Below, one piece after another: positions 1-58,212 of a stretch of DNA of 58,212 nucleotides. The position numbers were made by a program, and so were the translations under genes. Origin of the DNA: a virus (taxonomy: Duplodnaviria; Caudoviricetes); the IMG/VR virus record IMGVR_UViG_3300030103_003525, positions 1 to 58,212 of that record. One strand, written 5' to 3'. The notes beneath the pieces were generated by a model that saw only the letters and a list, made by a program, of their open reading frames with translations, searched no databases and had not been told where the DNA came from. Positions within the stretch are counted from its first letter, which is position 1, and the number at the start of each line of letters is the position of its first letter.

Positions 1-92
1 CTAGTATTATTAGGTCTGTGAACTAATAGTGGTACGGATGCAGATTGATTTACTTGTAAAGCAACATTAGGAGTTGAAGTTCCAATTCCTAC
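1..92. repeat. 92-bp exact direct repeat, copy 1 (other copy 57905-57996)
   Basis: ctagtattattaggtctg...ccaattcctac is identical in both places; the copies diverge at 93 (g) versus 57997 (t). Confidence 0.95.
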
Positions 93-3000
93 GTTTCCAC
101 TACTTGACTGAACAAAAAACGCAGATAAAGCATTATCTCCAACTACGTTAAAATCTACATCAAAAGCATCTTTATTTATTCTTACCTCTGAAGTTGATAT
201 ATAAACTTGATTTCTAGCAGCAGCTATTAAACTAATTTGATCGTTACCTAAAGTAGTTCCGTTTCCAAAAACTATAGCTGCTGGCCCTGACCCTGTTTCA
301 GAAAAATTAGTTATAAACTTAGTATATATTCCTCCATTAACAGAAAGCTTTGGATTTTCTATGAAGCCACTAGCTCTTTCTGATGTATGATTAACCATCA
401 CTTGACCACCACTTCCTATACGCATTTTTTCATTACTATCTGTGAAAAAGAGCAATGGATGGGCTGAATAAGTACCAATAACCGCATTAGTATTTTGAGC
501 GTATACTAATAGTGTTGCGCTGTTTGTAGTGTCAACAATTCTTAATGTCGGACTCGAAGCACTTTCTAAATGTAATAAACTACTTGGATTATTAGTACCA
601 ATTCCTAATTTACCTGCGCTAGTAAGTCGCATTTTTTCTGAACCAGCAACTTCATAGGCTTGATCGGATGCTGAATTAACCACTAATCCACCACCAGCAG
701 ATGAGAAAACAATATTGCTTGAATTATCTGTATCTGTTAAAGTAAGAGCTGGTGTAGCATTTGAAATTGTAATATCACCCTTAAAAGTTGCGGTTTTATC
801 GTGATTTAGCGTTAAAGCAGTTCCTAGTCCTGAATTAAATACTAGGTTAGAATTACTCCCTGTATCAGTATTTTTAATTGCACTCCAATTATTACTTGAG
901 CCATTTGTATCATTTTTTATTGCTAAACCAGTTCCATCTATATTTAAAGAATGTGAAGCAGTATATAATCCTGTTCCACCTAAACCAATATCTCCCGCAA
1001 AAGTTGCGTTACCACCAGAAGCTAGTGTAATTGCGTTTACAGAACCACCACCAGTTTGTAACGTCATACCCGCATCGGCAACTATTCCTGAACCACTAAA
1101 AGTAAAATTCCCAACATCAAGTGAGCCTGCAAAAGTTGCATTTTGTGATGTGTTTATTGTTAAAGCTCTTGTATTTCCAGTTTTTAATGAAAATGAATGT
1201 GATGTTGATGTTCCTAAAGACATATCAGTAGTAGCATCATCATAACTCCAATCACTTGCTACTGCACCACCACTCCTTTGCGCCCAGAAAATTGGCGCAC
1301 TATTACCTGCTGTATAAACACCATTTGCTGTTACATCTCCTGAAAAAGTTGAGTTTCCTGAACCATTTATAATTAAAGCACTTCTAGCATCAGTTTCATC
1401 TCTAATAATAAAATCATCATTACTTCCAACATATTGAATCCAACTTTGAGAGCCTGTAGTATTAGTTAATCTTAATATTGGCGCACTAGCACTAGTAATG
1501 GTAACATCTCCTGCAAAATTTGCGTTACTTAAAACAGAAAATTGCTCAGTTGCAGCTATAAAGTTAGTTGGTTCAGTTGATGAAGAAGTGCTTGTAGATT
1601 CTGGGTAAATGTTACCCCTTGATATACTTGCTGTTATAGCTAATTCTGCAAATGTACCTAGCTTTACATATAAGTCTGTACTAAGGTTGTCTACATCAAC
1701 TTGACCAAAACCTAAAACTGGACTACCTGTTTGACCACTTTTTTCAAGTTGGTAAAATATTAAATCATAGTTGTTGTCATTATTTAACTGGCCGTAAGCA
1801 TTAATTTCACTTGAAAATATACCATCGCTATAAGAATGTCCACCTACCATTTGTAGTTTAAATCTTGCAGATTGAGCAGATGTTACTCTAGCTATTTTAT
1901 ACCAATGACCGTTATTAGAAACTGTGTTTGGAACTGCCCAAGTATAAGACTTTGCAGTACCATCTGATCCTATACCTCCTGCAAAAGTTGCATTTTGTGA
2001 TGAGTCTATTGTTAGAGCAGTTGTACCACTTGTATTAACAATAAAAGTGTCATTTCCACTAAAACCAAAAAGAGTATTAGAATCTCCTACGTGAGCAATA
2101 TATTCTGGTATGTATACTCTAGCACCAAATTCTGCTGCACCAGCATCTGACATATCTAAGGTTAGAGCTGTTACCGAGCTGCCATTATCATTGCCAAAAA
2201 ACTTTATATCACCATCTTGCCTAGCAGCAACTATATGGAAATTATTTCCATTTTTTGTAAATCTGCCAAATTCAGTTCCAGCTACTTTTAGTCTAACATC
2301 ACTACCACCAGCATCTAAAATAATATCATCTGCGGAATCAATAATTATATTTTCACTAGCTGAACCTTGTATTAATAAATTATCATCTGCATCATCACCA
2401 ATGAAATGACTATCTCCAAATGTAATATCTCCTGTTACAGTAACCCCCGTGCTTGTAGTTGCAATCTTTTTAGAGTTGTTGTAATAAAGCTCTACTTGAG
2501 CATTACCTCTTGCAATTATAGCATCTTCACCACCTTGAGTATATATAAAAATATCATCAGCTGATTGCAATACTAAATCATCGCTACCTGACTTTATATA
2601 TAAATCTCCTGTTGCCCCAGATATTGATTCAACATAACTATGAGTTCCATCGTGATAAATCTGAAGGTCTTTTCCTGAACCTAAAGCTATTCTCGACTTG
2701 TCTGGCCACTTAGTAAATGCAGCTGTTGTTGCTCCACCAGAGTAAGTTGCACTACCGCCATCTACTACAAAATAATCAAATGAACCACCATTGCCATCGT
2801 CATTTGTAAAAACTATATTACCATCATTTGCTTTTTGTACTATATCAAAAGAGCCTGTGAAATTTTGTAAAGTAGTTTTAGATCCATTAAAAAACATATT
2901 AAAATTTGCTGACGTGCCAAGTTGTAATTTTTTATTGTCTGCTAAACTTACATCTCCTGCAAAAGTTGCGTTACCCGAAGTGTCTACTCTAAGTAATTGT

Positions 3001-6000
3001 AAATTTGTTCCTGACCTATCTAAATTAAAAGAATTAGTTGCTTGGTCTATGCGGAAGCCATAATGTATTGTGCTATCAGTTGGTTGTATACTTAAAGCAA
3101 CATCTCCAGCTGTATTACTTCTTGGTCTTCTTGCTTGAACATCACCATCTGAACTTATCTCAAACCTATGACCCGCTGTTCCGCCAGCTGTTGCGTCATA
3201 TACATAAAACGCACTAGCAGCGTTAGCACCTGTAGCACTACCGCCAGTACCTATTCTAAATTCTCTTGCTGCCTTAACCGCTAGTTCTGCATAACTATTA
3301 GTAACAGTTTTTTCAATCATTAAACCTCTAGTATCGCCAGATGTGCTTTTTATGTGAAGCTGTAGCGAGGGAGAGGTAGTACCAATTCCTAATCTACCTG
3401 CGCTAGTAACAGTAAGAACTGTTGATCCAGCGTTTTGAACAGCTATTCCTTCGCTATTTATACTATTTAATATTATCTTACCCGTTGTGTCAGTGTTTAT
3501 TTCTGATCTAGTTCCGTTGTTTGCTCTATTTAAAATAAGCTTGTTTCCAGATAGAAGTCTAATATCACCATCAACTGTTACGCGATCAAAAGGATTATTA
3601 GTTCCAATTCCTAACCTATTATTAGTGTTATCCCAATAAAGATTAGCACTACTACTTATTGAATTTGTTCCATCCCAAAATGCTACCCTAGTAGCAACAC
3701 CACTTCCATTTACTCCAAGAGTTCTTTCTATTACATTACCTGAAGAGTCAACAGCTAGTGCTTTTACTGGAGTTCCTGTTACTGTACCACTTCCGTAAGC
3801 ACTTAACTTTAATGCTCCAGAAGAAGATATACGCATTTTTTCTGTTCCTGCGCCAGTAGAACCTGCACTACCTGTATGAAATCTTATATTAGTGGCAGGC
3901 TCTCCAAGACCTGTTCCTCCACCTAAATAAAGTTGATTTTCTCCATTTACTCCATCATACAAAATTGCGGTTGCTTTGTTTCCAGTATAAGCACCGCCCA
4001 TAAACCTCAAGCTAGAATTTGTATTAGAACTAGAACTTGAACGACCAGTAATTAATCCATTTGTATTTATAACTTCAACTTCTCCTGAAAAAGTTGCATT
4101 ATTATTTCCATCTAATCTTAATGCTGTTGAAGCACCACTACCATCATATGTTTGAAATGATAAACTATAATTATTAACTAAACCTTCTATAATACGCGCA
4201 TCTCCGTTTGCCCAATCAAGCATACCACCTGAAGGAAGATCAAACTCTGGAGCAGAAACATTTCCTGAAAAAGTTGCATTTTGTGATGAGTCTAATAATA
4301 ATGCTCTTGTTAATGCTGATCCTGTTTCTGTAAAAAATCCTAAACTGCTTATTGCACCACTGCCTCGTAATGCTTGTATTCTTGCCATAAACCTATTGGC
4401 AGTGTCATTAGAACTTGATTTAAAATCAATATTGTAACCTCCACCGTTATCAATATTATCGTTATCAAAAAGAAGCTGAGTAGTGGGAGAAGTTTGAGAT
4501 CCTGATTCGTGTGATATTGTTACAGTCCCACTAACTTCCAACTTAGCAGTAGGGTTAGTATTTCCAATACCCACATCACCTCCATTAAAGTAACTATCTC
4601 CAGCAGTAGATATTTGTACTTGTGCTTGCTCTCCATTAGAGTACATCTTATAAACAGCATTATCACTACTGTCTATCTCCATCTTAAAAGATAAAGTGTC
4701 ATCAGTATCTTCTTTTATGATAAAAGCATTTGAGTTTGTAGCTGAATGTATTTCAAGTTTTGCAGCAGGATTATTAGTGCCAATTCCTACGTTGCCGTCA
4801 CTTTTAATACGCATTTTTTCTGAACGTGTCCCATTGTGGCGTGTACTAAAAACTAAGTTTCCAGAACTAACATTACTTGTTTGAACTACACCTATAGAAG
4901 CCTCTGCTGTTGTCTGTCCACTATAACCTGTTACACTAAATCTAATATTAGCAAACTGATTACTTCCACTAGTGTTTTTCTTTTCTATTCTAAAAGTTTT
5001 TTGATATGCAGATGCATCATAAACTACGCTAGAATCATCTTTAACAACAAGTTTAGAATCAACCGAAGATCCTGTACCAATTCCTACGTTACGACTACTA
5101 TTAATACGCATTGCTTCGCCACCATTTGTTTCAAATAGAATATTTTTATTTGCGTCTTCTGCATATAATTTTAAGTCTCCATCTGTTTTTATTGTAGCTG
5201 TTCCCGTACCTACATTTCTAAAAAGAATTTCTTTAGATCCATTAGCTGCGCTATCTAGCCTTAAAGTATTTCCTGTACCAAATATTTCTAATGGCGCACC
5301 CGGCACGTCAGTCCCTATACCTAACCTATCATTAGTGTTGTCCCAATAAAGATTTGCGTTGCTTGATAATGCTGAAGTGCTTGACCAAAAAGCAACTCTT
5401 GTAGCTACACCTGTTCCAGTTACAGTTCCAGATCCACCACCAGAACCTTCTATGATATTACCTGAAGAATCTACTTGTAACGTATATGCGGCTGTGCCTG
5501 TATGCGTTCCGGATCCATAAGAATTTAACTGAACTTTACCACCAGATTTAATACGCATTCTTTCTGAACCAGCAGTAGAAAAACCTATCTCATCTGTTGC
5601 TGGATGAAAAAATCCTGTGTCTGTATTTCCTTCGAATATTATAGATGGAGCAGCAGCATTTCCTCCTCCTGTATTAACTGTTCCTGAAACAGTAACACCT
5701 GTGCTTGTTGTTTCAATCTTATTTACATTATTATGTCTAAGATTAACTCCACCATCACCTACGGCTTGTATTGCTAATTCAGTGCCTTGAACATAAAGTA
5801 AAAAGTCATCAGCGGATTTTAGTATTAAATCATCTCCAGTATTGCTAATTGTAAAGTCTCCATTAGTATTAGTGATATAGCTGTCAGTAGAATCGTGAGA
5901 TATACTGAGATCATTATCAGCACCAAATGTTACTCTTTTATTATCTGCTAAACCTACGTTTCCTGCGAAAGTTGCTGTTGTGGGCGTTAATGAAAATTGC

Positions 6001-7586
6001 TCACCACTTACTGAACCTGAAGGAAACATTCTTATGGTAGTTCCAACTGCCGCTAGTGTGGGTTTACCAGCACTATATCCACCGTCCCAGCCAATGTCAT
6101 TATTGTTAGGTAAAAGAATACCTCCTGTTACTGTAACTCCCGCACTTGTAGTTTCAAACTTTTTAGAATTGTTATGAAAAAACTCTACAGCCCCACCATT
6201 ATTAGCATTAATGAATTGACCACTCCCATCTGCATTTGCTAAACGTAAATTGTTAGCTCTTATGTATAAATCTCCTGTTCCTGCATCGTCTATATAACTA
6301 TTAGAACCATCGTGATAAATCTGTAAATCAGACCCTACTCCAAAAACAGCTTTACCCGTTGTAGCAGAGCTTGAGTCTCCAAGATATAAGCTTGCAGAAT
6401 TACCAATATTAATATCTCCACTTGTGGTTAAAACATTTCCAGCAAATGTGATTGGTGTGTTACCTAGTGTTGAAGATACACCAGATCCTTGCCATCCAGC
6501 TACCGTGCCTCCTGTACCTGTACCCGTATGTAAAGCAACAGTTTCATTCTTCCATTTACTACTAGCTGAATCGTAAACAAGGAATTGATTGTCAGCTATA
6601 GATGTTATAGTTACATCATCAATATTATTAACTCCTAAAACGACAGTACCGGTTAATCCATTTACTGAAGTAACAGCATCTGTAGAGTCAGACTTTTGCC
6701 AAACAGCACCATCATATATACATAGATCTCCTATTTCAAAAGATATACTTCCACTACCTAAGTTTTGAGTACCCGCAACACTTACACGATATACATCTCC
6801 TGATGTTCCTGTGCCATCAGCAAGGGTTGGAGTATTAGTACTTGCGTTCCACGTTCCTAAGTAAAGAAATACGCTAGATGGTAATTGTGAAGTTGGAATT
6901 TTACCACCACCATCAAGAGTAGCAACACCATTAGCAGCGGCTCTTTGACTAAGAGGAATAAATCTTCCATCTATATCTACAGTTATAGTATTTGTATCTC
7001 TTTTAGTAAGAGTAATAACTCCGTTTGCTGTATCAAAAGCAGCAGAGGTAATAGTCTCATTATATGCTGCCGTCCAAGTAGCTTGAGTGGCATCTGTAGG
7101 TAGACTGTAACCAGTATCAAATCCTAAAGCTAGTGTTCCTGATGTTGTTACTGGATTACCACTTATATCAAAACCCGTAGGAACAGACATATTTACACTA
7201 GTAACAGTTCCAGTTGTAGAGTTTATAGTTATAGTATCTGTAGTAGCATTTGTAGTTATAGTTACTCCAGTTCCTCCAACGAAGGTAAGTGAGTTCGTTA
7301 ATGAAGAGGCGACAACGTCTGTTTGGCCAGAGACGATAAGTCGATTAAATATACCTACAGTTCTATTCTCCCATTGATCTTCTTGAGAGTTATATACTAT
7401 TAACTGATTATCTAAAGGGTTTGTTATAGATGGAGAAAATACATCATCAACAGTGCTACCACCTACAGACCCACGTATCTTAGCGAGTAAGGTGAAATAA
7501 GTAACTGTTTTATTTTTCTTTGTGCTTGGATCAAATAATGTAAACTGATCCTCTGGAGCTATTCTAAAATCTACTTGTACGGCCAT
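1..7586 (-). CDS. Giant modular tail fibre, N-terminal part (runs off the left edge; absent from the ORF track)
   Basis: ATG at 7586 gives MAVQVDFRIAPEDQFTLFDPSTKKNK... and the same frame reads ...VHRPNNTS at position 1, identical to part of ORF 55120..58158. Gly/Ser/Thr/Asn-rich with repeated GIGT, NATF(A/S)G, DLQIYHDG and TRVAFW..LYWDNTN motifs. I did not check every codon; the lack of any minus-strand ORF call here fits one uninterrupted frame. Confidence 0.85.
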   Translation of the reverse strand, partial: MAVQVDFRIAPEDQFTLFDPSTKKNKTVTYFTLLAKIRGSVGGSTVDDVFSPSITNPLDNQLIVYNSQEDQWENRTVGIFNRLIVSGQTDVVASSLTNSLTFVGGTGVTITTNATTDTITINSTTGTVTSVNMSVPTGFDISGNPVTTSGTLALGFDTGYSLPTDATQATWTAAYNETITSAAFDTANGVITLTKRDTNTITVDIDGRFIPLSQRAAANGVATLDGGGKIPTSQLPSSVFLYLGTWNASTNTPTLADGTGTSGDVYRVSVAGTQNLGSGSISFEIGDLCIYDGAVWQKSDSTDAVTSVNGLTGTVVLGVNNIDDVTITSIADNQFLVYDSASSKWKNETVALHTGTGTGGTVAGWQGSGVSSTLGNTPITFAGNVLTTSGDINIGNSASLYLGDSSSATTGKAVFGVGSDLQIYHDGSNSYIDDAGTGDLYIRANNLRLANADGSGQFINANNGGAVEFFHNNSKKFETTSAGVTVTGGILLPNNNDIGWDGGYSAGKPTLAAVGTTIRMFPSGSVSGEQFSLTPTTATFAGNVGLADNKRVTFGADNDLSISHDSTDSYITNTNGDFTISNTGDDLILKSADDFLLYVQGTELAIQAVGDGGVNLRHNNVNKIETTSTGVTVSGTVNTGGGNAAAPSIIFEGNTDTGFFHPATDEIGFSTAGSERMRIKSGGKVQLNSYGSGTHTGTAAYTLQVDSSGNIIEGSGGGSGTVTGTGVATRVAFWSSTSALSSNANLYWDNTNDRLGIGTDVPGAPLEIFGTGNTLRLDSAANGSKEILFRNVGTGTATIKTDGDLKLYAEDANKNILFETNGGEAMRINSSRNVGIGTGSSVDSKLVVKDDSSVVYDASAYQKTFRIEKKNTSGSNQFANIRFSVTGYSGQTTAEASIGVVQTSNVSSGNLVFSTRHNGTRSEKMRIKSDGNVGIGTNNPAAKLEIHSATNSNAFIIKEDTDDTLSFKMEIDSSDNAVYKMYSNGEQAQVQISTAGDSYFNGGDVGIGNTNPTAKLEVSGTVTISHESGSQTSPTTQLLFDNDNIDNGGGYNIDFKSSSNDTANRFMARIQALRGSGAISSLGFFTETGSALTRALLLDSSQNATFSGNVSAPEFDLPSGGMLDWANGDARIIEGLVNNYSLSFQTYDGSGASTALRLDGNNNATFSGEVEVINTNGLITGRSSSSSNTNSSLRFMGGAYTGNKATAILYDGVNGENQLYLGGGTGLGEPATNIRFHTGSAGSTGAGTEKMRISSSGALKLSAYGSGTVTGTPVKALAVDSSGNVIERTLGVNGSGVATRVAFWDGTNSISSSANLYWDNTNNRLGIGTNNPFDRVTVDGDIRLLSGNKLILNRANNGTRSEINTDTTGKIILNSINSEGIAVQNAGSTVLTVTSAGRLGIGTTSPSLQLHIKSTSGDTRGLMIEKTVTNSYAELAVKAAREFRIGTGGSATGANAASAFYVYDATAGGTAGHRFEISSDGDVQARRPRSNTAGDVALSIQPTDSTIHYGFRIDQATNSFNLDRSGTNLQLLRVDTSGNATFAGDVSLADNKKLQLGTSANFNMFFNGSKTTLQNFTGSFDIVQKANDGNIVFTNDDGNGGSFDYFVVDGGSATYSGGATTAAFTKWPDKSRIALGSGKDLQIYHDGTHSYVESISGATGDLYIKSGSDDLVLQSADDIFIYTQGGEDAIIARGNAQVELYYNNSKKIATTSTGVTVTGDITFGDSHFIGDDADDNLLIQGSASENIIIDSADDIILDAGGSDVRLKVAGTEFGRFTKNGNNFHIVAARQDGDIKFFGNDNGSSVTALTLDMSDAGAAEFGARVYIPEYIAHVGDSNTLFGFSGNDTFIVNTSGTTALTIDSSQNATFAGGIGSDGTAKSYTWAVPNTVSNNGHWYKIARVTSAQSARFKLQMVGGHSYSDGIFSSEINAYGQLNNDNNYDLIFYQLEKSGQTGSPVLGFGQVDVDNLSTDLYVKLGTFAELAITASISRGNIYPESTSTSSSTEPTNFIAATEQFSVLSNANFAGDVTITSASAPILRLTNTTGSQSWIQYVGSNDDFIIRDETDARSALIINGSGNSTFSGDVTANGVYTAGNSAPIFWAQRSGGAVASDWSYDDATTDMSLGTSTSHSFSLKTGNTRALTINTSQNATFAGSLDVGNFTFSGSGIVADAGMTLQTGGGSVNAITLASGGNATFAGDIGLGGTGLYTASHSLNIDGTGLAIKNDTNGSSNNWSAIKNTDTGSNSNLVFNSGLGTALTLNHDKTATFKGDITISNATPALTLTDTDNSSNIVFSSAGGGLVVNSASDQAYEVAGSEKMRLTSAGKLGIGTNNPSSLLHLESASSPTLRIVDTTNSATLLVYAQNTNAVIGTYSAHPLLFFTDSNEKMRIGSGGQVMVNHTSERASGFIENPKLSVNGGIYTKFITNFSETGSGPAAIVFGNGTTLGNDQISLIAAARNQVYISTSEVRINKDAFDVDFNVVGDNALSAFFVQSSSGNVGIGTSTPNVALQVNQSASVPLLVHRPNNT

Positions 7587-7590
7587 AGCA

Positions 7591-7598
7591 CAAATTTA
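7591..7598 (-). promoter_or_regulatory. Bacteroidota-type -7 promoter element TAAATTTG, 4 nt before the tail fibre ATG
   Basis: Minus strand reads TAAATTTG-TGCT-ATG, matching TAnnTTTG. Confidence 0.65.
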
Positions 7599-7628
7599 CA
7601 AAAAGAAAGGGGGCGGGTTACCTTCGCC
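7599..7628 (-). terminator. Possible intrinsic terminator after the portal gene
   Basis: GGCG-aaggtaacc-CGCC followed by CCCTTTCTTTTT on the minus strand; weak stem. Confidence 0.4.
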
Positions 7629-10075
7629 TATTGCTGTTCTTCATTGAGAAGAACGTCTACAATATTCTCTTCATCCTCAAGCTCAGACCTTTCTCCTTTT
7701 CTTTGGGAGATTAACTTGCTTTGCTGAACAGCTTGCTTTTTGACACGCTCGTCTTTGCGGTCTTCTTTCTCGCTTTCTAAGGTTTGTTTAACGCCAGACT
7801 CTATCCTTTGCTCGGCAATACCGAAGTTACCTTTTAAGTTTTCAAGCTGCATCTTTAACTCATACTCCAATTGCATAAGTTGAGCTTTTGCCTGAGTCTC
7901 TATCTGTATTCTTTGAGCGTCAATCTGAGCTTTCATCTGCTCCTCTTGCATTTTTCCTTGAGAGCTAGCCATCGCTGTTTGCTGATTCATCTGTGCTTGC
8001 ATCTGAGAATTCATAGCAGCAGTTTCTTGTTGCTGTTTAATCCTCTTTTTTCTACGAACAACTAGTAGTCTTTCCGCTTGGTCAATATCTCTTAGTTGCC
8101 TAATTGCAATTGCGTCTTCTAAGTCAATCTCTTTCTGAGCTAAAGCTACTTGAATATTTTGCTCTAAGTAAGCCTTGTCTACATCATTCATATCACTAAC
8201 GACACGAACACCAAAATTATACATAGGTAGCTTAGAGAAAGAACTAAGAACACTCATATTCTCTTTACCTATAGCCTTTTCATACGCTTGATACAATATA
8301 GTCTTAGGAGGAATTATTTGTAAGCATTTAACTATATCTTCGCAAACCCTTCTGTATAAAACTAAAGAGGCGTTTGTTATATCATATAAAGCATTATTTC
8401 CTGCCGCTAATTGCTGTTGTCTAACACCTACTAGCTGATCTCCCTTTGGAGATGTGCCATCCATAACCTCATTGATACCCGTAGCATCACGAATCATCCT
8501 TAAATAATGATTGTATAAAGCTATAAGCTCATTGATATTTCTGATGGTATTGTCTAAAGGACGAACGGGTGGGTTTTGAAATCCTCCTTCCGGGTTCTTA
8601 CTCCTATAGTAGAAGACACCTGTCTGTTCGTAGATGTCTTGAATATCTAGTGGTTGCAACTCTCCTCCCCGACCTAATTGGACATTTTCTAGTCCTTCGA
8701 TATCGACAAGAAGACCGTCTGGCTTTGCCTTAGCAATTGCTTGCTGAATCTTGAGGTGAGACAATTGTAGCTGATCTGCGAATCCTATTACTCCAGAAAC
8801 TATGGATTTAGGGATCATTCTTCGGATGTTTGTTGCAATCGCACTATAGCTCATACGTGTACGGCTTAGGTCGTGTACATTCTTTGGTACATTCTTTTTT
8901 AAGCCATAATTATATATGTGTTCTGTTCCTATGATAAAGCAACCACCATATAGCGTAGAGTTCTGCATATAAACAGCCTCTCTATCATAAACACTATTTG
9001 TTGGTGCTGAGTACTTATTTCCTTTATGGTAAAAACCAATATTTCCATAAGCAGATTCTTTCTTTTCGAATATAACATTGTCTACACTCACGAACTCAAA
9101 GTCCATAACCTGTATAGTGTACTCGTCATATCCATAGTTATATCTATCAAGGTTACCATCGTATGTTGAAGAGCCTATTATGTTAGGGTTATTACCATAT
9201 CGGTTCATAACCGTCTTAGCCATATTCTTATACTGCTCTTCTGTAAACTGATTTCCAGCGACTCTCTTCAACTCAGATATAGACATCCTTTCAATATGTC
9301 CAGCATAAACGATATCAGAGAAGTTAGGATCGTCAGTATAGCTATGAATAAAGTAAGCGGGATCTACATACTTAGTTACAATTCCATAGTTAGGGTCATT
9401 CTCTCTCTTGACAACAGCCATACCTACATTAACTAAATCTTCTACATTCCTTCTGTAGATACGCTCATCAAAATCATTCCAAGAAAGAGTTAGGTTAATG
9501 CCTATCTGTGATGCGACTTCAGCAGCAGTTTTTAGGTTAGACTCTAGGAATATCTCTACCTCCTCTGGCGTTTCGGGAAGTTGTGATGGGTCTACTCTTA
9601 CTTTTAATCCAGAAGCTTTTGCTTCTTCAATGCTTTCTCTTTCTTCAACTCGAATCTTAATTTTATTTTTCTCAATGTCTTTTTCACTCCTAGATAAAGG
9701 GTCTATAGCCTCTACATTAGGATACATCTTAGAAGAAAGAATTTTATTTACTACAATTTTTACAAACTTAGGAACGATTGGCACTGGAGTCCAATCTAGT
9801 GACAGCATAGATCCATCACCGTTATTCGGGTCTAAAGAAGACAGTATTTGTTTATATATTGAGGTATCTTGAGTCCCGTTTGCATAATCCCTTGACACTT
9901 CAAATTCCCTCCACCTTTTGGAGTATAGAGAGCCATCAATATCTACGCCCCCCCATTGAGAGTATATTGCTTTAGCATACTGTAACCCATATTGCTTTGT
10001 TAGCTTTTTGGGCTGCTCCGCTAACGGATCAGGAAAAATAGACTCATAATTTGATGAGCTTCCAGTGTAATTCAT
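7628..10075 (-). CDS. Portal protein
   Basis: 815 aa directly downstream of the terminase; LDWTPVPIVPKFVKIVVN and MIRDATGINE motifs and a Gln-rich coiled-coil C-terminus, as in crAss-like/Flavobacteria phage portals. Confidence 0.85.
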   Translation of the reverse strand: MNYTGSSSNYESIFPDPLAEQPKKLTKQYGLQYAKAIYSQWGGVDIDGSLYSKRWREFEVSRDYANGTQDTSIYKQILSSLDPNNGDGSMLSLDWTPVPIVPKFVKIVVNKILSSKMYPNVEAIDPLSRSEKDIEKNKIKIRVEERESIEEAKASGLKVRVDPSQLPETPEEVEIFLESNLKTAAEVASQIGINLTLSWNDFDERIYRRNVEDLVNVGMAVVKRENDPNYGIVTKYVDPAYFIHSYTDDPNFSDIVYAGHIERMSISELKRVAGNQFTEEQYKNMAKTVMNRYGNNPNIIGSSTYDGNLDRYNYGYDEYTIQVMDFEFVSVDNVIFEKKESAYGNIGFYHKGNKYSAPTNSVYDREAVYMQNSTLYGGCFIIGTEHIYNYGLKKNVPKNVHDLSRTRMSYSAIATNIRRMIPKSIVSGVIGFADQLQLSHLKIQQAIAKAKPDGLLVDIEGLENVQLGRGGELQPLDIQDIYEQTGVFYYRSKNPEGGFQNPPVRPLDNTIRNINELIALYNHYLRMIRDATGINEVMDGTSPKGDQLVGVRQQQLAAGNNALYDITNASLVLYRRVCEDIVKCLQIIPPKTILYQAYEKAIGKENMSVLSSFSKLPMYNFGVRVVSDMNDVDKAYLEQNIQVALAQKEIDLEDAIAIRQLRDIDQAERLLVVRRKKRIKQQQETAAMNSQMQAQMNQQTAMASSQGKMQEEQMKAQIDAQRIQIETQAKAQLMQLEYELKMQLENLKGNFGIAEQRIESGVKQTLESEKEDRKDERVKKQAVQQSKLISQRKGERSELEDEENIVDVLLNEEQQ

Positions 10076-10094
10076 TTAGTAAATGCTTTGTGTA

Positions 10095-10102
10095 CAAAGA
10101 TA
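10095..10102 (-). promoter_or_regulatory. -7 promoter element TATCTTTG upstream of the portal gene
   Basis: TAnnTTTG in the short intergenic gap, 19 nt before the ATG. Confidence 0.6.
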
Positions 10103-10112
10103 CAGATAAGAA

Positions 10113-12233
10113 TTAACGCTTAATTGGGCGTACTTTCCTAAAAAACACCTTGCTTTCAAAGTCTGTTTTAATTTTTTGTTTAACATTTTTTTGTGCTGCC
10201 ATAAGAGCTAATCCACTAGATATTGATAAGTCAAATTTAGTACGATCATCTATCTTAAAGTTAATCCAATCTTCTAAAGTTCTATTAAAATACATATTTC
10301 CATAGTTCCCAGTCTCGTGATGTACACCTACGTGGTCGTGAATATACGCCTCAATCGCCTGAGCGTGAGCCTGTATGATATCTTGAGAGTTAGAAGGTAT
10401 GCCTTTTGTCTTTGTCTTTATGTGGTTTGACGCTACGCCTAGATGAGCGGGCCTATCCATAAGATATCCATCATAACCCCTTGACTCAAAATATCTTGCA
10501 ATACCATATTTATTATTCTCTATGAGTATTGGATAACCATAAAACTTAGCAGCCATAAGAATATCTTCATAGAATATTTTTGCTAATGGAGGTCTACTTG
10601 CATACTCAGCAACGAACATATTTGAAGGATGTTGTATAGAAAATTTATTGTAAATATGACAAGCTCCTTTTGAAGATCTGTAGTCAACAGTAGTATCTAT
10701 ATCATATGAGTCAACACCTCCACACCCTAACGTTTGATTGGGAGGGACAATCTTGTTGTTTTCTACTTTTCTTAAATTTCTCAGATCTGCTGGAGGTAAC
10801 CAGCTTATTCTCCATCGACCATTAACATCAGGTTTAAATAGAACCTTTGTGTCTTGCTTGCCGTTCTCCCAAACAAAGTTACCTACGACAATTGGATTTG
10901 GATACAGATCATCGTTATACTGAGTCTGCTCATAAATCTTTTGTATGTTAAACAAGCTACTCTTTGTAGAATCTCTAAACGCCTCCTCTTCAGTAAAAGG
11001 AAACTGTCTGATTATTTCGTTAAGTTCATAGCTGTTATGTTGTTGGCCCTTGCGTTCATTTTTCAAAAAAGTCTTAGCACCTATCTCCGTAGGAGTTCCA
11101 TCTTCGGTAAGAACCATAGACTCTGGGTCATCGATTATAGGATTACCGTACTGATCAAAGAATCCTTCTAGTGCCTCATAAGCGGGAATGAATATTGAGT
11201 AAAGACCACTCTTTGTTCTTCCGTTTTCGTTTCTATCTAAAGGATCTGAATCTTTATATAAGTCTCTGTATTCACGACCCCCTTTATCTAACGGATTTAC
11301 TGTAGATCCTACTAACGATTTACCTATAACTCTTCTACCTACCAAAAGACAAGTTCTGTGTATTCTCCACACCTCTCGTATATCAATGCCTTTCTCAAAC
11401 TTACCCGCCTCATCTAAGAATAAAAGGTGAGTCTTTGATCCGTCATATGCATTACTAACAGTATTCTTCCAATTTATTATTGTATCTAAAGCTTCGCCCT
11501 TTTGAACACTCTTGTTCTTTTTTGTAATCCTCTTTGAAGGCTCTCTGAATGCTAACTCTTGACGAGGATTTGTTGTACCATCAAGAATAGGCTGAAAGAA
11601 AAATGGATAAGACTTGTATATAGGGATCACCTTACTTGAGAATACTGCCGACTGAGCATCCGTTCCAGTTTTACTCATTATACCTAACAGCTTTTCTTTT
11701 ACCTGAGTAGCTTCGTTTACCATTATGCTAGAACTCATATTTGTGTACCCGGATCTTCTACACTTAGTGTATATCTGACCCATACATCTTGGATCAGCCT
11801 CGCAAGCAGAGAAGTGAATAAACAGCCTTCTTTGAAATTCTAAATAACTAGGATATCCGATATCTATCTTACTCCATTGCAAAAACATATAGTGATGACC
11901 AGTAATGTATGTTGGAACACCATTATTGTAAAACCAAACACCTTCTCTTCGTCTTCTAAACTCTTGCTCTATGTATGGAGCATACTTTTGTTGGAATTCT
12001 TTAGGAGCTGAATACCAATCTTCCATAGAAGTTACAGTATTTAAATCTTTAGGCATATCATACCTTCTCCAATGCTGATCTTTTTTTGGGAGGTCGTGAA
12101 ATAGTATGTCTTTCTTTTTAGGTTTCTTTGGTAATTGTATGTTTAAACAAGCAATTTCTTCTATGTCTCCTTCCGTATCATTGAAACATACATTAACAAT
12201 AGCTTGATCGTCTATAATTTTAAGACCCGCCAT
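10113..12233 (-). CDS. terL: Terminase large subunit
   Basis: Walker A-like KCRRSGYT, Walker B LFLDEAGK, GSTVN coupling motif and RNase H-like nuclease motif GVDSYD. Confidence 0.92.
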   Translation of the reverse strand: MAGLKIIDDQAIVNVCFNDTEGDIEEIACLNIQLPKKPKKKDILFHDLPKKDQHWRRYDMPKDLNTVTSMEDWYSAPKEFQQKYAPYIEQEFRRRREGVWFYNNGVPTYITGHHYMFLQWSKIDIGYPSYLEFQRRLFIHFSACEADPRCMGQIYTKCRRSGYTNMSSSIMVNEATQVKEKLLGIMSKTGTDAQSAVFSSKVIPIYKSYPFFFQPILDGTTNPRQELAFREPSKRITKKNKSVQKGEALDTIINWKNTVSNAYDGSKTHLLFLDEAGKFEKGIDIREVWRIHRTCLLVGRRVIGKSLVGSTVNPLDKGGREYRDLYKDSDPLDRNENGRTKSGLYSIFIPAYEALEGFFDQYGNPIIDDPESMVLTEDGTPTEIGAKTFLKNERKGQQHNSYELNEIIRQFPFTEEEAFRDSTKSSLFNIQKIYEQTQYNDDLYPNPIVVGNFVWENGKQDTKVLFKPDVNGRWRISWLPPADLRNLRKVENNKIVPPNQTLGCGGVDSYDIDTTVDYRSSKGACHIYNKFSIQHPSNMFVAEYASRPPLAKIFYEDILMAAKFYGYPILIENNKYGIARYFESRGYDGYLMDRPAHLGVASNHIKTKTKGIPSNSQDIIQAHAQAIEAYIHDHVGVHHETGNYGNMYFNRTLEDWINFKIDDRTKFDLSISSGLALMAAQKNVKQKIKTDFESKVFFRKVRPIKR

Positions 12234-12556
12234 TATTTTTTAACGAATTTTTCTGCAAAGCCACCTCGATAATCTATCTCTTTAGATATTTCACCATTAT
12301 CTCCTAATGATGACACTAATTCCTCTAACTTTTGACGCTCTATAATTAACTCCTTACAAGCCAATGCAGTATCCTTGATGGCTTGAAGTTCTGCTTTACG
12401 TGCAGACCCCGTAAGATCTTGATCTACAGGCTTTTGTATTTCTGAAGTCATATTCTTAATTGCTGACTCCATAGCTTTAATTAAATCTACTGATGCTTTA
12501 GCTGTTGTAAATTTTACTTTTCTACTATTGTTAGATTTTGAATTAGCACTCTCCAT
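12233..12556 (-). CDS. Putative terminase small subunit
   Basis: 107-aa helical protein translationally coupled to terL; positional inference only. Confidence 0.45.
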   Translation of the reverse strand: MESANSKSNNSRKVKFTTAKASVDLIKAMESAIKNMTSEIQKPVDQDLTGSARKAELQAIKDTALACKELIIERQKLEELVSSLGDNGEISKEIDYRGGFAEKFVKK

Positions 12557-13092
12557 AGTTTTTTATCATCAATTTGCATTTCATAGTCGGAGTTTTTCGT
12601 AAACCAAACGACATCTCCTATTTTTAACCCTAGCTCTTTTATCTTATCACTAGCGTACATAATTTTTCCTTTATAGTTTACCTCTTCTTCAAAAGATACA
12701 AGTTCAAGGATATCACTTTTTAGTTTAGGCTCTGGCTTTATAGGATCTAAAAATACCCAATCATCTAAAGCTATTATTTCATTGGTGTCTTTTTTCTTCA
12801 CAATATAAGATTGTGTAGAGTGACCACCGTCTGGACTGTAGTTAACCTGATACAAGTCATTCTTCTCATCAATAACTTGAGGTGTTATTACAACGTGATG
12901 ATGAAAGTAAAGTGTGTCTCCAACAGCTACCTGCGTTTTGTACTTCTCCGGGATGCCAACGACTTCACCTTCCATAACCCTATGCTCAAACTCATTGAAC
13001 TTAGTTTCGATATATATCTCAACGTCTCCTATCTTTTTAGTCTCGTTCACTTTCTTAGGAACGTAAACAACAAAATTACTTAGTGGTCTCAT
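12514..13092 (-). CDS. Tandem GroES-like co-chaperonin
   Basis: Two GroES-like repeats: MRPLSNFVVY..GEVVGIP..VAVGDTLYF and IIALDDWVFLDP..GKIMYA..LKIGDVVWF. Confidence 0.65.
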   Translation of the reverse strand: MRPLSNFVVYVPKKVNETKKIGDVEIYIETKFNEFEHRVMEGEVVGIPEKYKTQVAVGDTLYFHHHVVITPQVIDEKNDLYQVNYSPDGGHSTQSYIVKKKDTNEIIALDDWVFLDPIKPEPKLKSDILELVSFEEEVNYKGKIMYASDKIKELGLKIGDVVWFTKNSDYEMQIDDKKLWRVLIQNLTIVEK

Positions 13093-13328
13093 CAGAAGTT
13101 ACAATCAAATTCAAGTAATACGGGCGCGTTTTCTACAGCCTTCCATAAAGCTAAGTCTCCATTCTGATCTTTGATATAAATGACGTATCGTCTTTCTTTA
13201 TATCTGTCTAAATGTTTTCTATCTAATAAGATGGCGTTTACTTCGCCAGCTCCAGCTTTCTGACCTACATAGTAAGCCATCGCTTTAAGTGGGTCGTTAC
13301 CCACGATAATTTTACGAATGATTTCCAT
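13092..13328 (-). CDS. Hypothetical phage protein
   Basis: 78 aa (IIRKIIVGNDPLKAMAYYVGQ), coupled to the GroES-like gene. Confidence 0.75.
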   Translation of the reverse strand: MEIIRKIIVGNDPLKAMAYYVGQKAGAGEVNAILLDRKHLDRYKERRYVIYIKDQNGDLALWKAVENAPVLLEFDCNF

Positions 13329-13340
13329 TTCAATTTAAAT

Positions 13341-13646
13341 TTAAGCATCTCCACCTTCTCTGTTTAGCCAGTAGTCTATATTACTAAAGTCATCATCGCC
13401 TTTATCATATGAGCCTGCTATATGAGACATCAAAGAAGCTAATTCACTTTCATTATCGACAAAGATACTAGAAATAGCATTTACCTTATAGCGTAGTGGA
13501 GAAATGTCTTCTTCTATAATACCAACGCACATTACAGACATAAAGTCTTTCTTTAGACCGTAATCTTCAGCTAGGTCTTCTATATCCTCAAACTTCTCTC
13601 TAACCTTTATAAAAAATTCAAGCTTGTTTTCTTCTTCTTTATTCAT
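13341..13646 (-). CDS. Hypothetical acidic protein
   Basis: 101 aa, in operon with coupled start/stop. Confidence 0.7.
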   Translation of the reverse strand: MNKEEENKLEFFIKVREKFEDIEDLAEDYGLKKDFMSVMCVGIIEEDISPLRYKVNAISSIFVDNESELASLMSHIAGSYDKGDDDFSNIDYWLNREGGDA

Positions 13647-14620
13647 TATGATGCATTCAAAAGCAATTTAACGCTTGCTCTAAAATACATAGTTTCTCCC
13701 ACTGAATTGCTTGCCCTAATATGAAACAAACCAGCATCATCAATATATACTACAGTAAAAGTAAATTCTGAAGTTGTAGATGTTCCTAATTGAACCAAAA
13801 CAGAATCTGAAAAAGCTGGATTTACAGTTGCATCTTGAGTATTCCATACAGCAGCTAATGTTCCTACTCTTTTTCTAGTTTCACCTGAATTATATATAAC
13901 ATAATCAATTATTGCTCCTCTAGTACTTAAGTTAGGAACTGTAAATAAACTTTGATTTGTTGCCGAATTTGCTATAGTTGCACTTTCAGAGCTTAAGGCT
14001 GTAGAGGCAGATCCTGAGCTTGGCTCTCTTATAACAAAACTATTACCACCATAAAACAAAGTTGATGTGCTAAATGTAAATAAAGAAGAACCACTAAGAG
14101 ATCCTGAATTATTAAACTGTATTTGAGTGTTGCTACCACCAGCGGCTGCTGTAACTCCTGTAGTTACATAATCTTTTAAGTCTTGAATGGTTATATACTT
14201 ATGAGCTGTTGCGCTTGCGTCATATATAAAGAAGCTATCAGCTATAGCTACAGTAGACTCTGTTAGTTGACTTAATGTTGTTGGAGCGTTTAGGGATATA
14301 ACATTACTTCCTGATACAGCAATGGGAGCTGTTCCAGAATTAGATTCTCCAGTAGTGAACGCAGCAGAACCTAAAGTTCTTTTTACAACATTGTTATTTG
14401 AATCTAACAGCAGAGCAGAAACTTCCGAACTCCCAGTAGAGGGCGCAGTTCCAAATTTTAATGTGCCAGCTACCTCAACGGTTGATGAAGATATTTTAAG
14501 AGCGGAATCGTTTCCCGCCCCATCTTCTACCACCTTAGTAGAAGTAGTTATCACACCACTCTCTAGTTTTAAGAGAGATGTGTAGGCATCTTTTACCTTT
14601 GTTCCTGCAAGTGTTCCCAT
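13646..14620 (-). CDS. Structural protein, probably a short fibre or decoration protein
   Basis: 324 aa, Ser/Thr-rich, with GGSNTQIQFNNSG fibre-like repeat and a beta-rich C-terminus. Confidence 0.6.
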   Translation of the reverse strand: MGTLAGTKVKDAYTSLLKLESGVITTSTKVVEDGAGNDSALKISSSTVEVAGTLKFGTAPSTGSSEVSALLLDSNNNVVKRTLGSAAFTTGESNSGTAPIAVSGSNVISLNAPTTLSQLTESTVAIADSFFIYDASATAHKYITIQDLKDYVTTGVTAAAGGSNTQIQFNNSGSLSGSSLFTFSTSTLFYGGNSFVIREPSSGSASTALSSESATIANSATNQSLFTVPNLSTRGAIIDYVIYNSGETRKRVGTLAAVWNTQDATVNPAFSDSVLVQLGTSTTSEFTFTVVYIDDAGLFHIRASNSVGETMYFRASVKLLLNAS

Positions 14621-14627
14621 AATAAAG

Positions 14628-14645
14628 TACTTTTGTACAAAGATA
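14628..14645. promoter_or_regulatory. Face-to-face -7 elements: TACTTTTG (+, 14628-14635) and TATCTTTG (-, 14645-14638)
   Basis: Both match TAnnTTTG and lie in the 43-bp gap between divergent genes. Confidence 0.55.
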
Positions 14646-14663
14646 CATTTAATTCAATTCATT

Positions 14664-15287
14664 ATGGGATCTAAACGAATCCACAAAAAAGAAGACAAGA
14701 AGTTTCGTGATTTCTTATATCTGGACAATAAACCAGACTCTCCTGCTAAGTTTTACTATATAGCTATACGATGGGCTAGAAAAAACTCTACACTAAAGCC
14801 TAGACAGATAGAAGCCCTGTTCTTTATGCACGACCTAGAGTTCTTTACTTGCCAATGGTTAGGTAAACAGTTAAAGGTCAGTTACTTCCAAACTAAGGAT
14901 AAACTGATAGGCCCACTAGTGCGTGACGGCTACTTATTTAAGTACTTTGATAGAAGAGCTGTTGGGTATGAAGATGACAGTATGTGGTTTAGAGATGAGA
15001 ATAGATTTAACTATAGAGTAAGATACTCTCTGACTCAGAAGTCAAAGCTGTTCATTGCAAAGATGTATAGAATTATGGCTGGAGAAGTAAAGGTAGAAAC
15101 AGACTATAACGAATCCACCATTGCTAGGGACAGACCCGATAAATCAAAGGGTGGCCCTAGAAAGGTTAAGAAGAAAAGACTCAAAGGTTTTGAGGACTCT
15201 CCTTTAGGTAAAAAGATTATTTCGAATCAGAATGCTTATCGACAACACGAAAAGGCATCTCAAGAGCAGCACCCTTATGAGGAATAA
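14664..15287 (+). CDS. Winged helix-turn-helix (MarR-like) DNA-binding protein
   Basis: LKPRQIEALFFM..LGKQLKVS..LIGPLVRDGYL..RYSLTQK pattern; lies against the direction of the late arm. Confidence 0.55.
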   Translation: MGSKRIHKKEDKKFRDFLYLDNKPDSPAKFYYIAIRWARKNSTLKPRQIEALFFMHDLEFFTCQWLGKQLKVSYFQTKDKLIGPLVRDGYLFKYFDRRAVGYEDDSMWFRDENRFNYRVRYSLTQKSKLFIAKMYRIMAGEVKVETDYNESTIARDRPDKSKGGPRKVKKKRLKGFEDSPLGKKIISNQNAYRQHEKASQEQHPYEE

Positions 15288-15393
15288 ACTTTCCCTTGTG
15301 CTTCATTAAAGAATATCTTCCGCCTTCTGACATCCAGTGGTATCCCTCTGGAGACTTTACCATTTTTTTAGTTTCTCTTTTTTTTGTTTTCAT
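15217..15393 (-). CDS. Small basic protein, 58 aa (not in ORF track)
   Basis: MKTKKRETKKMVKSPEGYHWMSEGGRYSLMKHKGKFIPHKGAALEMPFRVVDKHSDSK; starts 2 nt after the upstream stop. Confidence 0.7.
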   Translation of the reverse strand: MKTKKRETKKMVKSPEGYHWMSEGGRYSLMKHKGKFIPHKGAALEMPFRVVDKHSDSK

Positions 15394-15395
15394 AA

Positions 15396-15995
15396 TTATC
15401 TAGTTGCGGCCCTAAACTCTCTAATATACTGTTCGGGCGTTTTGTTATCATATTCTGCATTTGCCCCATAAAAGGTAGGCAACGCTTCAGCCATAGACAT
15501 ACCATCTCTCATTACGTCTCCCATAAGAATCCTTGTTCCTTGCCTTCCAAGAAAATTACTTAATGCGGCAAGCTCTGTAGGGGTATAAGTTAATTTATCT
15601 CCAAGCTGAGGTTTGTATTCATTATATATATCTACACCGTCTTGAAGAAGTCCTGTTCTTTTTTTCCTAAACATATCTGGATTACCCATAAGTCTTTCTT
15701 CCCATACTCTATTTTGAAGCTCTATGTTTCTGGCAAAATCATCTCTAGTTACTCCTTTTAACATCTCAGAGTCCTTTATTTCTTTAAACAGCTGACCATA
15801 TAAACCTGTGGCAGAAGTTTGTGGGTTCTTCATAAGAATACCATTAAGACTTTCAACAGCCATCACTCCCTTTTGTAGCTTTTCTCTGTCTACTTCTATA
15901 TCAAATTTTGGAACATCAGGAATTTTTCCGCCATCAATATATCTTTTTATCTTAATACCCGGCAGAATTTTCCTTTTTTTCTTTTTAGTCTTCAT
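15396..15995 (-). CDS. Lysozyme-like (lytic transglycosylase-like) protein
   Basis: VMAVES.NG...NPQTSATGLYGQL resembles the SLT catalytic ES and GLxQ motifs. Confidence 0.55.
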   Translation of the reverse strand: MKTKKKKRKILPGIKIKRYIDGGKIPDVPKFDIEVDREKLQKGVMAVESLNGILMKNPQTSATGLYGQLFKEIKDSEMLKGVTRDDFARNIELQNRVWEERLMGNPDMFRKKRTGLLQDGVDIYNEYKPQLGDKLTYTPTELAALSNFLGRQGTRILMGDVMRDGMSMAEALPTFYGANAEYDNKTPEQYIREFRAATR

Positions 15996-16311
15996 CTGCG
16001 TAGAAACAAGCCTTTACTTTATAATGGGTAGGTGTCATATTACCAGCTTTAACAGCGGCCTTTACAGCTTTAGTAGCCTCCTCTAATGTGTCAGCCTTTA
16101 CCATAACCATCTGCTCATTGCTCATATAACCTCCTTTGTCATACTCCATATAGCCACCGCCACCATACTCAACCATTCCTCCGCCTTCATATTCTTTAGA
16201 CAGCATCTTCTTTGCCATCTCTCTTTGCTTAGGATCTTCAAGTAAAGCTTTTAGCATACCACCAGAAGCATACTCCATCATTCCACCTTTTCCGTACTTC
16301 TTAATCTTCAT
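15985..16311 (-). CDS. Hypothetical protein with YxxGG repeats
   Basis: YGKGG, YASGG, YEGGG, YGGGG and YDKGG in 108 aa. Confidence 0.7.
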   Translation of the reverse strand: MKIKKYGKGGMMEYASGGMLKALLEDPKQREMAKKMLSKEYEGGGMVEYGGGGYMEYDKGGYMSNEQMVMVKADTLEEATKAVKAAVKAGNMTPTHYKVKACFYADED

Positions 16312-16771
16312 AATTCAAATATTTAGTTTTTCCGTTTTTCTTTACTGCCTTAAGTATTTGTTTTCTGTTCTTACCATAGTTATATGATACGTGTACCCAA
16401 TCGGGGCATTCCTCCGAACCGAATTCCCAAATTAATTGATCAAACACAAAATTATCTTTTATATTATGAAATACTTCAGCATTCTTATAATCACACTCCC
16501 CTGTGCATATATCTATATCAGCCGCAGCTCCCTTGATAGCACAATGCTGTGAGGTAGCACTTCCACCTATTGCAGTATTCAAAGCAGGACTTCTATATCC
16601 ACTTGTAATAACAATAGGCCCCATAAGATCTCTTAAGGGTTGTAATACTTTTTCACATAGTTCTGCTAGGTTTTCTATTTGCTGTTCATCGGGTGTATTA
16701 TCTATGTCTCTACGCTTAGCCGTAACAGACCTAGTCATCTCCTTTAATGTAAAGTTTTTACTTAGCTTCAT
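16301..16771 (-). CDS. Peptidase M15A family endolysin
   Basis: ITSGYRS..LN.AIGG...SQH...AADI...WVHVS zinc-binding motifs. Confidence 0.9.
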   Translation of the reverse strand: MKLSKNFTLKEMTRSVTAKRRDIDNTPDEQQIENLAELCEKVLQPLRDLMGPIVITSGYRSPALNTAIGGSATSQHCAIKGAAADIDICTGECDYKNAEVFHNIKDNFVFDQLIWEFGSEECPDWVHVSYNYGKNRKQILKAVKKNGKTKYLNYED

Positions 16772-16778
16772 AATAAGA

Positions 16779-16798
16779 CAAAGATAAACCTATATTTG
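16779..16798. promoter_or_regulatory. Back-to-back -7 elements for the endolysin (TATCTTTG, -) and HNH gene (TATATTTG, +)
   Basis: 16779-16786 lies 7 nt before the endolysin ATG; 16791-16798 lies 5 nt before ATG 16804. Confidence 0.6.
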
Positions 16799-16803
16799 CT
16801 TTG

Positions 16804-17082
16804 ATGGGAGACCAACAAGAAACAAGTAATGATAAAAGAAGAAGGGTTAAGCGGGAATATAGAAACAGAAAGAGAAAAAGATTAGAGAATTATAAAAAGA
16901 CATTGAAGTGTGAGATCTGTGGAGAGAGCCATACTCGATGTTTAGAATTCCACCACATAGACCCTTCCACTAAAAGAGGACACATAGCCGACTTAATTAA
17001 AGACTGTTCTTTTGATTTAGTTATGGATGAGATAAGTAAGTGCAGAGTTCTCTGCGCTAACTGCCATAGAAAGGAGCATTAA
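16804..17082 (+). CDS. HNH endonuclease
   Basis: CEICG..LEFHH..CRVLCANCHRKEH; ATG 16804 preferred over TTG 16801. Confidence 0.9.
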   Translation: MGDQQETSNDKRRRVKREYRNRKRKRLENYKKTLKCEICGESHTRCLEFHHIDPSTKRGHIADLIKDCSFDLVMDEISKCRVLCANCHRKEH

Positions 17083-17110
17083 GAGATTTACTTAAAGTAT
17101 TACTTTAGGG

Positions 17111-17141
17111 TTGCATCTTAACTTTTTTTGTTGTAACTTCG
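17111..17141 (+). promoter_or_regulatory. Putative -33/-7 promoter (TTG ... TAACTTCG) with no downstream ORF
   Basis: TTG at 17111 and TAACTTCG at 17134-17141; the same arrangement occurs at 21151/21175-21182 ahead of a gene. Confidence 0.45.
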
Positions 17142-17144
17142 TCT

Positions 17145-17286
17145 AAGTACTGCGAGGTATCAACGATACTCAATACTTCACGTAATGAACTATTTCGTCT
17201 CGCCATACGAAACTCTCAACTTAAATACTACTGAAGTGCGGGGTTCTCAAAACCCCAAGCACGAAAGGACAGAACACTAAGTGAGA
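17145..17286 (+). ncRNA. Candidate multi-stem small RNA
   Basis: Four complementary stem sets directly after the putative promoter (see findings). Confidence 0.35.
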
Positions 17287-17806
17287 CTCCATTCCAATTT
17301 GTATACGGGCGTATTATATTCATAATTTTGCTGTTAACCCATTGATATTTAACAGCTCTATCACAAGAAATATCTGGCCTTTTGCCGTTCCCCGAAAATT
17401 TTCTGAGAAATGTTTAGAAGGGGGATTATATGGGTATTGCAGCGGCTTCGATTGCAAACCGAAACTGTTTTCCAGACCCCACCCCTTTCGCCTTAATCCA
17501 AATGCGTCAAAATATCCTAAGTTTTTGATAGATCATCAGTCTGCAACTGACTACTATCTGTACTAACTAGTTCTTGCTATTTGAAATAATTTATTAGTCA
17601 GCAAAGCTCACGTAATAATCCCTCCACTAATTACCCCTATATATATATTACAGCTCAAGGGATACTATCGGATGCACTTGTGTAAATCTGTTGCAATATG
17701 TAAGCTGTTGATTATCAAGTTGCGATACATATGTTGTTAACAATTTGTTTATTAAATTACATTTAGTTATATTAGCAAGATATTAATCAAACAAACAACA
17801 CAAATT

Positions 17807-18151
17807 ATGAAAATTCTAAATAACGATCAGAAAATAAGAAAAGGACACAAAAACGTTCAGAACTTAGGAAATTTAGCTAGTACTGCTTTAATTGTAGAGC
17901 TTGAAAACATAATTAAAAAGAGAATTGAAGAGGTTAAATCTGTTATTAAAAACAATGAATCGGCAACTACAAAAGAGCCTTATAAAACAGAGTGGGTAGA
18001 TTTTGATGGTGGAAAGATTTTAAAATCTACAAGGACTGATTTCAAATGCTGTAATGATCTTGTTAGAATAGGTATGTCAAGCAATGAGGAAACACTTGAG
18101 GTTTTAGATACGTTTTTACGAGCAATAAACCTTGAAAAAGGGCCATTTTAA
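17807..18151 (+). CDS. Early hypothetical protein
   Basis: 114 aa, first gene of the rightward arm; CAACACAAATTATG leader. Confidence 0.8.
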   Translation: MKILNNDQKIRKGHKNVQNLGNLASTALIVELENIIKKRIEEVKSVIKNNESATTKEPYKTEWVDFDGGKILKSTRTDFKCCNDLVRIGMSSNEETLEVLDTFLRAINLEKGPF

Positions 18152-18158
18152 ATGCGTA

Positions 18159-18209
18159 GACTAACTGATGAGGATTTAATATCCGAAACGCTGTGACAGC
18201 GTCTTAGTC
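18159..18209 (+). ncRNA. Type I hammerhead ribozyme
   Basis: Stem I GACTAA/TTAGTC, core CTGATGA, stem II GGAT-ttaat-ATCC, GAAA, stem III ACGCTG-tga-CAGCGT, GUC triplet with predicted cleavage after 18203; intergenic. Confidence 0.9.
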
Positions 18210-18236
18210 AAACAAATAAAGTAAAACAACACAATT

Positions 18237-18569
18237 ATGAAGTACACTTGGAACGATCACACTTTAGAATCATTCAAAGAAATGATCCCAAAAATAAATG
18301 TAGGAGAAATGATTATTAATATAATTTTCTTTGTAAAAAATCACTGTCAATTAGAAGATGGAGACACTAATGAAATGTTAGTGGCAGATTTACTAAATCA
18401 AGTCTATAATGGAGAAATAGATGAAGATTATGTAGATTTTGTATTTGAGGATTCAGTAATTAAAAATCCATATTATGATGAAAGCGGAAGGTTTAATGTA
18501 AATCCAATAGAATATTATGGTGAATATTATTTGAATGCAATAAACCGATTAACTCGCCTTCTAACGTAG
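18237..18569 (+). CDS. Early hypothetical protein
   Basis: 110 aa, acidic; CAACACAATTATG leader. Confidence 0.8.
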   Translation: MKYTWNDHTLESFKEMIPKINVGEMIINIIFFVKNHCQLEDGDTNEMLVADLLNQVYNGEIDEDYVDFVFEDSVIKNPYYDESGRFNVNPIEYYGEYYLNAINRLTRLLT

Positions 18570-18572
18570 TTT

Positions 18573-18690
18573 TTTGTTTGGTTCTGCCATCAGTCTGCAT
18601 AGAGATATGCGGACTTTTGGTGGTAAATGGTGACCGGGTAGCAAATCACTGGATGGTCCAGAGTCCCCGGAAATTATAAACTAAAACAAA
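18573..18690 (+). ncRNA. Candidate structured intergenic RNA (GNRA hairpin plus possible pseudoknot)
   Basis: GC-rich island in an AT-rich context with extensive base-pairing potential (see findings). Confidence 0.45.
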
Positions 18691-18704
18691 TAAGCAACAC
18701 AATT

Positions 18705-19067
18705 ATGTACGACACAAAAGATTTAATATGGGACTCTATTATAGAGTTAGATGTAGCAACTGTAGAAGAATTAAGATTGGTTTGTAGTATTAATGGATTT
18801 AATATTTCAACCTTAGAATCTGTTATTTATTCAAGAGTGGGTTATCGAAGTTTAAAACAATGGATTGAATGCGAATCTGAAAGGTTTGTTGATTCTAGAA
18901 CAAAAGAAATTTATGTTAGTCATTTAGCTTTAGAAATAATGCACGATTTAGATTATAAATACAAAATGAGTAACACGTTATCCCTTGATGAATACCTATA
19001 TGAATATAAAAATATTTTGAATGAATCTGAAGTAGAAAAAATAAACTCAATTATTAACCTTTATTAA
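18705..19067 (+). CDS. Early hypothetical protein
   Basis: 120 aa; CAACACAATTATG leader. Confidence 0.8.
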   Translation: MYDTKDLIWDSIIELDVATVEELRLVCSINGFNISTLESVIYSRVGYRSLKQWIECESERFVDSRTKEIYVSHLALEIMHDLDYKYKMSNTLSLDEYLYEYKNILNESEVEKINSIINLY

Positions 19068-19076
19068 TCATTTAAA

Positions 19077-19190
19077 ATGACAAAGTATTTTGAAAAATCA
19101 ATAGCTCTATTTGTAGCTCTTATGTTAATGGTTTTAACATTCGTTATACCGCTATATATATGTTCTGTAATAGAGTCAATTATAAGTTGA
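19077..19190 (+). CDS. Small membrane peptide, 37 aa (not in ORF track)
   Basis: MTKYFEKSIALFVALMLMVLTFVIPLYICSVIESIIS; one hydrophobic span. Confidence 0.55.
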   Translation: MTKYFEKSIALFVALMLMVLTFVIPLYICSVIESIIS

Positions 19191-19192
19191 GT

Positions 19193-19315
19193 ATGAAACC
19201 ATACAGCAACTTGGTCACAATGGCAATAGGAGTGTTCTTTTTGCTGTTAACAATCTTCGTATACATCGTGATGACCTACACAATAATAGATGTATTAATT
19301 TCATTAATTAAATAA
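19193..19315 (+). CDS. Small membrane peptide, 40 aa (not in ORF track)
   Basis: MKPYSNLVTMAIGVFFLLLTIFVYIVMTYTIIDVLISLIK. Confidence 0.55.
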   Translation: MKPYSNLVTMAIGVFFLLLTIFVYIVMTYTIIDVLISLIK

Positions 19316-19326
19316 ACATTTTAAAT

Positions 19327-19482
19327 ATGGATAGCGTAAATAAAATAAAGCGATCATTACTTGAAAATCATAAACTAGAAATTGTCGAATTTGACATTGA
19401 AAAAGCTAAGGAAGAACTTAGGATGTTAAAAATGCTTTTGCACTACGATAAGCAACCGAAAACTAAAAATAAATGGAAATGA
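19327..19482 (+). CDS. Hypothetical protein, 51 aa (not in ORF track)
   Basis: MDSVNKIKRSLLENHKLEIVEFD...KWK; tiles between its neighbours. Confidence 0.6.
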   Translation: MDSVNKIKRSLLENHKLEIVEFDIEKAKEELRMLKMLLHYDKQPKTKNKWK

Positions 19483-19757
19483 ATTATATTTTAAGATCAG
19501 GAAAGTACAAGGGTAAAAAGTGGACAGATGTCCAGACCTATGATAGAGGTTATATTGAGTGGGTTCGAGAGAATCGACCTGAGATGTTAAAACCTTTAAA
19601 AAAGAAAGCTGTTAAAAGCAAACCCGGTAACGATAAGGTTAAATTTATTCCTTTAAATAATGACGATATTGTCAAAAAGGATATAGAGACAATGAAAAAC
19701 AAGAAGAAATTTAGGCAGTTCGCATCTAAAGTTCATAAACACCATAAAAATCTTTAA
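19473..19757 (+). CDS. DUF3820-like protein
   Basis: N-terminal GKYKGK..DV...D.GYIEWV motif. Confidence 0.55.
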   Translation: MEMNYILRSGKYKGKKWTDVQTYDRGYIEWVRENRPEMLKPLKKKAVKSKPGNDKVKFIPLNNDDIVKKDIETMKNKKKFRQFASKVHKHHKNL

Positions 19758-19761
19758 TAAA

Positions 19762-19977
19762 ATGACATACAAAGAATTCAAATCAAAACACAACTTGAGT
19801 AACGACTCAATAGACAGCTTAAAAATGCTTAGTAACTGTGAGGTTTATTCAATAAATTATGAGGATACAGTTTATGTTTCCTTTGCAGATGTTATTTCTC
19901 AAGGAGAAGTAATTGATTGCTTAGATACAAACGAAAAAATATCTGAGCTGTTTGAAGAATATTACAAAAATTGTTAA
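19762..19977 (+). CDS. Hypothetical protein
   Basis: 71 aa in the early operon. Confidence 0.7.
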   Translation: MTYKEFKSKHNLSNDSIDSLKMLSNCEVYSINYEDTVYVSFADVISQGEVIDCLDTNEKISELFEEYYKNC

Positions 19978-20155
19978 ATTTAAATTAATAGAAATGAGAA
20001 CACAAGAAGACGAGTATAACGAGAAAAAGAAAAATCTCAATATGTCAATACATTATTGCGAAAGAACTTTAGGATTAACTAAAGATGATCCAATGTTGAA
20101 ATACTACATTGACGAGAGAGATAAAGTAATTGATTTTTTAAATAACATACGATGA
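19952..20155 (+). CDS. Hypothetical protein (true start probably ATG 19994)
   Basis: ATGA overlap with the methyltransferase gene. Confidence 0.6.
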   Translation: MKNITKIVKFKLIEMRTQEDEYNEKKKNLNMSIHYCERTLGLTKDDPMLKYYIDERDKVIDFLNNIR

Positions 20156-20790
20156 GAATTTTAAATTTATACGCTTGTTTAGGTGGCAACAGATACAAGT
20201 GGGGGGATGACCACGAAATTACTGCGGTAGAATTAGACCGGGATTTAGCAAAACTATATCAAGAAAGGTTTCCTGATGACAAAGTAATAGTTGAAGATGC
20301 ACACCAGTATCTGTTAAAAAACTACAATCAATTTGACTTTATCTGGAGTAGTCCACCTTGTCCTACTCATTCAAGAGCTAGGTATTGGGGAATTGGTGCT
20401 AATGGTAAAGATCCTGTTTACCCGGATATGAAGCTTTATCAAGAAGTTATTTTTTTAGATTATCATTTTAAAGGTAAGTATGTGGTTGAAAACGTAATAC
20501 CATACTACAAACCTTTTTTAAATCCTAAAAAAAGAGGCAGGCATTTATATTGGACAAACTTTAATTTGCCTAATGATTTAAAAGACAGAAGAATTGCTAT
20601 AAGTCAAGTAAAAAATGAAGTTGACGCACTATGTGAGTTTCACGACTATGACTTTAAATTATATAAGGGTAAACAACGTATAACTAAAATTGCAAGAAAC
20701 CTAGTAGACTATCAAGCTGGTAAAACTATACTAGAAACTGCAATTGGCGTTCTTGAAAGTAATGATACAACACAAACTAAATTATTCTAA
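20152..20790 (+). CDS. Short DNA cytosine-C5 methyltransferase
   Basis: Motif I variant ILNLYACLGG, catalytic SPPC and ENV motif. Confidence 0.8.
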   Translation: MRILNLYACLGGNRYKWGDDHEITAVELDRDLAKLYQERFPDDKVIVEDAHQYLLKNYNQFDFIWSSPPCPTHSRARYWGIGANGKDPVYPDMKLYQEVIFLDYHFKGKYVVENVIPYYKPFLNPKKRGRHLYWTNFNLPNDLKDRRIAISQVKNEVDALCEFHDYDFKLYKGKQRITKIARNLVDYQAGKTILETAIGVLESNDTTQTKLF

Positions 20791-20795
20791 ATACT

Positions 20796-20951
20796 ATGAA
20801 CTACGATGAAAGTTTAGATCAAAACAATCCATACACTATGGATGTCTCAGAGTACTGCGAAGAATGCGGTGAACATAATGGTAGCCATCCAACAGAAGAT
20901 ATTTTCTGTTCTGAGGAATGTTACAAAAAGTATAACTATATAATAGATTAA
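20796..20951 (+). CDS. Small zinc-finger protein, 51 aa (not in ORF track)
   Basis: YCEECG...FCSEEC. Confidence 0.65.
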   Translation: MNYDESLDQNNPYTMDVSEYCEECGEHNGSHPTEDIFCSEECYKKYNYIID

Positions 20952-20955
20952 AACT

Positions 20956-21117
20956 ATGCCAACACACACCAGAAAAACGTTTTATGTAGACTACGTTCCC
21001 AGAAAGAAGGAATGGGTAATAAGAAATCTGTCAAGTAAATTAATATTATTTTCTTTTAAGACAGAAAATGACGCTAAATCCTTTAAGCGCAAACTAGATA
21101 AATACCCAATGGGATAA
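20956..21117 (+). CDS. Hypothetical protein, 53 aa (not in ORF track)
   Basis: MPTHTRKTFYVDYVPRKKEWVIRN...YPMG. Confidence 0.6.
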   Translation: MPTHTRKTFYVDYVPRKKEWVIRNLSSKLILFSFKTENDAKSFKRKLDKYPMG

Positions 21118-21196
21118 TTATTTAGAATCAATATAAATTAACAGAAAAACTTGATTATGTGGTCAAAAGTAGTGTAACTTCGCAACAACAAATATT

Positions 21197-21325
21197 ATGA
21201 ACAGCAACACAGAAGAACTAATATCGTTTCTAACTTACAGAATTCAAGCTCTTGAACGTGAGTTAGAAGAAAGCAAAAAGATTAACAGCAAACAGGGTTT
21301 AGCGGAAAAAGTAACGAACGTTTAA
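21197..21325 (+). CDS. Hypothetical protein, 42 aa (not in ORF track)
   Basis: MNSNTEELISFLTYRIQALERELEE...; preceded by a TTG..TAACTTCG promoter-like element. Confidence 0.6.
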   Translation: MNSNTEELISFLTYRIQALERELEESKKINSKQGLAEKVTNV

Positions 21326-21481
21326 TTTTTATTCATTAAGAATTAAATAACAACGCTAAACGAAATATAAGTGATTTGGGGATGCTTCTGCACTATCTGG
21401 AAATCTTATAAATAAGAATAGTGTTTTGCTATTCATCTAATAATCAGTAACTTTATATCAATTAAATTTTAAATTCAAATT

Positions 21482-22093
21482 ATGGCAACTAAAACAACCA
21501 CTAAGAAGAAATCTGTATTCGAAACATTGAATGCGATTAATGTCAACGAACACACCGAGAATAAAAACGGACTAACATATCTGTCTTGGGCGTGGGCTTG
21601 GCAAGTAACTAAGGAGAACTATCCAACAGCTATATATACTATATACGAAAGCGCAGAAGGAATGTTCTATCATACCGATGGCAAGACAGCTTGGGTAAAG
21701 ACAGGAGTAACTATTGAAGATGTAGAACACATTGAGTACCTCCCGGTAATGGACTATAGAAATAAGTCTATATCTATGAGTAACATAACATCTACCGATG
21801 TAAACAAGACCATACAGCGTAGCTTGACTAAGGCTATTGCTAGACACGGACTTGGACTTTACGTTTATGCAGGTGAAGATTTACCTTCTAAAGATGATGG
21901 TAAAACTACAGCTCCAAAAAAGGTAGAAAAGAAAGTTGTTAAGAAGGAAGATACTAGCGAAGAAAAGTTTGCTTTAGCTAAAGAGTATATTGGTAATCAC
22001 GGAAACAAAAAAGAGGCAGTCCAAATGTCTTTGAAATGGTATGGTGATATATTTACAGATGCACAAAAGAATGAGTTAAACGCTTTAGTCTAA
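21482..22093 (+). CDS. Sak/Rad52-like single-strand annealing protein (DUF1071)
   Basis: LTYLSWAWAW, LPVMD, NKTIQRSLTKAIARHGLGLYVYAGEDLP. Confidence 0.85.
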   Translation: MATKTTTKKKSVFETLNAINVNEHTENKNGLTYLSWAWAWQVTKENYPTAIYTIYESAEGMFYHTDGKTAWVKTGVTIEDVEHIEYLPVMDYRNKSISMSNITSTDVNKTIQRSLTKAIARHGLGLYVYAGEDLPSKDDGKTTAPKKVEKKVVKKEDTSEEKFALAKEYIGNHGNKKEAVQMSLKWYGDIFTDAQKNELNALV

Positions 22094-22857
22094 TGCAGTT
22101 TGCTGTTGATTTACAAAAGAAAACAGGAAAGAGCTGGTTATCTTACAGCTCTATTAAACTAGCTGTTGAAGATTTAGTTAGCTTTGAGGCTTATTGTGCA
22201 GGGACTTACTACAAGGATTCTGATGCATTAACTTTTGGTTCTGCATACGATTGTCTCTTATTTGAAAAGGATAAGTTTAAAGATCGGTTTGCTGTTATGG
22301 ACGATAGAGAAATTGTAGATGAGATTGGCGGAAAGAATCCTAGAGTTACCAAAAAATATAGAGATTGGAAACAGAAATTTTCTGAAGGGGTAGAAGGTAA
22401 AAAACTTTTATCTGGAGAAGATTATCATAAGGCTTTAGATATGATCAAAAGATTGAAATCTACAAATATGTATGATATGTATTTAGCCGATGCTGAATAT
22501 CAGTATGAAGCTTCCGGGTTTATAAAAGATGTCCCTGTTCACGGATTTTTAGATGCTAAGGGTAAAGACTACATAGTGGACGTTAAGAGTGCTAGATCAG
22601 TAAATTCCTTCCGGGGTTCCGTATTTAACTTCTCTTATGATTTACAAGCATATGTCTATTCGCAACTCACTGGTATTAAAGATTATATGTGGGTTGTGCA
22701 AGAAACAACATATCCCTATACAATGGGATTATTTACGTGTTCTGAGCGAACATTAGAATCTGGCAAACGAAAGTTTGAAACAGGAGTGGACATTATCCGC
22801 TCATATCTTGATGGAGATCTATCCAGTCAAGAGTATTTTATTCATAGAGAAATCTAA
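22093..22857 (+). CDS. PD-(D/E)XK exonuclease (DUF3799/RecE-like)
   Basis: LSYSSIK, FGSAYD, GFLD..IVDVKS, YDLQAYVY; coupled to the annealing protein gene. Confidence 0.8.
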   Translation: MQFAVDLQKKTGKSWLSYSSIKLAVEDLVSFEAYCAGTYYKDSDALTFGSAYDCLLFEKDKFKDRFAVMDDREIVDEIGGKNPRVTKKYRDWKQKFSEGVEGKKLLSGEDYHKALDMIKRLKSTNMYDMYLADAEYQYEASGFIKDVPVHGFLDAKGKDYIVDVKSARSVNSFRGSVFNFSYDLQAYVYSQLTGIKDYMWVVQETTYPYTMGLFTCSERTLESGKRKFETGVDIIRSYLDGDLSSQEYFIHREI

Positions 22858-22872
22858 AAATCAATTATAATT

Positions 22873-23115
22873 ATGGAAGCAACACCTGAAAAAAAGAAAC
22901 GTTATGGTTTTGTAGCTGCCCCTGAATATCCAGAGGGCGGTAAAATTAGAATGAAATGTCGTGTGGCATTCAAAGTAGAACAGCTTGAAGAGCTTAAGCA
23001 GTTTGCTACTGAGAAGGGCAACATTAACATTAACATTACTGAGTGGAGAGAAGGATACCCATCATTGAGTGTCTACGACCCTAGAGAACAGAGAAAAGAA
23101 GATTTGCCGTTCTAG
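22873..23115 (+). CDS. Putative ssDNA-binding protein
   Basis: Acidic C-terminal EDLPF tail typical of SSBs; in the recombination module. Confidence 0.55.
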   Translation: MEATPEKKKRYGFVAAPEYPEGGKIRMKCRVAFKVEQLEELKQFATEKGNININITEWREGYPSLSVYDPREQRKEDLPF

Positions 23116-23507
23116 TGATAGACAAGGCGATCATATCATTGATCTCTTTAGAATGGGGGAGGGAACTGACAAACGTCAACCCTCCCTTTTTTCTACTTAA
23201 AAGCAACGATGATAAAAGAGAAGAGGACTATAAGTTTGCCCTGCTTCACTGCACTATGCAAGGAAAGTATATGATCTTTGAACCTTTCAGTGATCAGGTA
23301 GATTATGTAGTATTTTTTATCGATGGTAGAAAAGATAAAGACAACTGCGTAACGTCTTATTGGTTTCCGATAAGGGAGCAGTTAAAACAAGGAAAGCTAG
23401 ATTCATTTTATGCTGTTAAGCATCTAATTCATAAGATTAAAATTAATGTTGGGAAGCCCGATTTATTATATGCAAGTAACAATATCTTATCAAAAGAAAA
23501 AGATTAA
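23115..23507 (+). CDS. Hypothetical protein (start uncertain)
   Basis: 130-aa ORF whose 5' part contains a terminator-like hairpin. Confidence 0.45.
   Translation: MIDKAIISLISLEWGRELTNVNPPFFLLKSNDDKREEDYKFALLHCTMQGKYMIFEPFSDQVDYVVFFIDGRKDKDNCVTSYWFPIREQLKQGKLDSFYAVKHLIHKIKINVGKPDLLYASNNILSKEKD
23157..23192 (+). terminator. Intrinsic terminator-like hairpin
   Basis: GGGAGGG-aac-TGAC-aaac-GTCA-a-CCCTCCC-TTTTTT. Confidence 0.65.
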
Positions 23508-23682
23508 ACTTAAAAAGAAATCTTGGATTGTTACAACAAGAGAAACAGCTAGAGATATAATGTTACACGACAAGAAGTCTATGACAAATCTAGAAAACAG
23601 AGTTTATGGAGCAGCTGCTAAAAAAGGAGTAGTTATTATTAAGATAGATAGCAAGAAAGTAATTGGAGAAACAAACCATTAG
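23446..23682 (+). CDS. Hypothetical protein
   Basis: 78 aa, basic. Confidence 0.6.
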   Translation: MLGSPIYYMQVTISYQKKKIKLKKKSWIVTTRETARDIMLHDKKSMTNLENRVYGAAAKKGVVIIKIDSKKVIGETNH

Positions 23683-23684
23683 TT

Positions 23685-23816
23685 ATGAGAGATCAGTTTA
23701 TAAGAATAGCATTAGCCAAGCTAAAAAAAACATATAAGTTTTATCCTCAGAGGTTAGCTGTTGCGGCTAAGATGTATAGCAGATGGATTGAACGAAAAAA
23801 TATTAAAAAGAAATGA
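23685..23816 (+). CDS. Hypothetical basic protein, 43 aa (not in ORF track)
   Basis: MRDQFIRIALAKLKKTYKFYPQRLAVAAKMYSRW...; ATGA overlap with the next gene. Confidence 0.6.
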   Translation: MRDQFIRIALAKLKKTYKFYPQRLAVAAKMYSRWIERKNIKKK

Positions 23817-24079
23817 AAATAGTAATTACAAGCAAAAATGCTTATTGGTCGCGTTGTAGATTATCTCTATTACCAAGTTTGGATTTAGAGTATGCTACAG
23901 GATTAAAAGACAACCTAGAAAAAGGCATTGTTCAAAGATCGTTAGAAATAGATGTGTATTTTGCTTTCTTGTTTTTTAATGCATCTATAGAAACATTATC
24001 AATGTGGGGTAATGAGGGAAAAATAGAAGATGTAGATTGTGAAGTTTACTCAATAAATGATTTCGATACAGAAGAATGA
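23813..24079 (+). CDS. Hypothetical protein
   Basis: 88 aa. Confidence 0.6.
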   Translation: MKIVITSKNAYWSRCRLSLLPSLDLEYATGLKDNLEKGIVQRSLEIDVYFAFLFFNASIETLSMWGNEGKIEDVDCEVYSINDFDTEE

Positions 24080-24131
24080 AGAGTTTTATTTCTGATATAG
24101 TATTACTTTTAAGTTTTATATTATTAATAAT

Positions 24132-24362
24132 TTGCATAATATCGTCCATCAAAGACCGTTAAAGTATATGATACAGTTTAAGAATAAAAAAACTGGAGAA
24201 TTGATTACTATTTCAAGAGTAAGAACCTATATAAATGATGATGGTTCAAAAAGAAATGTTGATCTCTCTGGAGAGTATGACCTAAACGAATACGACCAAG
24301 TAGTTGATGACACTAACTATTCTAGTATTCATTGCACTAAAGCACCTAACGACAAACTATGA
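24132..24362 (+). CDS. Hypothetical protein (true start probably ATG 24168)
   Basis: ATGA overlap with the next gene. Confidence 0.6.
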   Translation: MHNIVHQRPLKYMIQFKNKKTGELITISRVRTYINDDGSKRNVDLSGEYDLNEYDQVVDDTNYSSIHCTKAPNDKL

Positions 24363-24739
24363 AAAAAACAGAAGATTATATTAAAGAAGTAGCAGAAGAA
24401 ATTATATCTTTATTGCTAAAGAAGAATAAGGCTTATGGGGATACAGCCAATAAACCTCCCCAAATATTTTCAAAGCTTTCACCAAAAGAAGCTATATTAG
24501 CTAGGCTAGACGATAAGTTAAGCCGAATTAAAACAGTAGGGTTAAATGATAAGACTGAAGACACTATGCTTGATCTTATAGGCTACCTTATTTTATATCG
24601 AGTTCAATTAAGAAAAGAACAACACACCAATGACACAAGTAACACTATTCAAGAACATAAAGGAGACGGACAACCCGATATACGTAGATATTCCTACAGC
24701 ACTGGAGAGGATACGAACTGGGTCTCGACATCGACTTAA
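24359..24739 (+). CDS. DUF1599 / nucleotide-modification-associated domain protein
   Basis: KKNKAYGD..RLDDKLSRI..EDTMLDLIGYLIL. Confidence 0.75.
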   Translation: MKKTEDYIKEVAEEIISLLLKKNKAYGDTANKPPQIFSKLSPKEAILARLDDKLSRIKTVGLNDKTEDTMLDLIGYLILYRVQLRKEQHTNDTSNTIQEHKGDGQPDIRRYSYSTGEDTNWVSTST

Positions 24740-26438
24740 GATACAGAAGATAAGAGAGGGGCATAAGGAGGAGAAAAAAGAACTACCCATTGCCCTTTGG
24801 TCTGGAAAGTTTAAAGACAGAAAAGATGAGTCGTTATCAGAGCATAGCGGACTTATAGTATTAGACTTTGATCATATAGAAGTTATTGGCAGCAAGAGCA
24901 TATTAGCTACCGATGAATATGTTTATGCCTGTTGGATATCACCATCGGGTGAAGGCTTAAAGGCTTTAGTTAAAGTTAATAGTCCGTCTAACCATAGAGA
25001 TCATTTCCGTGCATTACAAGCATATTTTGACAGAACATATGGGCTAGAAGTTGACCCCTCTGGAATCAACGAATCAAGAGCTTGTTTTGAAAGCTATGAT
25101 AAGGATATAGTAATCAAAGAAGCTTCATCTGTTTTTACTAAACTAATATCCGAAAAAGCATTAAGTCAAAAAGCTGAACATAAAGAAACATATACCGACT
25201 ACAACAAGTTGGCTATTGTAAGCTCTATGCTTCGCAAGGCTGATGATGGAGAGAAACATTCTGTATTACTTAGAGCATCTATTCTTTGTGGTGGATATAT
25301 CTCTGCTGGAAGAATGGAAGAGGACGAGGCTATACGTATTCTTGAGAGAGAGTTGTCTAGGAGGGAGATTGACAGTCCAGAGGTGGCTAGAAACACAATC
25401 AGAGATGGCATAGAGAGAGGAAAAGCATTGCCTATAGGAGAGTTAATAAAAGGAGAAAGTCAGATAAAGCTAGAGATGCAGATCAATGATGGCGATATGT
25501 CTTTCGTTTCTTCTGATGATGAAGACTTTCGTTGGATACAAGATTTTATAGCAGGTAAATTAGAATTAGGCTTAGATACCGGTGATGAGTATTTAGATGA
25601 ATTCTTTAAATACAAAAGAGAATTCTTAGTTATAAATGGTATCAGTAATGTAGGTAAAACAACATTTGCATTGTATCTAATGGTTAATGTATCTATACGC
25701 CACGGATGGAAGTGGATAGTTTACTCTGCTGAGAATAAGACGGCAGCTATAAAAGCAAAGCTTATGTCATTTGCTGTTAATCTTCCATTAAGTGAGATGA
25801 GGAATTCTGAGATCAACGAGGCATATAAATGGGTTAATAAACACTTTAAAGTGGTAAGTAATAATCAAGTTTACAGCTATACAGACCTTATAGTCTTTGG
25901 AGAAAAGCTGTTGAGGCAGGGTAATTATGATGGGTTTTTTATTGATCCTTACAATGCTCTTAAGATAGAGATGAGTCAAGGTAACGCTTTGTCTACCCAC
26001 GAGTATCACTACGAAGCTGCTAGTGAACTTTTAACTTTCTCTAATAAACATACTATAGCTGTTTGGGTTAATGCTCACGCTGTTACGGAAGCACAAAGGA
26101 GAAAAGGCCCAGATGAATTGCCAATAGCTCCATATGCAGAGGACACTGAAGGCGGTGGCCGTACGGTGAATCGTAGCGATTGTTTTTTGACGTTTCACAG
26201 AAAAGTCCAGCACCCAGAATATGATATGCGAAGGACGATGGAGTTTCACGTTAGAAAGGTTCGGGAAACTGAAACAGGAGGTCAGCCAACAATGATAGAC
26301 AGTCCTGTGCTTTTTGAATTAGAGCAGTCTAACACTGCTTTTGTCAATAAAAAGACAAATAAACGCTTATTTGAGTCTATTTTAGCACAAAAAAACAAAA
26401 AAATGCAACTTCCATTAGGAGATGAGTCTGCTTTCTAA
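24630..26438 (+). CDS. Primase-helicase: BT4734/VirE_N-like N-terminus plus DnaB-like SF4 helicase
   Basis: HSGLIVLDFDH, WISPSGEGLK, SRACFESYD; Walker A GISNVGKT and Walker B FFIDPYN. Confidence 0.85.
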   Translation: MTQVTLFKNIKETDNPIYVDIPTALERIRTGSRHRLKIQKIREGHKEEKKELPIALWSGKFKDRKDESLSEHSGLIVLDFDHIEVIGSKSILATDEYVYACWISPSGEGLKALVKVNSPSNHRDHFRALQAYFDRTYGLEVDPSGINESRACFESYDKDIVIKEASSVFTKLISEKALSQKAEHKETYTDYNKLAIVSSMLRKADDGEKHSVLLRASILCGGYISAGRMEEDEAIRILERELSRREIDSPEVARNTIRDGIERGKALPIGELIKGESQIKLEMQINDGDMSFVSSDDEDFRWIQDFIAGKLELGLDTGDEYLDEFFKYKREFLVINGISNVGKTTFALYLMVNVSIRHGWKWIVYSAENKTAAIKAKLMSFAVNLPLSEMRNSEINEAYKWVNKHFKVVSNNQVYSYTDLIVFGEKLLRQGNYDGFFIDPYNALKIEMSQGNALSTHEYHYEAASELLTFSNKHTIAVWVNAHAVTEAQRRKGPDELPIAPYAEDTEGGGRTVNRSDCFLTFHRKVQHPEYDMRRTMEFHVRKVRETETGGQPTMIDSPVLFELEQSNTAFVNKKTNKRLFESILAQKNKKMQLPLGDESAF

Positions 26439-26450
26439 TAACTTTACTAA

Positions 26451-26822
26451 ATGCTTGATTATAATGAAATCCAAATTAAATTACCAAAGCCCCCAAGCCT
26501 TAATCAATTTTATTCTGGAAGACACTGGACAGTCAGGTCGAAATTTAAAGAGTCGTATTGGAATGAAATTAAAGAGTCTCTTGATTCAATTGATCCGTTT
26601 ACTATGTTACGTTTTAGCATATACGTTCGCTATAACTGTAACTATGATGTGGATAATGCTATTATTTGTGCGAAATTTCTTGCTGATTATCTTAGAAAAA
26701 ATGGATATGTTAAGGATGATAGTCCTAGATACTTTTTCTCACAAAAAACGGAACACGACCAAGATGTAGAAAAGAATACCTTTGTAGCTAAGATCAAATG
26801 TTACGGATATCAAAAAATGTAA
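26451..26822 (+). CDS. RusA-like Holliday junction resolvase
   Basis: PPSLN..DVDNAI..K..D.L...G..DDS. Confidence 0.75.
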   Translation: MLDYNEIQIKLPKPPSLNQFYSGRHWTVRSKFKESYWNEIKESLDSIDPFTMLRFSIYVRYNCNYDVDNAIICAKFLADYLRKNGYVKDDSPRYFFSQKTEHDQDVEKNTFVAKIKCYGYQKM

Positions 26823-26823
26823 T

Positions 26824-27039
26824 ATGAAAGAAAAAGAACTTAGCGATCTGTATCATAAAGCTACCGAAAGGATACATAAACTAACAACAAGCCTATACGA
26901 AGACTTACACACAATATCAGGTAAACCAAATGTTAGCACTGAAGAAATCGCAGCTATTACCAATAAGTATAGTAGGTGGTTCAGATCAGAGCTAGACTTC
27001 ATAAGATCAGCAATACAAGAGTATAAAGAACAGCAATGA
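26824..27039 (+). CDS. Hypothetical protein
   Basis: 71 aa in operon. Confidence 0.7.
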   Translation: MKEKELSDLYHKATERIHKLTTSLYEDLHTISGKPNVSTEEIAAITNKYSRWFRSELDFIRSAIQEYKEQQ

Positions 27040-27440
27040 TACACAATGAGAAGGAACTTTTTGATTTGATAAAAAAGAATATTATTCCAGATCTAAAGAA
27101 GTGCGAAGACCAAATGTCAAAGTATGATTGCTATTCTAAAGAACATAATATAGATATAGAATTAAAATGTCGAAGAACTCATTATGATGATCTGTTAATA
27201 GAAAGGATTAAGTATAATGCTTTAATTATGAGAGCAAAAAAGAACAACACAACAGCTATATACATAAACTCAACTCCAAAAGGTGTATGGTCATTTAAAG
27301 TGAATGATTTAAATTCGCCTTCTTGGGAGAACAGGTTTATGCCACAGACAACAGATTTTCATAAACAAAAAGATGTGTTAAAAGAAGTAGGTTACTATAA
27401 TATATCTGTTGGCAAAAACTTAACTAATATTTTAATATGA
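27036..27440 (+). CDS. Putative PD-(D/E)XK nuclease
   Basis: NEKELF..YDCY..IELKCR motif. Confidence 0.55.
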   Translation: MIHNEKELFDLIKKNIIPDLKKCEDQMSKYDCYSKEHNIDIELKCRRTHYDDLLIERIKYNALIMRAKKNNTTAIYINSTPKGVWSFKVNDLNSPSWENRFMPQTTDFHKQKDVLKEVGYYNISVGKNLTNILI

Positions 27441-27649
27441 AAGCAAACTACCATACTTGTAAAGGAAGAAAGCTTAGAATAGATAGGTTACTTCAGGAAG
27501 CCGCTAATCTTTTTACTGCTTGTGGTAAAGACTCAACGAAAGAAGAGAGATTAGAAGCTAAAGAAAAAGAGAAAGTTATTCTTAAGAAAATATCAGAAAT
27601 CGACCCAGTGTTCGCAGAAAGATGCGGATGGAAACCTAAATTAAATTAA
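27437..27649 (+). CDS. Hypothetical protein
   Basis: 70 aa, coupled to the upstream gene. Confidence 0.7.
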   Translation: MKANYHTCKGRKLRIDRLLQEAANLFTACGKDSTKEERLEAKEKEKVILKKISEIDPVFAERCGWKPKLN

Positions 27650-27654
27650 ATACA

Positions 27655-28131
27655 ATGAAACATACTCCACACTTATTTACAATGCCATTACTTTTAGAAG
27701 CAAAAGAAGCTTTTTTTGGCCCGAATGCAAGAATATCAAGGCATAGAAGAAACGTACTTATGCGTATGGCTTTTTCAAATGCCTTTCTTCCAAGAGCTAC
27801 AAAAACTAATATTGCTTCTGTTCTTAATAAAAACCACGCTACGATTGTTCACTATGCTAAAGGACACGAATGGCATTTAAAGTATTACCCTGAATATACA
27901 GACTTATACAATCTAGCAAAAGAAATATTTAGAAGATACGACATTCCTAAAATCTCTGAAAAAGAATTTAATGGTATAGACAATACTGCTTTATTAAATC
28001 AACTTGTTGAATTAAAAGATAAATTACATAAAAAAGATGTAGTTATAAAAAAGCAAGAAAAAGAGCTAAATACACTTAGGGTATATTATAGAAATGCTGA
28101 ACAGGCCAGAAAACTATTTCCTAGTATTTGA
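27655..28131 (+). CDS. DnaA C-terminal-like HTH DNA-binding protein
   Basis: IASVLNKNHATIVHY resembles the DnaA domain IV signature (RDHTTV.H); coiled-coil C-terminus. Confidence 0.65.
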   Translation: MKHTPHLFTMPLLLEAKEAFFGPNARISRHRRNVLMRMAFSNAFLPRATKTNIASVLNKNHATIVHYAKGHEWHLKYYPEYTDLYNLAKEIFRRYDIPKISEKEFNGIDNTALLNQLVELKDKLHKKDVVIKKQEKELNTLRVYYRNAEQARKLFPSI

Positions 28132-28197
28132 TTTATTAGGACACTCGCCATTCTTACATTTACATTCTACGGGACGAAGAGAACACCAACCCTTCAT
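28114..28197 (-). CDS. Cys-rich micropeptide, 27 aa
   Basis: MKGWCSLRPVECKCKNGECPNKSNTRK; TAATG-coupled to the upstream ORF. Confidence 0.45.
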   Translation of the reverse strand: MKGWCSLRPVECKCKNGECPNKSNTRK

Positions 28198-28328
28198 TAC
28201 GAACCACAAGCTTCGCAGTCATCTGGACTATCTACGCTACAGCTTGGTTGGTTCTTTTGTTCTAGGTCTATTAGCCAATTATCAAATTGATTTTCTGTCT
28301 TGTATTCTTTGTTATTTTCCTTGTCCAC
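28197..28328 (-). CDS. 43-aa peptide with an RNR C-terminal-tail-like CxxC end
   Basis: GTG start; MDKENNKEYKTENQFDNWLIDLEQKNQPSCSVDSPDDCEACGS. Confidence 0.65.
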   Translation of the reverse strand: MDKENNKEYKTENQFDNWLIDLEQKNQPSCSVDSPDDCEACGS

Positions 28329-28449
28329 GATATTTTTTTTTATAGAGTTTTGATGTTTTTAGATTACTTGATTTAGATTTAGCAACCACACCGGGTCGCC
28401 TCACCTTCGCCTTTTTCTTAAAAAAGGTTTGAACTTGAAGTCTAGCCAT
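28312..28449 (-). CDS. Highly basic 45-aa protein ending YKKKYRGQGK
   Basis: MARLQVQTFFKKKAKVRRPGVVAKSKSSNLKTSKLYKKKYRGQGK; starts 3 nt after the upstream stop. Confidence 0.7.
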   Translation of the reverse strand: MARLQVQTFFKKKAKVRRPGVVAKSKSSNLKTSKLYKKKYRGQGK

Positions 28450-28452
28450 TAT

Positions 28453-28899
28453 TTAAAACTTAATTGATTTCCTAACTGTTAGTACGCCAATAGCTACTAG
28501 TAGTATACTGATGAATCCCCAAAAGGTATATCGCTGAACTCGCTGAAGTCTAGACTCCTTAAACACGAGTTTAGGAACAACAACGCTAACAGTGCGTACG
28601 ACAGTATCAGCATCACAACCGCCATCGATTATAAGGGTGTCGAAGCTCCGCATAATTTTGACTCGGAAGTTGTTCTTTACTATCTCCACGGTATCCGTGT
28701 TTGAGATGGTGACCGTATCCAATACAGCAGTCGGCTCTGTCACAACCGTGTCCGTGACAGTTATCGTCTTCTGTTGGAGGATCGATGGATCTAGTTTTAC
28801 TGCTCTTTGCAGATGCCAATTTGCTCCGCAACTGGGAAACAAAATTGTAGCAAAAAACAACGTAACGCATAGTAAGTATCTGTTAATTTTTAGGGTCAT
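28453..28899 (-). CDS. Lipoprotein with C-terminal TM helix; candidate unimolecular spanin
   Basis: Signal peptide with lipobox-like FPSC, beta-rich middle and C-terminal FWGFISILLVAIGVLTV. Confidence 0.55.
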   Translation of the reverse strand: MTLKINRYLLCVTLFFATILFPSCGANWHLQRAVKLDPSILQQKTITVTDTVVTEPTAVLDTVTISNTDTVEIVKNNFRVKIMRSFDTLIIDGGCDADTVVRTVSVVVPKLVFKESRLQRVQRYTFWGFISILLVAIGVLTVRKSIKF

Positions 28900-28977
28900 A
28901 TTTATATAAAAAAGTAAGCACTTTAGTCGGGTAAAGTTACGTTTTATTATGTATAAATTTTTACCTTTTTTACAGCT

Positions 28978-31900
28978 TTAAGACCCTTCTCTTTCCCTTC
29001 TCATTTTCTCATAAAAATCATTCATAGTCTTACTGCTTTTGCCTGATCCTCTCTTTTTTGGCCCTTCAATTTGATAATTAGAATAATTAAGAAGTCTTAG
29101 TATTATCGTGCCAACGTCAGACTCAGAACCCAATTCTCCGTAATTATCAAAGAACTTAGCAATGGTTGGCATTGGCAGTCCCACTAATGTAGAAAGTTCA
29201 TAGTATGCGTCTCTATAAGCCTTTGCTTTTTTCTCTTCATCTTTTAAGTTGCCAGCTTTAACTAAATCTTTTACAACACCGTTTGCTATCTGAATAAGAC
29301 CGACTGTTTTTGCTTGGCTTCCAGCCCAAGGCTTATCTGTGAAGTAATCACCTACTGTTTGGACAACCTCTCCAATAATAAATAGAGCGTTTAAGTTGCC
29401 TATAACTCCAGCCCTTAGTAAATCTTCATCGTCATCATCTCTCCATCCTCTAAGGATACCGGGTAGCCCCATAGAAACATATTGAAACAACATTGGCATA
29501 AAGGCGTGGTACATAGCAAAAGTTCTTATGTTCTGACCCACAGTCCCCTTATAATCTTTACCGCTTATTGCTCTATAAAGGTTTCTTATCGCTATAATTT
29601 CTTTTCTTAAATATTGTTTTGGAGTAGTGAGGAACATATTCATAGCCCTTGTTAGTGGATCACCTGTTTGTAAATAATCCTTATCCTGTAAGTCTGCTGA
29701 CTGCTGAGTTCTTTTTGTATCCCTCTCAAATTTTTTAATTGCAATCTTAATCGCCTCTTGCTCTGATTTACCCTCTTTTAAAGCTTTGTCTTTATAATAA
29801 GAGTAGTTTGGTAAGCCACCAAGCATAATAGCACCCCTATCACCAATTTTAGTCGTGTACATTGCAAAATTAACAAGCCAATTTTTAGCTGGGCCAGATA
29901 GAAAATCTTTAACTCTTGAATTAGGAAGAAACTCTTTCATTCTTGAGTCAGAATAAGTTTCAATGGCCGTCATAATGCTTTGATTGTTTCTGTCTTTCAT
30001 ATAAACAGAATTCTCTGTAACCTCTTTCCAGACTTTCATCTGTTGTAGTTTGTTTTTAGCTGCATACTTTAGCCAGTTTCTAAAACCAATGTCATTAGCA
30101 TAGGTGAATGTAGAGGTTAGCTGTTTTATTGTAATGACTGGACTTAACGCAAGCCTAGAAATAATAAATGCATTATTCATTCCGTTTATAACCTTTGCCT
30201 TAATCCCTGACTGTTGGCCTCTAGAAGCTATCTTTTGTATCATATCCTTAATAAAGGAGTATATTTCTTTACCGTGTATGTCTTCAATTGAAGATTTTAT
30301 ATACTTATTAGAAAAGAATTTATCTAGATCTCTAACTACTTCACCGTAAGCAGCAAAGTATTCCATATCATTAATGTACGTATTTAAAACGTCCATCTGA
30401 TTCATAGCTTTAATTGCAGACCTGCTGTTTTGACGAACCTTAGTAGCTCCAGCTCCAACAGCTGTTTTATACATATTCCCTTGTCCTAACAAATTAATTA
30501 TGTCAAGATCACTTTCTTGAGTTCCTTCTCTGTATACTGTACCTGCATAAAATTCACTCCACGGCAAATCAGTTCTATAAAGTTTTTTATAAACCCTGTT
30601 GTATTCTTCATATAGCTGAGGATATAAGACATCTACTTGCCAGTCGGCTAACGCTTTTACTTTAGGCTCTAGTTTTGCCTCAAGCTCTTTCATTACCCTG
30701 TCAGCATTTTGTTTATTAAGGTTTTGTTTTCTTTCTTTTTCTTCTGCGCTATCATTAGAGTTTATAACTTCAACACCCCACATTTCTGCATTTGCAAAAG
30801 AAGGTCTCAGTGCCGGGTCTTTATACATATTGTAGAAATAAGCTATTTCATCTTGACTAAGAGGCTCTAACATAACACCTTCTTGCAACTCAATACCTTG
30901 ATCTACTTGCTTTCTATTTAGTCTAGATACTTTTTTCCAATTTTTACCATAATTATCATAAAGAAATCCTGCGATCTGAGACTCAATTTCCATCATCCTC
31001 ATCTTAAATCTGATAGAAGCTTCATCTACTTTATCGGTAAACATTTCATTTAGTCTACCACCAAACATTTCACCGGGAAGTTTATCGATTCTTTCCATTA
31101 AACCATCCATCGCTTCAGATGATCCAAAAACAAAATTGTCAAACCTGCTAAATAAACCAGAGAAGAAACGCCTTACAACGTTTTGAGTCATTCTCCTTCT
31201 TTTCTCATCACCTTTTCTTTGTTTTCTTTTCTTGTTTAGTTCATTCTTAACATTTGGATCTGACATATCTATGTATTCACCAGTAATAGCCTCATTTCCT
31301 GCCTCAAGTTGTGCAAGATATGACTGATGGCTTTCAAGCAACTCTTGTTGTAGTAAAGACTTACCAAACGTAATCATCTCTCCAAGTGTAGAATAAATAG
31401 CGTCTAGTTCTGAAACTTTTTTAGGGTTATCGTTTTCTATCTGAATAGAATTATTGTACTTCATTGCTAACTCAAGGTCAACCATCTCTTCTCTCTGCTC
31501 AACTGTTTGTTCAATCTCTTGAGATAATTCGTTTATTCTTTTAAGAAGTGACTCATTGAACTGACCTATTTCTTCTGGAGTTGCTTTAGATCCAAGTAAA
31601 TTTGATTTTATTCTATCTATTCTTTTTCTAACAGCATCACTTATTTTCTTTGGCTTTAATCGTCCGTTTTCAACTACTTGATAAGTGCCATTTAAAACAC
31701 CATCTATATTTCTCTTTAGTGCTTTAATGTTTGTCTTAATCACAAAGGAAGTTACCTCATCTAATATGTTATTAATGTTTCCTTCAGTTGCTGCATTTAC
31801 TTTATCAATTAACTGAATTACATTTCCTTTAGTGTATATTTCTTTAGGTAAAGCTTTACGAATAAAATTTCTTACTTCTGTCTTAATCTTTTGTAAACTC

Positions 31901-34900
31901 CTTGCTCCCTTTGTTCTTTCACGAAGAGCTAATCTAGCTTGAGAAATTTTACTAGTTAAGTTTTGAGAAGGTCGAATTCCTACAGAGCTTTGCATATCAC
32001 TAAGCATTCTTGCTTGTTGTGTAGATATAGCTTTAGTTTTTGCATCAGCTGCATTTTTATATTCAGGTTGTTTTTCTAAAAACTCTACAGTCTTGTCAAG
32101 TATTTCTTGCTCAGTAAGAATAGGAGGCTTTGAATCATTAATCTCAGTTTGCTTTTGAGCATAATCTTGAATTTCTTTTTCAATTTTTGCTTTAAGTTTA
32201 ATGACCTCTTCGCTCATCTCAACAAACTCTACACCTTCTTCTTTTTTTATTTGTTCAATGTACTTTTTGTTATTTTTAAGCTCTTCTTGCTTTTTCTTTC
32301 TAAACTTGCTTATCTTTTTCTTAAGCTCAGTGGGTGTTAATTGATCTCTTTTTGCGTTTTCTTGAATAAGTTTTTCTCTAAAAGCTCTTATTCTGTTAAA
32401 CAATTTTAATCCTGCTTGCGCTCCACCATCTATATCACCAAAACTTTTTGGCATTGAGTCAAATACATCTATATTAATTGACATCAAGCTGTTTACAAGC
32501 TTTGCAGGAAATTTCTGTACCCTTACTAGGTAGTCTTTTATTACAGCGTCTCTGAAGTTGTTACGCCTAGCTTCCAAAATGTAAGACTCAATATTTTTTT
32601 GTTCTCTTCCTGTTATTTTTTGTTGACGAGCTTGCTGAGCTTTTGTTACAACAACTCCAGCCTTGCCAAATGTGTTATTTTTAGTCACAACAGCTCCAGT
32701 TCCTAGTAACTCTTGAACATAATCTACAAGCTCGTTACCATCAAAACCTTTTTGATATACATCTATAACTTTTCCTTTTTGTTTTCTTTTAACAATATAA
32801 CTTTTTTCTTCTGGCCCTTTTTCAAAGTTTTTAGTATTGCTTATGTCTCCTTTAAATCCTCTTGAGCTTATTATTGCTGTTCCCCCTTCGTTAAGTTTAG
32901 AAAAAATATCTTGAACTATAAAATCTCTGACATCTTTAGGAACTACATTCACTACATTGAGAGACACTACAGCATCATACTTTTTATTTATTTCTTTAGC
33001 ACTAGTGTAAGTGGGACTTGCTTTACCTTCCCATCTTTCAGTATTGAGTTCAAAAGAATCAACCTTACGCCCTAATCGTTTTGACATAACGTCTGTTCCA
33101 AGCCCAAGACCTGCCCCATAATCTAAGACATCTCCTTCAATATCAAATCCATTTATTATGTTGGCTGCTGTTGCGTAACTACCTCCAGTGGTTGCTACTT
33201 GCGTAGTGCCAGAAGCTTTAGATAAACCATCGTCTATTTTTTGTTGTCTAGCTTTAAAAGATATAGTAGGGTCTCCAGATAAATCAATTTCTTTAGGGAT
33301 TTTTGCTTCATATTGGCCGCCCATAGCTGAACGAGAAGCAGTTGTCTTGGATCTCTTTCCTATAGGTGTTTGATTTGCTTTTGGAGATTCAGGTTTAGAT
33401 TTTGGAAATACTTTTCTTACATCAACCGCATTATTAAATATCATTATTGGCTCACCTTGTAATACAAATGGGTATGAAGGATGAAAATTAGGATCACCTT
33501 CTCTTATCTCTAATATTTCAGCGTTCTTTTTAAATTGTATAGCAGAAACAATATCTCCATATCCTACTTTAGTTAGTGATGGATCGTTTACATAATCTAA
33601 TACACCCACATCACTTTTTGAAGTTTTATTAAGTGGTGGTATACCAAATTTTTTTAATGATTCTGCACTAAAAAATTGAGAAACAAAACTACCTCTCTGC
33701 TCATAGCTAAACCTATTACTACCTTCAGCTTGAGGCATTAATGTATTTTCAAATGGCATCAATGTATTTAATTGTTCTAGACTTGTAATTTCTGTAGGCA
33801 GACCAAGAGATTTTAACTTAGCTGCTTGTTTACCTACTTTTAATTTTGAATTTACATAAGATAGTAGCTCTTTTGGGTTTGCCCCTTTGTTAATTGCGTG
33901 AGTAATTTCGGCATTTAAGTATTGAAACATTCTAAAGCTCCCTGTAATTCCTTTATTGTCTTGCGACATCACTAATCCAACACCATCAGTATTGTCTATT
34001 TTGTTTTTTAACTTAGTAGCACTTTCCATATTAGTGGCTGCCCATCCAAGACCACTATTGTTGCCGTATGGATATAAAAATCCTCCAAAAAAATTAAATT
34101 TTAATCCAGTAGGGCTTTCTATCTCTCCATAAGTCGCCTTGTCACCAGCAAAAACAAATGCGTCTGCTCCAGATATATCATTTATTGAACCACGCTTTAT
34201 GGCACTAATGTCTATACCACCTCTATTGATTTGATATTTTTGTTGTCTTACCTCTAAGTCAATTGAAGGGCCGTCATCCTCTACATTTTCAGGAATAACT
34301 CCTTCAGCTCCTTCCACAACCTCTCCTTGTTCTAAAGATTGAATATCTGATTCTTCAATAACCTCACCCTTTTTGGTTTTTCTTGATATTACATTTAACA
34401 GATCTATAACATCAGCATCTTCTTTGCCAAAATCAACACCTATATCTATACCAAACTTCCTAGCTATACTCTTTAAAAATTCAACTATTACATTTTTAGA
34501 TGGTTTATCTAACTGTCTATATTCAGAAGAAAGAATTCCAACTAATTCAGCCAATCTCTCTTCGTTTTGGAATTGCCCTTCGTACTGTTTAGCAAACGCT
34601 TCAATACGCTTACTTAACTCGCTGTTTTTAGGAAGTGCCTTTTGAACAGATAAAACCATTCTTTCCGCTGCTTTTGCTATAGCCGGGTCAGTCTTGACCT
34701 TTTCCATTAAAACTGCGTGAAATATTTCGTGAGGAACAGTAGTGTTTGTAGCCTTAGAAAGATTAATATGAATAGTTGTGTTTTCAGGATTATATTCTGC
34801 ACGACCTTCACCAAGTTTAGCGTATTTTAAATATTGATCGTTTGTCTTATGCAATACAATCTTAACGTTAGGCAAAATTTTAGATATCGCCTTTGCTCCT

Positions 34901-36870
34901 AATTGGGCAATACTTTCCACACTACTTTTTAATGTAGACTCATCTTGTTCAACAGCACCTGTTTTGTTTATAGCAAGATTTTGTGACTTTACTTCTGTAC
35001 TTTCATTTGCTTCATCAAAGAATGAATCAATATCTCTTTGCTCTTCAGCTGTAACAGTAGATAGTTCTTGTTCAGATATTTCATCTAAGGCATCATCTTC
35101 TTTAGTCTCTACTTTTTCTTTTAATATTTCCTCTTGCTTTGTTGTTTCTTCAGTTTTAGCTTCAGCTGTTTCTTCTAACTCTAACGCATCTATTTTTTTC
35201 TGTATTTCAGAAATTACATTTTCTTGTTCTTTCTTACCAATTTCAGTTGACATTTTAGAATAATCTCTTCTTGCCTTACGTAGACTATTTTGAAGATCTA
35301 TTTTTGTAGCCTTCTGCTCTTCAGACATTTTATTAGCTGATTCATCAACCTTCTTTAATATATTATCTAAAGCTTTTTGAACTTCATTTCTTTTATTAGA
35401 AATTAAATCTTTTTCTTCTTTTGAAACTTCAGGGTTGTTTATTACCTCATCATATTGTTTTAAGGCTTCCTCAAATGCTTTTATTTTCTTTCTTTCTTCA
35501 GGACTTTTAATAGATGAAAATCCTCTAGAAATTAAGAAAGCTCCTCCACCCATTAGTGAACCAATAACTCCACCTTCAACAATCTCTATTGGGTCAATCT
35601 CATCATCAGCAATAAATTTACCTAACAAGCCTTGCGTAGAATTAGCAAGAACCTCTTCAAAACCTTCTTCGGTAACAGCTCTAGCTCCTTTTGGCAACCA
35701 ACCAAACATCAAGTCACCTAATTCTTTTGAAGTTAAATCTTTTATACCTTGCTTTTTAAATGTTTTTCTTAAGAGATTTACATCACCTAAAAACAATTTT
35801 TCTGTTAAGTATTCGATTCCTCCAACACCTAGAGAATATATCATTTTATCTGCTTGGCTTAGGTCATCTCTGTCTTGAACAGCTGCATACTGGCTACCAG
35901 CAGCGGAAGCTCCAAGAGTTGCGAGACCGTATGGCCCAAGCATTGCTGCTGTAAACAGCTGAGGAGTTTGTTGAATAAGTGTAGATCCTAGTTGAGCAAA
36001 ACCAGCCTTAATATTTCCATCTTGAAAATTTTCAATAAAGCCTTGAGATAGCTCTTCATCTGAAAGTCCATATGTTATTAAGGCATCTTCAGCTCTTTTC
36101 CCAGAGTCATCTAATAAAAGATCTCCAAGCTCTCCTGTTTTAGCCCCTAGAGCCTCAGCAAACTTTAAAACACCACCAATAATAGCCTCTCCTCCTGAAG
36201 TTAATTCACTAATAACTGGAACAGTATATCTCTCCTTGCCTCTTCTTTCTTTTCTTTTTTCTTCTTCCTTAAGGGTTTCTTTAATAAAAGAAATAGTTCC
36301 CTTTTTTAAAATAGGCATAATGCCTTCTTTAATTGCTCCTGACTCATCAAGTAAATCTAAAGGCAGCGACTGAGCTATAGGGTCTTTGGATAAAGATTTA
36401 TATACACGATAATTATCTTCAAGAATTGTATTTTTAAACCCAAATCGTCTAGCCATATTTGGATCTTTAACAGCCTCTTCAATATTTCCTTTAGAAAGAG
36501 CAATGCCAGTGTATAATTCAGCAGCAGCTGAGTTTGCTATTTCCTCTTGCTGTCTATCGTAAAACTCAGGGGAAGTTCCTTTAGGAACATATTCGCTACT
36601 TAAAGACTCCGATACAGAAGGTCGTGCTTGAGATAGAAAATCTGATTCCGTAGAACTGGATAGACTTTTTTTTTTAAGACCTTCGTCAAAGCCAACTAAG
36701 GCTTTAAAATCATCAATTTCTTTTTTATAACCTTCGCTTTTAGCAACAGAATACATATTACTTAAAGCTTTCTCATCAGAACTAATTAAAGTCTTGAACT
36801 CCTCAATAGATTTAGCATAGCCTTCTCCTTTTGCTAAAGAATATAATTGTTGTATCGCCTCTTCGTTCAT
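28978..36870 (-). CDS. Giant virion ejection/polyvalent protein with zincin and SAM-methyltransferase modules
   Basis: 2630 aa; HEIFH at 34717-34731 followed by EERLAE; VLDYGAGLG..YDAVVSLNVVNVV; last of three internal-protein genes. Confidence 0.75.
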   Translation of the reverse strand: MNEEAIQQLYSLAKGEGYAKSIEEFKTLISSDEKALSNMYSVAKSEGYKKEIDDFKALVGFDEGLKKKSLSSSTESDFLSQARPSVSESLSSEYVPKGTSPEFYDRQQEEIANSAAAELYTGIALSKGNIEEAVKDPNMARRFGFKNTILEDNYRVYKSLSKDPIAQSLPLDLLDESGAIKEGIMPILKKGTISFIKETLKEEEKRKERRGKERYTVPVISELTSGGEAIIGGVLKFAEALGAKTGELGDLLLDDSGKRAEDALITYGLSDEELSQGFIENFQDGNIKAGFAQLGSTLIQQTPQLFTAAMLGPYGLATLGASAAGSQYAAVQDRDDLSQADKMIYSLGVGGIEYLTEKLFLGDVNLLRKTFKKQGIKDLTSKELGDLMFGWLPKGARAVTEEGFEEVLANSTQGLLGKFIADDEIDPIEIVEGGVIGSLMGGGAFLISRGFSSIKSPEERKKIKAFEEALKQYDEVINNPEVSKEEKDLISNKRNEVQKALDNILKKVDESANKMSEEQKATKIDLQNSLRKARRDYSKMSTEIGKKEQENVISEIQKKIDALELEETAEAKTEETTKQEEILKEKVETKEDDALDEISEQELSTVTAEEQRDIDSFFDEANESTEVKSQNLAINKTGAVEQDESTLKSSVESIAQLGAKAISKILPNVKIVLHKTNDQYLKYAKLGEGRAEYNPENTTIHINLSKATNTTVPHEIFHAVLMEKVKTDPAIAKAAERMVLSVQKALPKNSELSKRIEAFAKQYEGQFQNEERLAELVGILSSEYRQLDKPSKNVIVEFLKSIARKFGIDIGVDFGKEDADVIDLLNVISRKTKKGEVIEESDIQSLEQGEVVEGAEGVIPENVEDDGPSIDLEVRQQKYQINRGGIDISAIKRGSINDISGADAFVFAGDKATYGEIESPTGLKFNFFGGFLYPYGNNSGLGWAATNMESATKLKNKIDNTDGVGLVMSQDNKGITGSFRMFQYLNAEITHAINKGANPKELLSYVNSKLKVGKQAAKLKSLGLPTEITSLEQLNTLMPFENTLMPQAEGSNRFSYEQRGSFVSQFFSAESLKKFGIPPLNKTSKSDVGVLDYVNDPSLTKVGYGDIVSAIQFKKNAEILEIREGDPNFHPSYPFVLQGEPIMIFNNAVDVRKVFPKSKPESPKANQTPIGKRSKTTASRSAMGGQYEAKIPKEIDLSGDPTISFKARQQKIDDGLSKASGTTQVATTGGSYATAANIINGFDIEGDVLDYGAGLGLGTDVMSKRLGRKVDSFELNTERWEGKASPTYTSAKEINKKYDAVVSLNVVNVVPKDVRDFIVQDIFSKLNEGGTAIISSRGFKGDISNTKNFEKGPEEKSYIVKRKQKGKVIDVYQKGFDGNELVDYVQELLGTGAVVTKNNTFGKAGVVVTKAQQARQQKITGREQKNIESYILEARRNNFRDAVIKDYLVRVQKFPAKLVNSLMSINIDVFDSMPKSFGDIDGGAQAGLKLFNRIRAFREKLIQENAKRDQLTPTELKKKISKFRKKKQEELKNNKKYIEQIKKEEGVEFVEMSEEVIKLKAKIEKEIQDYAQKQTEINDSKPPILTEQEILDKTVEFLEKQPEYKNAADAKTKAISTQQARMLSDMQSSVGIRPSQNLTSKISQARLALRERTKGARSLQKIKTEVRNFIRKALPKEIYTKGNVIQLIDKVNAATEGNINNILDEVTSFVIKTNIKALKRNIDGVLNGTYQVVENGRLKPKKISDAVRKRIDRIKSNLLGSKATPEEIGQFNESLLKRINELSQEIEQTVEQREEMVDLELAMKYNNSIQIENDNPKKVSELDAIYSTLGEMITFGKSLLQQELLESHQSYLAQLEAGNEAITGEYIDMSDPNVKNELNKKRKQRKGDEKRRRMTQNVVRRFFSGLFSRFDNFVFGSSEAMDGLMERIDKLPGEMFGGRLNEMFTDKVDEASIRFKMRMMEIESQIAGFLYDNYGKNWKKVSRLNRKQVDQGIELQEGVMLEPLSQDEIAYFYNMYKDPALRPSFANAEMWGVEVINSNDSAEEKERKQNLNKQNADRVMKELEAKLEPKVKALADWQVDVLYPQLYEEYNRVYKKLYRTDLPWSEFYAGTVYREGTQESDLDIINLLGQGNMYKTAVGAGATKVRQNSRSAIKAMNQMDVLNTYINDMEYFAAYGEVVRDLDKFFSNKYIKSSIEDIHGKEIYSFIKDMIQKIASRGQQSGIKAKVINGMNNAFIISRLALSPVITIKQLTSTFTYANDIGFRNWLKYAAKNKLQQMKVWKEVTENSVYMKDRNNQSIMTAIETYSDSRMKEFLPNSRVKDFLSGPAKNWLVNFAMYTTKIGDRGAIMLGGLPNYSYYKDKALKEGKSEQEAIKIAIKKFERDTKRTQQSADLQDKDYLQTGDPLTRAMNMFLTTPKQYLRKEIIAIRNLYRAISGKDYKGTVGQNIRTFAMYHAFMPMLFQYVSMGLPGILRGWRDDDDEDLLRAGVIGNLNALFIIGEVVQTVGDYFTDKPWAGSQAKTVGLIQIANGVVKDLVKAGNLKDEEKKAKAYRDAYYELSTLVGLPMPTIAKFFDNYGELGSESDVGTIILRLLNYSNYQIEGPKKRGSGKSSKTMNDFYEKMRREREGS

Positions 36871-36884
36871 TTGTCTTTTATTAG

Positions 36885-38474
36885 TTAAAATCCGCTCATT
36901 GAGTTTCCAGCTTTCTCTTCACGTAAAGCTATAAATCTTTCAACTGCAGCTGTATTAAGATTATCTGTAATAAAATTCATTAAAAGAACAGGATCTGACT
37001 CTTTTTCGCCTTTGCTGAATTTTGTTTTAAACGTTTTCTTTGAGCCATTAGGAGCTGTTATAATTACCCTTTCGCTAAATGGATTAGTAGGAACGGTAAC
37101 TGTAAATCCAAGAGCATTAAAATCTTTAGCAAATTTCTCCGCAAAGTCTTCTTCGTAAACTTTAGTTATATAGTCATCTGTAATTTTACTACGAATATAT
37201 TTAAGAGTTTCCATCATAGGCTTTCTAGTTTCATCCGATTTAACTGATGTACCAGTTAAGTCTTGCCACACAAAATCTTCAGGCACTGTAGAATATCCGC
37301 CTGCCGCTTTTTCTATTTGATTAGGGTCAGAAACTCCGTGTATTGCTACCCCTGCTATTGCCCAATCTTCTTGTGTTGGCTGCTCGCCTTTTTTAGCTAT
37401 AAAGATGCCATTATCACCCGTTTTATTTAGGCTCGGTTGTGAGTACATAAGTTCAAGAACCTGATCTCCACTGCTGTTTGTGCCAAATTCTATACTAGTA
37501 ATTCCTTTCTTAACGCTTGCCGGATCATTTAATATTGCTCCAAGAAGATTCTTACGCTTATCGTTATCTGTTTCTTTATATATGTTCATCCATTGAGACA
37601 CAGGGAATGCTTTTGTTTTAGATTCTTCGTCTCGAGCTTTAGCATAAGGACTAACACCTTGCCTTGCAACAAAATTAATTGCAGAATTAACAACACCGTC
37701 CATATAATCGTTAAATAGATTTGGGTTTTGTTCTTGGAATATAGGTTCGTTTATAAGATCAACATCTATTGGTCTAATTGGATTTCTTAAACTGCGATCT
37801 CCAATTAAGTCTTTTTCAAAAGCTTGATAAAGGATTGCCCCTTGTTTTTCTTCAGGCAAATAAGATCTGTTCTCCATTATCTTTTTAAAATCTTTTCTGA
37901 CCTTATCTAAATCATAATTACCTTCTGCGGTCATATAGTCGTTTTTCTTTCTATCAAAAGATTCTAGTAAAAGATTTACTGCTTTATTTGGATCTGCGAT
38001 ATCTGATTTATATGACATCCCAAACTCTAAAGGGTTTTGTCCTAATAAAATAATTTGCTCTGCTGTTCTTTTTACACTTCTGTCTTTTTCTAAAAGGTCA
38101 AATGCATCTATGCTAGTAATTGAATACTTATTAGGGTTAGCGTTATAGTCAGAAGATAAAGACCTATTGTTGTCTGCAAGAAATTTTGCTGTTCCTGCAA
38201 TTTTAGCGTAGTAAGAGTGAGCTTTTCTGAGGGCTTTTATGTAATCTACATTATTTGGATCTTGAGAGTATAAATCTCTAGCGTCTTCAACAGCATCATA
38301 CGCTCCTTGAACAGCATCTACATCAGCAGCTAAATAATTACCTTGAATCTCGTCAAACTGAGATGAGAATTCCTCTGCCCTTAGAGCGTCTTGAGTTTTT
38401 TGCCTCTTTAAATTATAACCAATCTCCGCAAAATTTGGCAACTTAATTACTCCTGATGGTATTACTTCAGCCAT
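36885..38474 (-). CDS. Putative internal virion (ejection) protein
   Basis: 529 aa between the pilot-like gene and the giant protein; positional inference. Confidence 0.55.
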   Translation of the reverse strand: MAEVIPSGVIKLPNFAEIGYNLKRQKTQDALRAEEFSSQFDEIQGNYLAADVDAVQGAYDAVEDARDLYSQDPNNVDYIKALRKAHSYYAKIAGTAKFLADNNRSLSSDYNANPNKYSITSIDAFDLLEKDRSVKRTAEQIILLGQNPLEFGMSYKSDIADPNKAVNLLLESFDRKKNDYMTAEGNYDLDKVRKDFKKIMENRSYLPEEKQGAILYQAFEKDLIGDRSLRNPIRPIDVDLINEPIFQEQNPNLFNDYMDGVVNSAINFVARQGVSPYAKARDEESKTKAFPVSQWMNIYKETDNDKRKNLLGAILNDPASVKKGITSIEFGTNSSGDQVLELMYSQPSLNKTGDNGIFIAKKGEQPTQEDWAIAGVAIHGVSDPNQIEKAAGGYSTVPEDFVWQDLTGTSVKSDETRKPMMETLKYIRSKITDDYITKVYEEDFAEKFAKDFNALGFTVTVPTNPFSERVIITAPNGSKKTFKTKFSKGEKESDPVLLMNFITDNLNTAAVERFIALREEKAGNSMSGF

Positions 38475-39403
38475 TACTTATTCTTATTAAATTTTTTCAA
38501 AAGACTTCTAAAATAAGAGCTTTCTTTACTTAGTTTAGCTTGCTGTTTAGGGTTAAGTATTACCTCTCCACCTGTCATCTCTCCCACCTTGACACCTTTC
38601 TGAACTATATCTATAGGGTTTGTGTCGTGATTAAACGCACCTTTGGTCATTTTACCTCCCTTTGCCATCCGTCTTACATTACTATTATATTGATTATCAT
38701 ATTGAAAATCTTTGTACTCATCGTCAGTATCAGGTCTTCTTACATATTTTCTTGGATCATCTATGTCTTTTAATCGATCTTCTTCTGCTTGTCTTTGTAT
38801 TTGATTTAAAGCTCCTCTTTGTTCTTCAGTCATCTCAAATTCAGGCTCATCATCAACAGCAACACTTTTCTTTTTAGGTTCTGAATATAAAGCCATTAAT
38901 CCTGCTTGACCTAACCCTCCAGCAATGTTTTGAATACCTCCTTCAATAGCTGCTTGAGCTGCACCTAAATCTCTTTGATAAGCAGCAATGTTTCTATTAA
39001 TTTCTCTTTCGCTACCCATAGCACCAATCTGTAATGCTCTCATTTGATCTGCTTGTCTCTTACCCATTAAGTTTATAGCTCCTTGATCACCAGCCCTTAC
39101 CATTCCCGGTAACGAACCTACCAATGCTCTACCACCACCCGCTTGAGCAGCTGCAATCCCTGTGGCTAAGTTTCTATTTAGTTCGTCTAATCGCCTTTCT
39201 TCAACCTCTCTATTTCTAGACAACTTAAGCATATCAGCGTATTCAGATGGTTTTTCAGTAGAAGGCTCTGCTAGTTGATTTGCCATTTTTTGACCTCTTG
39301 CCATTTGAGAAATTCCAAATATAGCTTGTGCTGCGGCAGGTATGTACGGCAATATTCCCCCTGCTACGTATTTTTTTGTTTTATCTTTTTTCTTTAAGCG
39401 CAT
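38474..39403 (-). CDS. Putative internal virion/pilot protein
   Basis: Ala/Gly/Gln-rich with hydrophobic helices; YVAGG and MAKGG motifs; GEMTGGEVI C-terminus. Confidence 0.6.
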   Translation of the reverse strand: MRLKKKDKTKKYVAGGILPYIPAAAQAIFGISQMARGQKMANQLAEPSTEKPSEYADMLKLSRNREVEERRLDELNRNLATGIAAAQAGGGRALVGSLPGMVRAGDQGAINLMGKRQADQMRALQIGAMGSEREINRNIAAYQRDLGAAQAAIEGGIQNIAGGLGQAGLMALYSEPKKKSVAVDDEPEFEMTEEQRGALNQIQRQAEEDRLKDIDDPRKYVRRPDTDDEYKDFQYDNQYNSNVRRMAKGGKMTKGAFNHDTNPIDIVQKGVKVGEMTGGEVILNPKQQAKLSKESSYFRSLLKKFNKNK

Positions 39404-39407
39404 AATA

Positions 39408-39415
39408 CAAAGGTA
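39408..39415 (-). promoter_or_regulatory. -7 element TACCTTTG, 4 nt before ATG 39403
   Basis: Minus strand reads TACCTTTG-TATT-ATG. Confidence 0.65.
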
Positions 39416-39419
39416 ATTA

Positions 39420-42400
39420 TTATTGTCCTAATTGGTTAGCCAGATTAGATTTAGCATATACGGTGTTTACAGCGTATAATTCTATCTCTGAAGTAGAACT
39501 ATTGGTTAGTTTAATTTTTGCATAGTAATCACGAATCTGATCTCCCTCAACGGATCCCGTTGCTATTGCTACAACCTCGTCACCGTTAGCTAATCCAGAA
39601 ACAGTTGAAGCGCAAGTTATTTTAGTTCCTGTAGGTACAGAAGATATAGTGTTACTTATAGAAACAAGAGTTGTTCCACTTATTTTATAAAGAGCTGCAC
39701 CCATTGGGAATGTTATGTAGCTTATATCACTACTAAAAGTTATATCAGCACCTGTAATATTACTAACAGCTCCTAAAGCAAATACTTCTGAACTACCAGA
39801 TAATGCTGTTATTGTTGAACCTCCAGTATTAGCAGAATCATCTCTTGGTATTGAAGCATACCAGTTACGTTCACGCTTATCATAAGTTGCTTCTAATATA
39901 TTAGCACTCTGATCTGTGTTTGTAATTAAAGTAGTCCAAGCATTTGTGCCTTCTAAGCTTATAGATTCAAAGGTCTTAACCATAGATGCGTTGGCAGCTG
40001 AAATAATTTCTACAACAGAATTATATGCTGTTCCATAATACGTGTTTCTATTTGCATCAGCACTATGTTTCCACATAGCTCCAGCTTTAAATGTATATAA
40101 TAGAGAGTCTATGCTTATAATGTTTTCTGGATCAAAAGAATATAAAGTAGTCCACACATTAGAACCAGCATCGTATCCTGCGGTGAATCCACTAGCATCA
40201 TTTGAAGCAGTTCCAAAGGCAGCTGTAAAGTTTCCGCAATCTCCGGGAAAAGTAAATGTTCCTTTAGATACATTAATTAATACAGGAATAAAGAAGTTAT
40301 ATGATATATCTGTCGCTATCCCGTATAAAGCTGTTGGCGTAGTACCTATATACTCTTCTCCTAAAACAATTGGCTGACCATCTACAAGCCTGTCTAAGTA
40401 GATAACAGCATTTATGCTATCATCAAAATTATCACACACATTATCAAAAGCTCTAAACTCAGTGTCTGCTTTAAATATTTGATTGTCATCATAAATGATT
40501 GATCCAAATACAGTATTACCAGCACCGTTTGTTTGAAGATCAAATGAATAGCTACTGCCACCAGATTCAGAAATAGTAACTGTGTTTTTGTCTAAAGATT
40601 CAGTAGATATAATGTATTCATTGTTTTCTACGTCAAATCCACCAATAACTTTCTTTACAGAAGCATTCTGAACTAGGTTCTCAAACTTAGTCCAAAAGAA
40701 CGTATCCATCTTAGCATCACTAATAGCTGTTATACCGTCTCTTGATATTCTTATTACTGCACCATTTCTTATATCAGCAAAGTAAATACGGCCCTCATTA
40801 ACTGCTACAGACTCTGGATTATTATTTACACCATACTCTCCTTGATAATAAGAAGGATTGCCTACAACATTGGTTGAAACAGCTAAGTTCTTTTCGCCTG
40901 AAGAATACTCAACAAGATTTCTATTTACAGGAAATATTCCACACTTCTTATCTTGAATAAACACAACGCTGTCATCTCTATTTACCATATATCTAACAGA
41001 TCCGTGTATATAGTTTAAGTCATAAAAAGGTGCTAGTGTTGGATTGAATGAAGATAAACCAAGAGTGTTAACGTCAATCAAAAATGCGTCAGAATACGTA
41101 ACAGATCCTGTTCTATAAACTTGTTTAGCATCAGGAAGCACAGAGAAAGGTCTACCTATTGATGTATTTTTAGAAGTAAAGAAATCAGAAACAGCTGTTG
41201 ATTCTACATACCTTATTAAGAAATTAAAAGACTTTGCATTTTTTCCGTATCTAAGCTGTCTTAACCTAAAATAAATGTCTCCTTGATCAATGTTAATTAC
41301 TGTTTCTGAAGAGTTCTGTAAGTTAACAGTATATGTTTGTCCTTGAACAAATAAACCAAACTGAGGAACAGCTTGTATATAATAGTTATATATACCGCTA
41401 ACAAAAGGTATTGCGTTTGCAACAACAAATTCATTACCAGAAGAGTCTTTCATAACATCTCCGGGATACATAATATTATTACTTCTAAATTCAAGAGGTG
41501 TAACTGGATTATTAACACAAAGTATAGAATACTGAGGTATAGAAGTTCTGTCCCCTATCATTGATCCATTAGCTCCAACAGAATAAGACTTACCTACTTC
41601 GTAATAAACTTCGTCCTCTGCTTTTTTTCTTACTTTATATAGTTCAATAATAGCTTTATCATCCCAATTATCTGTTCCAGCAATAATGCTATCCTTATCC
41701 CATCCAGCTTGAGACTTATCTTTTAATACTAAAAATGATCCTGTTGTATTATATGTAGAATTATCACTTGTTGAATCTAATATTGGATTTGTAGCTGGAT
41801 CATCAGTAAAATCTTCATATCCAACAACATCAAATATTATATCAGCAGGAAATGTAGAACCTCCGTGAGAGACAACACGAAGTTTGTCGCCTTCTGTGAA
41901 AGAGTATTCTATATTAGCCCCTTTAGATTCTTTATATGAATCATTCTTGCTTTCTAATGATCTAAATGATAAATAGAAAATATCATTATTTTGAGATATG
42001 GCATTTGCTTTTAATGCTGATATATTACTAGCAAAGTAACCTCGTATTACGCTATACTCTAGCTTTTGATCTATTGTTCCTCCTCCATATACAGGACTCC
42101 ATCTTTTAGCCCAACTAGGAGCTTTGCTTTTGATACGCATAATAACATTAGCAACTCCTTTATTTTGCCTGTTACCGTACCAGTCTATAGTCACATTCCC
42201 AGCCTCTTGAACAGCAGAAGATCTATTTCTATCATCGTAAAAAACAACACCTAAAGAGTGGGTTGAACCTGACTTAAAACCTTTATGACCTTTTGTATCT
42301 CCCGTTACAAAAGTAGAAGACTCAATAACCTCGCTGTCAAAAGATGTTGAAGACCACTGTAATGATGATCCATTTCCAAAAGGAAGTATATCATCGGCAG

Positions 42401-44231
42401 AAGAAGACCAAAAAACAAAGTTATACCCTTTATAAGATATGCCATCACCTAAAATTAAAGGTGTTGATGAAGCAAAATTAACAGGATTATTGAAATCTTC
42501 TGCGCCACCTAAAGCGGTTGGTTTATATATATTTTTAATGTTTAATGTTGAAGATAAAAGATCTGCTCTAAAAGTTAAAATGTTTCCATTTAATCCAACT
42601 TTTGTTAGTCGAACAGAACCAAGTCCGTTAAATGTAAAAAATCTACGAATAGGAATTGGAGAAATTGTATTTCCTCCAAATTTAGTTCTTAATGCAGAAA
42701 TTGTATTTAAAGGCTGACTAAGCGTAAATGAAGGAGTTCCTGCTGCGTAATTTGAATTATTGTTTTTACAATCAAATACAACTTGATAAACTTTAGCTAT
42801 TGCAGAATTTATAAGGACTTCTAGTCCTTGAATAGTAGTCCCAGCTGGAAATTTTAAAGATTCAGTAACTCCTATTGGTGCAGTATCTACAGTAATTGTG
42901 TCTTCTAAAATTCCTCCAGCATTAGCTTGCAGTAAATCATCATCAAGTTCAACCCAATGAACAAACGCACCGTTTTGATTATTTAAAGTTCCAATTTGAA
43001 GTCTATCAAGAACAAATGAAAAGTCTATATTTAATAAAGAATCTTGAGGAACAGGAAAAGTTATTGAGCTTAAATCAAAAGTGAGAGTTTTTATCGCCCC
43101 ATTAGGATTAGCTCCATTATCTACTGTTATTGTTTGTATTCCGGGTCTTAAATAATAATTAGGAAGTAAAGCAATGTCGTTATCTTGATTTGCATAGCCT
43201 TCTAAATAATTACCTAAAAATAAACGACTTCCACTAATTGTCTGTGATTGCGCTTTTAAAGGAACAGCATCATATAATTTGTCTGAGTCCGTTGAAGGTA
43301 TGAAGTTATATAGCTGATTATTTTTAAAGTCAGTAAATAGTGTTGACGATGTAGATAATGAAGGATTGTTTATTTCATCAATCACAAATAGAGGCCCTTT
43401 ATTTCCCTCACGAGCCAAAACTTCAATGCGCTTAACGTCCGCCACACTAGTCTCTACAGAAACCCTTATTGTATTATTCTTTAGTTTCTCTGCATCAGTT
43501 ATTAAACCGTCCTTTAATTGCTGTTCACTAACTGCTAGTTCAGTATACTTAGATATAGCAGAAACTTCTCCGTCAAGATAAAAATAGCGATACGCAAACT
43601 GATATGTATTTTCAAATACGTTGTTTTCTTTTAAAGAAGAGTCTGTTATGAACTCAAAAGTAGGTGGGTCTAATGGTGGTTTTTTAGCTAATGTTATAAA
43701 TTCTAACTTCTCTGCATCAGATCCGCTGTTTAATACTGAAGAATAGCCCCCTCTTATCGCTCTAGAGACGTTTAATTTCTTTGGTGATGAAAGACCATCG
43801 GTAAAGTATAAAAGGCTGTCTTTGTCTAAGTTTCTAATAATGTCTGCTTGGACTAAAGTGTCTTTCTGAAATGATAAAACAGAATCTCTATACACCAACT
43901 CAGCCTTACCAACAGCAGTAGTAAATCTATATATGCTATGCTTTTGAGTTGAGTTCCAAACAAAGAAGATAACAATGCCATCTTGAAGGTCAGCTACAGA
44001 ACCAATAACCTTGTTATCTCCCGTAGGAAGAGCGTGTGTCTTAGCTTGCCAGTTATTGCCCGCTGCAAAAGAAACAGCCCCATTACCATATGCGTTCTTA
44101 ACAATACCTCCATCCCCATCTTGATCTGCTGATATACGCACATTTAGCGCATCAGTCATCTCTATGTTTTTGACTAAACGAGCATCGTCCTCTTTATTAA
44201 GGTATCTGGGAATTATCTTATCTATAGCCAT
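39420..44231 (-). CDS. Tail stabilisation (nozzle/muzzle-like) protein
   Basis: 1603 aa; LNKEDDARLV..DALNVRI, YQFAYRY, RLFLGNY, GEYGVNNNPES, YFADIRNGAVIRISRDGIT.IS, as in crAss-like stabilisation proteins. Confidence 0.75.
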   Translation of the reverse strand: MAIDKIIPRYLNKEDDARLVKNIEMTDALNVRISADQDGDGGIVKNAYGNGAVSFAAGNNWQAKTHALPTGDNKVIGSVADLQDGIVIFFVWNSTQKHSIYRFTTAVGKAELVYRDSVLSFQKDTLVQADIIRNLDKDSLLYFTDGLSSPKKLNVSRAIRGGYSSVLNSGSDAEKLEFITLAKKPPLDPPTFEFITDSSLKENNVFENTYQFAYRYFYLDGEVSAISKYTELAVSEQQLKDGLITDAEKLKNNTIRVSVETSVADVKRIEVLAREGNKGPLFVIDEINNPSLSTSSTLFTDFKNNQLYNFIPSTDSDKLYDAVPLKAQSQTISGSRLFLGNYLEGYANQDNDIALLPNYYLRPGIQTITVDNGANPNGAIKTLTFDLSSITFPVPQDSLLNIDFSFVLDRLQIGTLNNQNGAFVHWVELDDDLLQANAGGILEDTITVDTAPIGVTESLKFPAGTTIQGLEVLINSAIAKVYQVVFDCKNNNSNYAAGTPSFTLSQPLNTISALRTKFGGNTISPIPIRRFFTFNGLGSVRLTKVGLNGNILTFRADLLSSTLNIKNIYKPTALGGAEDFNNPVNFASSTPLILGDGISYKGYNFVFWSSSADDILPFGNGSSLQWSSTSFDSEVIESSTFVTGDTKGHKGFKSGSTHSLGVVFYDDRNRSSAVQEAGNVTIDWYGNRQNKGVANVIMRIKSKAPSWAKRWSPVYGGGTIDQKLEYSVIRGYFASNISALKANAISQNNDIFYLSFRSLESKNDSYKESKGANIEYSFTEGDKLRVVSHGGSTFPADIIFDVVGYEDFTDDPATNPILDSTSDNSTYNTTGSFLVLKDKSQAGWDKDSIIAGTDNWDDKAIIELYKVRKKAEDEVYYEVGKSYSVGANGSMIGDRTSIPQYSILCVNNPVTPLEFRSNNIMYPGDVMKDSSGNEFVVANAIPFVSGIYNYYIQAVPQFGLFVQGQTYTVNLQNSSETVINIDQGDIYFRLRQLRYGKNAKSFNFLIRYVESTAVSDFFTSKNTSIGRPFSVLPDAKQVYRTGSVTYSDAFLIDVNTLGLSSFNPTLAPFYDLNYIHGSVRYMVNRDDSVVFIQDKKCGIFPVNRNLVEYSSGEKNLAVSTNVVGNPSYYQGEYGVNNNPESVAVNEGRIYFADIRNGAVIRISRDGITAISDAKMDTFFWTKFENLVQNASVKKVIGGFDVENNEYIISTESLDKNTVTISESGGSSYSFDLQTNGAGNTVFGSIIYDDNQIFKADTEFRAFDNVCDNFDDSINAVIYLDRLVDGQPIVLGEEYIGTTPTALYGIATDISYNFFIPVLINVSKGTFTFPGDCGNFTAAFGTASNDASGFTAGYDAGSNVWTTLYSFDPENIISIDSLLYTFKAGAMWKHSADANRNTYYGTAYNSVVEIISAANASMVKTFESISLEGTNAWTTLITNTDQSANILEATYDKRERNWYASIPRDDSANTGGSTITALSGSSEVFALGAVSNITGADITFSSDISYITFPMGAALYKISGTTLVSISNTISSVPTGTKITCASTVSGLANGDEVVAIATGSVEGDQIRDYYAKIKLTNSSTSEIELYAVNTVYAKSNLANQLGQ

Positions 44232-44234
44232 AGA

Positions 44235-44966
44235 TTAGTATTTCGGGCTTTGAACAAAGTTCTTTCTAATCGTCTTAAGAGCTTCTTCCTTAGAGAAAGC
44301 TTTTAGTCTTGAGTTTGCTAATCTGCGTTCATTATAGTATTCTTGTCTAGCTCTTTGCTTTTCCACAGCAGGAACATTACTCTTTCTCTCCACTAGTCTA
44401 TAGTATATGTACGCTCGAATAGCTTGCTCTGCATAAACGTGAACGCTTGGATTAGTAGCTCTAGCCTCATCAGCGATGTACTCCATATATACAGATGTTA
44501 CACTTGTGCCTAGAGTAAGCTCTATCCTATTCTCTTCTAAGTTAATCCTATACTCCCCATTGTACTTACCTCCACCGTATCCATAAATCCTTCCCTCTGC
44601 TCCTAGAAAGTTTCTGTAGATAAAGTCGCTATATCCTAACATATAGTCTGGCAAATCTCCAGAGCTGTTGGCTAATAGGTTTTTGTTATTGTTTTCTCCA
44701 AATATGTACACCAATCCATCCTCTCCTACAACACCTAGCTTAAGCATATCTACGTAATCGGTAGGTAGTGTAATGGTATCTGTTGCACTTACGGCTATAT
44801 CAACAGCTTTAATACGCTTCATTATATCAAACCCTAAGTCTCTTATCCCTCTAAGAGCTAAGTTTCTGATTGTTGTATCAGATGCGTTATTTACATAGTC
44901 ATCACTGTCAATTGAAAAAGTGAAGTCAGTTAGTATTTGTTCTAGGGATACTGTATTTCTAGCCAT
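44235..44966 (-). CDS. Tail tubular/ring protein
   Basis: 243 aa; ITLPTDYVDMLKLG motif and position before the stabilisation protein. Confidence 0.6.
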   Translation of the reverse strand: MARNTVSLEQILTDFTFSIDSDDYVNNASDTTIRNLALRGIRDLGFDIMKRIKAVDIAVSATDTITLPTDYVDMLKLGVVGEDGLVYIFGENNNKNLLANSSGDLPDYMLGYSDFIYRNFLGAEGRIYGYGGGKYNGEYRINLEENRIELTLGTSVTSVYMEYIADEARATNPSVHVYAEQAIRAYIYYRLVERKSNVPAVEKQRARQEYYNERRLANSRLKAFSKEEALKTIRKNFVQSPKY

Positions 44967-44969
44967 CTC

Positions 44970-45683
44970 TTATGCTGTTTTTTCTTCGTTGAGACTAAAG
45001 GTATATACATCTTTATCTCTTAGGTTTATACCAATAAGTTTTGCCATTTCAATAACTAATTCAGCGAAGTAATAATCGGGTAGTTCAAAGTCAATGCTGT
45101 TCGCAGCACTATACTGCTCTTGACCTGCTACAACAGTATATCCAAACTTAGGCTGTATAGTTGATTTAGCTCCAGTAGTAGGAACAATTCCTTGAGGTAT
45201 CTTATAGTATCTCATAACTACACTTGTTAAGTTAGTAGGAAATACTTGAATATTAGAACTTACTAATACTACAGGGTGAGTTGCAGATGGAGCTGATAAA
45301 GTTGATCTTAATATATAATCAATTTTTTCTTCATCATAAACAATCTCTACGTTCTTTGCGGGATCATCTGTAGTCTTTATAGATATTACCCTCGCTAAGT
45401 CCGAAGGCTTGCTTCCAGCACCAGTTGATAATGATACTGTAGCTGTCTTTGAAAAAACAGATAGATCTTCACTTGCTTGCTTTACACGAGACTTATCTCT
45501 TCCCGCATCAGACTGTGCATTACGAATTCTTTTATTTAATGCAGCATCACTAAAGAGCTTATTAAATAGATTCATCTGAGCTACCGATGCAAAGCTGTTA
45601 AAAACAGCCGGAGTAACGAAGCCTCTTTGGTCTTTGTTGACCAAATTTTTAAGTGCTGAGTATACTTGATTTACGCTTGCCAT
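44970..45683 (-). CDS. Head-tail adaptor/ring protein (start revised to ATG 45683, MASVNQVY)
   Basis: NKDQRGFVTPAVFN..AQ and DFELP motifs; the annotated upstream extension overlaps a terminator and a promoter (TATCTTTG, 45703-45710). Confidence 0.65.
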   Translation of the reverse strand: MASVNQVYSALKNLVNKDQRGFVTPAVFNSFASVAQMNLFNKLFSDAALNKRIRNAQSDAGRDKSRVKQASEDLSVFSKTATVSLSTGAGSKPSDLARVISIKTTDDPAKNVEIVYDEEKIDYILRSTLSAPSATHPVVLVSSNIQVFPTNLTSVVMRYYKIPQGIVPTTGAKSTIQPKFGYTVVAGQEQYSAANSIDFELPDYYFAELVIEMAKLIGINLRDKDVYTFSLNEEKTA

Positions 45684-45712
45684 TGTTGCTAAACTATTTA
45701 TACAAAGATAGT

Positions 45713-45744
45713 AAATAGAAAGAGGCCACCTTTGGGGCAGCCTC
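45713..45744 (-). terminator. Intrinsic terminator
   Basis: GAGGCTGCC-ccaaa-GGTGGCCTC-TTTCTATTT. Confidence 0.6.
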
Positions 45745-45796
45745 CTTCGTAACAACACACTATTAATCCCGATGTGGGATTACGTAAAGATACTAA

Positions 45797-46564
45797 TTAT
45801 GATTCAGCCTTATCGACCTCATTTTTAATAGTTTCCAACGTACCTGATCCTTTTTCTGTTAAACAAAACTGAGTCATAACTGAAACAGTGTCTTGACCAA
45901 CAGGTGTAGCGATAATAAATCTATTGCTATCAAACCAGTACATACCATCATCTTTAGCTTTTAATATCTGAAAGTCAACAGCTTTCTTGATAACTGACCT
46001 TGTTTGAACAGTAGGGTTATCAAATAAACCAATAAACTTTTTAGGATTAGATTTCGCTTCTAACAACAGTTCTCTTTTTATCTCAGCATTCTTTTGATCT
46101 GTTGCAACTCCTAAGTAGATAGCTACAGGAAGTAAATCACTTATTGATTTTGATCGAACTAAAGAAATAGCATCGTGTAAGATAAACTCTGTGTCTAAAT
46201 CGATTTCAGCCTCTTTTTCTGTATTTACTTCTTCAAATATAGTTCCTCCATTAGATTTATTAAAAGGATGTATATCTAAAAAGTCTTGAAGATTAGGCTG
46301 ATTTGGTTGTGTTCCAAGCATACCTTCTTCAAATAATATATGAGAGCGTATTGCGTTATCGCTTTGCTCATCAGCAAATATAGAAGGTTCATTTGGACAG
46401 TACCTTATCTGACGATTCTTACCTGTCTTTTTATCAAAGATAATAGCGTCACTTCTCATTCTAAAAAGAACGCCTCCGCCAGTTGGTATAGTATAAATTT
46501 TGGGTTTACGTACTTGTACGCTTTCTGATTTTTTAGCCGCAGGGGCTTTTGTGGACTTTGCCAT
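45797..46564 (-). CDS. Capsid-adjacent protein of unknown function
   Basis: 255 aa immediately after the capsid gene; RQIRYCPNEPSIFADEQ. Confidence 0.7.
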   Translation of the reverse strand: MAKSTKAPAAKKSESVQVRKPKIYTIPTGGGVLFRMRSDAIIFDKKTGKNRQIRYCPNEPSIFADEQSDNAIRSHILFEEGMLGTQPNQPNLQDFLDIHPFNKSNGGTIFEEVNTEKEAEIDLDTEFILHDAISLVRSKSISDLLPVAIYLGVATDQKNAEIKRELLLEAKSNPKKFIGLFDNPTVQTRSVIKKAVDFQILKAKDDGMYWFDSNRFIIATPVGQDTVSVMTQFCLTEKGSGTLETIKNEVDKAES

Positions 46565-46590
46565 AATTGAATATAATTAAATGTTTTATA

Positions 46591-46629
46591 AAAAAGAGAA
46601 TAGAGAGAGACCGAAGTCTCTCCCATCCC
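46591..46629 (-). terminator. Intrinsic terminator after the major capsid gene
   Basis: GAGAGAC-TTCG-GTCTCTC with UUCG loop, followed by a T-rich tail. Confidence 0.8.
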
Positions 46630-46641
46630 TTATAAAAAAGA

Positions 46642-48021
46642 TTACGCTTGCTTTAAGATAACGTGCTGGTTAGCAGCTCTAGTAACTAAGTTACACTCAG
46701 TACGGTAGTTAAACTGTAAAGAGTCATCGTTAGTGTTAGAAACGCCCAAGATAGAACCAGTCATCCAATGCTCCATCTCACGAGAGTAGCCATTGCTAGA
46801 CTTATAGTTCATCTCTAAAGCAGCAGCCTTAGTTCCTGTCTTTGGATCAGCAACAGTAGTCAAAGGAATCATAACTCCTTGATACTTAGATCCTGACAAC
46901 AAAGTAGGCTCGTTAAGAAGCTTCCAAGAGTGCTTATGGAAACCATAAGATCCTCTCATAAATGAAGCGAAACCTAATTTGATTGCCATATCCTTGTCAT
47001 TGTTAAATGATCCAAATTGAGTTGTAACACCAGCTGTAATATTAGCAGCAGTACTCATACCTGAAGCGATGAGGTCATCAAACTTAAGGTCTTGTGCGCG
47101 ATCACAATAAACAGCATATTCAGCAGCAGCTCCTTGCTTGTCTAAAGCAACGATCAAAGCGTCTAAATCAGCTAAATCGTGAATTGCTTGCTCAGCATTA
47201 GCAGCAGTAGTGACGATACCACGATTTTCAATAGCACTGAAGTAACCTTCAGATCCATCTCCAAATCCAGTAACACCAGCGTTAGTGATCTGTTGTCCTA
47301 ACAACATCATCATCTCTCTCTTATCGATAAAACGCTGACGAGTGTCATTCTCAGACTTGATGTACCAACGGTAATCACCATTTCCAAGATTAATCCAACC
47401 TACGTTTGTAGCTTGAGATCCAGTAACCTTATAAGTCTCTTTGATGATCATATAAGGGTTAGTTCTCTTGACCACGTTGCTTTCCAAGTAACCAGAGTTC
47501 TGACCACTTCCTTGAGCAAACAAGTTACCAACGATAGGAAAGTCAACAGCAGTATTAGCAAGGTTAGCACTTAAACCACCATCTAATAAAGACTTAGCAG
47601 TAGCAGTAGTCGCTCCAGCAAAAGTAGTTTCAGCTCCAGCAGCAACAGCTGTTACGATGAAACGATCTACTCCTCCAACAAGAATAATGTCATTAACACG
47701 AAGAGGCTTCTCTGTGTTAGCCTCTAATGCTAAAGTTATTGTCTTAGCAGCAGCATTTGCAGCAGTTGGTTTAGCCTTCTGAGCTGGGTGAAGACGAGTC
47801 TCTTCCCAGTATTGAACTTGATCAGCTGTTCCGTTAGACTTAACAGCTCCAGTTAGTTGAAGGAATCCGGTGATACCTTGATCACCATATGTTTTAACGA
47901 GTGCGTCCCTGTTATCAGGTGCGTTTATCTCGTCAATAAAGTCTCCTAAAGAGACATATTTTGCGGGGTCTAATCTACGAATAGTATTAGGGGCAAAATC
48001 AGTAGGGCTTACAGTTGCCAT
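46642..48021 (-). CDS. Major capsid protein
   Basis: 459 aa after a scaffold-like gene and followed by a strong terminator; IIKETYKVTGSQAT..W, EGYFSAIENRG and GFASFMRGSYGFHK resemble crAss-related capsid proteins. Confidence 0.8.
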   Translation of the reverse strand: MATVSPTDFAPNTIRRLDPAKYVSLGDFIDEINAPDNRDALVKTYGDQGITGFLQLTGAVKSNGTADQVQYWEETRLHPAQKAKPTAANAAAKTITLALEANTEKPLRVNDIILVGGVDRFIVTAVAAGAETTFAGATTATAKSLLDGGLSANLANTAVDFPIVGNLFAQGSGQNSGYLESNVVKRTNPYMIIKETYKVTGSQATNVGWINLGNGDYRWYIKSENDTRQRFIDKREMMMLLGQQITNAGVTGFGDGSEGYFSAIENRGIVTTAANAEQAIHDLADLDALIVALDKQGAAAEYAVYCDRAQDLKFDDLIASGMSTAANITAGVTTQFGSFNNDKDMAIKLGFASFMRGSYGFHKHSWKLLNEPTLLSGSKYQGVMIPLTTVADPKTGTKAAALEMNYKSSNGYSREMEHWMTGSILGVSNTNDDSLQFNYRTECNLVTRAANQHVILKQA

Positions 48022-48047
48022 AATTATTTATTTTTTAGATATTATTA

Positions 48048-49271
48048 TTAGATTTTAAACTTCAAAGATGTATCCTTGCCCAAAGCATCTAAAATCTGCT
48101 GTCGGACATTATCAACATCGCTCTTATTGCCAGTCGGTTTCGGGCCTGAGACATCAACGTTCGCTGTCTTTTCAACTAACTTACGCTGTCCATCACTCAA
48201 TCCTTGATTGTAGATAGACTTTGCGATATCGTCAATGTTGTCAATAACTGTACGATGTGCGTTTAACTTCTCAAAATCCCAATCCCCGTCTTGGCTGACG
48301 TATTGGTCAAAAAACTGATCTAGATTTTCGTTCTTTTTCTTTAATTCATTACGGTATTCTGGTTTAATTCCAAAGTTGAATTCAGAGTCTCCTAATTCGA
48401 ACGTCAATGCATCCAAAGAGTCTACTTCATTCGACATAGTCTTAATCCATTCTTTTGTAATGGGGCTTTGAACTTCTTCTGTCTCAGCTTTTTCTTCCCT
48501 TACAGGAGCCTTGTACGAGTCTCTGACTTGTTCAATATCCTTCCGGGACTTTTGTGCATCAATCTTGAGCTGTAATTTAGAGAGCTTAATCTCATCTTCT
48601 GAGTGTAAGTCCTCGTCCATTTTGTACTTTGAACTCATTAACATATCTATTTCCGTCTGATCTAGATTCGGATACTCTACTGCCATTTGCAATTTGACAG
48701 CCGATAAATCGTCCATTTCGGAGGGATTTAACGATTGGTAAGTGAACCAGTCTTTAGGATCTCGACCTGTTTCTGATACAAAATCAGCGATTGCTTTTAC
48801 TCGCTCATCGATTTCTGCGGGTTGCTTCGAAGCACTTAGTAGCTCAGAAAGTTGATCTAGGCTGTCGAGTTCAATTCCTAGCTTTTCGCTAACAAACCCA
48901 GTCACACTAGTTTCAAATTCCTCCTGAGACATCTCAGGCTCCTCTGCGGATTTCAAAGAACTTTGAGGCACGGCTGCCTCTTCGTTGTTTAAAGCAGTTT
49001 CAGAGGCCGTCACCTCTTCAACTGTTTCTTTTTGCTCAACCTCAGCGGCTGGCTCTTCTGTAGGAACAGCAGTCTCCTGCTCTTCTTTAACTTCTGCCTC
49101 TTCAGAGACATTTTCTGTAACCTCTTCTGAAACAGTTTCTTCAGCTTGAGGTTCTGCATTTAAAGCACTAGCGTCAATTATCTCAGGTTGAGGCTCTTGT
49201 GTTTCACCATTAGGTGAGTCTTCAAGAGTGTAGCCACTATTCTTTAATGCTTCTTCTAAAGGGTTATCCAT
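48048..49271 (-). CDS. Putative capsid scaffolding protein
   Basis: Very acidic, low-complexity N-terminus; directly upstream of the capsid gene. Confidence 0.65.
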   Translation of the reverse strand: MDNPLEEALKNSGYTLEDSPNGETQEPQPEIIDASALNAEPQAEETVSEEVTENVSEEAEVKEEQETAVPTEEPAAEVEQKETVEEVTASETALNNEEAAVPQSSLKSAEEPEMSQEEFETSVTGFVSEKLGIELDSLDQLSELLSASKQPAEIDERVKAIADFVSETGRDPKDWFTYQSLNPSEMDDLSAVKLQMAVEYPNLDQTEIDMLMSSKYKMDEDLHSEDEIKLSKLQLKIDAQKSRKDIEQVRDSYKAPVREEKAETEEVQSPITKEWIKTMSNEVDSLDALTFELGDSEFNFGIKPEYRNELKKKNENLDQFFDQYVSQDGDWDFEKLNAHRTVIDNIDDIAKSIYNQGLSDGQRKLVEKTANVDVSGPKPTGNKSDVDNVRQQILDALGKDTSLKFKI

Positions 49272-49357
49272 ATCAAATAAAATTTAAATTACATATATTA
49301 TATGCAAAATTAAATAATATACTTGTGTGTAATCAGACCGTCCTTGTTATAAGCTAG

Positions 49358-49597
49358 TTAACGATGTTTTTTGGTTTTTTTAGCAACTTTTTTTGGTTGC
49401 GGAACATATTGCTTTCCTTTTGCTGTTCCTTTTCTCTTTGCTCTTGATGTCGCTGCATATTCAGCAGAGCTGAGTTCTTTTATTGCTGCCGCTGGAAGAT
49501 ATCTCTCTCCAGTCTCTGATGACTTCTTTCCAGACTTAGTCCTCCAGTTTTGCTTAGTCCAGTCTCTTAATGATTGCTGTGGATTCTTTCGTGCCAT
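49358..49597 (-). CDS. Small basic protein, DUF5872-like C-terminal half
   Basis: QSLRDWTKQNWRTKSG..ERYLP. Confidence 0.65.
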   Translation of the reverse strand: MARKNPQQSLRDWTKQNWRTKSGKKSSETGERYLPAAAIKELSSAEYAATSRAKRKGTAKGKQYVPQPKKVAKKTKKHR

Positions 49598-49815
49598 TAG
49601 CTTTTGTATCCGCCACCAGCGGCTTTATATGCTTTAGCTAACATCTGTGCCTTTCTCGCAGACCATTGTCCGGGTCTTCCACCTTTAGATCCAGCCATTA
49701 TTCTTTTGAATATTCTTTTTCTCATACCGGGCTTAGTGTAATTGCCAGCCTCGTTTACCCTAGACTTAACCTTACCTCCACCTTTGTATTCTTTCTTAAG
49801 TACTTTCATTACCAC
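49597..49815 (-). CDS. Small basic protein, DUF5872-like N-terminal half
   Basis: NYTKPGMRKR..GGRPGQWSARKAQMLAKAYKAAGGGY. Confidence 0.7.
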   Translation of the reverse strand: MVMKVLKKEYKGGGKVKSRVNEAGNYTKPGMRKRIFKRIMAGSKGGRPGQWSARKAQMLAKAYKAAGGGYKS

Positions 49816-50099
49816 TTAACTTTATTAGCCCAATAAGCAGCAGACATTTTGCCTTTGGCTATGTTTCTTCTATGACGAGCTTTAAAAGACTTTCTTTTAG
49901 CTCTCATTCTATCTGACTCTCCAGCTTTAGGCTTACCAGCAGTACTAGCTCCCTGCTCTCCGAATCTAATTAATCTTATTTTGTCTCCCACTTTAGCAAG
50001 AACAATATGAGACTTTTTAGGATGAGAAGGTGTCCTCTTAGGTTTGTTAACCCCAGATAGACCATACCTTTTAAGCATATTCTTTACTCTATTATCCAT
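49809..50099 (-). CDS. Small basic phage protein
   Basis: KKSHIVLAK..IRFGEQG..RKSFKARH..AYWANKVKW; TAATTTTG lies 4 nt before the ATG. Confidence 0.75.
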   Translation of the reverse strand: MDNRVKNMLKRYGLSGVNKPKRTPSHPKKSHIVLAKVGDKIRLIRFGEQGASTAGKPKAGESDRMRAKRKSFKARHRRNIAKGKMSAAYWANKVKW

Positions 50100-50128
50100 A
50101 CTTCAAAATTAATGTATTTATCAATACG

Positions 50129-50662
50129 TTATTTATACTTATTAAAGTAGTCAAGTATTTCTTTTTCAAGCCTTGCGTCCATCAGATAATTACCATCATA
50201 CTCTACACTAGTGAATGTACCATCTCCTTCTTCTATTATCTCAATGACATAATCTATTTCATCATAAGTTATTGAGAAAGACTCTGACCTTTTTAAAAGA
50301 CTAATATTCCTAGATGATTGAAATCTATCTTGTATTGTGATATCGCTTATATCTGGGAGGTTATCTATTCTAGTTATTGATTTAGCATAACTTGTTCCTG
50401 TAGTATCTATAAAGTATACATTAGACAATGCTGTCATTAAGTAAAATTGCTGTTTACTACTTAACCCTCCATCTTTAAAGTTACCAGTAAACTTAACGAC
50501 AGGAAGTTTCATAACCTCTCTCTGCACTTCTCTATCTAGCCTTTTGTAGTCTATAAACGAAGTAACCTCGCTAACCTCCATAATATCTATATTACAAGGT
50601 ATCATTACTAATTTATAGTAAAGACTTGTGGTCATTTTATTTTTAGCTACATACTGCATCAT
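50129..50662 (-). CDS. Hypothetical protein, last gene of the two-component operon
   Basis: 177 aa; ATGA overlap with the upstream gene. Confidence 0.7.
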   Translation of the reverse strand: MMQYVAKNKMTTSLYYKLVMIPCNIDIMEVSEVTSFIDYKRLDREVQREVMKLPVVKFTGNFKDGGLSSKQQFYLMTALSNVYFIDTTGTSYAKSITRIDNLPDISDITIQDRFQSSRNISLLKRSESFSITYDEIDYVIEIIEEGDGTFTSVEYDGNYLMDARLEKEILDYFNKYK

Positions 50663-51231
50663 TCATCTTTTTCAGTAGCATATTTAACGCCCATAATAGT
50701 TCCAACTATAGAAAATGCATTGGTTAACAGTATACCTAACATATTAGACCAAGTAGAACCAATTATTTGCGTATCGGTATTTGTGAATAAGGCAAAGACA
50801 TACATAGCAGTAGTTACGACACCAACACTTACAATAACAACTAAAGCAACTTTTACAATAGTTCCTATAAGCTCTGTCTGCGTTTTCTTCTGCATAACCT
50901 CTAGATCTTCTAGGGCTTTGTCCTTGCCTTTCTCAGCAGCGTCCTTTAACTTCTCAGATTCTTTTAATGTTAACTGAAGATCTTTAAGAAGTCTTTCGTT
51001 CTCCTCTGCGGCAACAGCTAACTTTTTATTTTGCTGTTGAACTTGCTTGGTTATAGTAAGCCTTTTCTTGCGAGAGCTACTATCTTTATTTATACAGTTC
51101 TTTAAATAGTCTTCAAATACAGTATCTCCAGATTTAGCTTTTAATACTTTAAGAATATTACCCTCAAGAAAAATGCGTTTGCTTTTTGCTAAAGCTAACA
51201 GCTCATCTCTTAATTTTTTATCTGGATCCAT
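50659..51231 (-). CDS. Coiled-coil protein with two C-terminal TM helices
   Basis: Charged coiled coil, then IVKVALVVIVSVGVVTTAMYVFALF and MLGILLTNAFSIVGTIMGV. Confidence 0.75.
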   Translation of the reverse strand: MDPDKKLRDELLALAKSKRIFLEGNILKVLKAKSGDTVFEDYLKNCINKDSSSRKKRLTITKQVQQQNKKLAVAAEENERLLKDLQLTLKESEKLKDAAEKGKDKALEDLEVMQKKTQTELIGTIVKVALVVIVSVGVVTTAMYVFALFTNTDTQIIGSTWSNMLGILLTNAFSIVGTIMGVKYATEKDE

Positions 51232-51242
51232 AATATTTTACA

Positions 51243-51680
51243 TTATCTGTAAACCTTAAAGGAATTCTTTTTTGATTTATAACCTTCGTAGTCTTTTCTG
51301 AATTCTTCAAGTCTTGGCTCTATGTCATCAGACTTTATAATCCAAAACTGCGCTCCAGCCTCTTTTGCTTTATCAATCTCTTGATGGTCATCAGAAGATG
51401 ATATTATACCTACAACACAACCATTGCCATAGTCGTAGTTAATCTTTCTTATCATCTCAATGCCGTCAAAGCTAGACCCTATAATATTAAGGTCTACAAA
51501 AACACACTCAGGTCGTTCCTCATTTAAATCATCAGGAAACCATTCCTTGAATTTAGCATCAGCTTCATCAGAAGAATTTAAAGCTTCTAAGGATAGAGTT
51601 ATATCCAATATGTTACAGGCATCTTCAAATACCAAGTGAAATAGATCCTCATCATCGATGAGCATAATAGAATTTATCAT
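51243..51680 (-). CDS. Single-domain response regulator (CheY-like receiver)
   Basis: IMLIDDE acidic pocket, phosphoacceptor Asp in VFVDLNI, DGIEM, IISSS, AGA..WIIK. Confidence 0.9.
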   Translation of the reverse strand: MINSIMLIDDEDLFHLVFEDACNILDITLSLEALNSSDEADAKFKEWFPDDLNEERPECVFVDLNIIGSSFDGIEMIRKINYDYGNGCVVGIISSSDDHQEIDKAKEAGAQFWIIKSDDIEPRLEEFRKDYEGYKSKKNSFKVYR

Positions 51681-51690
51681 TTTTTTAGTT

Positions 51691-52929
51691 TTATATAGTA
51701 ATACACATTTTTGTTCCGTTACTTAATTTCTCCGCCCTCACTTCGAAACCGTGTTCTTTCAAAATAGCGATACATATGTTCAGACCTAAGCCCGTACCGC
51801 CTTCCGATTGACCCTCTTTCCTAGTGTAAGGTTTTGATAAATAAAGGAACTCTTCTTGACTCATACCTCTCCCATTATCTTGGACGTATATGCATCGTTT
51901 ATTATTGTCTATACTCATAAAAACTTTAACGATCTTCTTTGGACTGTCATTATACTTTAGTCCGTTTCTAATTAAATTATCAATTGCTGTACAAAACAAT
52001 GGCTCATTTACTTCTACTGTTGGCAATATGCCAATATCTACTTGCTTTATATATGATGTTGTTGCTAAATAACTCTTTAGTGAGTCACTTAGATTATGCG
52101 GAGCCATATCCAATTGCGCATCCTCTTTTACTAGGTTAGTAAATTCTTTAACTCCCTTAAATACTTTCTGCGTATGCTTAAGACCTTCTTCTAACATCTT
52201 AAGGGGAGCTTGTATTTTTAGCTGTTTTATCTTCTCTTCTGACAGCCTTCTTCTTAGCGAGGTTAACCCTCTAGGCATATAGGTATTAATACCCGAATGC
52301 ATATCGTGACGTAATATCTTAGCAGCGTGTTCCAAGTAAGTGTTTTTCTGTAACGCCTCTTGCTCTGCTAAGTGTTGAGATGTAATGTCTGTAGCTATTT
52401 TTAAAACAGTACTGTACTTACCATTCTCGTCTTTAATAGGTGTGTAGTGTCCAATTAAGAACTTTTTAGATTTGTTTTTTGCGTATCTCTCAAACTCTCC
52501 TTTTACAAGTTTTCCCTTTTCAAGAGATCTCCAAAAGTCTGTGTATGCATCGCTATATGCAAATTTCTTATCTAAGAATATTCTATGCGTTTTACCTACA
52601 AGCTCAGAGGCAGTATACCCCATAGCCTTACAGAAGGATTTATTTACATAGATAATCTTACCATCAGATTTAAACCTTACAATTAAGCTGGATTCATCTA
52701 TAGCCTTTAGCTGTAGGTCTACGTTATCTTCTTTGGTTCTAGTTACTCTTATAAAGTCATAAACGACATAAGCAAAGAAAGGACTAAATAATATTATACA
52801 ACCGTAAGCTACCTCTGCTAGTATGTAGCTTGGATCAAAGACCCTAAATACTACTAGAGTTTGTATGATGAAAAAAACAAACATTATAGCACTAGAAATG
52901 CCCAAACATATCTTGGCTAACTTACTCAT
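51691..52929 (-). CDS. Membrane-anchored PAS-domain sensor histidine kinase
   Basis: Two N-terminal TM helices; PAS (IIYVNKSFCKAMGY..ELVGK..FW..GEF..YTPI..ATDIT); H-box ILRHDM; N-box NLIRNGLKYN; G1 DNGRGM; G2 GTGLGL. Confidence 0.93.
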   Translation of the reverse strand: MSKLAKICLGISSAIMFVFFIIQTLVVFRVFDPSYILAEVAYGCIILFSPFFAYVVYDFIRVTRTKEDNVDLQLKAIDESSLIVRFKSDGKIIYVNKSFCKAMGYTASELVGKTHRIFLDKKFAYSDAYTDFWRSLEKGKLVKGEFERYAKNKSKKFLIGHYTPIKDENGKYSTVLKIATDITSQHLAEQEALQKNTYLEHAAKILRHDMHSGINTYMPRGLTSLRRRLSEEKIKQLKIQAPLKMLEEGLKHTQKVFKGVKEFTNLVKEDAQLDMAPHNLSDSLKSYLATTSYIKQVDIGILPTVEVNEPLFCTAIDNLIRNGLKYNDSPKKIVKVFMSIDNNKRCIYVQDNGRGMSQEEFLYLSKPYTRKEGQSEGGTGLGLNICIAILKEHGFEVRAEKLSNGTKMCITI

Positions 52930-52937
52930 ATATTATT

Positions 52938-53090
52938 TCATTTTCCTTTTCTTAAAAGATACCACCTATGTAGTGTGTAACCAATAGATGCAGATAAGAG
53001 CAGTATTTTTAATGTTATCTCAATAGTTGACATACTAACACCCATTGCTGTGGTGTTTAGAAAAAACAGTTTGAGATCTTCTTGATTCAT
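52938..53090 (-). CDS. Small membrane protein, 50 aa, holin-like (not in ORF track)
   Basis: MNQEDLKLFFLNTTAMGVSMSTIEITLKILLLSASIGYTLHRWYLLRKGK; ATGA overlap with the upstream gene; basic C-terminus. Confidence 0.65.
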   Translation of the reverse strand: MNQEDLKLFFLNTTAMGVSMSTIEITLKILLLSASIGYTLHRWYLLRKGK

Positions 53091-53311
53091 TTCTTTGCAA
53101 ACTTCTCTATAGCTGTTCCGAAAAACATAGCAATAGTAATGTACTCTACAGCCTCAACAAGTTCCTTACTTGGGGCTATGTCGATCTGAGAAAAGGAGTT
53201 TGCTATAAGTGTACCAAATAATACAATTGCGCCAATGACTCCAATGACTCGCTTACTACTCACGCTATCAGCGTTTCCGTTAGCTAGAAGTTTATTTATC
53301 CAATTTTTCAT
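53087..53311 (-). CDS. Two-TM holin-like protein
   Basis: SSKRVIGVIGAIVLFGTLIA and YITIAMFFGTAIEKFAKK. Confidence 0.6.
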   Translation of the reverse strand: MKNWINKLLANGNADSVSSKRVIGVIGAIVLFGTLIANSFSQIDIAPSKELVEAVEYITIAMFFGTAIEKFAKK

Positions 53312-53315
53312 ATAG

Positions 53316-53323
53316 CAAAGTTA
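53316..53323 (-). promoter_or_regulatory. -7 element TAACTTTG at the head of the holin-like/two-component operon
   Basis: Minus strand reads TAACTTTG-CTAT-ATG. Confidence 0.65.
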
Positions 53324-53327
53324 ATGC

Positions 53328-53353
53328 AAAAGAAAAGCCCCTCTAGGGGGCTT
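53328..53353 (-). terminator. Intrinsic terminator
   Basis: AAGCCCC-ctaga-GGGGCTT-TTCTTTT on the minus strand. Confidence 0.75.
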
Positions 53354-53376
53354 ATCCAACCTTTGATATGAAGCTG

Positions 53377-53625
53377 TTACTTAACCTCCTCAGCTTCTAC
53401 AGGAGTAAATTCACCAGTGTCTAGATTGACAGTTCCATCACCGTGTTCTTCCAAGATAACCTTACGTGCTTCAGCCATCTTTTCTTCTAGTTCTGTATGA
53501 GAAGATATAAGGGTAGACTTTCTTGCTTCAAGCAAAGAAATAGCACCAAGTTCTTGTTGTATTTTATTCATATCAGTCTGAATAGACTTGATAGATTCTA
53601 AAGATTCTTTTTTTATTTTTTCCAT
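53377..53625 (-). CDS. Coiled-coil hypothetical protein
   Basis: 82 aa ending HGDGTVNLDTGEF. Confidence 0.75.
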   Translation of the reverse strand: MEKIKKESLESIKSIQTDMNKIQQELGAISLLEARKSTLISSHTELEEKMAEARKVILEEHGDGTVNLDTGEFTPVEAEEVK

Positions 53626-53665
53626 TGTAATGAATTTTTATATTGCAAATATAGTTTATATCAAG

Positions 53666-54019
53666 TTAACTTTCAATAGTTAAAGTTACAACTTTTGGAG
53701 ATACCTTCTCTTCTATATCAGAAGCTATGTTTGCTTCTATCCTAGTAACCTCATCTGCTCCTAGAGCGGTTTTACACCAAGCTGTTACTTCAGTATTAGT
53801 TAGTTTATCAACAGCAATAAACTTTGAAGGATCTATTGATTCTGTTGAAATAGATATTGTACCAATACAGCTAGACATATATTCGACATCAGAAACAGTC
53901 TTAGTTCCTTGAACTGACCAATGTATGTTAAATACAACATCAGTTAATTCAGTTCCTGAAGCATCAAATTTTGTATAGCAGTCTAAGGTTCTGCAATTCC
54001 AAGTATAAGTAACAGCCAT
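53666..54019 (-). CDS. Tail fibre-associated small protein
   Basis: 117 aa (YTWN..VVFNIHW..LT..V..W) in the fibre module. Confidence 0.6.
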   Translation of the reverse strand: MAVTYTWNCRTLDCYTKFDASGTELTDVVFNIHWSVQGTKTVSDVEYMSSCIGTISISTESIDPSKFIAVDKLTNTEVTAWCKTALGADEVTRIEANIASDIEEKVSPKVVTLTIES

Positions 54020-54046
54020 AATAATTTTTTTACAAAGTTAATGAAT

Positions 54047-55123
54047 TTATGCGTGTTGAGTTGATGAAGCTGGAGTTCCAACTTGATTAGATAGATTGTA
54101 AGCACCATTCGTATCTAGCCCTAAGTCTCCCGCATCTTCAAACCTAAATAAAACATTAGTGTAAGTAAAACCATAATTGCTTTCATCTTGCGGTGCGCCA
54201 CTATTATATATTTCGTTAACCTCTGTTGAGCTTAAGCAGTTTTCATAAAAATATGTAACCTCATCCCAACAAAGTCCAGATCCAAGTTCTGATGAATATG
54301 AACCTCCAACAACTAAATATTGTTGATCCCAAGTGATATTATTTAATGTGTGAGTCCCGCCACTTGTTCTTGTTAAAGCTGTTCCATTCCAATAAACATT
54401 TAATCTAGAAGCTCCTGTTGCAGAAGAATCATATGTAATATCAAGCCGCATAAAGTTGTTTGCGTTAACATTTCCAAGAGTTAAAGGAATAGATATATTA
54501 TTGGCATATAAAGCTGTACCAACACCCCATTGTCTATTAGTAGCTATTCCCGTTGTGCTACTGTTAGCTGAATTATTTAACTCATATACCCAAGTTGTTG
54601 TGTTAGGGCCTCCGGGCGGAGATGACTCGTCTATCATTTGAAAATACAAAGTAGTTTTACCATCTGAAGTGTTAAATATATTTAAATTCCAACCACCTCC
54701 TACTGTACCGCCTCCTTGATTATTATAATTATGAAAAGCAGACATATAATAGTAAGTTGCACCTTCCGATCTAGGTAGTAACCAAGCACCATAACTAAAC
54801 CCTCCAGAGTCATCGTTAAATTTTGGCTGTTCTTCAGATACGCTACTCCAACCATCTCCGTAAAGCATAGATCCAGCATTTCCATCATCGGGAGGAAAAA
54901 AACAAGACTTAGTAGAATAACTACAAACAGCATTATGGTTATAATCATACCACTCAGATATCTTAGCGGGATTAGCACCATTTGGATAAGAAGGGCTACA
55001 GGTGTTTATAGTCCCGTAGTCTCCATTCTCAGCTTTGTCTAACTGTATAGCTGCTGTTCTAGAACGGCCTAGCTCTTCGTTTATGTCTCCTAGTGTTATC
55101 AGTCCTGATGCGGGTAGTGTCAT
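54047..55123 (-). CDS. Tail-tip adhesin-like protein with a LamG/concanavalin-like domain
   Basis: N-terminal MTLPASGLITLGDINEELG; ITYD..LNVYWNG..DEV..LSSTEVNEIYNSG LamG-like pattern; coupled to the fibre gene. Confidence 0.6.
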   Translation of the reverse strand: MTLPASGLITLGDINEELGRSRTAAIQLDKAENGDYGTINTCSPSYPNGANPAKISEWYDYNHNAVCSYSTKSCFFPPDDGNAGSMLYGDGWSSVSEEQPKFNDDSGGFSYGAWLLPRSEGATYYYMSAFHNYNNQGGGTVGGGWNLNIFNTSDGKTTLYFQMIDESSPPGGPNTTTWVYELNNSANSSTTGIATNRQWGVGTALYANNISIPLTLGNVNANNFMRLDITYDSSATGASRLNVYWNGTALTRTSGGTHTLNNITWDQQYLVVGGSYSSELGSGLCWDEVTYFYENCLSSTEVNEIYNSGAPQDESNYGFTYTNVLFRFEDAGDLGLDTNGAYNLSNQVGTPASSTQHA

Positions 55124-58100
55124 TTAGATAGTTTTTTGACTTGTTCTTTTAATTCATCAATCTGCTCTTGCTGTTCTTTCATTCCTTCTATAAGTAGAGC
55201 TACCATATTCTGATAAGAAACAGAGTACATACCCTTATCGTCTTCGTGAACAACTTCGGGTACGTGAGGTAATACCTCTTGAGCTATGACACCCATAAAT
55301 CTCTTCTCTGAGTCTAAGTCTGTTCTTTGGTAAGTTACCCCACGAATAGCTTTTATCTTCTCTACAGGATCAGATATGCTAATTATATTATCTTTTACTC
55401 TAGCATCTGAAAATGCAGTAATGTCAGCAGAGGCATATATAGATACATTAGAAACAGCAGAGTTTACGTGTAGAGGGTATGAAGGAGTAGATCCGTTAGT
55501 AATACCAATTCCTACTTTAGCAGATGTTCCTAAATTAATAGTATCAGCACCTTGATTTGTTTGAACATTATCTACTATAGTAGGATCTGATATGTTAGTA
55601 CCTGTAGGGCTTGTATTTATATAAATTGCACCTTTAGTTGTAGATAAAGAATTAGTTGTAAGGTCTCTGTTAGTAGTAATTTTAGCTTCACATTGAGAAT
55701 AAAATCTAACTTCTGCATAAATAGGAAGATATCTAATGTCTCCACTTACTGTTGTCAATGGCCCTACCGTTAATTGAAAACTTTCAGTTTGAGAACCACC
55801 AGAAATTTCAACAAGATCCATATCTGCATAGTTGTTATATCCCGCTACAAGCTGATACTTTTTAGAAACACCTTGACCAAAATACGGTTCCATCAATTCT
55901 ATTTCTAAAACACCTGTATTTCCCCAATCGTTATAATCAAAAAATACTCTAGCTATTTCATATCTTTTTGCTTGAGTAGACTGTCCTGTATGAAAAGTAT
56001 CTGTAATTACTGTTGTGTAATTTTTTAAACTAAACTGATTATTAAAAACAGGGCCAACAGTGTTACCTTCTCCAGCTGATACTACCATAGAACCAGCAAC
56101 TGTTAATTTACCATTAGTAGTTAAGGACATTGCTCCTTGAGAACCGCTATGGCTAGTATCGCCCCACCAAAAACCTCTATTTGAATTATCATTCATTTGG
56201 AATGTCATAGCATACTCTGCACCAGAATTTCCAATACTACCAAAGGTGAAACCATTAGTCATACCTATAGCGTAAGCTGATGAACTCCAAACTCTAAGTT
56301 TATCTCTTGATAGAGCAGCATTACCACCAATGAATGCACCGTTAATTACATCAATGCTACCAGTCTCGCCACTAATTCTACAAAGCTCGCTAATTGTTCC
56401 AGTTCCTCCACCGTGACGACCTATCACAAAATCAGCACCTGAAGTGTTATTACTGTTAGAATCTAAGTTGACATAAACCGCACCGTAAGAATTAATTCTA
56501 ATATCGTCAGCTTCACCACCAGTATTACTTCTGCTGCTAATGCTATGGTTTGCGTTGCTATCTTCATAAAAGGTAATAAAACTTCCTCTGCTCATATTAA
56601 TGTCACCATTAGAAGAGCCAAAGTTTATATTTCCGTTCATAGAAAGGTTATCATCTATTGTTGTAGCACCATTAAAGTAAGCTGTACCTTGATTATAGAA
56701 ATCAAAACTTGCGTGAACACTAGTTATACCTACTGCAAATTTTGAAGTCACATTAGCATTACCACTAACAGTTAATTTTTCAGCGGGAGTAGAAGTGCCA
56801 ATTCCAACATTTAAACCATATGCCGTTAGAACATTGTGAGAACCGCCATTATACAAGTGAGTTCGCAAGTGAACTCTTTGAGAGTAATTTCCAGCATATG
56901 GAGATGCGTGGTTATATGACTCTATTACCAAACCAGAATCACCACTGCTTCCAAATGATCCATTATCTAGTCTACGAAGACCAACATAAGTGCTTCCTGC
57001 TTTTGTCCAGTTTCCTAATGAAATGTTACCAGATACATCAAGTTTTTGTAGCGGATTATTATTACCAATTCCCATATTACCCGAACTTCCATTTCCTGTA
57101 ACTACAACATTACCGTTTTGTTGTAATTCAAGAACGTGAGAAGCAACAGAATTATAAGCTGGGGTTGAAGCGGCTGGATAAAACTGTAAATTATATGAAG
57201 TGCCAGAGTTTCTCGCTGATATGTCCCATCTAGCTGCCCCGTTTACATCAAAAAATAATTCAGAAGGATTATCACCAATACTTCGTAAACGAGTTGTTGA
57301 TCTTCCAGTGCTTGCTTGGTTTATAAATCCACTAGTAGCATCTGTACCATAGCTACCATTTGAATAAACTAAGTGTAATTTTGGAACAGGAATAGTAGTC
57401 CCTGTACCTATTCCTACGTTACCACCTCCCGTTATAGTCATTAAGTTATCTGAAGCCCAATGACCTAAAATTAAGAGGTTATTGTTTGAACCAGCTGTAC
57501 CTGAATATCTATATCCAATATATGCAGAATTTTTTGTGCTACCAGCCTTACCAAAAACAAGTATATTGCTTTCACCAGATGTTAGATTAGGAGTAAAAGC
57601 ATTAATAGTATGATTAAACGTTATAGATGATGTGTTTATTACACTTATAGTGGGTGCTGTTGAAGTACCTCCACCAGAAATAGTAAGTTTTCCATTAGGA
57701 GAACCAGTCCCAATTGCAACGTTACCGTTTGATCCTTCTATGAATAATCTTGAAGAAGCTGTTGGATTTGAAGTTATACTGCTAGTGTTAGCGGCCAAAA
57801 ATAAATCTCCGTTATAATCTGAAAATATACCTGACCTTACATCACCTAAACCACCATTTACAGCATCAGACCTTGTACTAAAACCAATACCGTGAGGATC
57901 AAAACTAGTATTATTAGGTCTGTGAACTAATAGTGGTACGGATGCAGATTGATTTACTTGTAAAGCAACATTAGGAGTTGAAGTTCCAATTCCTACTTTT
58001 CCAGTTCCTTCATTAAGAATAAGATTACCATTTCCTCCATTACCACTGTTTATATATGAATTTGTTTCATCTACCCAAATTCTAATAGACCTGCCACCAT

Positions 58101-58212
58101 TTGCGGCTAGGATACCTATACCTTTTTCATCAGCGTTAGAAGTTTGGTTTACTTGCAAAGCACCAAATGAATTTGCATTAGCAGAACTACCTACTTGAAC
58201 ATTTCCGCTTAC
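55120..58212 (-). CDS. Tail fibre C-terminal part with peptidase S74 intramolecular chaperone (frame open to the right edge)
   Basis: GNVGIGT repeats; SDARVKDNI..IRGVTY..GVIAQEV..PEVV..VSYQNMVALLIEGMKE. Confidence 0.9.
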   Translation of the reverse strand, partial: VSGNVQVGSSANANSFGALQVNQTSNADEKGIGILAANGGRSIRIWVDETNSYINSGNGGNGNLILNEGTGKVGIGTSTPNVALQVNQSASVPLLVHRPNNTSFDPHGIGFSTRSDAVNGGLGDVRSGIFSDYNGDLFLAANTSSITSNPTASSRLFIEGSNGNVAIGTGSPNGKLTISGGGTSTAPTISVINTSSITFNHTINAFTPNLTSGESNILVFGKAGSTKNSAYIGYRYSGTAGSNNNLLILGHWASDNLMTITGGGNVGIGTGTTIPVPKLHLVYSNGSYGTDATSGFINQASTGRSTTRLRSIGDNPSELFFDVNGAARWDISARNSGTSYNLQFYPAASTPAYNSVASHVLELQQNGNVVVTGNGSSGNMGIGNNNPLQKLDVSGNISLGNWTKAGSTYVGLRRLDNGSFGSSGDSGLVIESYNHASPYAGNYSQRVHLRTHLYNGGSHNVLTAYGLNVGIGTSTPAEKLTVSGNANVTSKFAVGITSVHASFDFYNQGTAYFNGATTIDDNLSMNGNINFGSSNGDINMSRGSFITFYEDSNANHSISSRSNTGGEADDIRINSYGAVYVNLDSNSNNTSGADFVIGRHGGGTGTISELCRISGETGSIDVINGAFIGGNAALSRDKLRVWSSSAYAIGMTNGFTFGSIGNSGAEYAMTFQMNDNSNRGFWWGDTSHSGSQGAMSLTTNGKLTVAGSMVVSAGEGNTVGPVFNNQFSLKNYTTVITDTFHTGQSTQAKRYEIARVFFDYNDWGNTGVLEIELMEPYFGQGVSKKYQLVAGYNNYADMDLVEISGGSQTESFQLTVGPLTTVSGDIRYLPIYAEVRFYSQCEAKITTNRDLTTNSLSTTKGAIYINTSPTGTNISDPTIVDNVQTNQGADTINLGTSAKVGIGITNGSTPSYPLHVNSAVSNVSIYASADITAFSDARVKDNIISISDPVEKIKAIRGVTYQRTDLDSEKRFMGVIAQEVLPHVPEVVHEDDKGMYSVSYQNMVALLIEGMKEQQEQIDELKEQVKKLSK
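57905..57996. repeat. 92-bp exact direct repeat, copy 2
   Basis: Identical to 1-92. Confidence 0.95.

Follow-up and report, generated by a model that had tools for sequence, protein, structure and literature searches.

An uncultured marine phage, probably infecting Flavobacteria-type hosts, encodes its own apparently intact sensor histidine kinase, a stand-alone receiver and a membrane hairpin protein that has relatives only in viruses, and we suggest, from comparative sequence evidence alone, that these three proteins form a relay that probably helps to tune the time of host lysis. The phage is represented by IMG/VR record IMGVR_UViG_3300030103_003525, which was analysed over its whole length of 58,212 nucleotides (referred to here as the window). 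The three genes lie in a group of six tightly packed genes on the minus strand. A previous sequence-only reading had described this group as a phage two-component system in an operon with holin-like membrane genes, and its observation is confirmed. The features discussed below are as follows.

53335..53353 (-), terminator-like GC-rich hairpin (7 pairs, 5 of them G-C, loop of 5) followed by a T-run (tail TTCTTTTG), which closes the upstream 82-aa gene
53316..53323 (-), TAACTTTG, a Bacteroidota-type -7 promoter-like motif 4 nt before the ATG of the first gene
53087..53311 (-), 74-aa protein with two hydrophobic segments (tm74), a candidate holin-like protein
52938..53090 (-), 50-aa peptide with one moderately hydrophobic segment and a basic tail (tm50), just upstream of the kinase
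51691..52929 (-), 412-aa histidine kinase with two TM helices separated by a minimal loop, one cytoplasmic PAS domain, a divergent dimerisation/His region (H208) and an ATPase domain
51243..51680 (-), 145-aa stand-alone receiver (single-domain response regulator), the most conserved gene of the set
50659..51231 (-), 190-aa effector candidate (CC2TM) with a small N-terminal domain (about residues 1-80), one long helix running through a coiled coil into TM1, a 4-residue turn, TM2 and a short charged tail
50129..50662 (-), 177-aa soluble alpha/beta protein (p177) with no assigned fold or function
50104..50111 (-), TAATTTTG, the next promoter-like motif, 4 nt before the ATG of the following gene, which encodes a 96-aa basic protein
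16301..16771 (-), the M15-family endolysin of the phage, far from the six genes and with no membrane protein gene next to it

Two of the junctions between the six genes overlap by 4 nt (53087-53090 and 50659-50662), and the other gaps are 8-11 nt. The motif TAnnTTTG, to which the two promoter-like sequences belong, is not enriched in the window as a whole (74 matches against 77 expected). However, it is strongly enriched just upstream of gene starts, with 14 occurrences against 1.4 in shuffled sequences and a shuffle maximum of 7.

The window is a complete virus record (CheckV completeness 100%) with terminase, virion and tail-fibre PHROGs. Of 105 records that match its terminase, 91 are phages named for Flavobacterium, Cellulophaga, Bacteroides, Tenacibaculum, Azobacteroides or Maribacter. 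Together with the promoter motifs, these relatives point to hosts in the Bacteroidota.

The possibility that the locus is an assembly chimera or cellular contamination inside a viral contig is all but excluded. A separate metagenome contig (L140) has the same six genes and the same flanks at 82-100% protein identity, with the gene order kept at about 90% identity. Contigs from other public runs bridge both junctions; pieces from runs X5 and X6 cover 49343-50830 and 53187-53974 with 0 differing letters, and pieces from run X8 cover 49882-52122 and 52687-54500 with 22-35 differing letters. One contig in runs X5 and X6 does join 49322 to 54477, skipping 5154 bases, but only 21 letters lie on the shorter side. 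The GC content is level across the region (0.33-0.40), and the relatives of the locus are viral. Chromosomal closest homologues without phage synteny, or a chimeric insert in the coverage, had been named in advance as grounds for rejecting the sequence-only reading, and neither was found; close homologues are overwhelmingly viral and syntenic.

The kinase matches the Pfam models PAS_9 (47.6 bits) and HATPase_c (51.6 bits against a cut-off of 26.4). Residues H208-D209, N318/N322, D351-x-G353-x-G355, F361 and G378-x-G380-L-G382 are invariant in nine kinases, and they correspond to the H, N, G1, F and G2 boxes of histidine kinases. The ATPase domain aligns to those of CpxA, QseC and EnvZ. No HisKA model matched the His region at E<=0.1; the invariant H208-D209 lies in a fully conserved stretch 110 residues before the N box, and its role as the phospho-acceptor is inferred from this spacing. 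The receiver scores 31.3 bits against Response_reg, just above the cut-off of 30.2, and this is its only Pfam match, so that it has no output domain. Its D9, D10, D63, S94 and K116 are invariant in 34 receivers, which is the CheY-type pentad, and its profile matches the solved regulator 3ilh_A (E 1.7e-6), with D9-D10 and D63 at the matching positions.

Hydropathy analysis gives two TM segments in the kinase, about 8 residues apart, two in the 190-aa protein, a strong plus a weaker segment in the 74-aa protein and one moderate segment in the 50-aa peptide. In an AlphaFold2 model of the 190-aa protein (mean pLDDT 81), predicted helices span residues 37-150 and 155-188, so that a single predicted helix runs from residue 37 into TM1, and the hairpin is nearly invariant among relatives. 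The model of the 177-aa protein also has a mean pLDDT of 81, but structural searches with it gave no clear match (best Z 5.0).

The kinase, receiver and hairpin genes are not a one-off. When a 64%-identical kinase was used as the query, 572 of 599 pattern matches in IMG/VR and 528 of 595 in metagenomes encoded relatives, so that relatives occur in at least 572 IMG/VR contigs. Of 115 non-redundant loci, 81 have at least 2.6 kb downstream of the kinase, and all 81 carry the receiver and the hairpin gene in that order. The other genes are less constant. The 177-aa gene follows in 40 of the 81 loci; the tm50 family precedes the kinase in 17 of 115 loci, whereas a different membrane protein of 62-66 aa (c3) holds that place in 56 of 115; and the 74-aa family is rarer. 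Therefore, the conserved unit is three genes rather than the six of the sequence-only reading. Nor is the pair a rarity among uncultured marine phages, although that reading called such pairs unusual in tailed phages. These neighbor counts rest on clusters built with naive ORF calls, and the loci come from the best 80 of each scan rather than from a census.

The set appears to be restricted to viruses. Only four hits, at about 50% identity, were obtained from about 185,000 species genomes. In the 401 genomes of the phylum of one genome (G001), in a search accompanied by positive controls, the hairpin protein was found in none and the receiver reached E<=1e-20 in one. Atlas clusters are 100% viral where taxa are known. 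On the other hand, the set is absent from 50,697 deposited phage records, no GenBank phage record has a close match, no cultured phage in GenBank carries it, and the nearest cultured relatives by terminase show no match to the kinase, the hairpin protein or the 74-aa protein. The module is therefore dispensable for that phage type.

This absence, and the presence of the module in at least four different genomic contexts, would also fit an accessory "moron" that reprograms host physiology, in which the receiver would bind a host target, as CheY-type proteins do, and the position next to lysis genes would reflect only a permissive insertion site. The receiver is the most conserved gene (76-90% identity where the kinase has 51-69%, and 85% mean column identity), which would suit a conserved host partner. 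However, we consider this reading unlikely. The hairpin gene follows the receiver in 81 of 81 loci, the hairpin occurs without a receiver only where a sensor domain replaces its N-terminal domain, and the N-terminal domain follows the same receiver family again in another locus, with a different output. Together these observations tie the receiver to the N-terminal domain rather than to a host protein.

Related phages often keep the three genes near their lysis genes. A Phage_holin_4_1 holin (PF05105; 35.5 bits in related loci) or one of three unrelated types of endolysin lies within three genes in 53 of the 115 loci, and in 31 of the 65 loci with full flanks; the other 34 of these 65 have no recognized lysis gene within three genes. 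Regions next to lysis cassettes are common sites for accessory genes, and therefore adjacency alone is weak evidence. In the window itself the six genes are not in the lysis cassette. The M15 endolysin (Peptidase_M15_3, 61.4 bits; phrog_894 endolysin, E 2.2e-38) lies about 34 kb away, none of its neighbors has a TM segment, and no ORF of the window joined the Phage_holin_4_1 cluster in an all-against-all BLAST comparison.

The description of the 74-aa protein as holin-like rests only on its topology and on the position of its relatives. No Pfam or PHROG holin family matches it or any of 24 relatives, although a missing match does not exclude a new holin family. By hhalign it is probably related to an 82-aa 2-TM family (c8; probability 88.8%, E 2.5e-6 over 71 columns), and an endolysin or holin lies within two genes for 10 of 18 tm74-family genes and 36 of 56 c8-family genes. 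The hairpin of the 190-aa protein shows no detectable homology to the small 2-TM lysis-cassette family (hhalign probability 0.35%) or to any Pfam holin; one of 35 members gave E 0.0097 to Phage_holin_9, and none of the 35 passed a cut-off.

That the hairpin is an output is indicated by proteins in which it is fused directly to a sensor. Of 957 candidate longer proteins, 806 carry the hairpin, and of the 120 that were listed, 109 have PAS, 10 have GAF and one has a ClpP family in front of it. Residues 81-187 of the window's protein are 69% identical to one such fusion, whose two PAS domains are 39-41% identical to the PAS domain of the kinase. The fusion loci carry no kinase or receiver, and they lie within three genes of lysis genes in 42 of 62 cases, and in 35 of the 50 with full flanks. 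The N-terminal domain, in turn, looks like the input. It is always N-terminal in 129 representative clusters, and in five of the six proteins of 318-349 aa it heads a kinase core that has no membrane part. In one of these loci (L005), a Bacteroidota contig, this second kinase directly follows the same receiver family.

These fusions also bear on the possibility that the 190-aa protein is an accessory input that modulates the kinase within the membrane, like LiaF with LiaS, and that the target of the receiver lies elsewhere. Both proteins are anchored by 2-TM hairpins with conserved polar residues, and three-component systems with a membrane partner occur in bacteria. However, a hairpin found in 806 proteins that have their own sensor and no kinase nearby does not need a kinase to act on, and its N-terminal domain also heads a kinase core without a membrane part, so this reading is quite unlikely.

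It is somewhat less unlikely, but still doubtful, that the relay serves superinfection exclusion or conflict between phages rather than lysis timing. In that case the membrane-embedded kinase would detect a second infection or a membrane disturbance, and the hairpin would block DNA entry or collapse the membrane. The two TM helices of the kinase carry invariant polar and proline residues (Q23, T24 and P50) with almost no outside loop, which is typical of sensing within the membrane, and the output is a membrane protein found only in viruses. The module also moves between phage backbones, as eight context labels need 34 changes on a quick kinase tree where 7 is the minimum, and defense and accessory cassettes behave in this way. 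Nevertheless, the sensor-hairpin fusions use cytoplasmic PAS or GAF sensors and sit inside lysis cassettes in 35 of 50 fully flanked loci, which fits an internal signal and lysis better than sensing of entry.

Taken together, we favor the following explanation, although we consider it only about as likely as not. The six genes would form one late transcription unit of a complete podovirus-like phage of about 58 kb, and its core would be a phage-specific three-part relay. The membrane-anchored kinase would read a cytoplasmic signal through its PAS domain and phosphorylate the receiver on D63, and the phosphorylated receiver would then act by contact on the N-terminal domain of the 190-aa protein. 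That domain would transmit through one continuous coiled-coil helix to the 2-TM hairpin in the inner membrane. The hairpin, which is a lysis-cassette protein in related phages, most likely sets or delays membrane permeabilization as a holin or antiholin partner, so that lysis timing would follow the sensed state of the infected cell. The domain content, the conserved residues, the conservation of the three genes, their viral restriction, their frequent place beside holin and endolysin genes and the modular swaps come directly from the analysis. By contrast, phosphotransfer (supported only by the adjacency of the two genes in 81 of 81 loci), the contact between the receiver and the N-terminal domain, the nature of the signal and any effect on lysis are inferred.

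The interpretation offered by the sequence-only reading, a sensor-gated lysis-timing or superinfection circuit in the late region with redox or energy sensing by the PAS domain, is therefore partly supported. The phage origin, the intact appearance of the kinase and receiver, the lack of an output domain and the nearly absent outside loop of the kinase all hold, and the tie to lysis gains real comparative support from relatives, but redox or energy sensing is only hinted at.

A bolder and more tentative view, which we hold to be somewhat less likely than not, is that many uncultured marine phages of Bacteroidota run their own signaling pathway to decide when to burst the cell. A cytoplasmic PAS or GAF sensor would read the redox, energy or light state of the infected host and would gate the virus-only hairpin either directly, in the fused forms, or through a phage-encoded kinase and receiver, as in the window. 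Some members have even placed a sensory-type rhodopsin gene inside the operon. If so, this would be the first phosphorelay known to end in a lysis protein rather than in transcription or a motor.

Lysis timing sets burst size and phage fitness, yet few ways are known for a phage to adjust it to conditions. A widespread and self-contained pathway of sensor, receiver and membrane effector in marine phages, carried by hundreds of viral contigs and in one-protein versions by hundreds more, would be a new kind of control. It would bear on how viral lysis of abundant marine Flavobacteria-type hosts responds to light, redox or nutrient state, and so on carbon release in the sea. It would also give signaling research a new receiver target, a small N-terminal domain that can drive either a membrane hairpin or a second kinase, and a compact, modular switch.

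We found no paper that describes this module, but phage genomes that carry sensor kinase genes have been reported. Examples are the agr quorum-sensing genes of Clostridium difficile phage phiCDHM1 (PMC3901668) and the histidine kinases beside curli-secretion genes in uncultured pelagiphage-type podoviruses (PMC9599517). The contexts differ, quorum sensing in one and curli secretion in the other, and neither is reported with this receiver or this hairpin protein in the material consulted.

Among sensors, the PAS domain of the kinase matches the solved sensor protein 3ewk_A best (E 2.8e-16, residues 89-191) and the aerotaxis receptor Aer (8dik_A) at E 3.5e-7, both of which are flavin (FAD)-binding PAS proteins. 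Flavin binding by the phage protein would be an inference from this fold similarity alone, and the Cys of LOV photosensors is replaced in its sequence (GKTHRIF).

The LytSR system of Staphylococcus, which controls the holin- and antiholin-like proteins LrgAB/CidAB, also couples a sensor kinase and regulator to holin-like membrane proteins and cell lysis. However, LytR is a DNA-binding regulator that acts on transcription, whereas the phage receiver has no LytTR or other DNA-binding domain, and no similarity to LrgA/B or CidA/B appeared in the Pfam searches.

The classic case of adjustable lysis is phage T4 lysis inhibition, which involves the holin T with the antiholins RI (periplasmic) and RIII (cytoplasmic) (PMC8385771; PMC11413866). 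There, too, a phage sets the time of lysis from a sensed signal by acting on a membrane lysis protein through dedicated regulators. However, T4 has no kinase, receiver or PAS domain, and its signal is superinfection, sensed in the periplasm, whereas the sensors described here are cytoplasmic. No RI or RIII family appeared among the Pfam or PHROG hits of any of the six proteins, so the resemblance is functional only, and the hairpin could be the counterpart of either a holin or an antiholin.

Finally, as in two-component systems with single-domain response regulators, such as CheA-CheY acting on the flagellar switch, a histidine kinase is paired here with a receiver that lacks an output domain and must act by protein contact, and the acidic pocket, Ser/Thr and Lys positions are conserved. 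The phage system differs in that it is encoded by a virus, its kinase is a membrane PAS kinase rather than a CheA type, and its proposed target is a virus-only membrane hairpin protein.

The virus record of 58,212 bases from IMG/VR is rated 100% complete by CheckV and carries a large terminase, virion proteins, a primase-helicase and a tail fibre. A 2528-aa minus-strand ORF (1-7586) runs off the start of the record and the tail-fibre ORF (55120-58212) runs off its end. The record may be a circularly permuted genome cut inside a gene. Two further giant ORFs are present (2630 aa at 28978-36870 and 1603 aa at 39420-44231), and a 192-aa protein (12514-13092) matches a phage GroES co-chaperonin family (phrog_13932, E 5.2e-28).

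Two lines of evidence point to a Bacteroidota host. Of 105 deposited phage records that match the terminase, 91 are named for Flavobacterium, Cellulophaga, Bacteroides, Tenacibaculum, Azobacteroides or Maribacter, and the best named match is to the roughly 60-kb Flavobacterium podophages, at 40% identity. In addition, the motif TAnnTTTG, the -7 element of Bacteroidota promoters, stands within 40 nt upstream of 14 gene starts, against 1.4 expected from shuffled upstream segments (maximum 7 in 1000 shuffles). At four genes (minus strand, gene starts at 7586, 39403, 50099 and 53311) the motif ends exactly 4 nt before the ATG; if it is a -7 element, these transcripts would be leaderless or nearly so. 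A sigma-70 promoter scan was uninformative, with 15 sites against 18 expected, and no RNA data set was listed among the 24 runs.

The sequence-only reading described a phage-encoded two-component system in an operon of six tightly packed genes with holin-like membrane genes, and this observation holds in detail. The six minus-strand ORFs are as described, with 4-nt overlaps or 8-11-nt gaps. The features that bear on the operon are the following:

53353-53335, a GC-rich hairpin with a T-run that closes the preceding gene
53316-53323, TAACTTTG, 4 nt before an ATG
50104-50111, TAATTTTG, 4 nt before an ATG
16301-16771, the M15 endolysin of the phage, with no membrane protein encoded beside it

Pfam finds PAS and HATPase_c in the 412-aa protein and a receiver, just above its cut-off, in the 145-aa protein, but nothing above cut-off in the other four proteins. 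The catalytic and phospho-acceptor positions are invariant across relatives. However, the His region of the kinase matches no HisKA model, and so, the assignment of H208 as the acceptor is an inference. The kinase has two TM helices about 8 residues apart. Of the eight ORFs in the window that have a hydrophobic segment by our scan, three lie in this operon, and the 50-aa peptide falls just under the threshold.

The locus is not a chimera. An independent contig (L140) repeats the gene order with its flanks, and contigs of other public runs bridge both junctions; two of these runs, X5 and X6, gave identical pieces and may be one data set, while a third, X8, is a distinct variant. The pieces from another run, X7, bridged neither junction, which says nothing either way. 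One contig in X5 and X6 joins positions 49322 and 54477, skipping 5154 bases that include the operon, but only 21 letters lie on the shorter side, and it may be a repeat artefact or a variant lacking the region.

The kinase has thousands of close relatives in marine metagenomes (5096 of 8000 scored candidates). Used directly as the query, the kinase found only two IMG/VR loci, because the scan uses exact peptide words. A 64%-identical relative (P0106) opened up the family: at least 572 of 599 pattern matches in IMG/VR and at least 528 of 595 in metagenome contigs encode relatives. In contrast, a collection of about 185,000 species genomes gave four relatives at about 50% identity, and 50,697 deposited phage records gave no close match to the kinase (best 33% over 40% of its length) and no match at all to the hairpin protein (the 190-aa protein) or the 74-aa protein. 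The hairpin protein was found in 0 of 401 genomes sampled from the phylum of the genome G001, and the receiver reached E<=1e-20 in only 1 of 401, which was G001 itself; a control showed that the search can find both. Atlas clusters of the hairpin protein are 100% viral where taxa are known. It had been set out beforehand that chromosomal homologues without phage synteny would count against the reading, but the reverse was found, as the close homologues are viral and syntenic.

To define the conserved unit, ORFs were called in 167 fetched loci, using naive ORF calling, and grouped into single-linkage BLAST clusters. Only the best 80 loci of each scan entered this set. De-duplication by the last 250 kinase residues kept 118 loci; four genome-derived rows were set aside and the window was added, giving 115 viral or metagenomic loci. 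Of these, 81 have at least 2.6 kb beyond the kinase, and all 81 carry the receiver and then the hairpin gene. The hairpin gene is directly adjacent in 56 loci, has one inserted gene before it in 20 and two in five. The 177-aa gene follows in 40 of the 81. The 50-aa gene precedes the kinase in 17 of 115 loci, and an unrelated 62-66-aa membrane protein with a conserved GFCPSKW...CGF motif (cluster c3; for example, L144:2322-2522) directly precedes it in 56 of 115. The receiver is the most conserved gene, with 76-90% identity to that of the window, against 51-69% for the kinase.

In many loci (L130:4131-4628 and 33 others) a 162-169-aa protein with about four TM segments and a C-terminal coiled coil (cluster c6, no Pfam or PHROG family) lies between the receiver and the hairpin gene. 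In six non-redundant loci a short (192-195 aa) rhodopsin-like gene sits at the same place inside the operon:

L135:12170-12751, rhodopsin-like gene
L062:7547-8125, rhodopsin-like gene
L063:6529-7107, rhodopsin-like gene
L064:10165-10746, rhodopsin-like gene
L121:3023-3601, rhodopsin-like gene
L137:12170-12757, rhodopsin-like gene

Pfam gives Bac_rhodopsin 51.5 bits against a cut-off of 24.6. All six keep RYxDW...T...P...Q, a D-T-Q triad with no carboxylate at the donor place, and DxxAK with the Schiff-base lysine. This suggests a sensory-type rhodopsin in phage contigs.

The trio of kinase, receiver and hairpin gene sits in at least four distinct backbones. On a quick kinase tree (SH-aLRT support, midpoint root, long branches for the three genome-derived rows), from which we draw no donor or direction, the eight context labels need 34 changes, where 7 is the minimum and shuffled labels give 61.5. 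Therefore, the cassette moves among phages. In one of the cellular contigs, a 967-kb Bacteroidota contig (L007:6837-9803), the homologous kinase has several near-identical PAS repeats and is split into two ORFs (515 and 425 aa), perhaps through an assembly error in the repeats; the receiver follows, but no hairpin or N-domain gene does.

Recurrent neighbours of the trio are a Phage_holin_4_1 holin (35.5 bits) and three unrelated endolysin types, namely PG_binding_1 plus Amidase_2, Peptidase_M15_3 and a phrog_3000/33083 type. One of these lies within three genes of the trio in 53 of 115 loci, and in 31 of 65 loci with three genes on both sides. By our own rough estimate, which is not a computed control, a phage of 60-150 genes would give roughly 7-18% by chance. 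The 74-aa protein belongs to a small 2-TM family that is probably related to a commoner 82-aa family (hhalign probability 88.8%, E 2.5e-6), and an endolysin or holin lies within two genes for 10 of 18 genes of the first family and 36 of 56 of the second. However, half of the fully flanked loci, and this window, do not have the trio next to lysis genes, and accessory genes often gather beside lysis cassettes. The hairpin matches no holin family. We had considered that the hairpin and the small 2-TM lysis-cassette family might be paralogous, as a holin/antiholin pair would be, but hhalign gave a probability of 0.35% and the idea was dropped. A weak hit of the 190-aa protein to DUF6161 (E 2.5e-4) recurred in only one of 35 relatives and is treated as chance.

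Several patterns suggest that the hairpin is the output and that the receiver feeds it. The last 76 residues of the 190-aa protein recur at 70-78% identity in 806 of 957 candidate longer proteins; among the 120 listed, 109 have PAS domains in front, 10 have GAF and one has a ClpP family. In one such protein the part after the PAS domains is 69% identical to residues 81-187 of the 190-aa protein, and both of its PAS domains are 39-41% identical to the PAS of the kinase. So the same sensor type and the same hairpin are either fused, or split by a kinase and a receiver. The fusion loci (227 of 243 pattern matches in IMG/VR) carry no kinase or receiver within about 6 kb, and they lie within three genes of lysis genes in 42 of 62 cases, and in 35 of 50 with full flanks. 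A further variant has a GAF-bearing kinase, the receiver, the hairpin gene and an endolysin in a row (4 of 4 loci).

The N-terminal 80 residues, which replace the sensors in the split form, were searched against 1.8 billion representatives, and all 129 hits have the domain at their N-terminus. Five of the six hits of 318-349 aa carry a histidine-kinase core after it. In locus L005, a contig of a Bacteroidota bin (L005:5709-9090), a multi-PAS kinase, the same receiver family (64% identical) and such a protein lie in a row, the last being a 349-aa protein in which the N-domain is followed by a HisKA/HATPase_c kinase core; the arrangement looks like a kinase-receiver-kinase cascade. Therefore, the domain travels with this receiver and may drive two different outputs, which is what one expects of the docking site of the receiver. 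A complex prediction of the receiver with residues 1-118 of the 190-aa protein, both as alignments, scored 0.28 and 0.30 against a mark of 0.32 without controls, and is not evidence either way. The AlphaFold2 model of the 190-aa protein (mean pLDDT 81) shows a single helix from residue 37 to 150 that runs through the coiled coil into TM1, a four-residue turn, and TM2. This predicted helix is a plausible rod for passing a change from the N-domain to the membrane. The 177-aa protein also gave a good model (mean pLDDT 81), but Foldseek found no PDB match at E<=0.001, VIA-align gave a best Z of 5.0 over 51 residues and the Atlas gave nothing usable.

The interpretation offered in the sequence-only reading, a sensor-gated lysis-timing or superinfection circuit that may sense host redox or energy state, is partly supported. 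The gene content, the conserved positions, the conservation of the trio and its frequent place beside lysis genes rest on the sequences themselves, whereas phosphotransfer, contact between the receiver and the N-domain, the signal and any effect on lysis are all inferred. The best solved relatives of the PAS domain are 3ewk_A (E 2.8e-16) and the aerotaxis receptor, both flavin binders, but this is only a hint towards redox or energy sensing. We therefore consider lysis timing about as likely as not, and superinfection or conflict functions, host manipulation and an input role for the hairpin protein are the rival explanations.

Phage-borne kinases have been reported in other settings (PMC3901668, PMC9599517). 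No description of this trio or of the sensor-hairpin fusions was found in full-text literature searches or in PMC9599517 and PMC7824862, although these covered neither subscription journals nor supplementary files, and gene tables of viral-metagenome papers may list the genes. The trio would work like a two-component system with a CheY-type receiver and has the features of such systems that were looked at, except for a recognisable HisKA model. In purpose, it would resemble the lysis inhibition of phage T4 (PMC8385771, PMC11413866) and, among bacteria, LytSR with LrgAB, and it shares no parts with either.
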